Assembly: GCA_002269645.1 (NCBI GenBank)
Contig: NIVC01001565.1
Span: 1-64,000 of the forward strand
Direction: 5' to 3'
Length of the DNA stretch: 64,000 nucleotides
Origin: Macrostomum lignano
Taxonomy: Eukaryota
Shown: positions 1 through 64,000 of the stretch, one piece after another
How positions within the stretch are numbered: position 1 is the first letter of the stretch
Layout of the letters: each line of letters starts with the position of its first letter
Translations under genes and position numbers: made by a program
The notes under the pieces: generated by a model
The model's input: only the letters and a program-made list of their open reading frames with translations
What the model was told of the DNA's origin: nothing
Database searches by the model: none

Positions 1-99
1 CTTCCAGATCCTCAGTTGCTAGAACATCCTCTCAGATCCTCTGTTGCTAGAACATCCTCTCAGATCCTCTGTTGCTAGACCAAAAGTCTCAGATCCTCA

Positions 100-760
100 G
101 TTTTTGTGCGCACCGCCAGCCTCCCAGATCCTGCAGTTGTTGGGCCAGCCTCCAGATCCTCAGTTGTTGGCCAGCCTCCCAGATGCTCAGTTGTTGGGCC
201 AGCCTCCCAGATGCTCAGTTGTTGGGCCAGCCCCCAGATGCTCAGTTGTTGGGCCAGCCTCCCAGATCCTCAGTTGTTGGGCCAGCCTCCCAGATCCTCA
301 GTTGTTGGGCCAGCCTCCCAGATCCTCAGTTGTTGGGCCAGCCTCCCAGATGCTCAGTTGTTGGGCCAGCCCCCCAGATGCTCAGTTGTTGGGCCAGCCT
401 CCCAGATGCTCAGTTGCTGGGCCATCAGCCTCCCAGATGCTCAGTTGTTGGGCCAGCCTCCCAGATGCTCAGTTGTTGGGCCAGCCTCCCAGATGCTCAG
501 TTGTTGGGCCAGCCCCCCAGATGCTCAGTTGTTGGGCCAGCCTCCCAGATGCTCAGTTGCTGGGCCAGCCTCCCAGATGCTCAGTTGTTGGGCCAGCCTC
601 CCAGATGCTCAGTTGTTGGGCCAGCCTCCCAGATCCTCAGTTGTTGGGCCAGCCTCCCAGATGCTCAGTTGTTGGGCCAGCCTCCCAGATGCTCAGTTGT
701 TGGGCCAGCCTCCCAGATGCTCATTTGCTGGGCCACCGCCAGTCTCCCAGATCTTCTGAT
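100..760. repeat. 29-bp minisatellite (CCAGCCTCCCAGAT[C/G]CTCAGTTGTTGGGC)n
   Basis: Directly visible tandem units. ORFs over it repeat with a 29-aa period (3 x 29 nt). Confidence 0.95.
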
Positions 761-1059
761 CTTCAGTATTGCTTGAATCAACTTTTTCGTGCAGTGCCGT
801 TTAAATCACAGGCCAATCGGTCCAATGAAATGATGTTTTCCGTATTGCGCTGCAAACAAATTGAAATGTTAGATTTTTTACTTTCCCGCTATCAATTTAG
901 TGCCTTGACTTGTTGGATTTGCTTTTTCATCCGTCTTTCTTGCGTGATTCAAATAAAAATGCAAAACAATATTTTGTCTAGCTGTGGATTTTGTAACTTT
1001 CTAATACTTATCTTGTTTTATTTCTTGATAGTTAACCATGGAATTGAGAATTTCTGCAT

Positions 1060-1790
1060 AGTCAGATTCTTCAGTTGGCGCCGGCTCCCCTTCAGATTCT
1101 TCAGTTGGCGCCGGCTCCCCTTCAGATTCTTCAGTTGGCGCCGGTTTCCCTTCAGATTCTTCAGTTGGCGCCGGCTCCCCTTCAGATTCTTCAGTTGGCG
1201 CAGGTTTCCCTTCAGATTCTTCAGTTGGCGCCGGCTCCCCTTTAGATTCTTCAGTTGGCGCCGGTTTCCCTTCAGATTCTTCAGTTGGCGCCGGTTTCCC
1301 TTCAGATTCTTCAGTTGGCGCCGGCTCCCCTTCAGATTCTTCAGTTGACGCAGGTTTCCCTTCAGATTCTTCAGTTGGCGCCGGCTCCCCTTTAGATTCT
1401 TCAGTTGGCGCCGGTTTCCCTTCAGATTCTTCAGTTGGCGCCGGCTCCCCTTCAGATTCTTCAGTTAGCGCCGGTTCCCCCTTCAGATTCTCCAGTTGGC
1501 GCAGGTTTCCCTTCAGATTCTTCAGTTGGCGCCGGCTCCCCTTTAGATTCTTCAGTTGGCGCCGGCTCCCCTTCAGATTCTTCAGTTGGCGCCGGTTTCC
1601 CTTCAGATTCTTCAGTTGGCGCAGGTTTCCCTTCAGATTCTTCAGTTGGCGCCGGCTCCCCTTCAGATTCTTCAGTTAGCGCCGGTTCCCCCTTCAGATT
1701 CTCCAGTTGGCGCCGGTTCCCCTTCAGATTCTTCAGTTGGCGCCGGTTTCCCTTCAGATTCTTCAGTTGGCGCCGGTTCCCCTCAGATTC
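1060..1790. repeat. 30-bp minisatellite (TTCAGATTCTTCAGTTGGCGCCGG[C/T]TCCCC)n
   Basis: Tandem units giving the 10-aa translation FRFFSWRRLP. Confidence 0.95.
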
Positions 1791-1885
1791 TTTATTTGAT
1801 AGCACGGGTGAAATTTGAATTCGTGCAACATTAATGCAACATTAATTAAAAATGTCCTATCGATATGTCCTACTTACAGTAGCGC

Positions 1886-3259
1886 ATGCGAGCCATCGTG
1901 CAGCGAGTCAGCCGAGCTGCTGTTGTGGTTGATGGGCCACCGTAGGCGAAATTGGCCGGGGCATCTGCGTCCTGCTGGGCATCTGCCAGTCCGACACCGC
2001 TCAGGACGCCGACTGGATGAGCAAGAAGTTGCTCAACCTGCGGCTGTTCGACGAAAATGACGAACAGGGTGGGAAACGATGGATGAAGAGTGTCCGGGAT
2101 CTCGGCTTGGAGGTGCTGGTCGTCAGCCAGTTCACGCTGCATGCGACGCTCAAGGTGACTCAGGCTGGGCCACCGCCATTCTCCAGATTCTCAGTTGCTA
2201 GGCCAGCCTCCCAGATCCTCAGTTTCTGAGCCAGCCTCCCAGATCCTCAGTTGCTAGGCCAGAATCCCAGATCCTCAGTTGCTATGCCAGCCTCCCAGAT
2301 CCTCAGTTGCTGTGCCAGCCTCCCAGATCCTCAGTTGCTGTGCCAGCCTCCCAGATCCTCAGTTGCTGTGCCAGCCTCAGATTCTCAGTTGCTAGGCCAG
2401 AATCCCAGATCCTCAGTTGCTGGGAGCCAGCCTCAGATTCTCAGTTGCTAGGCCAGAATCCCAGATCCTCAGTTGCTGGGAGCCAGCCTCAGATTCTCAG
2501 TTGCTAGGCCAGAATCCCAGATCCTCAGTTGCTATGCCAGCCTCCCAGATCCTCAGTTGCTAGGCCAGAATCCCAGATCCTCAGTTGCTGTGCCAGCCTC
2601 CCAGATCCTCAGTTGCTGTGCCAGCCTCCCAGATCCTCAGTTGCTGTGCCAGCCTCCCAGATCCTCAGTTGCTGTGCCAGCCTCAGATTCTCAGTTGCTA
2701 GGCCAGAATCCCAGATCCTCAGTTGCTGGGAGCCAGCCTCAGATTCTCAGTTGCTAGGCCAGAATCCCAGATCCTCAGTTGCTGGGAGCCAGCCTCAGAT
2801 TCTCAGTTGCTAGGCCAGAATCCCAGATCCTCAGTTGCTGGGAGCCAGCCTCAGATTCTCAGTTGCTAGGCCAGAATCCCAGATCCTCAGTTGCTGGGAG
2901 CCAGCCTCAGATTCTCAGTTGCTAGGCCAGAATCCCAGATCCTCAGGTCTGGCCCAGCCTCCCAGATCCTCAGTTGCCCAACCTCCCAGATCCTCAGTTG
3001 CCCAACCCAATTTCTTTCTCAAAAAACATGGCAGGGCAACAAGCCGGACTTCCGCCGCGCCATGGCCACCGACCAGGCCGAGAAGATGTACGCCGACATC
3101 CTGGAATCGATGCGCCGAGACTACCAGGAGGACAAAATCAAAGCCGGAGTGTTTGGCGCCATGATGGAAGTCAGCAGCACCAACTGTGGCCCGGTGACCA
3201 TCAGTTTGGACACTCGGGAGCCGAAGACTGCTCAGCAAACCGATGAGGCAGCAACTTGA
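1886..3259 (+). CDS. DTD1: D-aminoacyl-tRNA deacylase 1; exons 1886-2154 and 3035-3259, with a 1-nt frameshift at about 1934-1936
   Basis: MRAIVQRVSRA N-terminus, GICVLLGI, LNLRLF, VLVVSQFTL, KGNKPDF and the NCGPVT Gly-Pro motif. Phase-0 intron with GT at 2155 and AG at 3033-3034. One extra G at GATGGG(G)CC is needed to keep frame. Confidence 0.93.
2160..3005. repeat. 28-30-bp minisatellite filling the DTD1 intron, same family as 100-760
   Basis: Units such as GCCAGCCTCCCAGATCCTCAGTTGCTGT and GCCAGAATCCCAGATCCTCAGTTGCTGGGA. Confidence 0.93.
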
Positions 3260-3454
3260 TGCTGGACTATTGCTAAATAGTGTAGAAATATATTTTAGTA
3301 ATTCTGCTGCTATTTGCCAATTCTCAAAAGTGTAACATGGGTAGCTAATATTGTGAGTGTAAAGCAGATCTAAATTTGCTTTTCTTATTCATTTTTATTT
3401 AATTTTCTGTTAGTCTGTCGTGCTTCACGACTGAGTCCCAATTCTTATAGTTGT

Positions 3455-3985
3455 GTCTGCCGCTATCCCAGCTCCTCAGGGTGTGTCCACACCTATCCCA
3501 AATCCCCAGGATGCGTCCACACCTATCCCAAATCCCCAGGATGTGTCCACAGCTATCCCAAATCCCCAGGATGTTTCCACAGCTATCCCGAATCCCCAGG
3601 ATGTGTCCACAGCTATCCTAAATCCCCAGAATGTGTCCACAGCTATTAAATCCCCAGGATGTAGCCACAGCTATCCCAAATCCCTAGGATGTGTCCACAG
3701 CTATCCCAGCTCCTCAGGGTGTGTCCACACCTATCCCAAATCCCCAGGATGTGTCCACAGCTATCCCAAATCCCCAGGATGTTTCCACAGCTATCCCGAA
3801 TCCCCAGGATGTGTCCACAGCTATCCTAAATCCCCAGAATGTGTCCACAGCTATTAAATCCCCAGGATGTAGCCACAGCTATCCCAAATCCCTAGGATGT
3901 GTCCACAGCTATCCCAGATCCTCAGGATGTGTCCACAGCTATCCCAAATCCCCAGGATGTGTCAGCAGCCTCCCAGATCCTTAGG
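3455..3985. repeat. 30-bp minisatellite (CCACAGCTATCCCAAATCCCCAGGATGTGT)n
   Basis: Tandem units giving the 10-aa translation STAIPNPQDV. Confidence 0.93.
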
Positions 3986-4844
3986 TAATGCAGTGGCCAT
4001 GCAGTCGATATACGAGTATCCGGTCGACCGAATTTGTCTATGGCTAAACCACACTAAGCGATGTATATGTGTTCTTGATGAGAGCATACTAAATCCAAAT
4101 GAATCACTGCCCATTTCTTAGAAATCGATTGCAACCTGCTACTTAAATCGGCCGAGATTCTTCTACAGATTTTGGGTACACCAAGTCACTGACAACTTAA
4201 AACACGCTTATTGCAGAGAGGAATTTCTTTGCACAAAGTCGATGTTAAAAAAGTACAAATAAGAATGACCGAGCCGAGACTTTATATTTTAGGATTATTA
4301 CATCATTTTTTCCTTCTTGTATTAAATTAGTATGGATATTTCCAAAGCAGCTACTCCACAACAGTAGTAACACGCGATACAAGTTCCCACGAATTCAAAA
4401 GCCTGAATAACTATTCACAATTACGAATAATTTAGAAGTGCATAAAAACGATAGATTATGAATGTAAAAAGCGAACGGATAAAAAAAAGAATTACAAGAC
4501 AGACGGAGACTGCGACAGACAGGGCCGAGCAAGTGCTAAAAATAGATACATTATTATTCGAACACTGCACAGCTGGTATGTAATTCGCCAGTTTTATTAC
4601 TCGTGTATATTATTAACAATACTAGCTGAGAACGCACATTGCATGACGTGAGTTATTATTTAAACAGGTAAGTTAGTAAATTATTACAGTGGGTCATTCG
4701 AATCGGGCATCGGACACCAGGCAATCCAAGCAAGGTTTCTCAGACAGACAAAATCCCATAGAAGCCTGTGGTTAACTGCGAAAAATACTTACGCTAAAAT
4801 ACATAAACATGGTAACAGCAATTCACATAAATTAGTGGGATAAA

Positions 4845-5160
4845 CTCTCCAACCCCCTAAACAACCGCCCTGGCACCCCATAGCAGTCAGTGGGATAAAC
4901 TCCCCGAAACAACCGCCCTGACATCCCATAGCAGTCAGTGGGATAAACTCCCCAAATCCCCAAAACAACCGCCCTGGCACCCCATAGCAGTCAGTGGGAT
5001 AAACTCCCCAAATCCCCAAAACAACCGCCCTGGCATCCCATAGCAGTCAGTGGGAAAAACTCCCCAAATCCCCTAAACAACCACCCTGACACCTCAGCAG
5101 TCAGCGGGATTAAACTTCTCAAATCCCCAAAACAACCGCCCTGACACTCATAGCAGTCAC
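4845..5160 (-). repeat. 56-bp tandem repeat 3' of SUMO copy 1
   Basis: Reverse complement of the array at 18120-18520, with more degenerate units. Confidence 0.88.
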
Positions 5161-5187
5161 CGAGAATGAGTCGCACAGCCCAGCTGC

Positions 5188-5454
5188 TCACACGCAGCCG
5201 CCGACCTGAGACTGGAACACCTCAATCGTGTCATTCTCCTCCATGTCCAACGTGGCCGGGGTGTCCGACTCCTCCACATTGTTTCCGTCGAAGATGAAGC
5301 GGACGGTCTGTGCCCGAAGGCCCAGCCTATCGCAGTAAGTGGTCATCAGCTTCCTCAGCGGGGTGTTCTTCTTGATCTTGAAGTGGATCACGGCCCCGTC
5401 CTGGCCCTGCACCTTCAGGTTGATGTGCTCGCTGGAGGCGTTGGTTCCCGACAT
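5188..5454 (-). CDS. SUMO: Small ubiquitin-like modifier (SUMO), intronless, 88 aa, copy 1
   Basis: [53 protein letters not shown]. This is a SUMO/Smt3 pattern with a di-Gly motif and a 2-aa tail. Confidence 0.96.
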
Positions 5455-6110
5455 GCTGGCTGCTGAGTAGTGCTCAAGTGAGAGCTCACTGGCTGAAAGA
5501 GAAGCGAGTGGGTGAGGAGTGAGCAACTCAGTGCTGAGTAGTGCTCAAGTGAGAGCTCACTGGCTGAAAGAGAAGCGAGTGGGTGAGGAGTGAGCAACTC
5601 AGTGCTGAGTAGTGCTCAAGTGAGAGCTCACTGGCTGAAAGAGAAGCGAGTGGGTGAGGAGTGAGCAACTCAGTGCTGAGTAGTGCTCAAGTGAGAGCTC
5701 ACTGGCTGAAAGAGAAGCAAGTGGGTGGGGAGTGAGCAACTCAGTGCTGAGTAGTGCTCAAGTGAGAGCTCACTGGCTGAAAGAGAAGCGAGTGGGTGAG
5801 GAGTGAGCAACTCAGTGCTGAGTAGTGCTCAAGTGAGAGCTCACTGGCTGAAAGAGAAGCGAGTGGATGAGGAGTGAGCAACTCAGTGCTGAGTAGTGCT
5901 CAAGTGAGAGCTCACTGGCTGAAAGAGAAGCGAGTGGGTGAGGAGTGAGCAACTCAGTGCTGAGTAGTGCTCAAGTGAGAGCTCACTGGCTGAAAGAGAA
6001 GCGAGTGGATGAGGAGTGAGCAAATCAGTGCTGAGTAGTGCTCAAGTGAGAGCTCACTGGCTGAAAGAGAAGCAACTGGGTGAGGAGTGAGCAACTCAGT
6101 GCTAAGTAGT
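5455..6110 (-). repeat. 71-bp tandem repeat (about 9 copies) immediately 5' of SUMO copy 1
   Basis: Period 71 (e.g. 5461 to 5532). The last unit runs into CAGCAGCCAGC-ATG. Confidence 0.95.
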
Positions 6111-6294
6111 ATTTAAGTAAGAGCTGACTAGCTAAAAACAATTGAAAAATGGTTTTTTTCTCAAAAGATAGGCATAATTATATCTGATTTATATTATTAT
6201 TATCTTCAAAAAAATTAAACAAATCATTTTCTTGAATTTGTTTTATAAACTTGCTTTACCATTAAAATTAAATAAAATTAATGCTAGTATAGTC

Positions 6295-6565
6295 TATACA
6301 TGCGCAACTGCTTGCCGACCTGGCCGATCTGGCCATGTAAATTGTGGTAGACCAGGGGTAAGTTGCAAAAATGCCCAGCCTGAAAAATACAGATGTAGTA
6401 CTAATTAGATGATGAGGCATTTAGCCCTTTTAAGACAGTCATAGGCCTAGTTACTCTTGCCATTTACCCAAAATTGCATTAGGGTTTCTTTTACAGTTAA
6501 GTTGCATTTTTGGTCAAAAAGTAAGTCGCATGGCCAGTATAAATCAGGGGGGTTGTGCATGTATA
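6295..6565. mobile_element. MITE with 14-bp TIRs and 8-bp TSD
   Basis: TATACATGCGCAAC ... GTTGTGCATGTATA, with GTATAGTC on both flanks (6287-6294, 6566-6573). Confidence 0.7.
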
Positions 6566-7318
6566 GTATAGTCTTATTAACTTGACTATTTGATCATTTA
6601 TTAAAAACTAAAGTAGCACTTTAAATATTCATATTATTAATTTATGAAGCCAAAAAATATGATTTTTAACCAAAGGCAATAATAGCTAATATATTACAAA
6701 AATGTTTATATATAAGAATTATGATTTAATGTTTTTAATTATATAGTTTATATATGCAGACCTAGTTTTTTGATAGTTATAAATGTAATTTTTGAGCTAA
6801 TAACAATAATTTTTTATTTTGTTGTGATAACTAACAGGATATTAAGTACAACAATAAGTATTTAAAATAAGATAATATTCATAGAAAGAAAGCCATGATT
6901 ATATATTTTTAAATATCAAACCTATAAGAAACCAATAGAAATCTTTAGCAACTTATAAAGAAAAAATGTACCAACTTATGAAACTTATCAAATATAGAAC
7001 AAAAGGAAATAGCATAGCATAGGCCTAGCAACTTTCTTATATACTTTTAAAGGAAACTTTTACTTTTACTTTTATTATTATATTAGTTTTAGCAACAATT
7101 TTTTCACTTTTTTATTATTTTCTTTAAAAAATGCATTTTATATTTAGTTTAACATTGTCAAATGACAATGAACACTTTCTATGTTTTCTTATATTATAGT
7201 CAGAGATATTATAGCATCTTGACTTTTTAAATTGCATTTTTTCATTAGATTAGGGGGCCTAGACCTTGTCCTTAGCTTAGAACAATTTTGCATCCTAGCA
7301 TTAGCAAAAAATAGGTGC

Positions 7319-7803
7319 CAGCTTTGGTTTGTGATCATTTAAATGGAGCGCATAAGTAGAAATGATCATAAACCAAAAGTGAGAAGGAGGTGTAGCACTA
7401 AAGATTAATTTTAGTAAGGGTAAGAGCTTCCATTTAGGAGTTTACAGGCAATGTATAATGTGGAATCAGAAGCCACAGTACAATGGTCTCAAAATTTTAT
7501 ATTTTGATACCCTTGATCTGGAATAAGCAGTTTTCTGTGACTATTTGACATGCTTTTTCTATAGCCAACTTCGGTTTACGATCATATTAATGAGAAATGT
7601 ACATTTGGGTGATCGTAAAGCGAAAGTGATATCCTATATACTAAGATATAAGCTACTAGTAGCGAATCGATGTTTGAAAACATTTGACATTTGAAAACCT
7701 TTTCGATCGTTTGAAACTAATGTCGGTTTTTGTCTTACAACGAGTAAAATATAAGGTGGTCGTAAACCAAAGCTAGCAAAATAGGTGATCGTAAACCGAA
7801 GGA
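7319..7803. mobile_element. Degenerate foldback/MITE-like element built from TT(C/T)GGTTTACGATCA inverted blocks
   Basis: CAGCTTTGGTTTGTGAT (about 7319) is inverted relative to GTCGTAAACCAAAGCTA (about 7760). An internal inverted pair lies at about 7566-7627. No TSD was identified. Confidence 0.4.
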
Positions 7804-8409
7804 TCGCCATAATTGATTTGTATGGATTGTATGGACAGAGTTGAGTTGTGGGCCGTGGTACTGGTAAGTCTATTGGCTGCTATTATTAGAATCAGGGTTA
7901 GGCCTATATCTAATTTACAAACTCAGACCTGGACTTGGACCCAGACCAATATAATTTTCATATTTGTTATTTTATGGACCCGGATTACCTATTTTACAGA
8001 CTTTAATCAAACTTTCTAGTTGGGGTATTATTAACATTTTTTCTATAAAGCTCTTTATTTAATTTTAGTGTGCATTCAAATATTCAATATAATTGAATGA
8101 ATGTTTTGAAATCAATAAGTCTTAAATTAGATATTGGTCCAGGTCTAAATCAGTGTACAACAGTCCGTAAATTAATTATAACTATAAAGCAGTTATGTAG
8201 GGGCCTATTGGTTTCTGGACAGACATTTAGACAGACATTCAGAAATCATTTAGGCCCCTAGTAAATGTTTAACAAAATTATCTATTTAGTATATACTAGC
8301 AATCTTTGCCCCCCGATGGGGGACATCTGGATAGAATCCTTGTTTTTTACAAATAACAAATAGACAGCGAAATAAAGCCTTCAGAAAAAACAACAGACAT
8401 TCCCTCTTA

Positions 8410-9230
8410 AAAACAAAACATCCCAAGACAGCAAGCATCCTCAGACAACATTCAAGCATTGATCCCCAAATAGCAAGCATCCCCCAGACTGCAAGCATCC
8501 CCAGATAGCAAGCATCCCCAGATAGCAAGCATCCCCCAGACTGCAAGCATCCCCCGATAGCAAGCATTCCCCCAGACCCCAGATAGCAAGCATCCCCCAG
8601 ATAGCAAGCATCCCGCAGATAGCAAGCATCCCCCAGATAGCAAGCATTCCTCAGATAGCAAGCATCCCCCAGATCGCAAGCATCCCCAGATAGCAAGCAT
8701 TCCCCCAGACCCCAGATAGCAAGCGTCCCCCAGATAGCAAGCATCCCCAGATAGCAAGCATCCCCCAGACTGCAAGCATCCCCCCGATAGCAAGCATTCC
8801 CCCAGACCCCAGATAGCAAGCATCCCCAGATAGCAAGCATCCCGCAGATAGCAAGCATCCCCCAGATAGCAAGCATTCCTCAGATAGCAAGCATCCCCCA
8901 GATCGCAAGCATCCCCAGATAGCAAGCATTCCCCAGACCCCAGATAGCAAGCGTCCCCAGATAGCAAGCATCCCGCAGATAGCAAGCATCCCCCAGATAG
9001 CAAGCATCCCGCAGATAGCAAGCATCCCCTAGATAGCAAGCATCCCCCCCCCCAGATAGCAAGCATCCCCCAGACAGCAAGCAACCCCTGATAGCAAGCA
9101 TAACCTGGATACAAAGATACCTTATAGATATCTAGCAACCCCCTCTCAGATAGCAAGTACTCTCCACCCCCAAGAGCAAGCATCCCCCTGATAGCAAGTA
9201 TCCATCCTTAAATAGCAAGCATCCACCAGA
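8410..9230. repeat. 18-19-bp minisatellite (CAGATAGCAAGCATCCCC)n
   Basis: Directly visible tandem units. Confidence 0.93.
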
Positions 9231-9299
9231 GAACAAGTAGCTAGTGCAACAATTTCCTTAGCTTTATAATGGTTTCATTTTGTTTGGCATGACACTTCT

Positions 9300-11100
9300 T
9301 TTATGTTTGAAATGGTGTCTCTTTTTTGTTTAAAAAAGTGGCTTTTTAATGTTTGACATGGTAGCTCTTTTGTGTTTGACATGATAGCTCTTTAATGTTG
9401 GACGTGGTGGCCCTTTTGTGTTTGACATGGTAGCTCTTTAATGTTTGACATGGTGGCTCTTCTATGTTTGCCATGGCGGCCCTTTTACGTTTGAAATGGT
9501 GTCTCTGTTATGTTTGACATGGTGGCTTAGTTGTTTGACATGGTGGCTCTTCTATGTTTGACATGGTGGCTCTTCTATGTTTGACATGGCGGCCCTTTTA
9601 CATTTGAAATTGTGTCTTTTTATATTGGGCATAATGGCTCAATAATGTTTTGACATGGTAGCTCTTTTATGTTTGATATGGTGGCTCCCTTATGTGTGAC
9701 ATGGTGTCTTTTTTATTTTTAATGTTTGACATGGAGTCATATATGTTTGACATGGAGTCATATATGTTTGACATGGAGTCATATATGTTTGACATGGTGG
9801 CTCTTTAATGTTTGACATGGAGTCACGTATATGTTTGACATGGTGGCTCTTTAATGTTTGACATTGAGTCACGTATATGTTTCACATGATGGCTCTTTTA
9901 TGTTTGACATGATGGCTCTTTTATGTTTGACATGGTAGCTCTTTTATATTTTACATGGTGGCTCTTTTATGTTCGACATGGCTGATCTTGAATGTTTGAC
10001 ATGGTGGCTCTTTAATGTTTGACATGGTGGCTCTTTAATGTTTGACATGGTGGCTCTTTTATGTTCGACATGGTGGCTCTTTTATGCTCGACATGGTGGC
10101 TCTTTAATGTTTGACATGGTGGCTCTTTAATGTTCAACATGGTGGCTATTTTATGCTCGACATGGTGGCTCTTTTATGTTTGACATGGTGGCTCTTAAAT
10201 GTTTGAAATGTTGTCTCTGTTATGTTCGACATGGTTTCTCTTGAATGTTTGACATGGTGGCTCTTTAATGTTTGACATGGTGGCTCTTTTATGTTCGACA
10301 TGGTGGCTCTTTTATGCTCGACATGGTGGCTCTTTAATGTTTGACATGGTGGCTCTTTAATGTTCAACATGGTGGCTATTTTATGCTCGACATGGTGGCT
10401 CTTTTATGTTTGACATGGTGGCTCTTAAATGTTTGAAATGTTGTCTCTGTTATGTTCGACATGGTTTCTCTTGAATGTTTGACATGGTGGCTCTTTAATG
10501 TTTGACATGGTGGCTCTTTTATGTTTGACATGGTGGCTCTTTTATGCTCGACATGGTGGCTCTTTTATGTTTGACATGGTGGCTCTTAAATGTTTGAAAT
10601 GTTGTCTCTGTTATGTTCGACATGGTGGCTCTTTTATGTTTGACATGGTAGCTCTTTTATATTTTACTTGGTGGCTCTTTAATGTTTGACATGGTGGCTC
10701 TTCAATGTTCAACATGGTGGCTCTTTAATGTTCGACATGGTGGCTCTTTAATGTTTGACATGATGGCTCTTTTATGTTTGAAATGTTGTCTCTGTTATGT
10801 TTGACATAGTGGCTCTTTAATGTTCGACATGGTGGCTCTTTTATGTTTGACATGATGGCTCTTTTATGTTTGAAATGTTGTCTCTGTTATGTTCGACATG
10901 GTGGCTCTTTAATGTTTGACATGGTGGCTCTTTAATGTTTGACATTGAGTCACGTATATGTTTCACATGGTGGCTCTTTTATGTTTGAAATGGTGGCTCT
11001 TTTATGTTTGACATGGTGTCTCTTCTGTGTTCTACATGGTGGCACTTTTTTTTTGTTTGGCATGGTGGCTCTTTTATATTTGACATTGCGCTTCTTTTAT
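9300..11100. repeat. About 23-bp minisatellite (ATGTTTGACATGGTGGCTCTTT[T/A])n with a 230-bp higher-order duplication
   Basis: Tandem units. The variant block starting TGTTCAACAT recurs at 10131 and 10361. Confidence 0.92.
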
Positions 11101-11146
11101 GTTTAGCATTTTGTGTTTTAAAGTGTTTTAATAAAAAAATGTTTTT

Positions 11147-11213
11147 GCACTACTAAGATTCGAACCCAGGTCGCTACATTAGCAGTCCAGTCTGTTCCCA
11201 TCTTGGCTATCTC
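11147..11213 (-). pseudogene. tRNA-derived (Ser-GCT-like) pseudogene or SINE head
   Basis: Minus strand has A-box-like TAGCCAAGATGG, loop CTGCTAA and T-arm CTGGG-TTCGAAT-CTTAG. The acceptor stem does not pair. Confidence 0.4.
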
Positions 11214-11732
11214 TTTTCAATTGGAGAACATGTATTGTGGCCCTTATAATTCAATTCTTATAGCAAGTCAGTTAGAGTAAAAAGTTATGACATAATCAAT
11301 TTCTCAGTCAGCCAGTATCAGTCTCAATTCAAGTTAGCAATATGGTTACGCAATTACAATCAAGTCTTGTGTGCATTTTTTCGACACTGTTTTCATCTTG
11401 TTGTGATGCAATCTTTATCACAATTGAAATTCAGTCAGTCAGTTTTTTCTTTCGCATTTTTACAATTCATTTCAGGTCGAAAGAGCTGCTTGACCTTTGC
11501 AAAAAAGCATGTTTTTCGAATATTTAATCCCTTTAAAATTGAGCAATTTCTTAGCCAAGATGCATGTACCGTCCCAGGAAAATTTCTGATCAAATGGTGC
11601 AAGTTTGAAGAAAATCGGTTGAGCCACTTTTTCTGAAATCTATCGCATAGCTAGATAGTTACAGACATTTCATTTTTAGTATATATGAAGACAATATGAA
11701 TTTCTCAGACTTCTAGACTTTCTAGACTTCTA

Positions 11733-12240
11733 GACACATCACACACACACACACAAAGATGCTTCACAAGCTGAGATATTCCCTAGCAATAGTTGTTATA
11801 ACGTTTCCCAATATATTAAATATTATATATAGTTGTTCTTTGAGGAGCCACTACATGACATAAGGAGCCACATGAGGAGCCACTACAGTGAAGCATGCAT
11901 AAAGCAGCAGTACAATTTTCATGCGAAAAGAGCACAGCTTCTAAAAAACAGTTATCTCAAATAGCAACATTAAACAATATTTGGTATATCTAGAAATGTT
12001 GTAACAACTGTTGCTAGAGAATATCTCAGCTTGTGAAGTATCTGTGTATGTTTGATGTGTCTTTTTAAAGCAAAGATATGCGTAAAGTAGCTATGCAATT
12101 TTTACTCAGAAAGAGCAGTGTTTGAAGAGTAATGGCTCCTCAAAAAACAACCCATATACAGTATTTAGTATATTGGGAAATGTCATAACAACCATTGCTA
12201 AGGAATATCTCAGCTTATGAAGCATCTTTGTTTGTGTCTA
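11733..12240. repeat. Three diverged copies of an about 120-bp unit (one +, two -) forming an inverted repeat
   Basis: GCTTCACAAGCTGAGATATTCCCTAGCAA (about 11761) versus TTGCTAGAGAATATCTCAGCTTGTGAAG (about 12011) and TTGCTAAGGAATATCTCAGCTTATGAAGC (about 12195). Confidence 0.75.
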
Positions 12241-12815
12241 GGCCCCTAATGTGTCTTTTTAAAGCAGAGACATACATAAAAAAGTATAAAAATTTACATT
12301 GTCTTGTGTACTAAATAGACAATTTTGTTAAACATTTACTAATGCATAAAGCAATTTATAGGCCCTATCATTCCAATAAGAGCCAGATAAGTTTTAAATA
12401 GTTTTTTCATGATAAAATATATGGCCTATTTTCTTTTCTTTCACTCTAATTTTTAGTTTCATATTTGATTATTCTATATTCTTTGATTCTATATTGCAAA
12501 GTTTTCTTAGTAAAAAATACTTTTTTAATAAAATTTGCTTTCTGAATATTTGGCAACTCATGAGATCTTCATTGAAGTCCCTAATACAAATACTATATTT
12601 GTAGAGAAAATGTAGAAAATGTAGAAAAAGAGTTGTAGAGAAAACATTTTACCTTCTAGGTCTAAAATGATCTTATTTTTAACACCAAAGTTATTAGGGG
12701 TTAGGGCCTACAATGGTTTTTTTCTATGATTTTATCCTATTGTTTGCAATAAAGATATCATAGGGCTTCCTCTGTCTTACCAAAATCTTATTAATATAAT
12801 AGTTTAGGCAATAGG

Positions 12816-12888
12816 GAAGCCATAGCCCAGTGGTAGCATAGCTGCTCTGGTATGCCACTAACCTAGGCTCAATTCCAAGTGCAGTCAC
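12816..12888 (+). pseudogene. Possible tRNA-derived SINE head (degenerate)
   Basis: A-box-like TAGCCCAGTGG and B-box-like GGCTCAATTCC at tRNA spacing. The stems are poor. Confidence 0.3.
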
Positions 12889-13669
12889 ATTAATTTGGGG
12901 CTGAATTGGAATCTCGGCTTGGCTCTGCTCATGCAATTAATGGCCTTGAGAACCAACCCCCAAGGTGCAGTGAAGTGTACATGCCTAACAATAAAGTTAG
13001 GGCTGCTGTACACTTCTATGTGAGTGTGTGCCTGCGTATATATGCCCACGCTTATATGCCTGCTCAGGGGAGCTAGTAAAATGGGCAGTAATGCCATCGC
13101 CAGTTGTGTGCCTATGTCGCTTAAAGTGTGCTAGGGTGCACACAACCCCCCTGCCTCTAAAAAATAAATAGATTGGGCAATTGTACAAGGGCTGTTAGAA
13201 AAGTTCTGTTTATTAGTCAATAAAATTAAAACTAAGCTTGGCCTATATTAAAATATAAAACTTACCAGAAAACTCTATAAGCATCTCATCACTCAAAATA
13301 TTTGCTGCCAACCTTAGGGCATTTTTCCCACTGCAATACAAGTCCGTCAATGCTGGCACTAACACCACTCTTCATTGTGGCCTCCATTTTTTTGCAATAA
13401 GCCTCATTGACTTTCTCCTTGCTACTAAAACGTCGGCCTCACATTGTGTCCTTGATTCTGAGGAAGAGGAAAAAGTTGCATGGGCTGAGATCTAGCAAAT
13501 AAGGTAGATGCAGAAGAATTTCCTAGCCCCATAAAGAGATGGCTTTAATCACCAATTTCTTGCAATGCGGAGCAGCATTGTCTTGCAGTAGGATTGGGCC
13601 CTAGACATGCAAGCTTGGCCTTTTGTCACAAATGGCTCTTTGCACCTTGTGCAACACTTCCAAATATAC

Positions 13670-13828
13670 CTTTTTACGTTCTATTTGATAAAAACTGCAA
13701 CCAATTTGGCCACGGCTCAGCCTGACCATAGACATAGAATTTTCCATAGACAGCCACCGCTAGCGGCAACCAATTTGGTAAAAACTGCAAGCTATTTTGC
13801 CAGCTTGAAGATAGTAGAACGTAAAAAG
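13670..13828. mobile_element. 159-bp MITE nested in the mariner catalytic domain
   Basis: Perfect 14-bp TIR CTTTTTACGTTCTA / TAGAACGTAAAAAG. It interrupts the transposase between DYY and LEVL. Confidence 0.8.
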
Positions 13829-14307
13829 AAATAATAGTCACCATTGACTGTCTAGCTGGCAAGAATAGCCTGATCAAAGATAATGCCCTCACAATCAAAG
13901 AAAGTCACATGCATGATTTTCAGCTGAGCAATGCTCATTGCAGCCTTCACTAGCCTTGGAGATCTAGGCTAGCACCAAGATGCACTCTGCCGCTTCAGTT
14001 CAGCCTCCCACAAAAGTGCCCAAGTCTCATCACAAGCCACAATTCTCTGAAGAAACTGAAGTCCCTCGCACCTGTGTCTGCAGATGAGCTACGCTAAGAG
14101 TTGTGTGGCAGACCTTCTGCTCCTTTGACAGGATATGAGGCAACCACTTTGCACAAATCTTCCTGACTCCAAGATCTTCAGTCAGAACTTTATGAATTAT
14201 GTCATGAGATATGCCAATAGACTTAGCCAGCTGACAAGTGGTGACATGGCTATTTTTTTGCAAAGCAGCTTCCACCTTCTGTACCAACTGTGTTGTTTGT
14301 GGGTCTA

Positions 14308-14811
14308 TGAAATTTGCTTGCAAGAAATTTGCTTGCCAAACTTTGCTGGTCGAATTTTGCTTGCCAAGCTTTGCTTGCCAAACTTTGCTTGTGGAATTTT
14401 GCTTGCCAAAGTCTGCTTGCCAAAGTCTGCTTGCCAAAGTCTGCTTGCCAAAGTCTGCTTGCCAAAGTTTGCTTGCTAAGCTTTGCTTGCTGAACCTTGC
14501 TTGCCAAATTTCGCTTGCTGCCTATAAGCTTGTCAAAGTTTGCTTGCAGGAACTTTGATTGCCAAAATTTGCTTGCCGAGGTTTGCCAGCCACAGTTTTA
14601 TTGCGTAACCTTGAAGGACCTATTTTTGAGCTCTTATATTTCTGCAATTGTGATTGCAAATTTCTAGGAAGCAGACTTCAAAATTCCAGTGGCGTGGCAA
14701 GCAAAATTCCTACAAGCAAATTTCCTGCAAGGAAAGTTCAGCAAGCAAAGTGTGGCATGCAAAGTTTGGCAAGCAAAATTCCGCAAGCAAACTTCCCACA
14801 AGCAAACGTTG
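14308..14811. mobile_element. TA-flanked foldback MITE with TTTGCTTGCCAAA microrepeats, nested in the mariner
   Basis: The left half has TTTGCTTGC repeats and the right half has inverted GCAAGCAAA repeats. TA lies at 14306-14307 and 14812-14813. Confidence 0.72.
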
Positions 14812-15321
14812 TACTCCCATTGTTTATGTCAAACAGGGCTTTCCATTTCAAGGTTCATCTTACACGTCCTCTATGCCAATAAAAACATTTGCTATCTAGC
14901 AAGGAACAGTGTCATATGATAGGCAAGAGCCTGTCATGGCTTGATGCATTGTTGCATGTGTCTCTGTTGGAGACAGTCTAAGCAAGGCATGGAGCTTGAT
15001 GATGGTTCATTTGTCTTCTTTAGAGAAGCTTTTTTGCAAAATGGAGGTGTTCATAATAGGACTTGTAAATTTTCTGCTGTGAAGCTTCTTCTAGTGTCCA
15101 GATTTTAAGCCAAATTTTGTGTAATAGACACTTTATATCCCAGGCAGTGGCCTGGGCTTAGCCATATTTTGTTATGTAACTTACAAAAATATATTGGTCA
15201 TAAGCAAAAGTTTTCTAATAGCCCTCATATAAGAGCCTAAAAGTGTACATTTAATTCTTTTTCTACTTAAATGAATACCAAAATGTTTTTATTATGATAT
15301 AAGATGCATTTAATAGCTACA

Positions 15322-16015
15322 GGTCAAAAAGGCAACAGATCAAAAAGGCGACAGTCAGAAAGGTGATAGTCAAAAGGGCAACAATCAAAAGGGCAACAAT
15401 CATAATATATACAATCATAAGTTCACATGTATTAGACTTCTATGTGTTCAAAATATATTTGGTAATGTACGTGTTAAAATTAGTCCTAGACTTGTGCCTG
15501 CATATTTGTTAACTTTGTTAAAATTTGAATTTGCAATCTATTTTATGATTCCTAGCTAACTAGTGAAAAGCTTTATGAATATCAATAGACCTATAAGAAA
15601 GGTAGAACATATAAAAAGATGAGCATTGACTCATTGAGTCTAGACTAAAAGCAATAACAATTTTCTATGCTGAAAAATGAAAAATTTCTATATCCATTAT
15701 ATTTATTTTTTGGAAAAACTGCCTTGTAAAATTTTCTAAGAAATGGGGTTTTCCATTTGATGCCTGAGTAGTTTTTGGTGCATTACTATACATGCATATA
15801 TAATGCCAATACAACTCTAAGATGTACATTTTAACTACTTGTATATTTTTAACAAAATTCATTTTTTGTTAAAATGTACATTTTGACAAATATATGCAAG
15901 TCTAATATGTGGACATGTAACTGTTATGATTGTCAATTTATCACCCTTTTGACTGTTGCCCTTTTGACTGTCACCCTTTTAACTATTGCCTCTTTGATCT
16001 GTTACCCTTTTGATC
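15322..16015. mobile_element. Foldback element with long imperfect TIRs made of GTCAAAAGGGCAACA-like subrepeats
   Basis: 15322-15440 is the reverse complement of about 15895-16015, including the CACAT..ATTAGACTT block. Confidence 0.7.
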
Positions 16016-17419
16016 AGTTCCCCATTTAACAACATAGAATTGTTCAAAAACAAAAATGTAATATCCATATTATAGAGCTCTTGGGCCTAATGGCCTAATA
16101 GGCCTTGGGGGCACAATGAAGATTAGTGCAGGTGAATGTCTAGCCATCTAGTCATTGCAAGCAATGATTGGGGATAATCAGTTGAAACTTACTGAGATAC
16201 AGGTTTATAATAGCTATATGGTTATAATTAAAAAAATCAATTAAACTAATAAATATAACTAAACTGAACAATTTGTATCATTAAATCTGTTTCCTATCAC
16301 AATGGTGTGATATTTGTCTATGGTATAAAGTTTCAAGACAAAGTAGTGACTCAAAAAAGATATTCATGTTTGATCAGACTTTCTAAACAATCTTTATACT
16401 AGTAGTATATAGACTTAGTAGTGTAAGATTTAGTATATTATGTCTATACTATTGACCTGAGTGGCCTTATGGCACTTTTTGTATTTTGTATCTTTCTTTT
16501 ATAGCTTTCATCTATTTAGATTTTCTCTTAGTCTAGGTCTGGGTGTTCCCAGGATCAGAAGGTCATGGCTCTACACTCAAATCCATTACACAATATGCCA
16601 AAAATTGACTCCCTACAAACAAATTTATTTGTGATATATATACTAGACATTACTAGACTATACTAGACAAGCAATTGTTAAAGAGCCAAAAAGGTGACTG
16701 TACCTAGTTTCTTATGCAGAAAACTATGGGCTATATGTTCCTTTGAGTTTAGGCTTAGGATATTAAGATATCCTAATATCAAACTTTAGGGACTAAATGT
16801 AAGAAAAAGCAAATCAAATGTTTTTATAAAACTTCCATTATTTTTCTTTTTAAATGGAATAAGGAATTTAAAAGTTTGTTATTTTTCATTTCAATGCTAA
16901 TGCTTGATTACCCCTTAACAAAAGATTCTTTTTAAATAAAGGTTTATTGAGAACAATACACAAACACAAAAGCCTCATACTGTTTTATTTATTTATTATT
17001 GTCAATATATAAAAAGAGCAGGAAGTGCATTCATACATTCAAAGTAACATCCATCATATTTAGAAGTATTTGATTGATGTGACCACAGGGTTTTAATTCT
17101 CTAGTTAGCATGTCTGAAAGGCAAAGAATGAAACATTAAATATTAATATACTGGTATCTATCAAATTGTCGTAATTACCTTGAGCTTTAGCACAGCTTTA
17201 TGAATATGAAGGAAAGTTATGATAGCTATTTAAATTTGCAAGATTTAGTAGTTTCTACTAGTGTAAATATCTACACCAGAATTGCAATAAAACAATGTCT
17301 AGACTTCCAAAATGTTTGTTTTGTCATTAATTTTTCAAAGAGTAAGTCAAGTTTTAGATTCTTCTGACTAACTTTGAAGCTAGACTGCTGGCTAAATAAG
17401 CACTGCCTTCTTTTATTAG

Positions 17420-17820
17420 CTTCTCTTTCAACCAGCGAGCTCTCACTTGAGCACTACTTAGCACTGAGTTGCTCACTCCTCACCCACTTGCTTCTCTTTC
17501 AGCCAGCCAGCTCTCACTTGAGCACTACTCAGCACTGAGTGGCTCACTCCTCACCCACTCGCTTCTCTTTCAGCCAGTGAGCTCTCACTTGAGCACTACT
17601 CAGCACTGAGTTGCTCACTCCTCACCCACTCGCTTCTCTTTCAGCCAGTGAGCTCTCACTTGAGCACTACTCAGCACTGAGTTGCTCACTCCTCACCCAC
17701 TCGCTTCTCTTTCAGCCAGTGAGCTCTCACTTGAGCACTACTCAGCACTGAGTTGCTCACTCCTCACCCACTCGCTTCTCTTCATGCCAGTGAGCTCTCA
17801 CTTGAGCACTAATCAGCAGC
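17420..17820 (+). repeat. 71-bp tandem repeat (about 5.5 copies) immediately 5' of SUMO copy 2
   Basis: Reverse complement of 5455-6110. Confidence 0.95.
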
Positions 17821-17824
17821 CAGC

Positions 17825-18091
17825 ATGTCGGGAACCAACGCCTCCAGCGAGCACATCAACCTGAAGGTGCAGGGCCAGGACGGGGCCGTGATCCACTTCA
17901 AGATCAAGAAGAACACCCCGCTGAGGAAGCTGATGACCACTTACTGCGATAGGCTGGGCCTTCGGGCACAGACCGTCCGCTTCATCTTCGACGGAAACAA
18001 CGTGGAGGAGTCGGACACCCCGGCCACGTTGGACATGGAGGAGAATGACACGATTGAGGTGTTCCAGTCTCAGGTCGGCGGCTGCGTGTGA
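17825..18091 (+). CDS. SUMO: SUMO, intronless, 88 aa, copy 2 (inverted duplicate)
   Basis: Protein identical to copy 1. Only one synonymous difference (AAC vs AAT, Asn) was seen by eye. Confidence 0.96.
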
Positions 18092-18119
18092 GCAGCTGGG
18101 CTGTGCGACTCATTCTCGG

Positions 18120-18520
18120 TGACTGCTATGGGATGTCAGGGCGGTTGTTTTGGAGATTTGGGGAGTTTATCCCACTGACTGCTATGGGGTGTCAGGGCGG
18201 TTGTTTTGGGGATTTGGGGAGTTTATCCCACTGACTGCTATGGAGTGTCAGGGCGGTTGTTTTGGGGATTTGGGGAGTTTATCCCACTGACTGCTATTGG
18301 GTGTCAGGGCGGTTGTTTTGGGGATTTGGGGAGTTTATCCCACTGACTGCTATGGAGTGTCAGGGCGGTTGTTTTGGGGATTTGGGGAGTTAATCCCACT
18401 GACTGCTATGGAGTGTCAGGGCGGTTGTTTTGGGGATTTGGGGAGTTTATCCCACTGACTGCTATTGGGTGTCAGGGCGGTTGTTTTGGGGATTTGGGGA
18501 GTTAATCCCACTGACTGCTC
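18120..18520 (+). repeat. 56-bp tandem repeat (about 7 copies) 3' of SUMO copy 2
   Basis: GACTGCTATG recurs at 18121 and 18177, and GACTGCTA continues the 56-bp period at 18233. Confidence 0.93.
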
Positions 18521-19099
18521 TGGGGAGTTGGGTATTTCCCCAAACAGCTACCCCGATCTGATGCACTTACTGTTTGCTTTACTCTTCACTTTACTGTACG
18601 CTCGTATGTGGTTCCCTTTTCTTAATCTGTGTTTATGTTGTGTTTCTCATTGTGTAATGTTCGAGGTTTTCTAATCTGGATTAATACAGTAGATTATTAA
18701 AATGATAATATTTAGGGTTGGTTTAAATCTCAATCTTATTAGGGAATTAATAACTGTGTTAATACCTGTCTGTTTTTTATTTAATTAAGTCAAAATTCAT
18801 TTTCGCTTTTGTCGTTTAAAATTATAACATCAAATTGTATGCTTTAATGGCAGTCAGTTGATAATAAATAATCTATGCGTATTTATGGCTGGCGTTCAAA
18901 TATAAACTTCAACTAGGGGCTGAGTTATAATATGTTATGCTATAGTTACCCCCGCGCATTTTTATATCGCATGCTCATGCAGTGTTGCTGTCTACAAATT
19001 ATAGTCTTTTTTTGGTTTCATTTTTTAAATACAACAAATATTCCCGAATGTTTAAACAGCTGACTGAAGGAAGTCCCGTTGAAAACTGTCACAAGCGCG

Positions 19100-20930
19100 T
19101 CACGTAGGTTGTAGAAGAATCCCCAACATCTGACTGAAGAATCCCCAACAGCTGACTGAAGAATCCCCAACAGCTGACTGAAGAAGAAGAATCGCCAACA
19201 GCTGACTGAAGAATCGCCAACAGCTGACTGAAGAATCGCCAACAGCTGACTGAAGAATCCCCAACAGCTGACTGAAGAATCCCCAACAGCTGACTGAAGA
19301 ATCGCCAACAGCTGACTGAAGAATCCCAACAGCTGACTGAAGAATCCCCAACAGCTGACTGAAGAATCCCAACAGCTGACTGAAGAATCCCAACAGCTGA
19401 CTGAAGAATCGCCAACAGCTGACTGAAGAATCGCCAACAGCTGACTGAAGAAGAAGAATCGCCAACAGATGACTGAAGAATCGCCAACAGCTGACTGAAG
19501 AAGAAGAATCGCCAACAGATGACTGAAGAATCGCCAACAGCTGACTGAAGAATCGCCAACAGCTGACTGAAGAAGAAGAATCGCCAACAGCTGACTGAAG
19601 AATCGCCAACAGCTGACTGAAGAATCGCCAACAGCTGACTGAAGAATCGCCAACAGCTGACTGAAGAATCGCCAACAGCTGACTGAAGAATCTCCAACAG
19701 CTGACTGAAGAATCGCCAACAGCTGACTGAAGAATCGCCAACAGCTGACTGAAGAATCCCCAACAGCTGACTGAAGAATCCCCAACAGCTGACTGAAGAA
19801 TCCCCAACAGCTGACTGAAGAATCCCCAACAGCTGACTGAAGAATCGCCAACAGCTGACTGAAGAAGAAGAATCGCCAACAGCTGACTGAAGAATCCCCA
19901 ACAGCTGACTGAAGAATCCCAACAGCTGACTGAAGAATCGCCAACAGCTGACTGAAGAATCGCCAACAGCTGACTGAAGAATCCCCAACAGCTGACTGAA
20001 GAATCCCCAACAGCTGACTGAAGAATCCCCAACAGCTGACTGAAGAATCCCCAACAGCTGACTAAAGAATCCCCAACAGCTGACTGAAGAAGAAGAATCG
20101 CCAACAGCTGACTGAAGAATCCCCAACAGCTGACTGAAGAATCCCCAACAGCTGACTGAAGAAGAAGAATCGCCAACAGCTGACTGAAGAATCGCCAACA
20201 GCTGACTGAAGAATCCCCAACAGCTGACTGAAGAATCGCCAACAGCTGACTAAAGAAGAATCGCCAACAGCTGACTGAAGAATCCCCAACAGCTGACTGA
20301 AGAATCCCCAACAGCTGACTGAAGAATCGCCAACAGCTGACTGAAGAATCCCCAACAGCTGACTGAAGAATCCCCAACAGCTGACTGAAGAATCCCCAAC
20401 AGCTGACTGAAGAATCCCCAACAGCTGACTGAGGAATCGCCAACAGCTGACTGAAGAATCCCCAACAGCTGACTGAAGAAGAAGAATCCCCAACAGCTGA
20501 CTGAAGAAGAAGAATCCCCAACAGCTGACTGAAGAAGAAGAATCGCCAACAGCTGACTGAAGAATCCCCAACAGCTGACTGAAGAAGAAGAATCGCCAAC
20601 AGCTGACTGAAGAATCCCCAACAGCTGACTGAAGAAGAAGAATCGCCAACAGCTGACTGAAGAATCCCCAACAGCTGACTGAAGAAGAAGAATCGCCAAC
20701 AGCTGACTGAAGAATCCCCAACAGCTGACTGAAGAAGAAGAATCGCCAACAGCTGACTGAGGAATCGCCAACAGCTGACTGAAGAATCGCCAACAGCTGA
20801 CTGAGGAATCGCCAACAGCTGACTGAAGAATCCCCAACAGCTGACTGAAGAATCGCCAACAGCTGACTGAGGAATCGCCAACAGCTGACTGAAGAATCCT
20901 CAAACTGAAAAATCCCCAACAGCTGACTGA
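19100..20930. repeat. 22-bp minisatellite (GACTGAAGAATC[G/C]CCAACAGCT)n with +6 GAAGAA variants
   Basis: Period 22. The long ORFs on the minus strand are artefacts of it. Confidence 0.96.
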
Positions 20931-21659
20931 AGAACCAGAGCAATGGCAGCAATAAAATGTACAGTTCAAGTTGATCTTACAGATTCAAAGCAGAACAGAT
21001 ATATTTTTCAAATCAATGCGAAGCGAATTATTATTAGAAGGACTATGTAAGTGCGTGTAATCTTGTTTTTACATGTGTTTAGCGGCATACAGTATGTACT
21101 ACAAGTAGGTAGGATTGAAAATATCCCAGAAATTGAACTGAATAAGAACAATGCACAGGTACATGTACATTGGAAACCTGAAGCTACTTCGATTGGGCGT
21201 CTTTGGCTGCATTTTATTGCTTTCCTCAGCGACAGCAATGTACATGACTAATGTACATGTAAATTATTATAACTGCCATAGACAACTGAAGTAGAAGGAC
21301 GCTACAGTCGATTTTAGTATGCTCTAGAGAATGCATAGCGCTGAATGAGACTTGACCATAGACATTCGATCGAGAAAATTCGATTTCTCGAGAATTTAGC
21401 ATGTCGTGCGCATTTATATGCCCAAAACGAAAGTAGACTAAGCGCATTTTGCAAGAAAAGTTTGCAAATGGCTGATCCAATGTTTCTATAGCGTCAGTGA
21501 TAGAATGTGATTTGAAAATATTTTAATGTCACAAAATCCTGCTAAAGTTCAGCAAGTTTTCCTGGCTGAAAATATTATCATATGGACATGAAACTTTTGT
21601 AAGTATAATAAGTATATTCGTAATAATATTCATAGTTTAAATCTTGCGAGCAGCTCAGA

Positions 21660-35406
<13,747 letters not shown>

Positions 35407-36009
35407 TGTCTCGCCGATCTGCTGAGGTTAGCTGTCAGATCGCGGTATCTCAGATCCACTGAACAAAACTTAAGTCGGCCCTTGAGAGCTACTAGTTGGC
35501 AGAAAAAACTGGCGAGAGCGCAGAGGACTTAGCTTGTACCTGCAGCTTAGCTAAATAGCATTGCAGAATCAATCTATGCTGAACACAGAATGACGAGCTG
35601 CGCCGCCAGCCGCACGTACACAAGGGGCCAAGCAGGTAATCTTATCTTCTATCTATTAAGAATATTCACCTTAAAGCTGGATTTGGGAGAGTTCGTTATA
35701 AAGGGTTTTAGCAGGCCTTTTGCTAATGTAGTTTGGACTCTCTGTGTTCACTCTCTCACTCTCTGACGTTTCATGAAAATCTGTGCATATTTCTGTGCGG
35801 CAGAAATACGTTGCTGCAACGCAAGTTGAAAGGTGCAATCTTCCTTTTGTCCTCCCCCCCCGTGTCATTTTAGACTTTCAGAGCGTTTCCACTATTTTAC
35901 AGATGTTAAATAAAATGTTAAATAATCATAAATCTAGGATTAGTCACTGATTTGATCATTTATTTATCATATTTTTATTATATAAATAATTGTGTTAGTT
36001 ATGCATTAG

Positions 36010-37350
36010 TGTCAGTCTCCTTTGAATTAGTGTCAGTTTCCTTTGAATTAGTGTCGGTTTTCTTTTAATAAATGTCAGTCTCCTTTGAATTATTGTCAGA
36101 TTTCTTCGAATTAGTGTCCGTTTTCTTTGAATTAGTGTCAGATTTCTTTGAATTAGTGTCAGTCTCCTTTGAATTAGTGACAGATTTCTTTGAATTAGTG
36201 TCAGTCTCCTTTGACTTAGTGTCAGTTTTCTTTGAATTAGTGTCAGATTTCTTTGAATTAGTGTCAGTTTTCTTTGAATTATTGTCAGTTTTCTTTGAAT
36301 TAGTGTCAGTTTTCTTTGAATTAGCGTCAGTTTCCTTTGAATTAGTGTCAGTTTTCTTTTAATAAATGTCAGTCTCCTTTGAACTAGTGTCAGTCTCCTT
36401 TGAATTAGTGTCAGTTTTCTTTGAAATAGTGTCAGTTTCCTTTGAATTAGTGTCAGATTTCTTCGAATTAGTATCCGTTTTCTTTGAATTAGTGTCAGTT
36501 TTATTTAATTTAGTGTCAGTTTTCGTTGAATTAGTGTCAGTTTTATTTGAATTAGTGTCAGTTTTCTTTGAATTAGTGTCAGTTTTCTTTGAATTAGTGT
36601 CAGTTTTCTTTTAATAAAAGCCAGTCTCCTTTGAATTACTGTCAGATTTCTTCGAATTAGTGTCCGTTTTCTTTGAATTAGTGTCCGTTTTCTTTGAATT
36701 AGTGTCAGATTTCTTTGAATTAGTGTCAGATTTCTTTGAGTTAGTGTCAGTTTTCTTTGAATTGGTGTCAGATTTCTTTGAATTAGTGTCAGTTTTCTTC
36801 GAATTAGTGTCAGTTTTCTTTGAATTAGTGTCAGTTTCCTTTGAATTAGTGTCAGTTTCCTTTGAATTAGTGTCAATCTCTTTTGAATTAGTGTCAATCT
36901 CCTTTGAATTAGTGTCAGTCTCCTTTGAATTAGTGTCAGTCTCCTTTGAATTAGTGTCCGTTCTCTTTTGAATTAGTGTCAGTCTCCTTTGAATTAGTGT
37001 CAGTCTCCTTTGAATTAGTGTCAGTCTCCTTTGAATTAGTGTCAGTTCTCTTTTGAATTAGTGTCAGTTTCCTTTGAATTAGTGTCAGAATTCTTTGAAT
37101 TAGTGTCAGTTCTCTTTTGAATTAGTGTCAGTTTCCTTTGAATTAGTGTCAGAATTCTTTGAATTAGTGTCAGTTTCCTTTGAATTACTGTCAGAATTCT
37201 TTGAATTAGTGTCAGTTTCCTTTGAATTACTGTCAGAATTCTTTGAATTAGTGTCAGTTTCCTTTGAATTACTGTCAGAATTCTTTGAATTAGTGTCAGT
37301 TTTCTTTGAATTAGTGTCAGTTTTCTTTGAATTAGTGTCAGTTTCTGTTT
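36010..37350. repeat. 21-bp minisatellite (TTCTTTGAATTAGTGTCAGTT)n
   Basis: Tandem units giving the 7-aa translation ELVSVFF. Confidence 0.95.
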
Positions 37351-37794
37351 CAGCCTCTGTCAGTTTTAGTGTCAGCCTCTTTTAGTGTCATTGATTCTTA
37401 AATCGTTAGTGCCAGTAAGCAACTTCAAACTATAAAAAATAAATTTGCATAAATATCTGATAGCTTAGAATATTCTGGTGCTAAAAAAGTACAAACTTCA
37501 GTTTCGCTAAAGGTTAGAAGATTCAGATTAATTTTTGATAGAGAAATAATTGAAGCAATGGTAGATGGCACAAGGGACCGCCAGACACTACAGTTAAAAT
37601 TTCATTTAGATAAGAGACGAAGCCCCATGTACTGTAAGAGAAGTTCTTACAAAGAAAAATTAAAATTAAAAATTCTGTATGAAAAGCTTCTGCAGTAGTA
37701 TTGATAAAAAATGCAAGCGAAATCAAAGCATGAAACCTATAGAAGCCTCGAATCGGTCTTTAAAATGGTAAATTGTTATTGTAAATTGAAGGTT

Positions 37795-38555
37795 GTGAAT
37801 CAGATGTACAATGCAGTCTGAAGGGTGTGCATCAGATGTACAATGCAGTCTGAAGGTGTGCATCAGATGTACAATGCAGTCTGAAGGTGTGCATCAGATG
37901 TACAATGCAGTCTGAAGGTGTGCATCAGATGTACAATGCAGTCTGAAGGTGTGCATCAGATGTACAATGCAGTCTGAAGGTGTGCATCAGATGTACAATG
38001 CAGTCTGAAGGTGTGCATCAGATGTACAATGCAGTCTGAAGGTGTGCATCAGATGTACAATGCAGTCTGAAGGGTGTGCATCAGATGTACAATGCAGTCT
38101 GAAGGGTGTGCATCAGATGTACAATGCAGTCTGAAGGTGTGCATCAGATGTACAATGCAGTCTGAAGGTGTGCATCAGATGTACAATGCAGTCTGAAGGT
38201 GTGCATCAGATGTACAATGCAGTCTGAAGGTGTGCATCAGATGTACAATGCAGTCTGAAGGTGTGCATCAGATGTACAATGCAGTCTGAAGGTGTGCATC
38301 AGATGTACAATGCAGTCTGAAGGGTGTGCATCAGATGTACAATGCAGTCTGAAGGTGTGCATCAGATGTACAATGCAGTCTGAAGGTGTGCATCAGATGT
38401 ACAATGCAGTCTGAAGGTGTGTATCAGATGTACAATGCAGTCTGAAGGTGTGCATCAGATGTACAATGCAGTCTGAAGGTGTGCATCAGATGTACAATGC
38501 AGTCTGAAGGTGTGTATCAGATGTACAATGCAGTCTGAAGGTGTGCATCAGATGT
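37795..38555. repeat. 31-bp minisatellite (GAAGGTGTGCATCAGATGTACAATGCAGTCT)n
   Basis: About 24 near-perfect copies. Confidence 0.96.
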
Positions 38556-38932
38556 TTATCATTTAATAATGCTATTAGAAAGAAAACTACAGAAGGAAAC
38601 AAGACTGTATAAACTTTTCCTCCAAAACGCACAAAAGCCAGAAATAAGCTTTAGAGCATTTTGAATCAACAAATCGTATATATTTTACTAATGTTAAACA
38701 ACTATAAATGCTCCATAGATAAGTTTTAAGCTAGTATATTTGCAAGTGTGAGCAGAGAAAGACTCGGGAAGCATAATTAGATTTTTATACAAACTTGAAC
38801 AGAACTAAATTTAATGCACCTAATTCACTTATATATTACTAACAGTAGCTTATTACAGTAGAAATGCGCATGGCCCTTCTCTGATTGAATCTATCCAGTT
38901 CAGCTACAGTTTAATTGGCTATATAGATAGTT

Positions 38933-39300
38933 TTCTACGATACATATCGGTAGCTACTTTATATTGACACCCGATTCAGCATTTGACAAGTAAAGCTTTC
39001 TATGCAAATTCTAGCTTTATTATATTACTAATAGTAGATTATGACATCAAAAGTTCTTTTCAAAAGCCACCATTCACTTCCAATACGGCAATTTGAAAAA
39101 AGGATTCTACAAAACATATCGGTAGCAAGTCTATATTAACACCATATAAAGCGCTTACAATCAAGTAAAGCTTTGTATGCATATTATTTATTACTAAAAG
39201 TAGGTTATGGCTTCCAAAGTTCTTTTTAGAAGCAGCCATTCAATTCTTATATGGCAATTAAAAAAGGATTCTACAATTCATATCGGTGGTTAGCCGCGGT
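38933..39300. repeat. Diverged about 170-bp tandem duplication
   Basis: TTCTAC....CATATCGG anchors at about 38933, 39106 and 39269, with similar intervening sequence. Confidence 0.7.
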
Positions 39301-39448
39301 AGTTGATACTATTTGAATGCTGCTAAAAGTGTTGTTAAAAAAGCAGAAATGCAGTAAGAAAAATTGGCCTATATTAATCTAAAAAGCTACTTAAAATAAG
39401 TATTCTACGATACATATCGGTAGCGAGTCTATCCGGTTATTAAATAAT

Positions 39449-41036
39449 CTAACTACTCGACTGGCACTCGCTCCAATAGCCGTAGAATTTGGCCTCCTTA
39501 GCCGCCAGCTGGGCCGAGCCCAGCTCCGCCCTCTCCAGCGGGTCAGGCGGCAGCGGCCGCCGCCCAAACGGCTCGAGATCGGCGTAGCATCGATCGAACA
39601 CCCGATTGACGGCCGTCTCCGCCTCGGCCTGTTCGATTCGACGCACCGTCAGCACGGAGTCGACGGCGCGCTGCCGGACCCAGTCGGCGTGACCGCCAGC
39701 CGGCTTCTGCCAGCTAGCCGGCTCAGCCAGGTTGTAGGCACGAATCTGATGCGATTTTATTTATTTTTTATATAAAATACTCATAAAAAACTTACTGCAC
39801 TACTAAGTAGTAAAAATAGCAAAAAAAGACGCACATATAAGCTTAAAATTTTGGTCTATTGGATTAGAAAGAGGACGGAAAACTTCCGCGGAGAGAGAAG
39901 AAAACTACCGCGATTTAAAAAACTCCTTGCTCACCTCTGTGCAGGCCAGCTGATCCAGGCTGCTATCAAAGTCCGCCACGGCTCGGCAAGCGTCGAAGGC
40001 GTGCACCAGCTCGTGGCGCAGGGTGACGCACGGATCTGGCGCCGCTAAACTGGCCGCATTGCTGCACAGCACAATCTGGCTGCTGGCCTGCGATGAAATA
40101 AACATAAAAACACGAAAAATCACTAGGCCGGTTTTCTTTGCTTTCTACTAATCAGTAGAAACAAGAGGACATTATGCTTAACATTGCGCAGAGTGGACCA
40201 GTCTGGAAGATACCCCTCTGCTACGCTAACGTAAGATTAGCGAAAGGAAGAACCACCAGTTAAGGGAGAGAAAGATTCCACCAGAAAATACTCGATGCCA
40301 GAAAGATTCCACTGGAGAGAATCGATGCCAGAAAAATTCCACTGGAGAGAATCGATGCCAGAAAGATTCCACTGGAGAGAATCGATGCCAGAAAAATTCC
40401 CCAGAAAAGAATTGATAAAAGAAAGATTCTCTAGAAAAGAATCGATGCAAAAAAGATTCCCCAAGAGAATCCATGCAAGAAAGATTCCCTAGAAAATAAT
40501 CGATGCAAGAAAGATTCCCCATGAGAGAATCGATACAAGAAAGATTCCCTAGAAAATAGTCGATGCAAGAAAGATTCCCCATGAGAGAATCGATACAAGA
40601 AAGATTCCCTAGAAAAGAATTGATACAAGAAAGATTCCCTAGAAAATAGTCGATGCAAGAAAGATTCCCCATGAGAGAATCGATACAAGAAAGATTCCCT
40701 AGAAAAGAATCGATGCAAGAAAAATTCCCTAGAAAAGAATCGATACAAGAAAGATTCCCTAGAAAAGAATCGATGCAAGAAAGATTCCCCTAAAAGAGAA
40801 TCGATGCAAGAAAGGTGCATGGGAGATCCCTCCGAAGCAAGAATTCTCACCTGATCGAACCCGCCCCTCAGTTTAGCATCATCGCACGGCTCGCAAGCCA
40901 GATGACGCCCAAAGGTCAGCGGGCACTGACGGGAGCGCATGGCCCCAAACAATATTCGACAGAGTGGGTCAGTCAGCAGGCAAGCTTTGGCCGTGTTGAA
41001 GCAGCTTCGTCGCTTGTAGCGCTGCCACAATTCCAT
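39449..41036 (-). CDS. ATP23: Mitochondrial inner membrane protease ATP23 homolog, about 211 aa; exons 41036-40851, 40087-39935, 39745-39449
   Basis: GGFD/..SQIVLC, the HELVHAFD.CRA zinc-binding HExxH motif, LACTE/IRA.NL and C/W.RQRA..SV..VR..AVNRVFDRCYADLEPFGR. Introns are GT-AG, phase 0. The start ATG is inferred. Confidence 0.92.
40270..40815. repeat. 30-bp minisatellite in ATP23 intron 1
   Basis: (AAGAAAGATTCCCTAGAAAAGAATCGATAC)n. Confidence 0.93.
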
Positions 41037-41946
41037 GAGTAACAGAATGGTTAGTTGCACTCTGGTGTGCAAGTGTGCTAATGCATGCTGTAAATTTATG
41101 TATTGTTACATATTTATCAACAACATTAATTATAATCACCACTATGTCAGAGTTTACTAAGCACTAACAATCCTTCATTTAAATTTGCAGACATGAAATG
41201 TAAGGAGTCTAAGTCATTTTTTATCTTGTAAATAAATTAGAAAGTACAAAATTATAATACATTGCTTTTGGTGGCTCTCTATACAATAGAACAGATACCA
41301 AAATAGTTCTACAAAATATGCATCCAACTCTTGCACCATGACCCATGTTTGATTCAATGTATGGCCACATTCATTTGAGGCTTTTGCATGAAAATTTATG
41401 TAATCCATACATATAAAGGCCAACCCCCAATGCACAGTGTATATGCCTAACAATTAGAAAGTCTACTAGGCCACTGTATACCCTGTGTAAGCATGTATAT
41501 GAGTACATGCCTGAGTACATTATTGGCATGCTGGTATATGCTCAGAAGTCAATAGAATAGATAGAATTTCCTCAGTGCTAGCTGTGGGACAGTGCAGATT
41601 AATAGCAAAATGGTTATTTTTAAAGTCAACATATAAAATTACTATCTAGATTAAGTAATAAACATATGATATAGATAAGAGGCTACAAATACATTAATTA
41701 AAAATTTGCAAGTGTTCTTAATATATTAATTCTAAAGTTCTTAAGAGCAACTTCTAGTGATTCTTGTCATTGACCTTAGCTAGCTTAAACTTAAATTCAT
41801 ATTAAATGATTTTTTCTAATGACTAAAAAATAGCCATTTTTCTTTTTATGTATAGTGATTATAAAAATAATAGCTTCCCTATATATATTTGTTAAAATGA
41901 GCAAGTCTATAGCCAATAGATTTTTTGGCAAGATGAAATCACCAAG

Positions 41947-43715
41947 CCCTATTGGAATAAGTTGACAAAACACAGATGACCGTCTGTCGCATTTTCGGAT
42001 TCTCCTAGTGTTGCGTTGCGCGACAGTGGTGTCAAGTGGTGTGTTGCATCATGCAACACTGTGGAAACCTGGTGTGGTGTCATCATGCGTCGCGTCACGC
42101 AATGCGACAGTGTGGCAACTTGGCAGCTGGCAATGTCATGTGTTGCGTTGTGGCCTGGATCTGAAGCCAAAACCTCACAAACTATGTTTCATTGTAATAT
42201 GTTCACGGTTGTTTCTCGGTATTTAAATATTTCAAACATGTTTGATAATAACTAGTTCTTGAATTGTTCTTTTTTATTTTGACAGTAAAGTAACTAATAC
42301 TTTAAATATAATTTTTATAAATATTACTTGTTCGTTACAATGTGTGCACTGTTATTCTAAGTGTTGTACCTTTGTTGTTTTACTCTTTTTTGTTTTTTTT
42401 TAATTTCATTTCTTTTTCCGCGAAATTGAAAGGAATTGTGGTAGGCCGGTCTACCACTGGGGTAAACGATGGCAGGCTTCCAGTGCAGACAATGGCAGGA
42501 CGACCAGCTCAACTCTATCGGGTGACAGATTGATGTCATATTTTTCAATTTTTGCTCTCCTGATTGTTCCCCTGGTTGTCCCCGCCTTTGCTCCCTCATC
42601 TGTTCCTTTTGCTGTTCCTTCCCTTGGCCCCTGTTGTTTTAGTGTTTCCAGTGGCCCGGTTTTCTTGTTTCCCATCGTTGTCCCTTCCCTTGTCCCATCC
42701 TTTGTCTCACCTCTTGGGTCCTCCACGCCAATTTTTTATATATTTACATTGTCATTGGAGTCATTTTCTCCTCCTCCTCCTCCTCCTAGCTCGCTTGCTC
42801 CTCTCCTTTTCATTGTCCGTGTTTAGGTTCGTGTTTTAGTTTGTTTGTTTCTCTGTGGTTTGCTGTTTGCGTTCATTTTGTTTAGTTCCTAGTTTTACTT
42901 TAGTTCTCTCAGCTTGCACTCAGCACGACTGAATCTATCTCGCGTAGTTCTAATATTTAATGACAGTAATAATAATAACAAATATTAAAAAGTTCTTCAA
43001 TAACAATAGTATTTATTCAGTTGTTCCGAATTGAAGCCGATAGTTTTTATTAAGTCATTTGCCCACGGGGCATAAAATAACCAATCAGTCTCATCTCAAA
43101 GAAGCTCTGAGACTCTTAATGTTCCGTAATACAAAATTACGGTGGTGGCAGCGCTACTTTACTACTGATAGTAACAAACCGAGCATGTCGACAGTTCACG
43201 AATTCTACGGTGTCTGAGGACCTAATTTGAACGACTGTGCTGCAAAAGACTGCTCAACTGTGATTACAACTACCCTCCCCCCAGAATTGAGGACCCCAGC
43301 AGACAGAGTAACCAAGGAGAAGAATCAGTGCATCAATTTGAGAAATTTTCCGGCTTTACGAGTGTCAAGACAATGCAGGTGGTGATTCAAACGTGGAATC
43401 TGCCCCACCTCACTGGTGTCGACCAACAACGCAAACCGCCAATTCAAAATTATAAATCTTCTCCACCCCCATCTCAGAATACTCTCGTCCCTTGCCCCAT
43501 GGTCTCAGTGTCGGGAGTGAATGGCAGAACAGGAATTGTCAATTGCAACGTGGCTGCTGTGGCGTCCTCTCCCCCCTGGTCATTAGACATCGGTGTTGCG
43601 TTGCGTGTTGCCACCCCCTAGTCAACAAAATTTGGAGTCGCATTGCGCTTTTGAGGGCACAATTTTGGCACCCGTGTCGCGCATCCGCGGGTTTTTGAAA
43701 CTTATTCCAATAGGG
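41947..43715. mobile_element. Non-autonomous DNA transposon (1.77 kb) with TIRs and 8-bp TSD (hAT- or Mutator-class by TSD length)
   Basis: CCCTATTGGAATAAGTT is inverted at both ends, with TCACCAAG on both flanks (41939-41946, 43716-43723). Subterminal GTTGCGTTGCG/TGCGAC motifs are present. No transposase is recognisable. Confidence 0.85.
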
Positions 43716-44093
43716 TCACCAAGTGCACTAACCAAATGATACAATTTATTGTAAGTGAGCAACAATATCAACTACCCCAACCCTAGGGCTAAAATATCCA
43801 CAGTGTATATTGACATTATACACATGCACAGAGTTAAAATGACAAACAAACTGAAGGAATAAAACAACCCTAACCCCTATGCAAAGACCCAATAATAATG
43901 TTATACTAATTTACAAGGGCTATTTGTTGCAATAATTATATATTCTACTTTTATATTTAAACTGCTAAATATAAAATTAAGCTTAAAGAACATAATTTAA
44001 TGCTTTAGTTGAATAGTGAATAGCTTTTCTATGTCATTTAATTGCTGAGTTATGACTCATTAAGTGACAAGACCACATTCAGGATCATGTAAT

Positions 44094-44937
44094 TGAGGCA
44101 GTGTAATATATCTGCTTTACAGTATGAAATATGGCTTTATTTTTAGTCTACGCAAACAATTGCTTTCTTAGAAATTACTATATTCAAATTTCCGGCAAAT
44201 ATTTTTGTTTTAACGTTGTGTGCGCAAATAATATTGTAGAAAATCAAAGTTTGTTTTAAATATATACGAAATAGTATAAATAGGAGCCCAGATGGGGCCA
44301 AGAAGAGCAACTTGCTCACTTCATTCGCTTGCTTGAATAATATTGAAGCAATAAGTTTACTCAATAAGAAATCTTTAAGCATTCTTATTTGGATTGTTCA
44401 TTTCTATAAGTATTACCCCCGAATTGGGAGAAGATCGCTAACAGCGAGAAATCGCCTAAGGGCAGTAACTGTAAATTCGCCTCAGGGCAAGAGAACCACC
44501 TCATAGCGAGAGAAGATCGCCTCAGGGCAAGGAAAACGCATAGAGCTGTGACCCTCTGATCCAGGGAACGCCCAGGACTGAGAGAATAATACGTTAGGGG
44601 AAGTATAGGAATAGAATAGACAGTGCCAATAGACTGCTCAGGCCAGAAGGTACAATAGAAGTACATACGCTACCAATAGAAGTACATACGCTACCAATAG
44701 AAGTACATGCGCTACCAGTAGAAATACAATTAACAACCAATAGAATTGTTAAGAAGAAATAGCTTTGTAACAACTTTGGTTACAGCGGTAGGATTTTGTA
44801 TCGTACGGGAACACCCTTGGCCTTACGACAACTTTGGTGGCATTTAGTGGGATTCTCATAGGGAGTCAAAAGACCTGTTACAACTTTGGTGGCAGCAAGT
44901 AAGGCTAGACAAAGGAATAAATAAGAGCCCTGGGACA
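44094..44937 (+). mobile_element. Solo LTR A (844 bp, Gypsy-like) with three PBS-like units at its 3' end
   Basis: TG...CA termini, TAAT 4-bp TSD (44090-44093, 44938-44941), TATAAATA at 44275 and homology to 46378-47277. Confidence 0.7.
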
Positions 44938-46377
44938 TAATATATGCCCAAAAATTTGGATGTGCATTGGCCTTGTATGCCAAAAGTTAGATATGCACAA
45001 TTGGTGTACATTATTCCTAAGAAAATAGTGTGCATATATACCTAGTATGCACTTATAGATTCATGCAAAAAAGTTAATGTTAAATAGAAAAAAAAATTAG
45101 AAAGTTTAGTTCAAAGTTCATAAATTTCAAGCTTTCTAGTATTTAAGATTGCAATAAGGCATTTAAACAAAAGTTTGTATATATCAATTTTCTGCTATAA
45201 ATAGTATTAGGCAAAAAAGATAAATAATAAACAAAGTTATTAGCCAAAAGGTCTTTTATGCAATACCAAAAGGGTTATTTACTGTTGCAATTTTTAGTAT
45301 GCATTTGTAACTATTTAATTTTTGTTCAGGTATGTACCTAGCATGATCTGGACTATTGTCACTATGATAATGAGGTTTAAGAAAAGGAATTGCAAATTTG
45401 ACTTAACACTACAAAAACTTTGTCTTTAGCAGATAGTCACAAATATTTTGACTTTTCTTGAGCTTTGTCTATTGATTGAGTGATTTACATGGCAGATTAG
45501 GTCATAAGGAGAAATTCAGGGCTGCTATATATCCAATTCCTATATATATAGCCTATAGGCCTATAGACTATAGTGTCTTTGTATATATGTACTTAGTAAC
45601 TTAGGGATCAATGAATTAGACAGGTCCATGCCTTCTCACTAGGCCTAGCTAGTCAAATTGAAATAGCGATTTTTTCTTGGACCTTATTTGGCTTAGACAG
45701 GAAGCCTGTTTGGCACATATATATCAATGTATTTAATAAAAATTCAAGAATAGAAGAAAAACCTTATGCATAAGTACGAGTTTGCAATAATATAGTATTT
45801 AAAATAAAAAAATGCCTAAATTTTTTCTTTGAAACTTTGAATGAGCTTTAATGACTAACAAAGCAAGAAGTATTTAGGTAAAGAATTAAAAAACAAGTAT
45901 TGTATGCACTTGATATATAGCAATTCAATTAATTGATCCTGTAGGTGATAAAAATAAGTATATAGGTATTAATCAGATAATAACATGATAACATGATATG
46001 ATATTTGAAAGAGTGTCTACCATAGTCAGCAAGGTGGCCTTTTTGCTTGAAAATTCTAGTGTGCATTAGCCATTCATAGTTCATTTGGCGTGAATTTAGC
46101 ATGCTTGAATCTTTAACAAATTGCATTTGGCATATTGTGTACACAACAAAATTGCATTTGGCATACAAAAAAGTGATATACAAAGCTAACTTAAAAAAAC
46201 AAGTATCAATAAGTTTCTGTAACAATAGTATCAATACTTCAAAGAAAAATGATGTGGTTAAAAGATGACGAAAGTACAATTAGAAAAAATTATATTAAAG
46301 AATGTGATAGTGCTTTTTTTAATAACTTAAGTACTAGGACTTTGTGTAACTGCAAGTTATTGTAAAGGAAAAAGGCA

Positions 46378-47277
46378 TGTAACAGGCCTTTTGGCTCTCT
46401 ATGAGAATTCCACCGTTATGCCACCAAGTTGTGGTAGGGGTGTTCCCGTATGATACAAAATCCTACCGCTGTAACCAAGTTGTGGCAGGGGTTACTTTTG
46501 TCTCTAATAATAATTTCACACTGTCACCAAAGTTGTACTAGGGCTAAACTAATCTTTTAAGTTGGTAGCTGCCACCAGGATTATCCTATTAATAAATTGT
46601 GAGTTTATCAATCTTAGAATAATCCGAGAAATGTTTCTTAGAATTGATCTGAGTATATATCTTAGTATTTAGTCTGAGTATTTAGTCTGAGTATTTAGTC
46701 TGAGTATTATTCTTAGAAAAACTGTTAGCCCTGAAAGATTTTACTCTTCTAATTATTCTGGTAGCGTTCTATCTAATAATGGCCTGAGCAGTATTTTAGC
46801 TTACTGGTATATGTATTTCATGTACTTTGCAAGTCCTTGGGCGTTACCGAGATCAGAGGGTCACAGCCTCCGTTATTCTTACACGTATTACTTCAGATCT
46901 ACTTCGCAACTTCTTACTACTCAACACTTTCCTTCTCAGTAGTATATATGGTCCACACTTCCGTCTACTTCACTCTTACTTCTTAAAAGGAATTAACACA
47001 GAAAACACTTCTTCAATTCTTAATTTTCTTGGAACTCTTACTATTCGTTATAACTATATTATTAGTGAACCGCGATGCGCAAGGTTGGTTCTCCCTCTGC
47101 CGAATTTGCTTGTATTTATAGGAAAATTCTAGTAGATTTTAAACAAAAATTAGTTTGCGTAAAATATTATACAAAACATAAGTATTAAAACAAAAATGTG
47201 TTGTAGTTTTTGGCGTGAATTTAAAGTGTAATAAACGATAGCTATTTTTAGAAAGAAATCGGGAGGGGCCCTATACA
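46378..47277 (-). mobile_element. Solo LTR B (900 bp), diverged relative of LTR A, with four PBS-like units
   Basis: Minus-strand TG...CA, imperfect 4-bp TSD (GGCA/GACA on +) and TATAAATA at 47120-47113. It shares GCTGTGACCCTCTGATC (46867-46851 vs 44545-44561) and other blocks in the same order as LTR A. Confidence 0.65.
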
Positions 47278-48582
47278 GACACAAAACTTTTTTGTTATAA
47301 TGTAAATATAAGCATCAAATGTAAAATGAGAAAAAAATGTCCTTAATTGTTGCAGCACAAAAATAAATTTGCATAATTTTTTTTCATTTTGACATACATA
47401 ACAATTGCATTTCCAATTTTTGGCATACTTGGCATATATAGGGACCTCTTCCCTAATTCCAGCATGCATATGCCACCTTCCTGACTATGGAGCATCTAGG
47501 ATTTTAATGGTATTTATGGACAAACTATAACAACCAACAATAGAACAACAAATAATTAAGTAGGGAGTTATAAAACTAGGTACTATATGGCTTTGATATG
47601 TAGTGTAATGTAATTTGGCTTAGGCAAGCAGCCTGTTTAGCCAGTATAGGCTTTGTATTTATAATTTAATTTTTAGTTGCTAGAAATAATTGTTAAATTA
47701 ATTGAGGTAAATTAGTAAAATTACAAAGTATTGCTTTGATTACAAAATAAGATACAAATGAAGTCAGATTGAAAAATTGAAAAAGGTTTTTTAATTAAAT
47801 TAAATTAAGAACAAGTTTTTAAATTACCACAAAAGGTGATAATAAAAGGTTATGAGGTTGTTAATAAAAAATTGGTTGTTCATAAGGACATTATTAATAC
47901 TAGGTGTATGGCTATAATAATAAAAATAAACAAATATTAATATTTATTATTTAGTATGTTTTGAATTTTGAAAAGATGCAAAAATGGTTCATCCAAAATG
48001 CAATTTAAAATAGGTAGGCCTAATTAGGCCTAAGCATTAAACTGTCAATGAAAAATATTGAATATAAGGATTAATAAGTGATTATTGTAAAAATATATTT
48101 GAAATCCTAAAAATGAGCAAATTTTAAGATCTAACAACTTAACAGCGATTTAAATTGGAAATAAAAAAGGTGATGAAAGGTGAAGGTAGGTATGAAGCTT
48201 GATTAGCTGCTTAGCATCTTGCTTCCAAAAAGATTCATAAGGGGCATCTTAGGCCTAATCTAAAAAAGAAGACAATTTTTACTGGTCTTATGCTGAAGTT
48301 TGATACTATTTGCTTTAATGCTCTTTGCATTATCCTAGACAATGGTCAATGGAAAGATGATATGATTATGAATGATTAACAAGTAGATACAAAATTAGTC
48401 TAGTAAGTTTAAGTTAGGCCTAACTACTTTTTTGGCCTAGGCCTTGCCTAATGACAATGTTGATACTAATAATATGAACAAAAAATTCCACTAAACGAAT
48501 GATTGATATAATAAGAATTATCAAATAAATATTCTTGTATTGAACATTATCAAATCACAATATGAAAGCATGCTTACTCTTT

Positions 48583-48842
48583 GGGCCTTTTCATATTGCT
48601 TGCTCTGATTCCAGAACCAGAACCAATTTGTGAAGTATAACTTTTTGTCTCCATAACTAGACGGAGATACGTACTATATAGTTTTTATTATTGAATGACA
48701 ATGGCCAAGAAGAAAGTGAAAAATTGTGCTAAGTTAGGTTGTTAAGGCAGTCAAATATTATCAGAGTTTAATAGTTATACTGCTGTTTTTCTTGGAATTC
48801 CGAACCGATTCTGGTTCTGGAATTGGTAATATGAAAAGGCCC
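48583..48842. mobile_element. 260-bp MITE with GGGCCTTTTCATATT TIRs (PIF/Harbinger-like)
   Basis: 15-bp perfect TIR plus an inverted TTCCAGAACCAGAA block. TTT lies on both flanks (3-bp TSD candidate). Confidence 0.7.
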
Positions 48843-48872
48843 TTTGTCTACCATACAAATTACTATTCGCTA

Positions 48873-49229
48873 TGTAATAGTGCTCAATTTGCGTGCGCGT
48901 GCACTTCTAGTGTTTTCTCCGTATTTCTTTCTGCGTCACCCCACCCCTGCGTATAGCCTTTTCTAGAAATTCCTTTTTGTTTCTGATTGGCTGAAAACGC
49001 GTGAATAACGAGCCCCAACCAATAGAGTGCTTAGTGCCTACCCTATCGGCGAAATCCGATTGGTTAGGATTTTCTAAGCTGCGTTTTTCACCCTGCCCTC
49101 CCCCATCGCGGTCAGTCTATTTAATCAAGCAAGCTGGAACGCAAATAAATCAAGTTTTGAAGTTGAAGTTGAAGTTTTTCTCTGACTAAAGAAGTCCCGG
49201 CAGTTCAAACTCAAGAATACGCGGCTACA
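48873..49229 (+). repeat. 5' LTR of the Gypsy element
   Basis: TGTAATAG...GGCTACA; contains CCAAT boxes, TATTTAA and AATAAA. Confidence 0.96.
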
Positions 49230-49253
49230 TTGGCGACCACGCCAGTTTTCCAC

Positions 49254-50378
49254 ATGTGGAATAACGACGACTACCTGGAACTACGTGGACGTCTCGTCGG
49301 ACGACGGCGCAACGCAGGCGACGAGGCAGCTTCCGTTTCTACAGAGTCTACGAACGCGTCCAACCCCTTCGTGTCGATGACCACAGTCAGCGAAGCCACA
49401 AATCCCTTCCTCGTTGCCAACGACCTTCAGAGGGCACACTCGGCGGAAGTCTCAACCAACCCGTTCCTTGAAGACATCGACCAAGCGTCAGGGCAGGCCT
49501 CAGCAATGCAGCAGTACGCCTATCCTCCAGCTCACGGATACGCAGCGCTGCCAGACTACAATCCAGTACCGGCTCTTCCGCCAGTACCTAAGCCTGCACC
49601 GTACAACGGTCGGGAGGATTTCGACGACTTTCTCATCAGGATCAGCGCCTATATTAGCCGGTTCCCAGGCCTTCGAGACGCCGACAAGATCAACACCCTG
49701 ACTGCGTTCCTCGGACCGGCTTTTGCAACGTACACCACCTGGCTGGCGATCCAGTGTGCCTACGTCGGACTGCCACCGGGGACAACCCTGGACCAGCTAC
49801 CTGGTGTCCGCTATGAGGGCCTCGTTGAACACCTCCGGTCTCGTCACGGCGGGGCCAAGAGTGCAGCGTTACTTCGCCGCGAGTTCCGTGCTCGGCAGCG
49901 TCGACCAGAGGAGAGCTTCGAAACGTACCTGACGGAGCTTCAACGGCTAGCTGCAAGGGCATACCCGGACCCAAGAGCTCAGGCTTACGTCCAACAGACA
50001 GTTAGCGAGCAGTTCATGCATGGTCTCAATGACGGCTACGTCACCGAGCGACTACTGAATCAACCAACACCACCAAGCACTGTGGAGCAGGTTCTACGAA
50101 TAGCCCAGCAGCTTCGAGAAACCCGGGCCTACATGGATGCTGGCCGTGGCGAAATCCAGCCCCAGCAACCGAGACCACCACAGAGCCAACTTTCAGCGCC
50201 ACCGAAACCACTAATGCCTCAGCAGCCTGCCTCATCTGGCGGTCGCGGACAGCAACGACAGCAATCACCGGCTAGTTCCAACTGTTTCGGCTGCGGTCAG
50301 CCGGGCCACATCCGACGCAATTGCCCAAACGCCGAGGGGGCTGGTTCACGAGGCCAGCACCGGCCCTCTCAGCACTAA
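49254..50378 (+). CDS. gag: Gag polyprotein with a CCHC zinc knuckle
   Basis: First ATG at 49254. Capsid-like region (PYNGREDFDDFL..., RRQRPEES..YLTELQRLA) and CFGCGQPGHIRRNC. Confidence 0.93.
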   Translation: MWNNDDYLELRGRLVGRRRNAGDEAASVSTESTNASNPFVSMTTVSEATNPFLVANDLQRAHSAEVSTNPFLEDIDQASGQASAMQQYAYPPAHGYAALPDYNPVPALPPVPKPAPYNGREDFDDFLIRISAYISRFPGLRDADKINTLTAFLGPAFATYTTWLAIQCAYVGLPPGTTLDQLPGVRYEGLVEHLRSRHGGAKSAALLRREFRARQRRPEESFETYLTELQRLAARAYPDPRAQAYVQQTVSEQFMHGLNDGYVTERLLNQPTPPSTVEQVLRIAQQLRETRAYMDAGRGEIQPQQPRPPQSQLSAPPKPLMPQQPASSGGRGQQRQQSPASSNCFGCGQPGHIRRNCPNAEGAGSRGQHRPSQH

Positions 50379-53300
50379 CGCATTCGGCCTCAACACCACG
50401 CCTCAGCAGCTGCCAGCCTGGCCAGGTGCGCTTCGTCACAGCGCGCATCCTTAGACGACGGCGCCACTGTCTGATCGACACCGGGGCAGAGGTGTCCTGC
50501 ATCAGCGATGACATATGTAAGAAAGCTAGGCGGCGGCTGCAGCCCAGCAGCATCATCATAAGAGGCGTGGATGGCAACCTACAGTCTGTGCTGGGCGAGA
50601 CTACTTTGGCAGTGACTCTGGGAACCGTACAAGTCCATCATCGTTTCGTCGTACTCGAGAAGCTTCACCCGACGTCCGTCATCCTGGGCTGTGACTTCCT
50701 CAGTGAACACGACGTCTCGGTCCATCTCCAAGCCGGTTGCATCACTTTCAACAGCCTAGGCGTGTCGATTCCAGCTCGAAAAAGTAAAGAGGCAGCACAG
50801 ACCTGCAAGCTCGTATCAGCGGCCTCCGTGCAGCTGCAGCCAGGGGAGCGCTGGATAATCCCCGTTAAACCAGCAAAGTCGGCCTCGTGGACGCGATCGG
50901 AGTGTCCAGGAGTCGTCACCGGCACAAGATCACAGGGGCTCCTGGTGGGTCGTTGTGTTGCCAAGCTGGTCGAGAGAGGCATGGGCCTAGCAGTCATCAA
51001 CGTCGACGACCACACGGTCAACATCAGCGACGGCGACATTGTTGGCATCTTTTCCCCGTTAGGAAGTCAGCCATTTGTTCAGCAATCGGGTGCCGCTGGC
51101 AGCACGGCGGCGACGGCCGCTGGCAGCACGGCGGCGACGGCCGCTGGCAGCACGGCGGCGACGGCCGCTGGCAGCACGGCGGCGACGGCCGCTGGCAGCA
51201 CGGCGGCGACGGTCGCGGTCAGCACGGCTACATCAACAACAGCTTTAGCGACGGACTTACCTCGCACCAACTGGCTGAACGACGTGCACATCGAAAGCTC
51301 TATCTCCGTCGAAGAGCAACAGTCGGTCAAGGATTTGCTGTTAGAGTTCAGCACCGTTTTTGCATCCCCTGGCAATGCTGGTCGAACTGCAGTCCTGCAG
51401 CATCGCATCGACACCGGCGGGGCAAGGCCGATCCGGCAGGGTTTGCGGCGTGCAGCGCGTCCAGTCATCGACAAGCAGGCCGAATTGATCGACGACATGC
51501 TGACCAAAGGAGTAATCCGGCCGTCTTCATCGCCTTGGGCTTCGCCAATCGTGCTTGTTCGTAAGAAGGACGGGACAGCGCGCTTTTGCTTAGACTATCG
51601 ACTGCTCAATGAGGTCACCAAGCCGGACGCTTTTCCAATTCCGAGGATCGACGACACACTCGATGCGCTGCAAGGCAACGCCTACTTCTCGGCACTCGAT
51701 CTGGAGAGTGGCTACTGGCAGGTTGAGGTCGAGGAGCGCGACAAAGAGAAAACTGCTTTCATCTGCCATCAAGGCCTCTTCGAGTTCAACGTCATGCCGT
51801 TTGGTCTGCGCAATGCCCCGGCAACCTTTCAACGCCTCATGCAGCTGGTGCTCCAAGGCCTGACCTGGCAAGCGTGCCTGGTCTTCATCGACGACGTTAT
51901 TGTCATGGGCCGGACTATCGAGGAGCACAACTATCGGCTGCGGGCGGTGTTCGAGCGGCTGCGGGACGCGAACCTACGCTTGAAGCCATCTAAATGCCAT
52001 TTCGCCAACACCACGATGATCGTCTTGGGCCATCGAGTTTCCAAGTCGGGTATCACCGTCGACGAGTCAAAGACTGCTGCGATCCGAGACTGGCCTACAT
52101 CCCGAACTTCCAAGGAGGTCAAGAGCTTCCTAGGTCTCGCAGCCTACTATAGACGGTTCATTCGGGATTATTCAAAGATCGCCGAGCCGCTACGACGCCT
52201 GACGGTTCCGACAGAAAGGTTTCAGTGGACGTCCAAGGCCCAAGAAGCATTCGACCAACTGAAGGCAACACTGACCTCTGCTCCAATCCTCGCCTTCCCG
52301 GATACTAGTGCGACCAGCTCGGAGTTCATTCTGGACACTGACGCCAGCGACTGCGCCATTGGTGCGGTACTCTCTCAACTGCAGGCGGGCGAAGAACGAG
52401 TCATCGCGTACTCCAGCAGAGCACTAACAAAAGCCGAGCGCAACTACTGTGTAACGAGGCGGGAGCTGCTGTCCGTCGTTGAGCATGTCAGGAAGTTCCG
52501 GAATTACCTGCTGCCTCGGAAGTTCACCGTGCGGGTCGATCATCAGTCTCTAACGCACCTGCTGACATTCAAGGAGCCCGAAGGTCAACTCGCGCGGTGG
52601 CTGCAGACGCTAGACGAGTTCGACTTCAGAGTACTCTATCGGCCGGGCCGTCAACACAACAACGCCGATGCGCTGTCCCGTCAGCAGCAGCGCTGTACCA
52701 ACCAGTGTCGGGTGTGTCGACCAACAAATGAGACCACCAGCAGGACGACATCCTCGGTTGCCTGCCAGACCGACGCCAACAGTGATGCCGCCGCTGCCGC
52801 CCAGATCAACGCAGTGACCATCAAGCTAGTGTCGACGGCTACCGACGAAGCTGTTCAGACCGACAATGTGCATGTCTGCGTCGGCACCGTGCCATCAAGG
52901 CGCAAGCAAATCCATCAGCCCCGGTCGGACGACAGCGAAGAAAGCAGCAGCAGCGAGGACGACACCAACGAAGATGAATCCGCAGCGCCAGCGGCAGACA
53001 ACAGGCCACCGACGCTACGTATGCTTCAGCTGCAGGATCCGGTTATCAGTCCGGTGTTCCGACTGCTGGCCGACGGCAAGACTAGGTTTACCGACCGACA
53101 ACGCGACCGAGTACCGCCGGAGAGCCTGGTGCTGGCGCAGAAGGTGCATGACTTGTGTTTCGTGAACGGTACACTGCACAGGCTGGTCAACACAAAGCCA
53201 GTACCCGTCATTCCCCGCTGCCGACAACGCGAATTTGTCGACGAGATTCACAACGTCGGCCACCTGGGCGAAGTCAAGACGCTGGCCAGCCTAAAGACGC

Positions 53301-54364
53301 GTTGCTACTGGCCAAAAATGTCGGAGAGCGTCCGGTTGGCCGTTCGGTCATGCCAGGTTTGCCAGCGGGCAAAGACTCCGGTTATCAAGCGGGCGCCGCT
53401 ACAGTCCATCACTGCAGGGTTTCCAATGCAGCGTGTCGGGTTCGACATTGTCAAGGTCGGCGCTTCCAGAAACGGCAACGATCGGATCCTGAGCATCGTC
53501 GACTACTTCAGCAAGTGGACGGAGCTGGTGCCGATTCCGGACGAGAAGGCGACGACAATTGCCAAGGCCCTCTTCAACAACTGGATCTCCAGGTGGGGTG
53601 CTCCGCATATTCTCCACTCCGACCGCGGCAAGAGCATCGATGGCCGCATCATTCGCAGTCTCTGTACACTATTGGAGGTCGACAAGACTCGAACGTCGGG
53701 CTATCATCCTCAATGTGACGGCCTCGTGGAGAGATTTCATCGGACACTCCATCAGATGTTGCGCTGCCACCTTCAAACTGTCGATCCGCTGGACTGGGAG
53801 GACGCCCTGCCGTACTGTCTCCTAGCCTATCGAAGCAGCATCAGCGCGACGACCGGATTTTCCCCACATTTCCTGATGACGGGCCGGGAGGTGGTTCTGC
53901 CATTGGACGTTGTCTATCGGTCCCCAGAGCCTCCATCCGTCGTCGGCCAGTACGCAGTAGAGACCATTCAACGACTGCAGGACGCCTTTGACGCTGTGCG
54001 GAGGTCAACTGGCGCGGCTCAACGACGGCAGAAGCGGTACTACGATCTGAAAGCCCAGAAGCGCAAGTTTCGCACCGGCGATCTAGTGTGGCTGTTCGTT
54101 CCGCCTGCTGTGCTGTCCAGGACCAACTGTCTGCCTCCGAAGCATCAATCACCGTGGACAGGCCCATTTAAAGTCATGCGCAAGACATCACCTGTCAACT
54201 ACTTGGTGCGGCCGATCAATTACACGGACGGGGAGATCAAGGGGCGCGTCGTGCATGTCAACAAGTTGAAGCGAGCGTGTCTGCAACGGACCCAGTCTGT
54301 TCAGCGTGCTGATCAGGACGCCAGTAGTGACGATGAAGGGCAACTTGTTGACGCTGAGGACTGA
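50321..54364 (+). CDS. pol: Pol polyprotein (protease, RT, RNase H, integrase) in the -1 frame relative to gag
   Basis: LIDTGAEVS protease, SPWASPIVLV..KKDG..RFCLDYR, FIDDVI, ILDTDASD, the HHCC region (HNVGH..CQVC), DDE core and C-terminal WTGPF. The 1347-aa frame is uninterrupted. Confidence 0.96.
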   Translation: MPKRRGGWFTRPAPALSALTHSASTPRLSSCQPGQVRFVTARILRRRRHCLIDTGAEVSCISDDICKKARRRLQPSSIIIRGVDGNLQSVLGETTLAVTLGTVQVHHRFVVLEKLHPTSVILGCDFLSEHDVSVHLQAGCITFNSLGVSIPARKSKEAAQTCKLVSAASVQLQPGERWIIPVKPAKSASWTRSECPGVVTGTRSQGLLVGRCVAKLVERGMGLAVINVDDHTVNISDGDIVGIFSPLGSQPFVQQSGAAGSTAATAAGSTAATAAGSTAATAAGSTAATAAGSTAATVAVSTATSTTALATDLPRTNWLNDVHIESSISVEEQQSVKDLLLEFSTVFASPGNAGRTAVLQHRIDTGGARPIRQGLRRAARPVIDKQAELIDDMLTKGVIRPSSSPWASPIVLVRKKDGTARFCLDYRLLNEVTKPDAFPIPRIDDTLDALQGNAYFSALDLESGYWQVEVEERDKEKTAFICHQGLFEFNVMPFGLRNAPATFQRLMQLVLQGLTWQACLVFIDDVIVMGRTIEEHNYRLRAVFERLRDANLRLKPSKCHFANTTMIVLGHRVSKSGITVDESKTAAIRDWPTSRTSKEVKSFLGLAAYYRRFIRDYSKIAEPLRRLTVPTERFQWTSKAQEAFDQLKATLTSAPILAFPDTSATSSEFILDTDASDCAIGAVLSQLQAGEERVIAYSSRALTKAERNYCVTRRELLSVVEHVRKFRNYLLPRKFTVRVDHQSLTHLLTFKEPEGQLARWLQTLDEFDFRVLYRPGRQHNNADALSRQQQRCTNQCRVCRPTNETTSRTTSSVACQTDANSDAAAAAQINAVTIKLVSTATDEAVQTDNVHVCVGTVPSRRKQIHQPRSDDSEESSSSEDDTNEDESAAPAADNRPPTLRMLQLQDPVISPVFRLLADGKTRFTDRQRDRVPPESLVLAQKVHDLCFVNGTLHRLVNTKPVPVIPRCRQREFVDEIHNVGHLGEVKTLASLKTRCYWPKMSESVRLAVRSCQVCQRAKTPVIKRAPLQSITAGFPMQRVGFDIVKVGASRNGNDRILSIVDYFSKWTELVPIPDEKATTIAKALFNNWISRWGAPHILHSDRGKSIDGRIIRSLCTLLEVDKTRTSGYHPQCDGLVERFHRTLHQMLRCHLQTVDPLDWEDALPYCLLAYRSSISATTGFSPHFLMTGREVVLPLDVVYRSPEPPSVVGQYAVETIQRLQDAFDAVRRSTGAAQRRQKRYYDLKAQKRKFRTGDLVWLFVPPAVLSRTNCLPPKHQSPWTGPFKVMRKTSPVNYLVRPINYTDGEIKGRVVHVNKLKRACLQRTQSVQRADQDASSDDEGQLVDAED

Positions 54365-54628
54365 CTAACGCAGATTGAGGGCTGACTGACTGGTATTAGC
54401 CAACAATTTTGCTTTATATACTCGTAGGTCGTACGTCTAGGACTTTTTAATAGCGTTAATCTATTAGCTTGGCAATCCTGATTTAGGTTTAATTGTTCGA
54501 AACCCGGTTATCTCGATTTGTTCTATTAGCTATCAGCTGGTTCTGTTCTTCCCTATAGCAGTAGCTTTCATCTGTCGTTCCACCCCTTGGGTTTAATGAG
54601 GACATTAAACTGTTGAAAGGGGAGCTTT

Positions 54629-54985
54629 TGTAATAGTGCTCAATTTGCGTGCGCGTGCACTTCTAGTGTTTTCTCCGTATTTCTTTCTGCGTCACCCCAC
54701 CCCTGCGTATAGCCTTTTCTAGAAATTCCTTTTTGTTTCTGATTGGCTGAAAACGCGTGAATAACGAGCCCCAACCAATAGAGTGCTTAGTGCCTACCCT
54801 ATCGGCGAAATCCGATTGGTTAGGATTTTCTAAGCTGCGTTTTTCACCCTGCCCTCCCCCATCGCGGTCAGTCTATTTAATCAAGCAAGCTGGAACGCAA
54901 ATAAATCAAGTTTTGAAGTTGAAGTTGAAGTTTTTCTCTGACTAAAGAAGTCCCGGCAGTTCAAACTCAAGAATACGCGGCTACA
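54629..54985 (+). repeat. 3' LTR of the Gypsy element
   Basis: Same sequence as 48873-49229. Confidence 0.96.
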
Positions 54986-55314
54986 GCTATCTTTTTCATA
55001 GAAATGCACGAATTCTAATACGGTATCATGATATTACGTTATTGACATCGTTCGATGAATATGAGCGTAGCTATCGAGAAATTTGCATGCTAGATCATAC
55101 TACAAGTACCTATGTTTTGGAAAACATCAAAACATCGGGGGACCGAGATTAGCAGCAGATTTCACTGGCTACGATTGACGGCACAAGCTCTGCTAGGATT
55201 TGGGTTGGGTATGGATAATTTCAGATGAATGTTTGCGCATTTAGTACGTTCTCGAGAACGCATAGTGCTGATTGAGTTTCTGCTGAAAAAATCCGATTTC
55301 TTAAGAGCATACCA

Positions 55315-55453
55315 TGCCCCCCATCAGCCACGGCCAAAAAAATTTGGGCCATCCTTTTTTGCCTGCAACTGTATGCCAGGTCTATTTTTCAATAGGTTGT
55401 AGGGCTTGATAATTGCTTGCGGCCCCCCCTCAAAAATTTTCTGGATCCGCGCC
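55315..55453 (-). mobile_element. Truncated MITE with one CAGGCGCGGATCCAG terminus
   Basis: CTGGATCCGCGCCTG end at about 55439-55453 resembles hAT-MITE termini. The partner TIR was not found. Confidence 0.4.
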
Positions 55454-56114
55454 TGAGAGCATACTAAATGCACTACTGATGCAACAAAAAAATATATGTT
55501 TCTTCGAGCCTCCAGCTCATATATGAGAAAATCGAGTGTGCATCGATTCCGTATTGTATACTGTACGAGCTCTGATTTTGAGGCCTCAGCATGCAGGCTG
55601 CAAAGTTTATAGCTTTTTAGCATATTTCTTCCCCGATGAGACTGAATAAATTGTCCGAACTTAAGTACGGTTCATGTGTTCTCTCTATACAGCTCGAGTG
55701 TTTGGTTTCCGATGCCAACAACAATGAGCCATGCCACACACTTCACTCTCCCTAGAGGACATTCTGTTTCTCAAACTTAGCAGATCTTGTCTCTGTGCCA
55801 TTATTAGCAGATCTTCTCAATCTGCTAGGTTCTTGCAGGATCTTCTAAAGATGGAGGTACATTTGTTTTGTTATTCATTTAGCTAAAGTGTTCTGACTGA
55901 ACTATACTCGTATTTTATTTTTTGACAAGATGGGACAGTAAATTTAAGAAAATATGCGATTCGAAGCAATAAAAAAGATATAAATAAAAGATAAGATCTT
56001 GTACGATGTAGCAAGTCGCGCAGATCTGGTAAGTTTACCTTTTAAGTATTATTATAGCAAAGATCTTGCACGTTCTTGCAAGTACTTGCGCAGCAACCCA
56101 AGAAGATAGACAAG

Positions 56115-56230
56115 GGGCCCGTTCTATAAAGCCAGCGTAAGATAAGATCGTTCTTAGCTCCTATCACCGCAGTGTAAAAGTTCCGACGTACGATCGAACT
56201 TACGCTACGACAGCTTTATAGTACGACCCC
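56115..56230. mobile_element. 116-bp MITE with 18-bp imperfect TIRs and AAG 3-bp TSD (Harbinger-like)
   Basis: GGGCCCGTTCTATAAAGC / GCTTTATAGTACGACCCC, with AAG on both sides. Confidence 0.65.
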
Positions 56231-57383
56231 AAGATCTGCTAAGAATCAACAAGTCAATGTCTTCTAGGGCTATCTCATTATTCTCGCTATACTTTCATAG
56301 CATCGGAACTCGCAACTGCCTACTAACAAAAGTACATGTAGTGCGTAAGTTTTAGACACAATAGGCTCCGCTCGAGTTCTCGTGTGATAGATATTTATAA
56401 TTGTTTTTTTCGGCGAATAATATAATTATCGACATGTGAATACGCTCGTAGCACACAGTTCAGCTGGTATAGCTCGTGGTTTGCACACGAATTGCTCTGA
56501 AGAAAAGGTATATTTCATGACAAAAAATGTGGCCCTTAGTGAAAATTAAAGTATTTTGTACGCACATGTATTCCGTTAAACATCAATGCCTTTAACTATG
56601 GATCTGTATACACTATAAATAATTGTTTGCGGCACTTATGCAACCGAAATCTATTTTTATAGCAATATTTTGCTTTGAATCTGCATTCGCTAGAGAAAAT
56701 CTCAATACATGTACACACTCTTCGTAAGCTGTTTTGAGCAAATTAGATTTATAGATTTATAGAAATTGAGAAGCTATCGGCGTGCATGTATCGATGCAGC
56801 TCGGAGAGAGTATGGCTCCAATGGCATGGCCTGAAATTGGTCCATTCAGCGAGAGCCACTTTAGCCATTCTTTCCCCTCTTAACTACTCCTTCAAGCTCT
56901 TTCCCCATCCCTTTCTGAATGATATCTGGGATGAGGAGGACGCAGGCCCTGGGCTAATATCCTATCTGAGCAAACTGGTGAACAAGACAAGCAAGTAAAT
57001 GAGATCAATAGCTGGCAAAGCAGTTCGGCATTGGTAGAGGTTTGGAATAGAACAATTTGCCAGAAAATTCAGTTTGTGCTCGAGTAATCCAGTTGCTGTA
57101 TAGGCTGGGCACGCCGATCTCTGTCTGTCGGTCTGTCCGAAGCCCCCAGTCCCCAATTTGGCGCATTGTGTCAAGTACAATTCCCTGCTTAAGTGGTCCA
57201 AAGCTTCTTCTCGCTTTGATGAGTGCGGCCTAATGCAATTGGTTTGGGCCCTTTATCAGCCCGCCCAGGGTTCTGATCTGCTTATTGAGGTCCAACTGTC
57301 TCTGAAGCCCTCTGTGTCCTGTCTGCGCTATTATATGCCAATATATTCCCGGGCACCGCCAATGCACCACCAACGAACGATCA

Positions 57384-57780
57384 CAGGGGCGTCGCCATGG
57401 ATTTAATGGTGAGGGGGACAAAGCCAAGAATTCAACATGTACATGACTAAATTTTCGTACTCATTTTAGCGCCGCAGGCACTCATTTTAGCGCCGCAGGC
57501 ACTCATTTTAGCGCCTCAGGCACTCATTTTAGCACCGCAGGCACTCATTTTAGCGCCGCAGGCACTCATTTTAGCACCGCAGGCACTCATTTTAGCGCCG
57601 CAGGCACTCATTTTAGCGCCGCAGACAGTCATTTGGGCGCCGAAGACGCTATAATTTGGCGCACTGTAGAAAAATTACTGATTACCACAAGGGGGGTGGG
57701 GGGGGACAAAGCATTGGCATGTCCCCCCCAGAGCTTTTACTGGGGGGGGACATGTCCCCCCCCCGGTGGCGACGCGCCTG
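57384..57780. mobile_element. 397-bp hAT-type MITE carrying a 21-bp tandem repeat
   Basis: TIR CAGGGGCGTCGCCA / TGGCGACGCGCCTG (13/14) and a perfect 8-bp TSD AACGATCA. Internal (GCACTCATTTTAGCGCCGCAG) x about 7. Confidence 0.9.
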
Positions 57781-57859
57781 AACGATCAAGTCAACGCGAT
57801 GCATGCAAAATATAGTCTTATCTTTGTTGATGGGTTGGGTTCAAGTGGATAAATTTTGC

Positions 57860-58275
57860 GATTCTTCCAGAGTGACGACTTTCTACACCCTACGATTCTT
57901 CCAGAGTGACGACTTTCTGCACCCTGCGATTCTTCCAAAGTGACGACTTTCTACACCCTGAGGCTCTTCCAGAGTGACGACTTTCTGCATGGACCCTGAG
58001 TTTCTTCCAGAGTGAAGACTTTCTGCACCCTGCGATTCTTCCAGAGTGACGACTTTCTACACCCTGCGATTCTTCCAGAGTGACGACTTTCTACACCCTG
58101 CGATTCTTCCAGAGTGACGACTTTCTGCACCCTGCGATTCTTCCAGAGTGACGACTTTCTGCACCCTGCGATTCTTCCAGAGTGACGACTTTCTACACCC
58201 TGAGGTTCTTCCAGAGTGACGACTTTCTACACCCTGCGATTCTTCCAGAGTGACGACTTTCTACACCCTGCGATT
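57860..58275. repeat. 34-bp minisatellite (CGATTCTTCCAGAGTGACGACTTTCTACACCCTG)n
   Basis: About 12 tandem copies. Confidence 0.93.
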
Positions 58276-58819
58276 TGTACACCACGCAGACCGACCGATC
58301 TTCTGCCCAAAATTTGCTTTATTTTTCGCATTAAAAATGACTTGGCGGCTATTGCTACCTAAAAGGAGCTGTGGAATTTTCCTGTCGCACCTTTGTTGTT
58401 TCAGCGCAACTCTGCCTAGGAGAATTCCTGCACTGTGGGAATGCAGGGCAGAACAATAACCCCAAGTGGGGGACTCAATTTATTCGACTTCTTTTCTTAG
58501 AATAAAGAACTGCATTTAGGAGAGAGAGAAAATGGCCACCTGCTCGGTTGGCTACGGGTAAATTGAAGAAAAAATGGTCCCAGGGGGGGGGCAATGCGCA
58601 CACAGACCGATCAAGGCGAGGGGTGGGGCACCAGGGAGCTTTCATAGAGAAGAATGGCGGAGCAGTTTTAGGCCGGCCACTGAGAGCTGAACTGTGCTCA
58701 TTTTAACGGTCGGCTCGACTAAGGAGTTCCACAAACAGGAGCCCGGAGATGTGACACTCCACTAAGCCTCCGTTTGCAGACAATTGAAAGCTGACTGTAC
58801 ACTTGGCGACTATCCACGG

Positions 58820-59268
58820 TAACCTAAACCCTAACCTAAACCATAACCTAAAACCCAACCCTAACCTAAACCATAACCTAAAACCCAATCCTAACCTAAA
58901 ACCCAACCCTAACCTTAAACCCTAACATAAGACCCAATCCTAACCTAAAACCCAACCCTAACCTAAAATCCTAACATAAGACCCAACCCTAACCTAAAAC
59001 CCAACCCTAACCTAAAACCCAACCCTAACCTAAACTCTAACATAAGACCCAATCCTAACCTAAAACCCAACCCTAACCTAAAACCCTAACATAAGACCCA
59101 ATCCTAACCTAAAACCCAACCCTAACCTAAAACCCTAACATAAGACCCAATCCTAACCTAAAACCCAACCCTAACATAAACCTCAACATAAACCCTAGCC
59201 TAAACCCTAACCTAAAACCAACCCCAGCCTAAACCCTAACTTAAAACCCAACCCTAACCAAAACCTAA
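58820..59268. repeat. Degenerate CCCTAA/CCTAAC-rich (telomere-like) tandem repeat
   Basis: AAACCCAACCCTAACCTAA-type units with scattered perfect CCCTAA hexamers. Confidence 0.85.
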
Positions 59269-59824
59269 AGGCTCTTCAGATTTATCGTGACAGTTGGCAA
59301 AGCTGTCTGTTGAGCACAAAATGCACGAATCGATTGCAACTAAAATCGTTGAGGTATTAAAAAAAACTTCTTAACGTCTAGTAGAAAAATCCAGTCAGCC
59401 TAAAATCGAAGGAAGCTGGGGGGTCCCGGAGTTACTCGAAACCGGGTTCTGCTTCTGGGTCTCCTCGACTCGAGCCACGTCGCTCAGTGAATCGGCTATT
59501 TGCTCGCGATAAATAGAAACTACAACAGACGGCTATTATAACTGGCTGATGAAGAGCAGGGAGCGGATTTCTAAGAATCCAGGGCGCCGAATAAATTATT
59601 TAACTGGCCGGGCAATTGGGTTTTTTTGGCGTGGAGCTCTGCATTTTGTTAATCCCGGGTGGAAATTAACTCTAGGAAGCATCTGATTCTCCTTTGTTTC
59701 TTTGCGGAGATATAAAAATTTTGGGTAAATCCTCGGGACTCTATTCCTTAAGCGGAGGGGTATGGTTGCTGGCTATCTCAGTTGCATGACAACTCATTTA
59801 ATGAGCAGTCAGTGTGAATCAGTC

Positions 59825-60562
59825 TTATCGCAGGCACTCATTTTGGCGCCGCGGTAGATACTCATTTTGGCGCCACAGGCACTCATTTTGGCGCCACAGG
59901 CACTCATTTTGGCGCCACAGTAGGTACTCATTTTGGCGCCTCAGTAGGTACTCATTTTGGCGCCACTGGCACTCATTTTGGCGCCACTGGCACTCATTTT
60001 GGCGCCACATGCACTCATTTTGGCGCCTCAGTAGGTACTCATTTTGGCGCCACTGGCACTCATTTTGGTGCCACAGGCACTCACTTTGGTGCCACAGGCA
60101 CTCATTTTGGCGCCACATGCACTCATTTTGGCGCCTCAGTAGGTACTCATTTTGGCGCCACTGGCACTCATTTTGGTGCCACAGGCACTCACTTTGGTGC
60201 CACAGGCACTCATTTTGGCGCCACATGCACTCATTTTGGCGCCTCAGTAGGTACTCATTTTGGCGCCACTGGCACTCATTTTGGTGCCACAGGCACTCAC
60301 TTTGGTGCCACAGGCACTCATTTTGGCGCCACAGGCACTCATTTTGGTGCCACAGGCACTCATTTTGGCGCCACAGGCACTCATTTTGGCGCCACAGGCA
60401 CTCATTTTGGCGCCACAGGCACTCATTTTAGCGCCGCATGCACTCATTTTAGCGCCGCAGGCACTCATTTTGGTGCCACAGGCACTCATTTTGGCGCCAC
60501 AGGCACTCATTTTGGTGCCACAGGCACTCATTTTGGCGCCACAGGCACTCATTTTGGCGCCT
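59825..60562. repeat. 21-bp minisatellite (CACTCATTTTGGCGCCACAGG)n, about 35 copies, related to the hAT-MITE internal repeat
   Basis: Unit nearly identical to that at 57475-57630. Confidence 0.93.
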
Positions 60563-61729
60563 GAAGAAAATTTTTTTATTTCAGTAACGGATCACAAAGG
60601 TGTCACGCGGGAAAAGCATTGGCATGTCTAAGCAAAGAATTCTCTCACCCTCCCCCCTAAGTTTCAGCTTTCCTCTCCCAGATGTCACACCTCAGAGCTC
60701 CTTGACTGTTCGGCTGTGCAGAGGAATGAAAAGAGAGGGGGAGAGGACTGCCCCTTCTTAGACTGAAGAAGCGCATACAAGAAAGCAAAGCCAGTCAAGA
60801 CTTGTTCTCTATAATTGGTCGAATTCAAATTAGGCTGAGGCAGCTCACTCCGGGAAACCGAACAGAGGAAAATAGAAGCTGGCGCTGAATTCGTGGGGAA
60901 ATCTGGGAGAAAAGGGGGTGGGCAAACAACACCGAAGCAGCAGTGAGGCTTGGCCCCGGCAGCTGTCTGGGGGTCAGAGAGTAGTAGTCTCTGTAATTGA
61001 GTTGACCTGACTGGCATGTTTGCCGTCTTAGAGAATCCCCCCTCCATCCTTTTTTGCTCAAATCCTCGAGCCTGCAGTCACGCCCAACAGAAGCAGCAAG
61101 ACCATTTTCTTCTTTCACTCAGCTTCTTTGGGATCACATTTATGCTAAGCCATTCGAATATCCCCAGTGCCATTGGAGAAGCTGGCAGCAAGGTCTCGCT
61201 CTGCTCTCGATCGGAAATGGAATCTTCCTTTTATTTTCATTTCGCCGCGCCGATTCTGATGGGGGCGCCGTTTGCTCAGAATGAGCGAGCGGAACTGCCG
61301 AGGCGTTGCCAGGGCTGGGGGGGGGGAGAAACTGATGAGCCCCTTTCTCGGTCGGAAAAGGGTTATGAGTTGTCGGTCAGTGCGCGTCCTTCCCTCATCC
61401 ATCCCCTGGTCCAGCTGGGCACCCGCTGTTTATTGTTGGCTAATAAAGGCGCTGACAGTGACAAATTGATGCTTGCAAGTCTGTCGGATTAGAATCCGGG
61501 ATGGCGGGATCCGAGAACCCCCCGATTGGGGTCGGCATTGGGATAAAAAGGAATTTCTTCTTTGTTGAGCAAACATCTGCTTTTGGCCTGCGTCTCACAG
61601 CTCCAGTTCGCATCTTTTCATATCTATCTGCTGCTCTGCCCTGTCTATCTGCACATCTCTGCTCAATAACTATCAAACGCGTAGCATACCCGTCTGCCTT
61701 GTATGCCATTGTATCCATATACAATGCAT

Positions 61730-62392
61730 CTATCTACCATGCATATATCTACCATGCGTCGATTTATCAGACATCTATCTACCAGATATCTATCTACCAT
61801 GCATCTATCTACCGTGTGTCTATCCACCATGTATCTACCTACCAGATATCTATCTACCATGTATCTATCTAACATGCATCTATCTAACATGTACCTATCT
61901 ACCATGCATCTATCTACCATGTGTCTATCCACCATGTATCTACCTACCAGATATCTATCTACCATGTATATATCTAACATGCATCTATCTACTATGTATC
62001 TATCTACCATGTGTCTATTTATTAGACATCTATCTACCAGATATCTATCTACCAGATATCTATCTACCAGATATCTATCCACCAGATATCTATCTACCAG
62101 ATATCTATCTACCAGATATCTATCCACCAGATATCTATCTACCAGATATCTATCTACCAGATATCTATCCACCAGATATCTGTCTACCAGATATCTATCT
62201 ACCAGATATCTATCCACCAGATATCTGTCTACCAGATATCTATCTACCAGATATCTATCCACCAGATATCTATCTACCAGATATCTATCTACCAGATATC
62301 TATCTACCAGATATCTATCCACCAGATATCTATCTACCAGATATCTATCTACCAGATATCTATCTACCAGATATCTATCTACCAGATATCTA
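61730..62392. repeat. 15-bp (ACCAGATATCTATCT)n / ATCT-rich minisatellite
   Basis: Directly visible; the RYLST/YLVDR ORFs are artefacts. Confidence 0.94.
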
Positions 62393-63269
62393 TTCATACA
62401 GACATTTAGAACAAGTCTTCTACCATATATTTACAAGCATTACCATACACAAACTCTGCCATCTCTACCCTTGTTTCTCCTCACCCTATTTATCTCCGTC
62501 TTTAAATTTGTCTCCCCACTTCATTGCATCCTGATAGATTCGAAAAAGAATATGAAAAATAGTTGGATAATTTTGTTGCTTTGAGTTCGCCTCTGAATAA
62601 ACGGTTTATCCACAGCACCCTGCCTGAACCCCCACATTTTCTGTTCAGCTTCAATTTACGCAAGTCTTCTCTGCATTGACCTCGGGCGCTCCGGTTTGCC
62701 TTGAGGCCCTGCCTGCCCGTCTCCCGCTCTCCTCCTTCTCAGTTGAGAACAATTCAATTTCTGGGAGAATTTCCCAAGTTTTATTGGCCGGGCTAATGGG
62801 GGTCAGGCGACCCCTCGGCGACAAGTGGACTGAGCTCATTACAACCGGCAAATTGTCTTCTGCCCCTCGGCCGCTCCCGCAGCCACAATGGTCAGAACTG
62901 TTGAATAATTTCATTCACAACCCCCGTTCCGGCTGATAAACAGCCTCAGGCTCTCGGCCCGATATTTTCCCTTCAATTCTCCCAGTTTCCTCATCCCATT
63001 ATCCCATCGGCACCAACAGACTCTAAATGCAGCTCTGTTTATCAACACTAGAAGCTTTGACAGAAAACTGAGTTACCGAGATTCAGTGAGTGCTGGGATC
63101 TCCTCTGGCTGAAATATTCGAGCAGTCAGGTTTTCCATACTTCTATAAGCCAGTAAGAATGAACTGGCTAGCAAACTATTCCTGACGAAATAATGCTTTG
63201 ATTTGAACGGTTTTTTCTAAAAATATAAATTTAGCAAACAATGGGAGACATAAGTAGAGAGGGAAACTT

Positions 63270-63780
63270 ATGTATAGAGGGAGAGAGAGAGGGAGACAGA
63301 GGGGTCGACGGAGAGGGAGACAGAGAGGAAGACAAAGAAGGAGACAACAAAGAGGGAGACAGAGAGGGAGGCAGAGAGGGAGGCAGAGAGGGAGGCAGAG
63401 ATAGAGACAACAAAGAGGGAGACAGAGAGGGAGGCAGAGAGGGAGGCAGAGAGGGAGACAAAGAGGGAGGCAGAGAGGGAGACGGAGAGGGAGACAGAGA
63501 GAGGGAGACAGAGAGGGAGGCAGAGAGGGAGACAGAGATAGACAACAAAGAGGGAGACAGAGAGGGAGGCAGAGAGGGAGACAGAGATGGAGACAACAAA
63601 GAGGGAGACAGAGAGGGAGGCAGAGAGGGAGACAGAGATGGAGACAACAAAGAGGGAGACAGAGAGGGAGGCAGAGATTGAGGCAGAGAGGGTGGCAGAG
63701 AGAGGACAGAGAGAGACTACAGAGAAGTAGACAGAGAGGGAGATACAGGGGGAGACGCAGAGAGACAAAAAAGAGGGAGG
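63270..63780. repeat. GA-rich compound repeat (GAGAGGGAGGCA/GAGACAACAAA)
   Basis: Directly visible. Confidence 0.9.
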
Positions 63781-63829
63781 CAGATAGGAAGACAGAGAAG
63801 AGATCTAGATGTTTCGGTTTGAGAGATGC

Positions 63830-63935
63830 GGTGAGATGCAGACAGGGGTGAGATGCAGACAGGGGTGAGATGCAGACAGGGGTGAGATGCAGACAGGGGG
63901 GAGATGCAGACAGGGGTGAGATGCAGACAGGGGTG
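63830..63935. repeat. 17-bp minisatellite (GAGATGCAGACAGGGGT)n
   Basis: About 6 tandem copies. Confidence 0.9.
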
Positions 63936-64000
63936 AATAGGCCCAGCCAGGACAGCTCAGGAGATGAAAATAATATTTTTATTCTCGGCCACGGAACGGA

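Follow-up and report, generated by a model that had tools for sequence, protein, structure and literature searches.

The 3' ends of LTRs in a tRNA-Leu-primed Ty3/gypsy clade of the flatworm Macrostomum lignano carry arrays of short units, each made up of a linker, a head resembling the tRNA-Leu primer-binding site (PBS), a spacer and an LTR-end-like tail ending in CA. This architecture is real and clade-wide, and its intermediate states are preserved in the genome. The LTR 3' end consists of interchangeable modules that are probably made and shuffled by misplaced plus-strand transfer and probably absorbed by downstream priming. The position of a single PBS is commonly taken to settle where an LTR ends; in this young multi-copy clade the ends differ by whole modules and the intermediates are kept.

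A three-unit array in a solo LTR

The analyzed window, a 64,000-nt stretch of M. lignano contig NIVC01001565.1, contains an 844-bp solo LTR of the clade at 44094..44937 on the plus strand (LTR A). Its TG..CA termini and the flanking 4-bp TAAT target-site duplications (TSDs; 44090..44093 and 44938..44941, +) agree with the initial annotation, as does the array in its 3' end, with heads starting at 44777, 44835 and 44887. A 21-bp tandem repeat in 3.6 copies (44653..44728, +) lies upstream of the array, and an LTR-end-like tail ending in CA (44771-44772) with a 4-nt linker (44763..44776, +) precedes unit 1 (44777..44830, +). Unit 2 (44835..44882, +) follows and, like unit 1, comprises a PBS-like head, a spacer and a tail ending in CA, while the tail of unit 3 (44887..44937, +) is the real LTR end and its spacer encloses an AATAAA motif at 44916-44921. 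The units measure 58, 52 and 57 nt (55 if the last is counted from 44883), and the word CAACTTTGG begins at 44771, 44829 and 44881.

Host tRNA-Leu(AAG) and tRNA-Leu(TAG) genes with a 3' end fitting the heads were retrieved and confirmed. The head of unit 1 is 3 edits from the tRNA complement and, as first annotated for tRNA-Leu(AAG), matches it at 16/19 positions without gaps; that of unit 2 is 4 edits from the 18-nt complement, and in unit 3 only the first 10 nt match (5 edits). The match exceeds chance, as none of 1000 dinucleotide shuffles of the 167-mer in the window gave three heads at 5 edits or fewer. Alignment of the units along their whole length, as in an ordinary VNTR, had been named as evidence of simple tandem duplication. 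Such homology is absent: the spacers, less their last 10 nt, fail to align (pairwise p = 0.64, 0.48 and 0.56), and with tails included units 2 and 3 are the sole pair to reach p = 0.012.

The three units are old, widespread types and no event is visible in them. The true LTR end of another copy (L021) is a close variant of the unit 1 tail, and units related to unit 2 terminate L024 and a second solo LTR of the window, LTR B. Copies ending as at 44937 with a 4-bp TSD were expected and found in all 10 other solo copies examined that carry this last unit; other copies of the clade also terminate on different unit tails. One solo LTR (L255) is 90% identical to LTR A over 793 bp and shares its start word, but its terminal four units are partly different. 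LTR B (46378..47277, minus strand, 900 bp, TSD TGTC/TGCC with one mismatch) harbors its own array of three clear units and a weak first head, the last tail being of the unit 2 type; its start and unit set differ from those of LTR A and it contains a 13-bp tandem repeat.

Array architecture across the clade

A full-length relative (G000:C2434/L031) encodes gag with a zinc knuckle followed by PR-RT-RH-IN. It has two TG..CA LTRs (97.7% identical, TSD TATA), a tRNA PBS after the 5' LTR and a polypurine tract before the 3' LTR, all of which identify it as a Ty3/gypsy element. Its best protein match is an M. lignano protein (94%). A third, proline/glutamine-rich open reading frame of 340-374 aa lies after pol on the sense strand (L031, 1519-2541, minus; L032, 7220-8344, plus); its C-terminal region is common to these two and the L031 frame has no Pfam match.

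From 150 matches listed in a gag search we took the top 30 and another 40 picked across the list. A 3' LTR was sought for 42 elements and found in 37 (not in 5); setting four of these aside (two interrupted, one tandem, one rearranged) left 33 cleanly comparable copies. The reverse transcriptases (RTs) of the 42 rows form a single clade with 100/100 support and 55-100% identity. Assignment to a named clade (Mag, CsRN1, Gmr1/Osvaldo or Mdg3/Micropia) rested on a single labelled reference, the Mlig-id38-like element of the window, which is 46% identical and falls outside. Two motifs of the clade, searched for a family name, gave no match in the supplements of PMC12801592.

The junction motif ACAACTTTGGTRRCA matches the 764-Mb genome 758 times, compared with 2 matches of its reversed control, and the perfect 19-mer 185 times against 0. 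These and the other copy counts are not independent, given related copies and a redundant assembly. The LTRs measure about 700-1300 bp, and their arrays comprise 1 to about 8 units, each of about 35-85 nt. Within a subfamily, the linker of a unit usually resembles the one that precedes the working PBS. Of 37 full-length 5' ends, 33 contain inner heads and four show none. The spacers are modules from a shared LTR-end pool whose order is shuffled between copies; some unit types recur within one array (L024) and in differing orders elsewhere. The array is not the stepwise repeat-spacer record that the initial annotation made of it, because module order is shuffled between copies; head decay is also flat over the last three array positions (4.0, 3.9 and 3.9 edits), and polarity along the whole array is weak (Spearman 0.21, p = 0.025). 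Inner heads lie 2-6 edits from the tRNA, and the first 10 nt are intact in 25 of 135 distinct inner units.

Many different tails serve as LTR end, each with a 4-bp TSD. Among solo LTRs this was seen in 25 of 27, the others being one with a mismatch and one unclear case; 13 of the 25 were delimited by a full-length start word, 11 by a family-like start recognized by eye and one after correction. Full-length copies gave 27 of 32 by a script that allowed several candidate ends per copy, and two more by reading. The LTR end stands directly before the gag-proximal PBS in 31 of the 33 comparable elements.

When 14 common spacer types were aligned to 46 leaders, none did better than shuffled sequence. 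No conserved folding was detected, either as head-tail hairpins (mean z -0.05 over 29 non-redundant units; own versus permuted tails, p = 0.61), in the window array (z -0.48) or as junction hairpins (p = 0.63 for inner and 0.91 for gag-proximal junctions). Exchange between subfamilies appears to extend to U3, because near-identical arrays, as in the 5' ends of L003-L030, are joined to several different LTR 5' halves.

Whole-unit moves of LTR ends and the working PBS

Two full-length copies (C391/L077 and C390/L087) carry after the LTR a perfect 18-nt PBS, one whole unit and then a second, imperfect PBS. The leader-located unit is absent from the 3' LTR, the LTRs are 99.9% identical and TSDs are present; this state occurs in only 2 of the 33 comparable copies. 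A third candidate, C221/L066, was rejected because of a rearranged 3' end, in which the last tail is present together with the TSD. In L166 the rearranged 3' end (about 6700-6900, oriented) shows a 3' LTR that halts early, then a further piece of polypurine tract with an LTR start, then a jump to the last unit and the TSD.

In C391 the 945-bp LTR and the spare unit in the leader together make 997 nt, which are 99.8% identical to the whole LTR C269a and 99.7% to C723a. Both of these include the unit within TSD-flanked LTRs; their TSDs differ, about 3 kb of internal sequence is absent, and the C391 leader is only about 92% like theirs over the 5' stretch. The change may have gone in either direction. 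Similarly, L021 (729 bp) stops one unit short of L016, L017 and L020, with which it shares the start word and 92-95% identity. Full-length copies with the array in both LTRs and a further PBS after the 5' LTR, as initially predicted, do exist, and some copies hold perfect heads in both of their LTRs, which are most simply read as once-working PBSs later drawn into U5.

The near-invariant spacer of the C391 unit occurs 17 times, 9 times behind a degenerate head of one type and 8 times behind a perfect head, with none between. The eight follow upstream units found in none of the nine, although they fall on two backgrounds and thus represent few independent events. Such a head switch with a new junction largely holds in five of the six spacer types scanned; the sixth has no perfect row, and among the types scanned one V-type neighbour is almost shared. 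The leader unit of C390 has no second occurrence in the genome and duplicates the terminal 31 nt of that copy's LTR, and L121 contains three identical 35-nt units, each restarting exactly after a GGGAT in the LTR end, GGGAT being the last five letters of the tRNA copy. When perfect-head units were compared with their nearest relatives (12 of 16 units, four rows without a close relative being dropped), 37/216 head positions and 39/387 spacer positions differed (Fisher p = 0.015); between degenerate-head pairs, heads and spacers diverge by 7.8% and 7.3%. The last unit bears a perfect head in 5 of 9 LTRs (2.2 expected, p about 0.04) in a tally made by hand, which omits two LTRs of unclear unit number and counts one lineage once.

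Retrovirus-type 18-nt copying of the tRNA may be reflected, if indirectly, at the gag-proximal, working PBS. Of 68 loci, 17 have a perfect site here and almost all of the remaining 51 carry an A-rich variant, in which the first 10-13 nt are kept and an A-rich stretch and GGAT follow; two duplicates were removed from this tally, and because the first 10 letters were used to locate the site, their conservation follows in part from the search. Perfect sites are scattered on an 18-copy tree (5 changes versus 4.9 when shuffled), which is itself poorly resolved (2 of 11 inner branches starred). No host tRNA gene fits the A-rich PBS, 12 of 13 pattern matches being the standard end if a canonical T-loop is assumed. 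The A-rich form is subfamily-specific (L066-L095 and L126-L165) and persists though perfect versions share its backgrounds. Its persistence in 51 of 68 loci beside perfect versions suggests that selection may act against a perfect working PBS. In retroviruses a 50:50 inheritance of the tRNA copy has been described (PMC4549124). In Ty1 and Ty3 the PBS descends from the element's own genome and not from the tRNA (PMC7472051). A tRNA-copy step is thus not the rule in the superfamily, which counts against taking it for granted in this clade.

Proposed mechanism, rival readings and related systems

The steps below are read from integrated copies, in which the products and TSD-verified ends are observed, and are likely on that basis. 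Plus-strand strong-stop DNA would end in an 18-nt copy of tRNA-Leu, as is known for retroviruses. This end would sometimes pair with a minus strand, either its own or that of a co-packaged relative, at one of the inner PBS-like heads or at a GGGAT microhomology. The product would consist of the LTR, a perfect PBS, a spacer and tail copied from the array, the old PBS and the leader, which is the layout of C391 and C390. A misplaced landing of this kind is suggested because the 18-nt tRNA copy of new units is perfect and stands at a new junction. If priming then took place at the downstream PBS, the unit would be placed in both LTRs, the layout of C269 and C723; priming at an upstream intact head would conversely shorten the LTR. 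Heads retained inside the LTR would mostly be damaged in their priming end, and any tail is usable for integration, as judged from the TSDs. As far as integrated sequences can tell, the array is most likely a self-feeding by-product of replication.

Somewhat unlikely, in our estimation, is a maintained, tRNA-addressed cassette, in which the tRNA-copied plus-strand end would be a universal adaptor for swapping, adding and removing LTR-end modules among co-packaged subfamilies, and retired primer sites putative sinks for 3' tRNA fragments. If true, it would represent a general, overlooked mode of LTR evolution among tRNA-Leu-primed gypsy elements of several animals.

We consider it unlikely that the U5-end/PBS junction was duplicated in ordinary tandem fashion and then drifted, with unequal template switching or ectopic recombination at the junction word and no tRNA copy. 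The similar lengths and common heads and tails of units, the near-identical tandem units in L118/L129, L121, C981 and C723b and the heavy order shuffling among degenerate heads are all consistent with such duplication, but it leaves unexplained the all-or-none appearance of a perfect 18-mer where the junction is new but the spacer is unchanged, the perfect heads of both leader-located units and the restart of L121 at GGGAT, and the spacers of the window units do not align.

Selection of arrays as decoys for 3' tRNA fragments (tRFs), a role raised by the initial annotation, or as tRNA docking sites or an LTR-end recombination cassette, seems very unlikely. Inner heads do persist in most 5' ends across the whole range of RT identity, and the working PBS is imperfect in 51 loci despite apparent repair, a pattern ascribed to tRF evasion in mouse ERVs (PMC7472051). 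Against this, tRF3a action is mismatch-sensitive (PMC7472051) and the heads are several edits off the tRNA, units and junctions lack conserved folding, four copies have no inner head, perfect heads are carried by sister clades, and the by-product model works without selection for the array. Strict PBS walking, the initial proposal that each new downstream PBS pulls the old PBS and leader into U5 as a dated record, is hardly likely at all: LTR ends do shift by whole units, some copies have perfect heads within both LTRs, often in last place, and decay has a weak overall polarity, but leader capture is largely refuted by the spacer comparison, an LTR-end tail closes every unit, and unit types vary in order and repeat within one array.

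Several known systems resemble the array in part. The laboratory dual-PBS HIV-1 of Li et al. 1997 reportedly shares the feature of an extra PBS. Natural HIV-1 of the MAL type has a 23-nt partial PBS duplication, likewise an extra PBS-like sequence beside the working one, but as a single partial copy downstream of the PBS with neither LTR-end tail nor array, and the available parts of the two sources report no shift of the LTR end (PMC3185550, PMC11181671). Retroviral, tRNA-templated PBS inheritance also leaves perfect and imperfect PBSs among near-identical copies (PMC4549124, PMC7472051); its 18-nt length fits the clade, and the scatter on the tree is as in ETn/MusD (PMC7472051). Here, in contrast, the element is Ty3/gypsy and the perfect 18-mer occurs additionally within the LTR or directly after it. 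Tandem arrays of the Cassandra and Helenus TRIMs repeat LTR-end/PBS junctions too, but as whole LTR plus internal domain of non-coding elements (PMC7215508, PMC10886601), whereas here about 50 nt around the junction are repeated inside each LTR of elements that encode gag and pol. Drosophila gypsy and Ty3 have more than one tRNA-binding site per genome, the second lying near the 3' end and pairing with another part of the tRNA (PMC1635307); in our clade all heads match one tRNA 3' end.

Ty3/Mdg4 families, thus the same superfamily, have been described from what appears to be the same host (PMC12801592). The terms 'PBS', 'primer binding' and 'tandem' are absent from the main text of that paper, and 'PBS' from its five supplements. 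The available portions of PMC4580426, 10.64898/2026.01.22.698655, PMC3601003, PMC13524379 and PMC3832253 contain no array description. As the initial annotation had supposed, we found no account of multi-unit LTR-end/PBS arrays inside LTRs in the literature searched, whose scope excludes Repbase and most subscription journals as well as an earlier M. lignano LTR classification and bioRxiv supplements that may describe them. As a natural readout in a tractable flatworm, the clade can show how much of the tRNA is copied during plus-strand synthesis of an animal gypsy element, how second-strand transfer goes astray and how priming is balanced against silencing by tRFs. Annotation tools that settle on the first PBS-like match can place LTR boundaries wrongly in families of this kind.

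Outside this genome, one exact double-PBS pattern was found with the same layout at three marine metagenome loci (L206, L207 and L208); among viral contigs, a double-PBS pattern had no matches. One of them (L207) is a 359-bp element with a 48-bp near-palindromic head, five PBS units and the TSD GCAT; its tail word is absent from the M. lignano genome.

Elsewhere in the window, a full-length Ty3/gypsy element at 48873-54985 (+) has LTRs of about 356 bp that are 100% identical, the TSD GCTA and open frames for gag and pol; its PBS is a different one, inner PBS-like heads are absent, and its LTR start matches the heat-inducible family Mlig-id38 (PMC12801592). Dense clusters of unrelated minisatellites with periods of 4-71 occupy 1-38600 and 57400-64000. 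The window also contains a large inverted duplication (5149-5860 versus 17419-18130) and a degenerate telomere-like array at 58820-59270.

Follow-up and report, generated by a model that had tools for sequence, protein, structure and literature searches.

Arrays of former primer-binding-site units at the U5 end of a Ty3/Gypsy LTR family in Macrostomum lignano

Introduction

The textbook long terminal repeat (LTR) has one U5 end and one primer-binding site (PBS), whereas in the family described here this boundary shifts in whole modules. Plus-strand copying of the primer tRNA, by which the PBS is restored, is an established mechanism, and Ty3 has a bipartite PBS. For engineered retroviral vectors, plus-strand transfer errors and dual initiation were reportedly described by Pulsinelli and Temin and by Voronin and Pathak.

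In Drosophila, gypsy has two tRNA-Lys2 binding sites, according to the available part of PMC1635307. The LTRs of Helenus, Ajax and Cassandra contain tRNA- or 5S-derived sequence (PMC10886601, available part), and the available parts of PMC13524379 and PMC12471100 give a single PBS per element. The Mag, CsRN1 and Gmr1/Osvaldo clades have been reported for Macrostomum lignano in the available part of PMC12801592, where the main text mentions neither PBS, primer binding nor tRNA; two motifs of our family are absent from the searchable text of its five supplement files, in which only six families are given. No description of arrays such as those reported below was found in the literature searched, a scope outside which lie most subscription papers, Repbase and bioRxiv supplements, any of which may hold one.

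We analysed a stretch of 64,000 nt of M. lignano DNA (contig NIVC01001565.1, positions 1 to 64,000; hereafter the window), which contains two solo LTRs with PBS-like units, LTR A and LTR B, and followed the family through the genome.

Solo LTR B and its units

The features of LTR B are as follows.

46378-47277, minus strand: solo LTR B, 900 nt, TG...CA, boundaries set by aligned copies
47278-47281, minus strand: upstream target-site copy of LTR B, TGTC
46374-46377, minus strand: downstream target-site copy of LTR B, TGCC, one mismatch
47113-47121, minus strand: TATA-like box in U3, from sequence, with a putative role
46851-46867, minus strand: conserved family-wide LTR motif that served as anchor
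46534-46577, minus strand: unit 1, an old unit found in nearly all B-type LTRs examined, whose head equals the tRNA-Leu PBS over 10 nt only
46481-46529, minus strand: unit 2, spacer type D
46430-46477, minus strand: unit 3, type H, whose head agrees with the tRNA-Leu PBS at 15 of 18 positions, common to LTR B and unit 1 of LTR A
46378-46426, minus strand: unit 4, type A, whose tail is the integrated LTR end, common to LTR B and unit 2 of LTR A

LTR B is complete, running on the minus strand from TG at 47277 to CA at 46378. As a single LTR with a 4-bp target-site duplication (TSD; one mismatch) and without an internal region, it qualifies as a solo LTR. The four PBS-like units proposed in an earlier note on this DNA were found where it had placed them: the minus-strand heads lie at 46577, 46529, 46477 and 46426, spaced by 48, 52 and 51 nt, and the array ends in GGCCTGTTACA at 46378. 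Each unit consists of a PBS-like head, a spacer, an LTR-end CA and a linker. In B-type LTRs the first unit is decayed and escapes the parser, and the parsed array of LTR B, D-H-A, is a prefix of the array of locus L003 (D H A B* B F A), which continues beyond it with a perfect head and three more units. The four LTR bodies nearest to LTR B carry the arrays B-F-A-G (twice), B-F-M-A or B-A-B.

The earlier note had allowed that LTR B might merely be a truncated copy of a longer uniform LTR. This is ruled out by its TSD and by the arrays of the family, in which U5 holds one to eight units. Unit content differs between near-identical copies. An assembly artefact is unlikely, as the same four units head the independent insertion L003 and contigs of four sequencing runs cover the stretch of LTR B, although none spans it. 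Contigs of runs X1 and X6 join across it (46371-47290 of the window) with 17 other letters, like an empty-site allele or a paralog. A copy of LTR B with the same flanks and 99.7% identity lies on another contig (L002, G000:C1551), and such duplicates are frequent among the loci.

Relation to LTR A

The second solo LTR of the window has three units.

44094-44937, plus strand: solo LTR A, 844 nt, TSD TAAT, of the same pol family as LTR B and another LTR-body subfamily
44777-44937, plus strand: three units of LTR A with heads at 44777, 44835 and 44887, namely an H-like unit with a small insertion, type A and type C

The homology claimed between the last two units of LTR B and units 1 and 2 of LTR A was confirmed by BLAST (114 nt, 83% identity, E 4e-26). 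So was the offset: LTR A has one further unit at 44887-44937, and LTR B has two upstream units that LTR A lacks. The description of the two LTRs as sisters holds through pol only, since 45% of aligned sites differ between the two bodies, and BLAST links the LTRs solely over the two-unit block and one 36-nt motif. The offset is one block placed in two very different LTR bodies.

The element family

Family copies that have an internal region code for gag, which contains a zinc knuckle, followed by PR-RT-RH-IN (Pfam on the ORFs of L063). Among solved structures their reverse transcriptase (RT) is closest to that of yeast Ty3 (PDB 4ol8, 7q5b), and the nearest named proteins are M. lignano Pol proteins (85% and 55%). 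Like Ty3/Gypsy elements, they have two direct TG...CA LTRs with a TSD, a tRNA PBS after the 5' LTR and a polypurine tract before the 3' LTR. A perfect 4-bp TSD flanked 53 of the 62 solo LTRs scored, against one of 62 with a perfect match at 5 bp; 55 other ends (3' LTRs, start not found, or end not CA) were set aside. The 17-nt anchor motif has 583 exact genome matches, some of which may lie outside the family. When elements with A-type LTRs are compared with those carrying B-type LTRs, RT identity is 98-100%, which makes co-packaging plausible; to further subfamilies it is 90-95%.

An extra ORF of about 250-410 aa follows pol in L063 (8520-9641), with no match in Pfam, and ORFs of similar place and size were seen in L110, L112, L115, L120, L121, L129 and L187. 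A similar ORF is retained in non-autonomous copies without pol. At G000:C1833:108000-125000 (L065, L066), three non-autonomous units form a tandem chain with four shared LTRs and a spacing of 4.6 kb.

The window also holds a separate, intact-looking Gypsy element on the plus strand (48873-54985; 357-nt LTRs at 48873-49229 and 54629-54985; TSD GCTA). It encodes gag and a 1362-aa pol, its RT is only 46% identical to that of the array family, its PBS is different, and no unit array was seen in it. Very dense and varied minisatellites occupy 1-41000 and 57000-64000 (97 TRF rows). A telomere-like array of AACCCT lies at 58827-59265, and 4898-6137 and 17419-18525 form an inverted pair.

Primer-binding sites and unit heads

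A linker of 2-5 nt follows the last unit of an array; next comes the true PBS, and then the leader that runs to gag. One form of this PBS is the exact 18-nt complement of the 3' end of the genome's tRNA-Leu(AAG/TAG), an end with 12 pattern matches in the genome (10 of the 10 checked were tRNA-Leu(AAG/TAG) genes). The other departs from the tRNA complement after 11 nt; the true PBS is usually of this imperfect kind, in forms fixed subfamily-wide. Exact and imperfect forms coexist among near-identical siblings, a mixture that plus-strand copying of the tRNA would be expected to produce. One young U5 end has 72 matches in the genome, of which 42 are followed by flanking DNA and 30 by a PBS-type head (17 imperfect, 10 perfect, 3 other); a fully restored PBS stands before the leader at nine of these 30 junctions. 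The imperfect PBS survives repeated correction by the tRNA.

Imperfect PBS forms stood before the leader at every place counted (20 of 20; 27 of 27) and were found inside a unit at none of the 47, and perfect heads inside arrays stand on five spacer types. That the imperfect PBS always precedes the leader while perfect heads lie within arrays suggests that the heads come from the tRNA and not from the genomic PBS.

Heads vary, and some resemble the ends of other tRNAs, as would suit an adaptive cassette in which heads tuned to different tRNAs enable a switch of primer. However, only 12 of 183 distinct heads match a tRNA end at 17 or more of 18 positions, all of them that of tRNA-Leu(AAG/TAG) and none any of the six other tRNA ends tested. 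In addition, G to A changes make up most of the 667 departures of heads from the tRNA copy, read on the element sense strand (368, with a further 145 G to T), a spectrum biased by the detection profile, which determines which heads are seen. We regard such a cassette as highly unlikely.

Unit catalogue and polarity of the arrays

Loci were gathered as best matches to LTRs A and B, via the leader, and by contig order, and do not form a random sample. We parsed 184 anchored LTR stretches, of which 174 had junctions and 159 remained after de-duplication. The 174 stretches had one to seven junctions each, compared with 0.005 per shuffled 800 nt under the same junction profile. In the 159 de-duplicated LTRs, 385 of 407 units fell into 19 spacer types of at least three copies each, implying a finite pool of units shared among arrays rather than a new unit at each step. 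Twelve named types were found as the terminal unit, that is, as the integrated end, which together with the perfect TSD of 53 of 62 solo LTRs indicates that most unit tails are working integrase ends.

The polarity of the array is real: close relatives have the U3-side units in common. Among 148 pairs with bodies within 10% of each other (78 distinct arrays), the shared prefix was longer in 59, the shared suffix in nine, and 80 were ties, counts that come from non-independent pairs in a non-random sample. Near-perfect heads were last in 10 of 15 cases and first in none (78 distinct arrays; 4.4 expected for each; permutation p 0.001 and 0.002), and first heads had on average 4.4 mismatches to the tRNA copy, compared with 3.2 for last heads.

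Polarity, this gradient of decay and eroded unit remnants on the U3 side all agree with the conveyor envisaged in the earlier note, in which one fixed-size unit is added at the PBS end while one is lost at the far end, so that nested arrays order lineages. However, the nested pattern expected across the family (ABCD, CDE) gave way to shuffled order, which that note had itself named as a refuting outcome, with 31 of the 59 type pairs present in at least two arrays seen in both orders. Blocks of one to three units move together and units are 35-89 nt long in a sister family, contrary to a fixed step size, and the conveyor is further at odds with the finite pool, with loss at the PBS end and with A and B bodies 45% apart. 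It is scarcely credible in this form. What stands is in part the proposed loss at the distal end, seen in the eroded remnants, alongside loss at the PBS end (C3171 and C1860, below), and the use of arrays to order copies, which is possible within a young subfamily only. The overall picture is only partly that of the earlier note: polarised gain is real, and the array is a stack with exchange, not a lineage ruler.

Fifteen spacer types were present in both body groups. In a weak test, the prefix before a near-perfect head was found as a full array elsewhere in 4 of 10 cases, compared with 16 of 66, and an uninformative 11-mer search allowing two mismatches gave fewer matches than chance. A conserved hairpin per unit was considered and rejected: of 17 types, type G alone beat shuffles (mean z -2.8), and the average over types was +0.1. 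Pairing between a unit's own head and tail was no better than mixed pairing.

Gain and loss in two-LTR elements

We tallied by hand 33 elements with both LTR ends resolved: 28 had identical arrays, three were longer on the 5' side and two in the 3' LTR. Left out were the unresolved L072, L078, L099, L061 and L289, the duplicate L295, and elements for which the DNA examined contained no 3' LTR. L063/L064 was also excluded as a two-LTR element, its second LTR being a solo copy in a duplicated flank.

The three elements with 5'-only extras, two of them found through targeted searches, carry one (C391), one (C390) and two (C754) additional units; their LTR pairs are 99.7-99.9% identical and their TSDs match. 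Each extra block begins with a perfect 18-nt tRNA copy, and the element's own imperfect PBS comes after the block. Together with the longer shared prefixes and the gradient of head decay, these cases bear out the idea that units are gained at the PBS-proximal end. In C390, the last 29 nt of the extra unit reproduce the element's own U5 end exactly and the opening bases of the unit resemble type N, and the first extra spacer of C754 resembles type R of other subfamilies. Within the young subfamily, extras occur at two of 30 5' junctions, those of C390 and C754. Among the 72 matches, no 3' or solo LTR with the young U5 end carries either extra, which indicates that the direction is gain.

The two elements with the shorter 5' LTR have older LTR pairs (97.7% and 98.7% identical): C3171 lacks one unit with the crossover in a tail, and C1860 lacks three with the crossover in a head (TSD CAAG). 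Some changes carry no tRNA mark, such as the duplicated A unit of L219 and a tail-to-tail deletion in L008. L082 and L219 have tandem unit duplications, and chimeric units are also present in the family.

Such duplications and deletions could also have arisen after insertion in the ordinary manner of minisatellites, as chromosomal copies underwent slippage, unequal crossover or gene conversion, and the greater age of the LTR pairs in the 5'-shorter cases and a genome rich in tandem repeats fit this explanation. However, it does not predict polarity, nor that a perfect copy of the tRNA should sit precisely at the join, nor foreign units between LTR and own PBS in pairs that are 99.7-99.9% identical, and we consider it quite improbable.

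A further explanation places the changes in minus-strand strong-stop synthesis, with template switching between co-packaged RNAs at heads or tails, and takes the 5'-only extras as the result of tRNA priming at an inner head (the 3' LTR losing units and the head being refreshed). Dual initiation occurs in two-PBS retroviral vectors, chimeric units and tail-to-tail deletions exist, and C391 fits: its siblings L093 and L094 carry the extra unit in both LTRs, so that priming at an inner perfect head explains it equally well. On the other hand, this route would put new units in both LTRs at once, and no parent with the C390 or C754 extras in a 3' or solo LTR was found among the 72 matches. The imperfect PBS is also missing from units (0 of 47), although it shares less homology with heads, so its absence is partly expected under minus-strand switching too. 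Overall, we consider the minus-strand route unlikely, though it deserves some weight.

Proposed mechanism

We consider it probable that this family has a variable stack as its U5 end, to which units are added and from which they are removed at the PBS side, likely by misdirected plus-strand strong-stop jumps during reverse transcription. The evidence for this consists of genomic snapshots, with cDNA intermediates not among them, from which we infer the steps below.

Plus-strand strong-stop DNA would end in the tRNA copy, and inner heads on the minus-strand U5 would offer alternative landing sites. For a gain, the strong-stop tip, before its normal PBS pairing, would land on a PBS-like head in U5, either its own or that of a co-packaged minus strand; one or more spacers would be copied, and normal transfer would then leave extra units on the 5' side only. 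One generation on, the new units would appear in both LTRs, a stage that L093 and L094, compared with L088, may represent. For a loss, the plus strand would transfer early to the PBS from an inner head or tail, and units would be removed. Older U3-side units would decay, mostly by G to A changes, and erode. New spacers may arise when the element's own U5 end is re-copied behind the tRNA copy; in L182 of the sister family, three 35-nt units each combine a tRNA copy with the element's own U5 end, and the two meet at a GGGAT present in both. A jump made during the first 8-10 nt would leave no perfect head, and such jumps would cover most of the unmarked changes. LTR B would be one frozen state of this stack.

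The genome keeps first-generation intermediates, and second-strand transfer errors, co-packaging of subfamilies and correction of the PBS by the tRNA can therefore be counted from sequence. One can also test whether the additional PBS copies are debris that the element tolerates or serve to defend it against tRNA fragments. The pattern is a warning, too, that families of this kind have mis-annotated LTR ends and PBS calls.

3' tRNA fragments can silence retroelements. We speculate, while holding it doubtful, that there is a widespread class of tRNA-Leu-primed Gypsy elements in which the tRNA copy acts as a universal adaptor capturing the U5 modules of co-packaged relatives at several percent per insertion, leaving a polarised and heritable record of partners, and in which the stack and the imperfect PBS are selected as decoy and escape from silencing by such fragments.

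Related arrays and comparison with known systems

PBS copies inside LTRs also occur in a sister family (RT of L183 59% identical to that of the array family). Among other tRNA-Leu LTR families, perfect PBS copies within LTRs were observed in L182, L183, L184, L269, L271, L277 and L185/L186, with units of 35-89 nt. A metagenome scan yielded four contigs (L298-L301) with the same layout, two to five units of tRNA-Leu PBS, spacer and TACA end, in otherwise unrelated sequence. L300 is a tiny element-like sequence made almost only of units, and in L299, by eye, a gag-like ORF comes after a series of varied spacers.

The array family resembles Ty3/Gypsy (Metaviridae) elements in its gag zinc knuckle, PR-RT-RH-IN order, TG...CA ends, 4-bp TSD and polypurine tract, in a tRNA-Leu PBS a few bases past the LTR, and in an 18-nt tRNA copy that restores the PBS. 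However, canonical members have a single U5 end and a single PBS, which lies outside the LTR, whereas here one to eight former PBS/end units lie in U5. With Drosophila gypsy and Ty3 the family shares more than one tRNA-binding site per genome, but the sites of those elements have fixed 5' and 3' places, without a repeated LTR end, array or exchange.

Retroviral vectors are similar in that a tRNA-copied 3' end can land on PBS-like sites and several PBSs are usable. Their errors are rare and mostly dead ends, while the array described here is natural and heritable, with 12 unit types that were once integrase ends. CRISPR arrays are comparable by analogy only, in their repeat-spacer look, polarised addition and far-end decay of older units. 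Polarised addition was found in our family; unique foreign spacers and a conserved nested order were not, nor were Cas genes, and new units derive from the element's own or a related U5, in a finite self-derived pool whose order is not kept. Finally, Helenus, Ajax and Cassandra likewise hold small-RNA-derived sequence within the LTR, in their case a single promoter-type insert, in contrast to the tandem copies of an 18-nt tRNA 3' end, each followed by an LTR end, that make up the arrays of this family.
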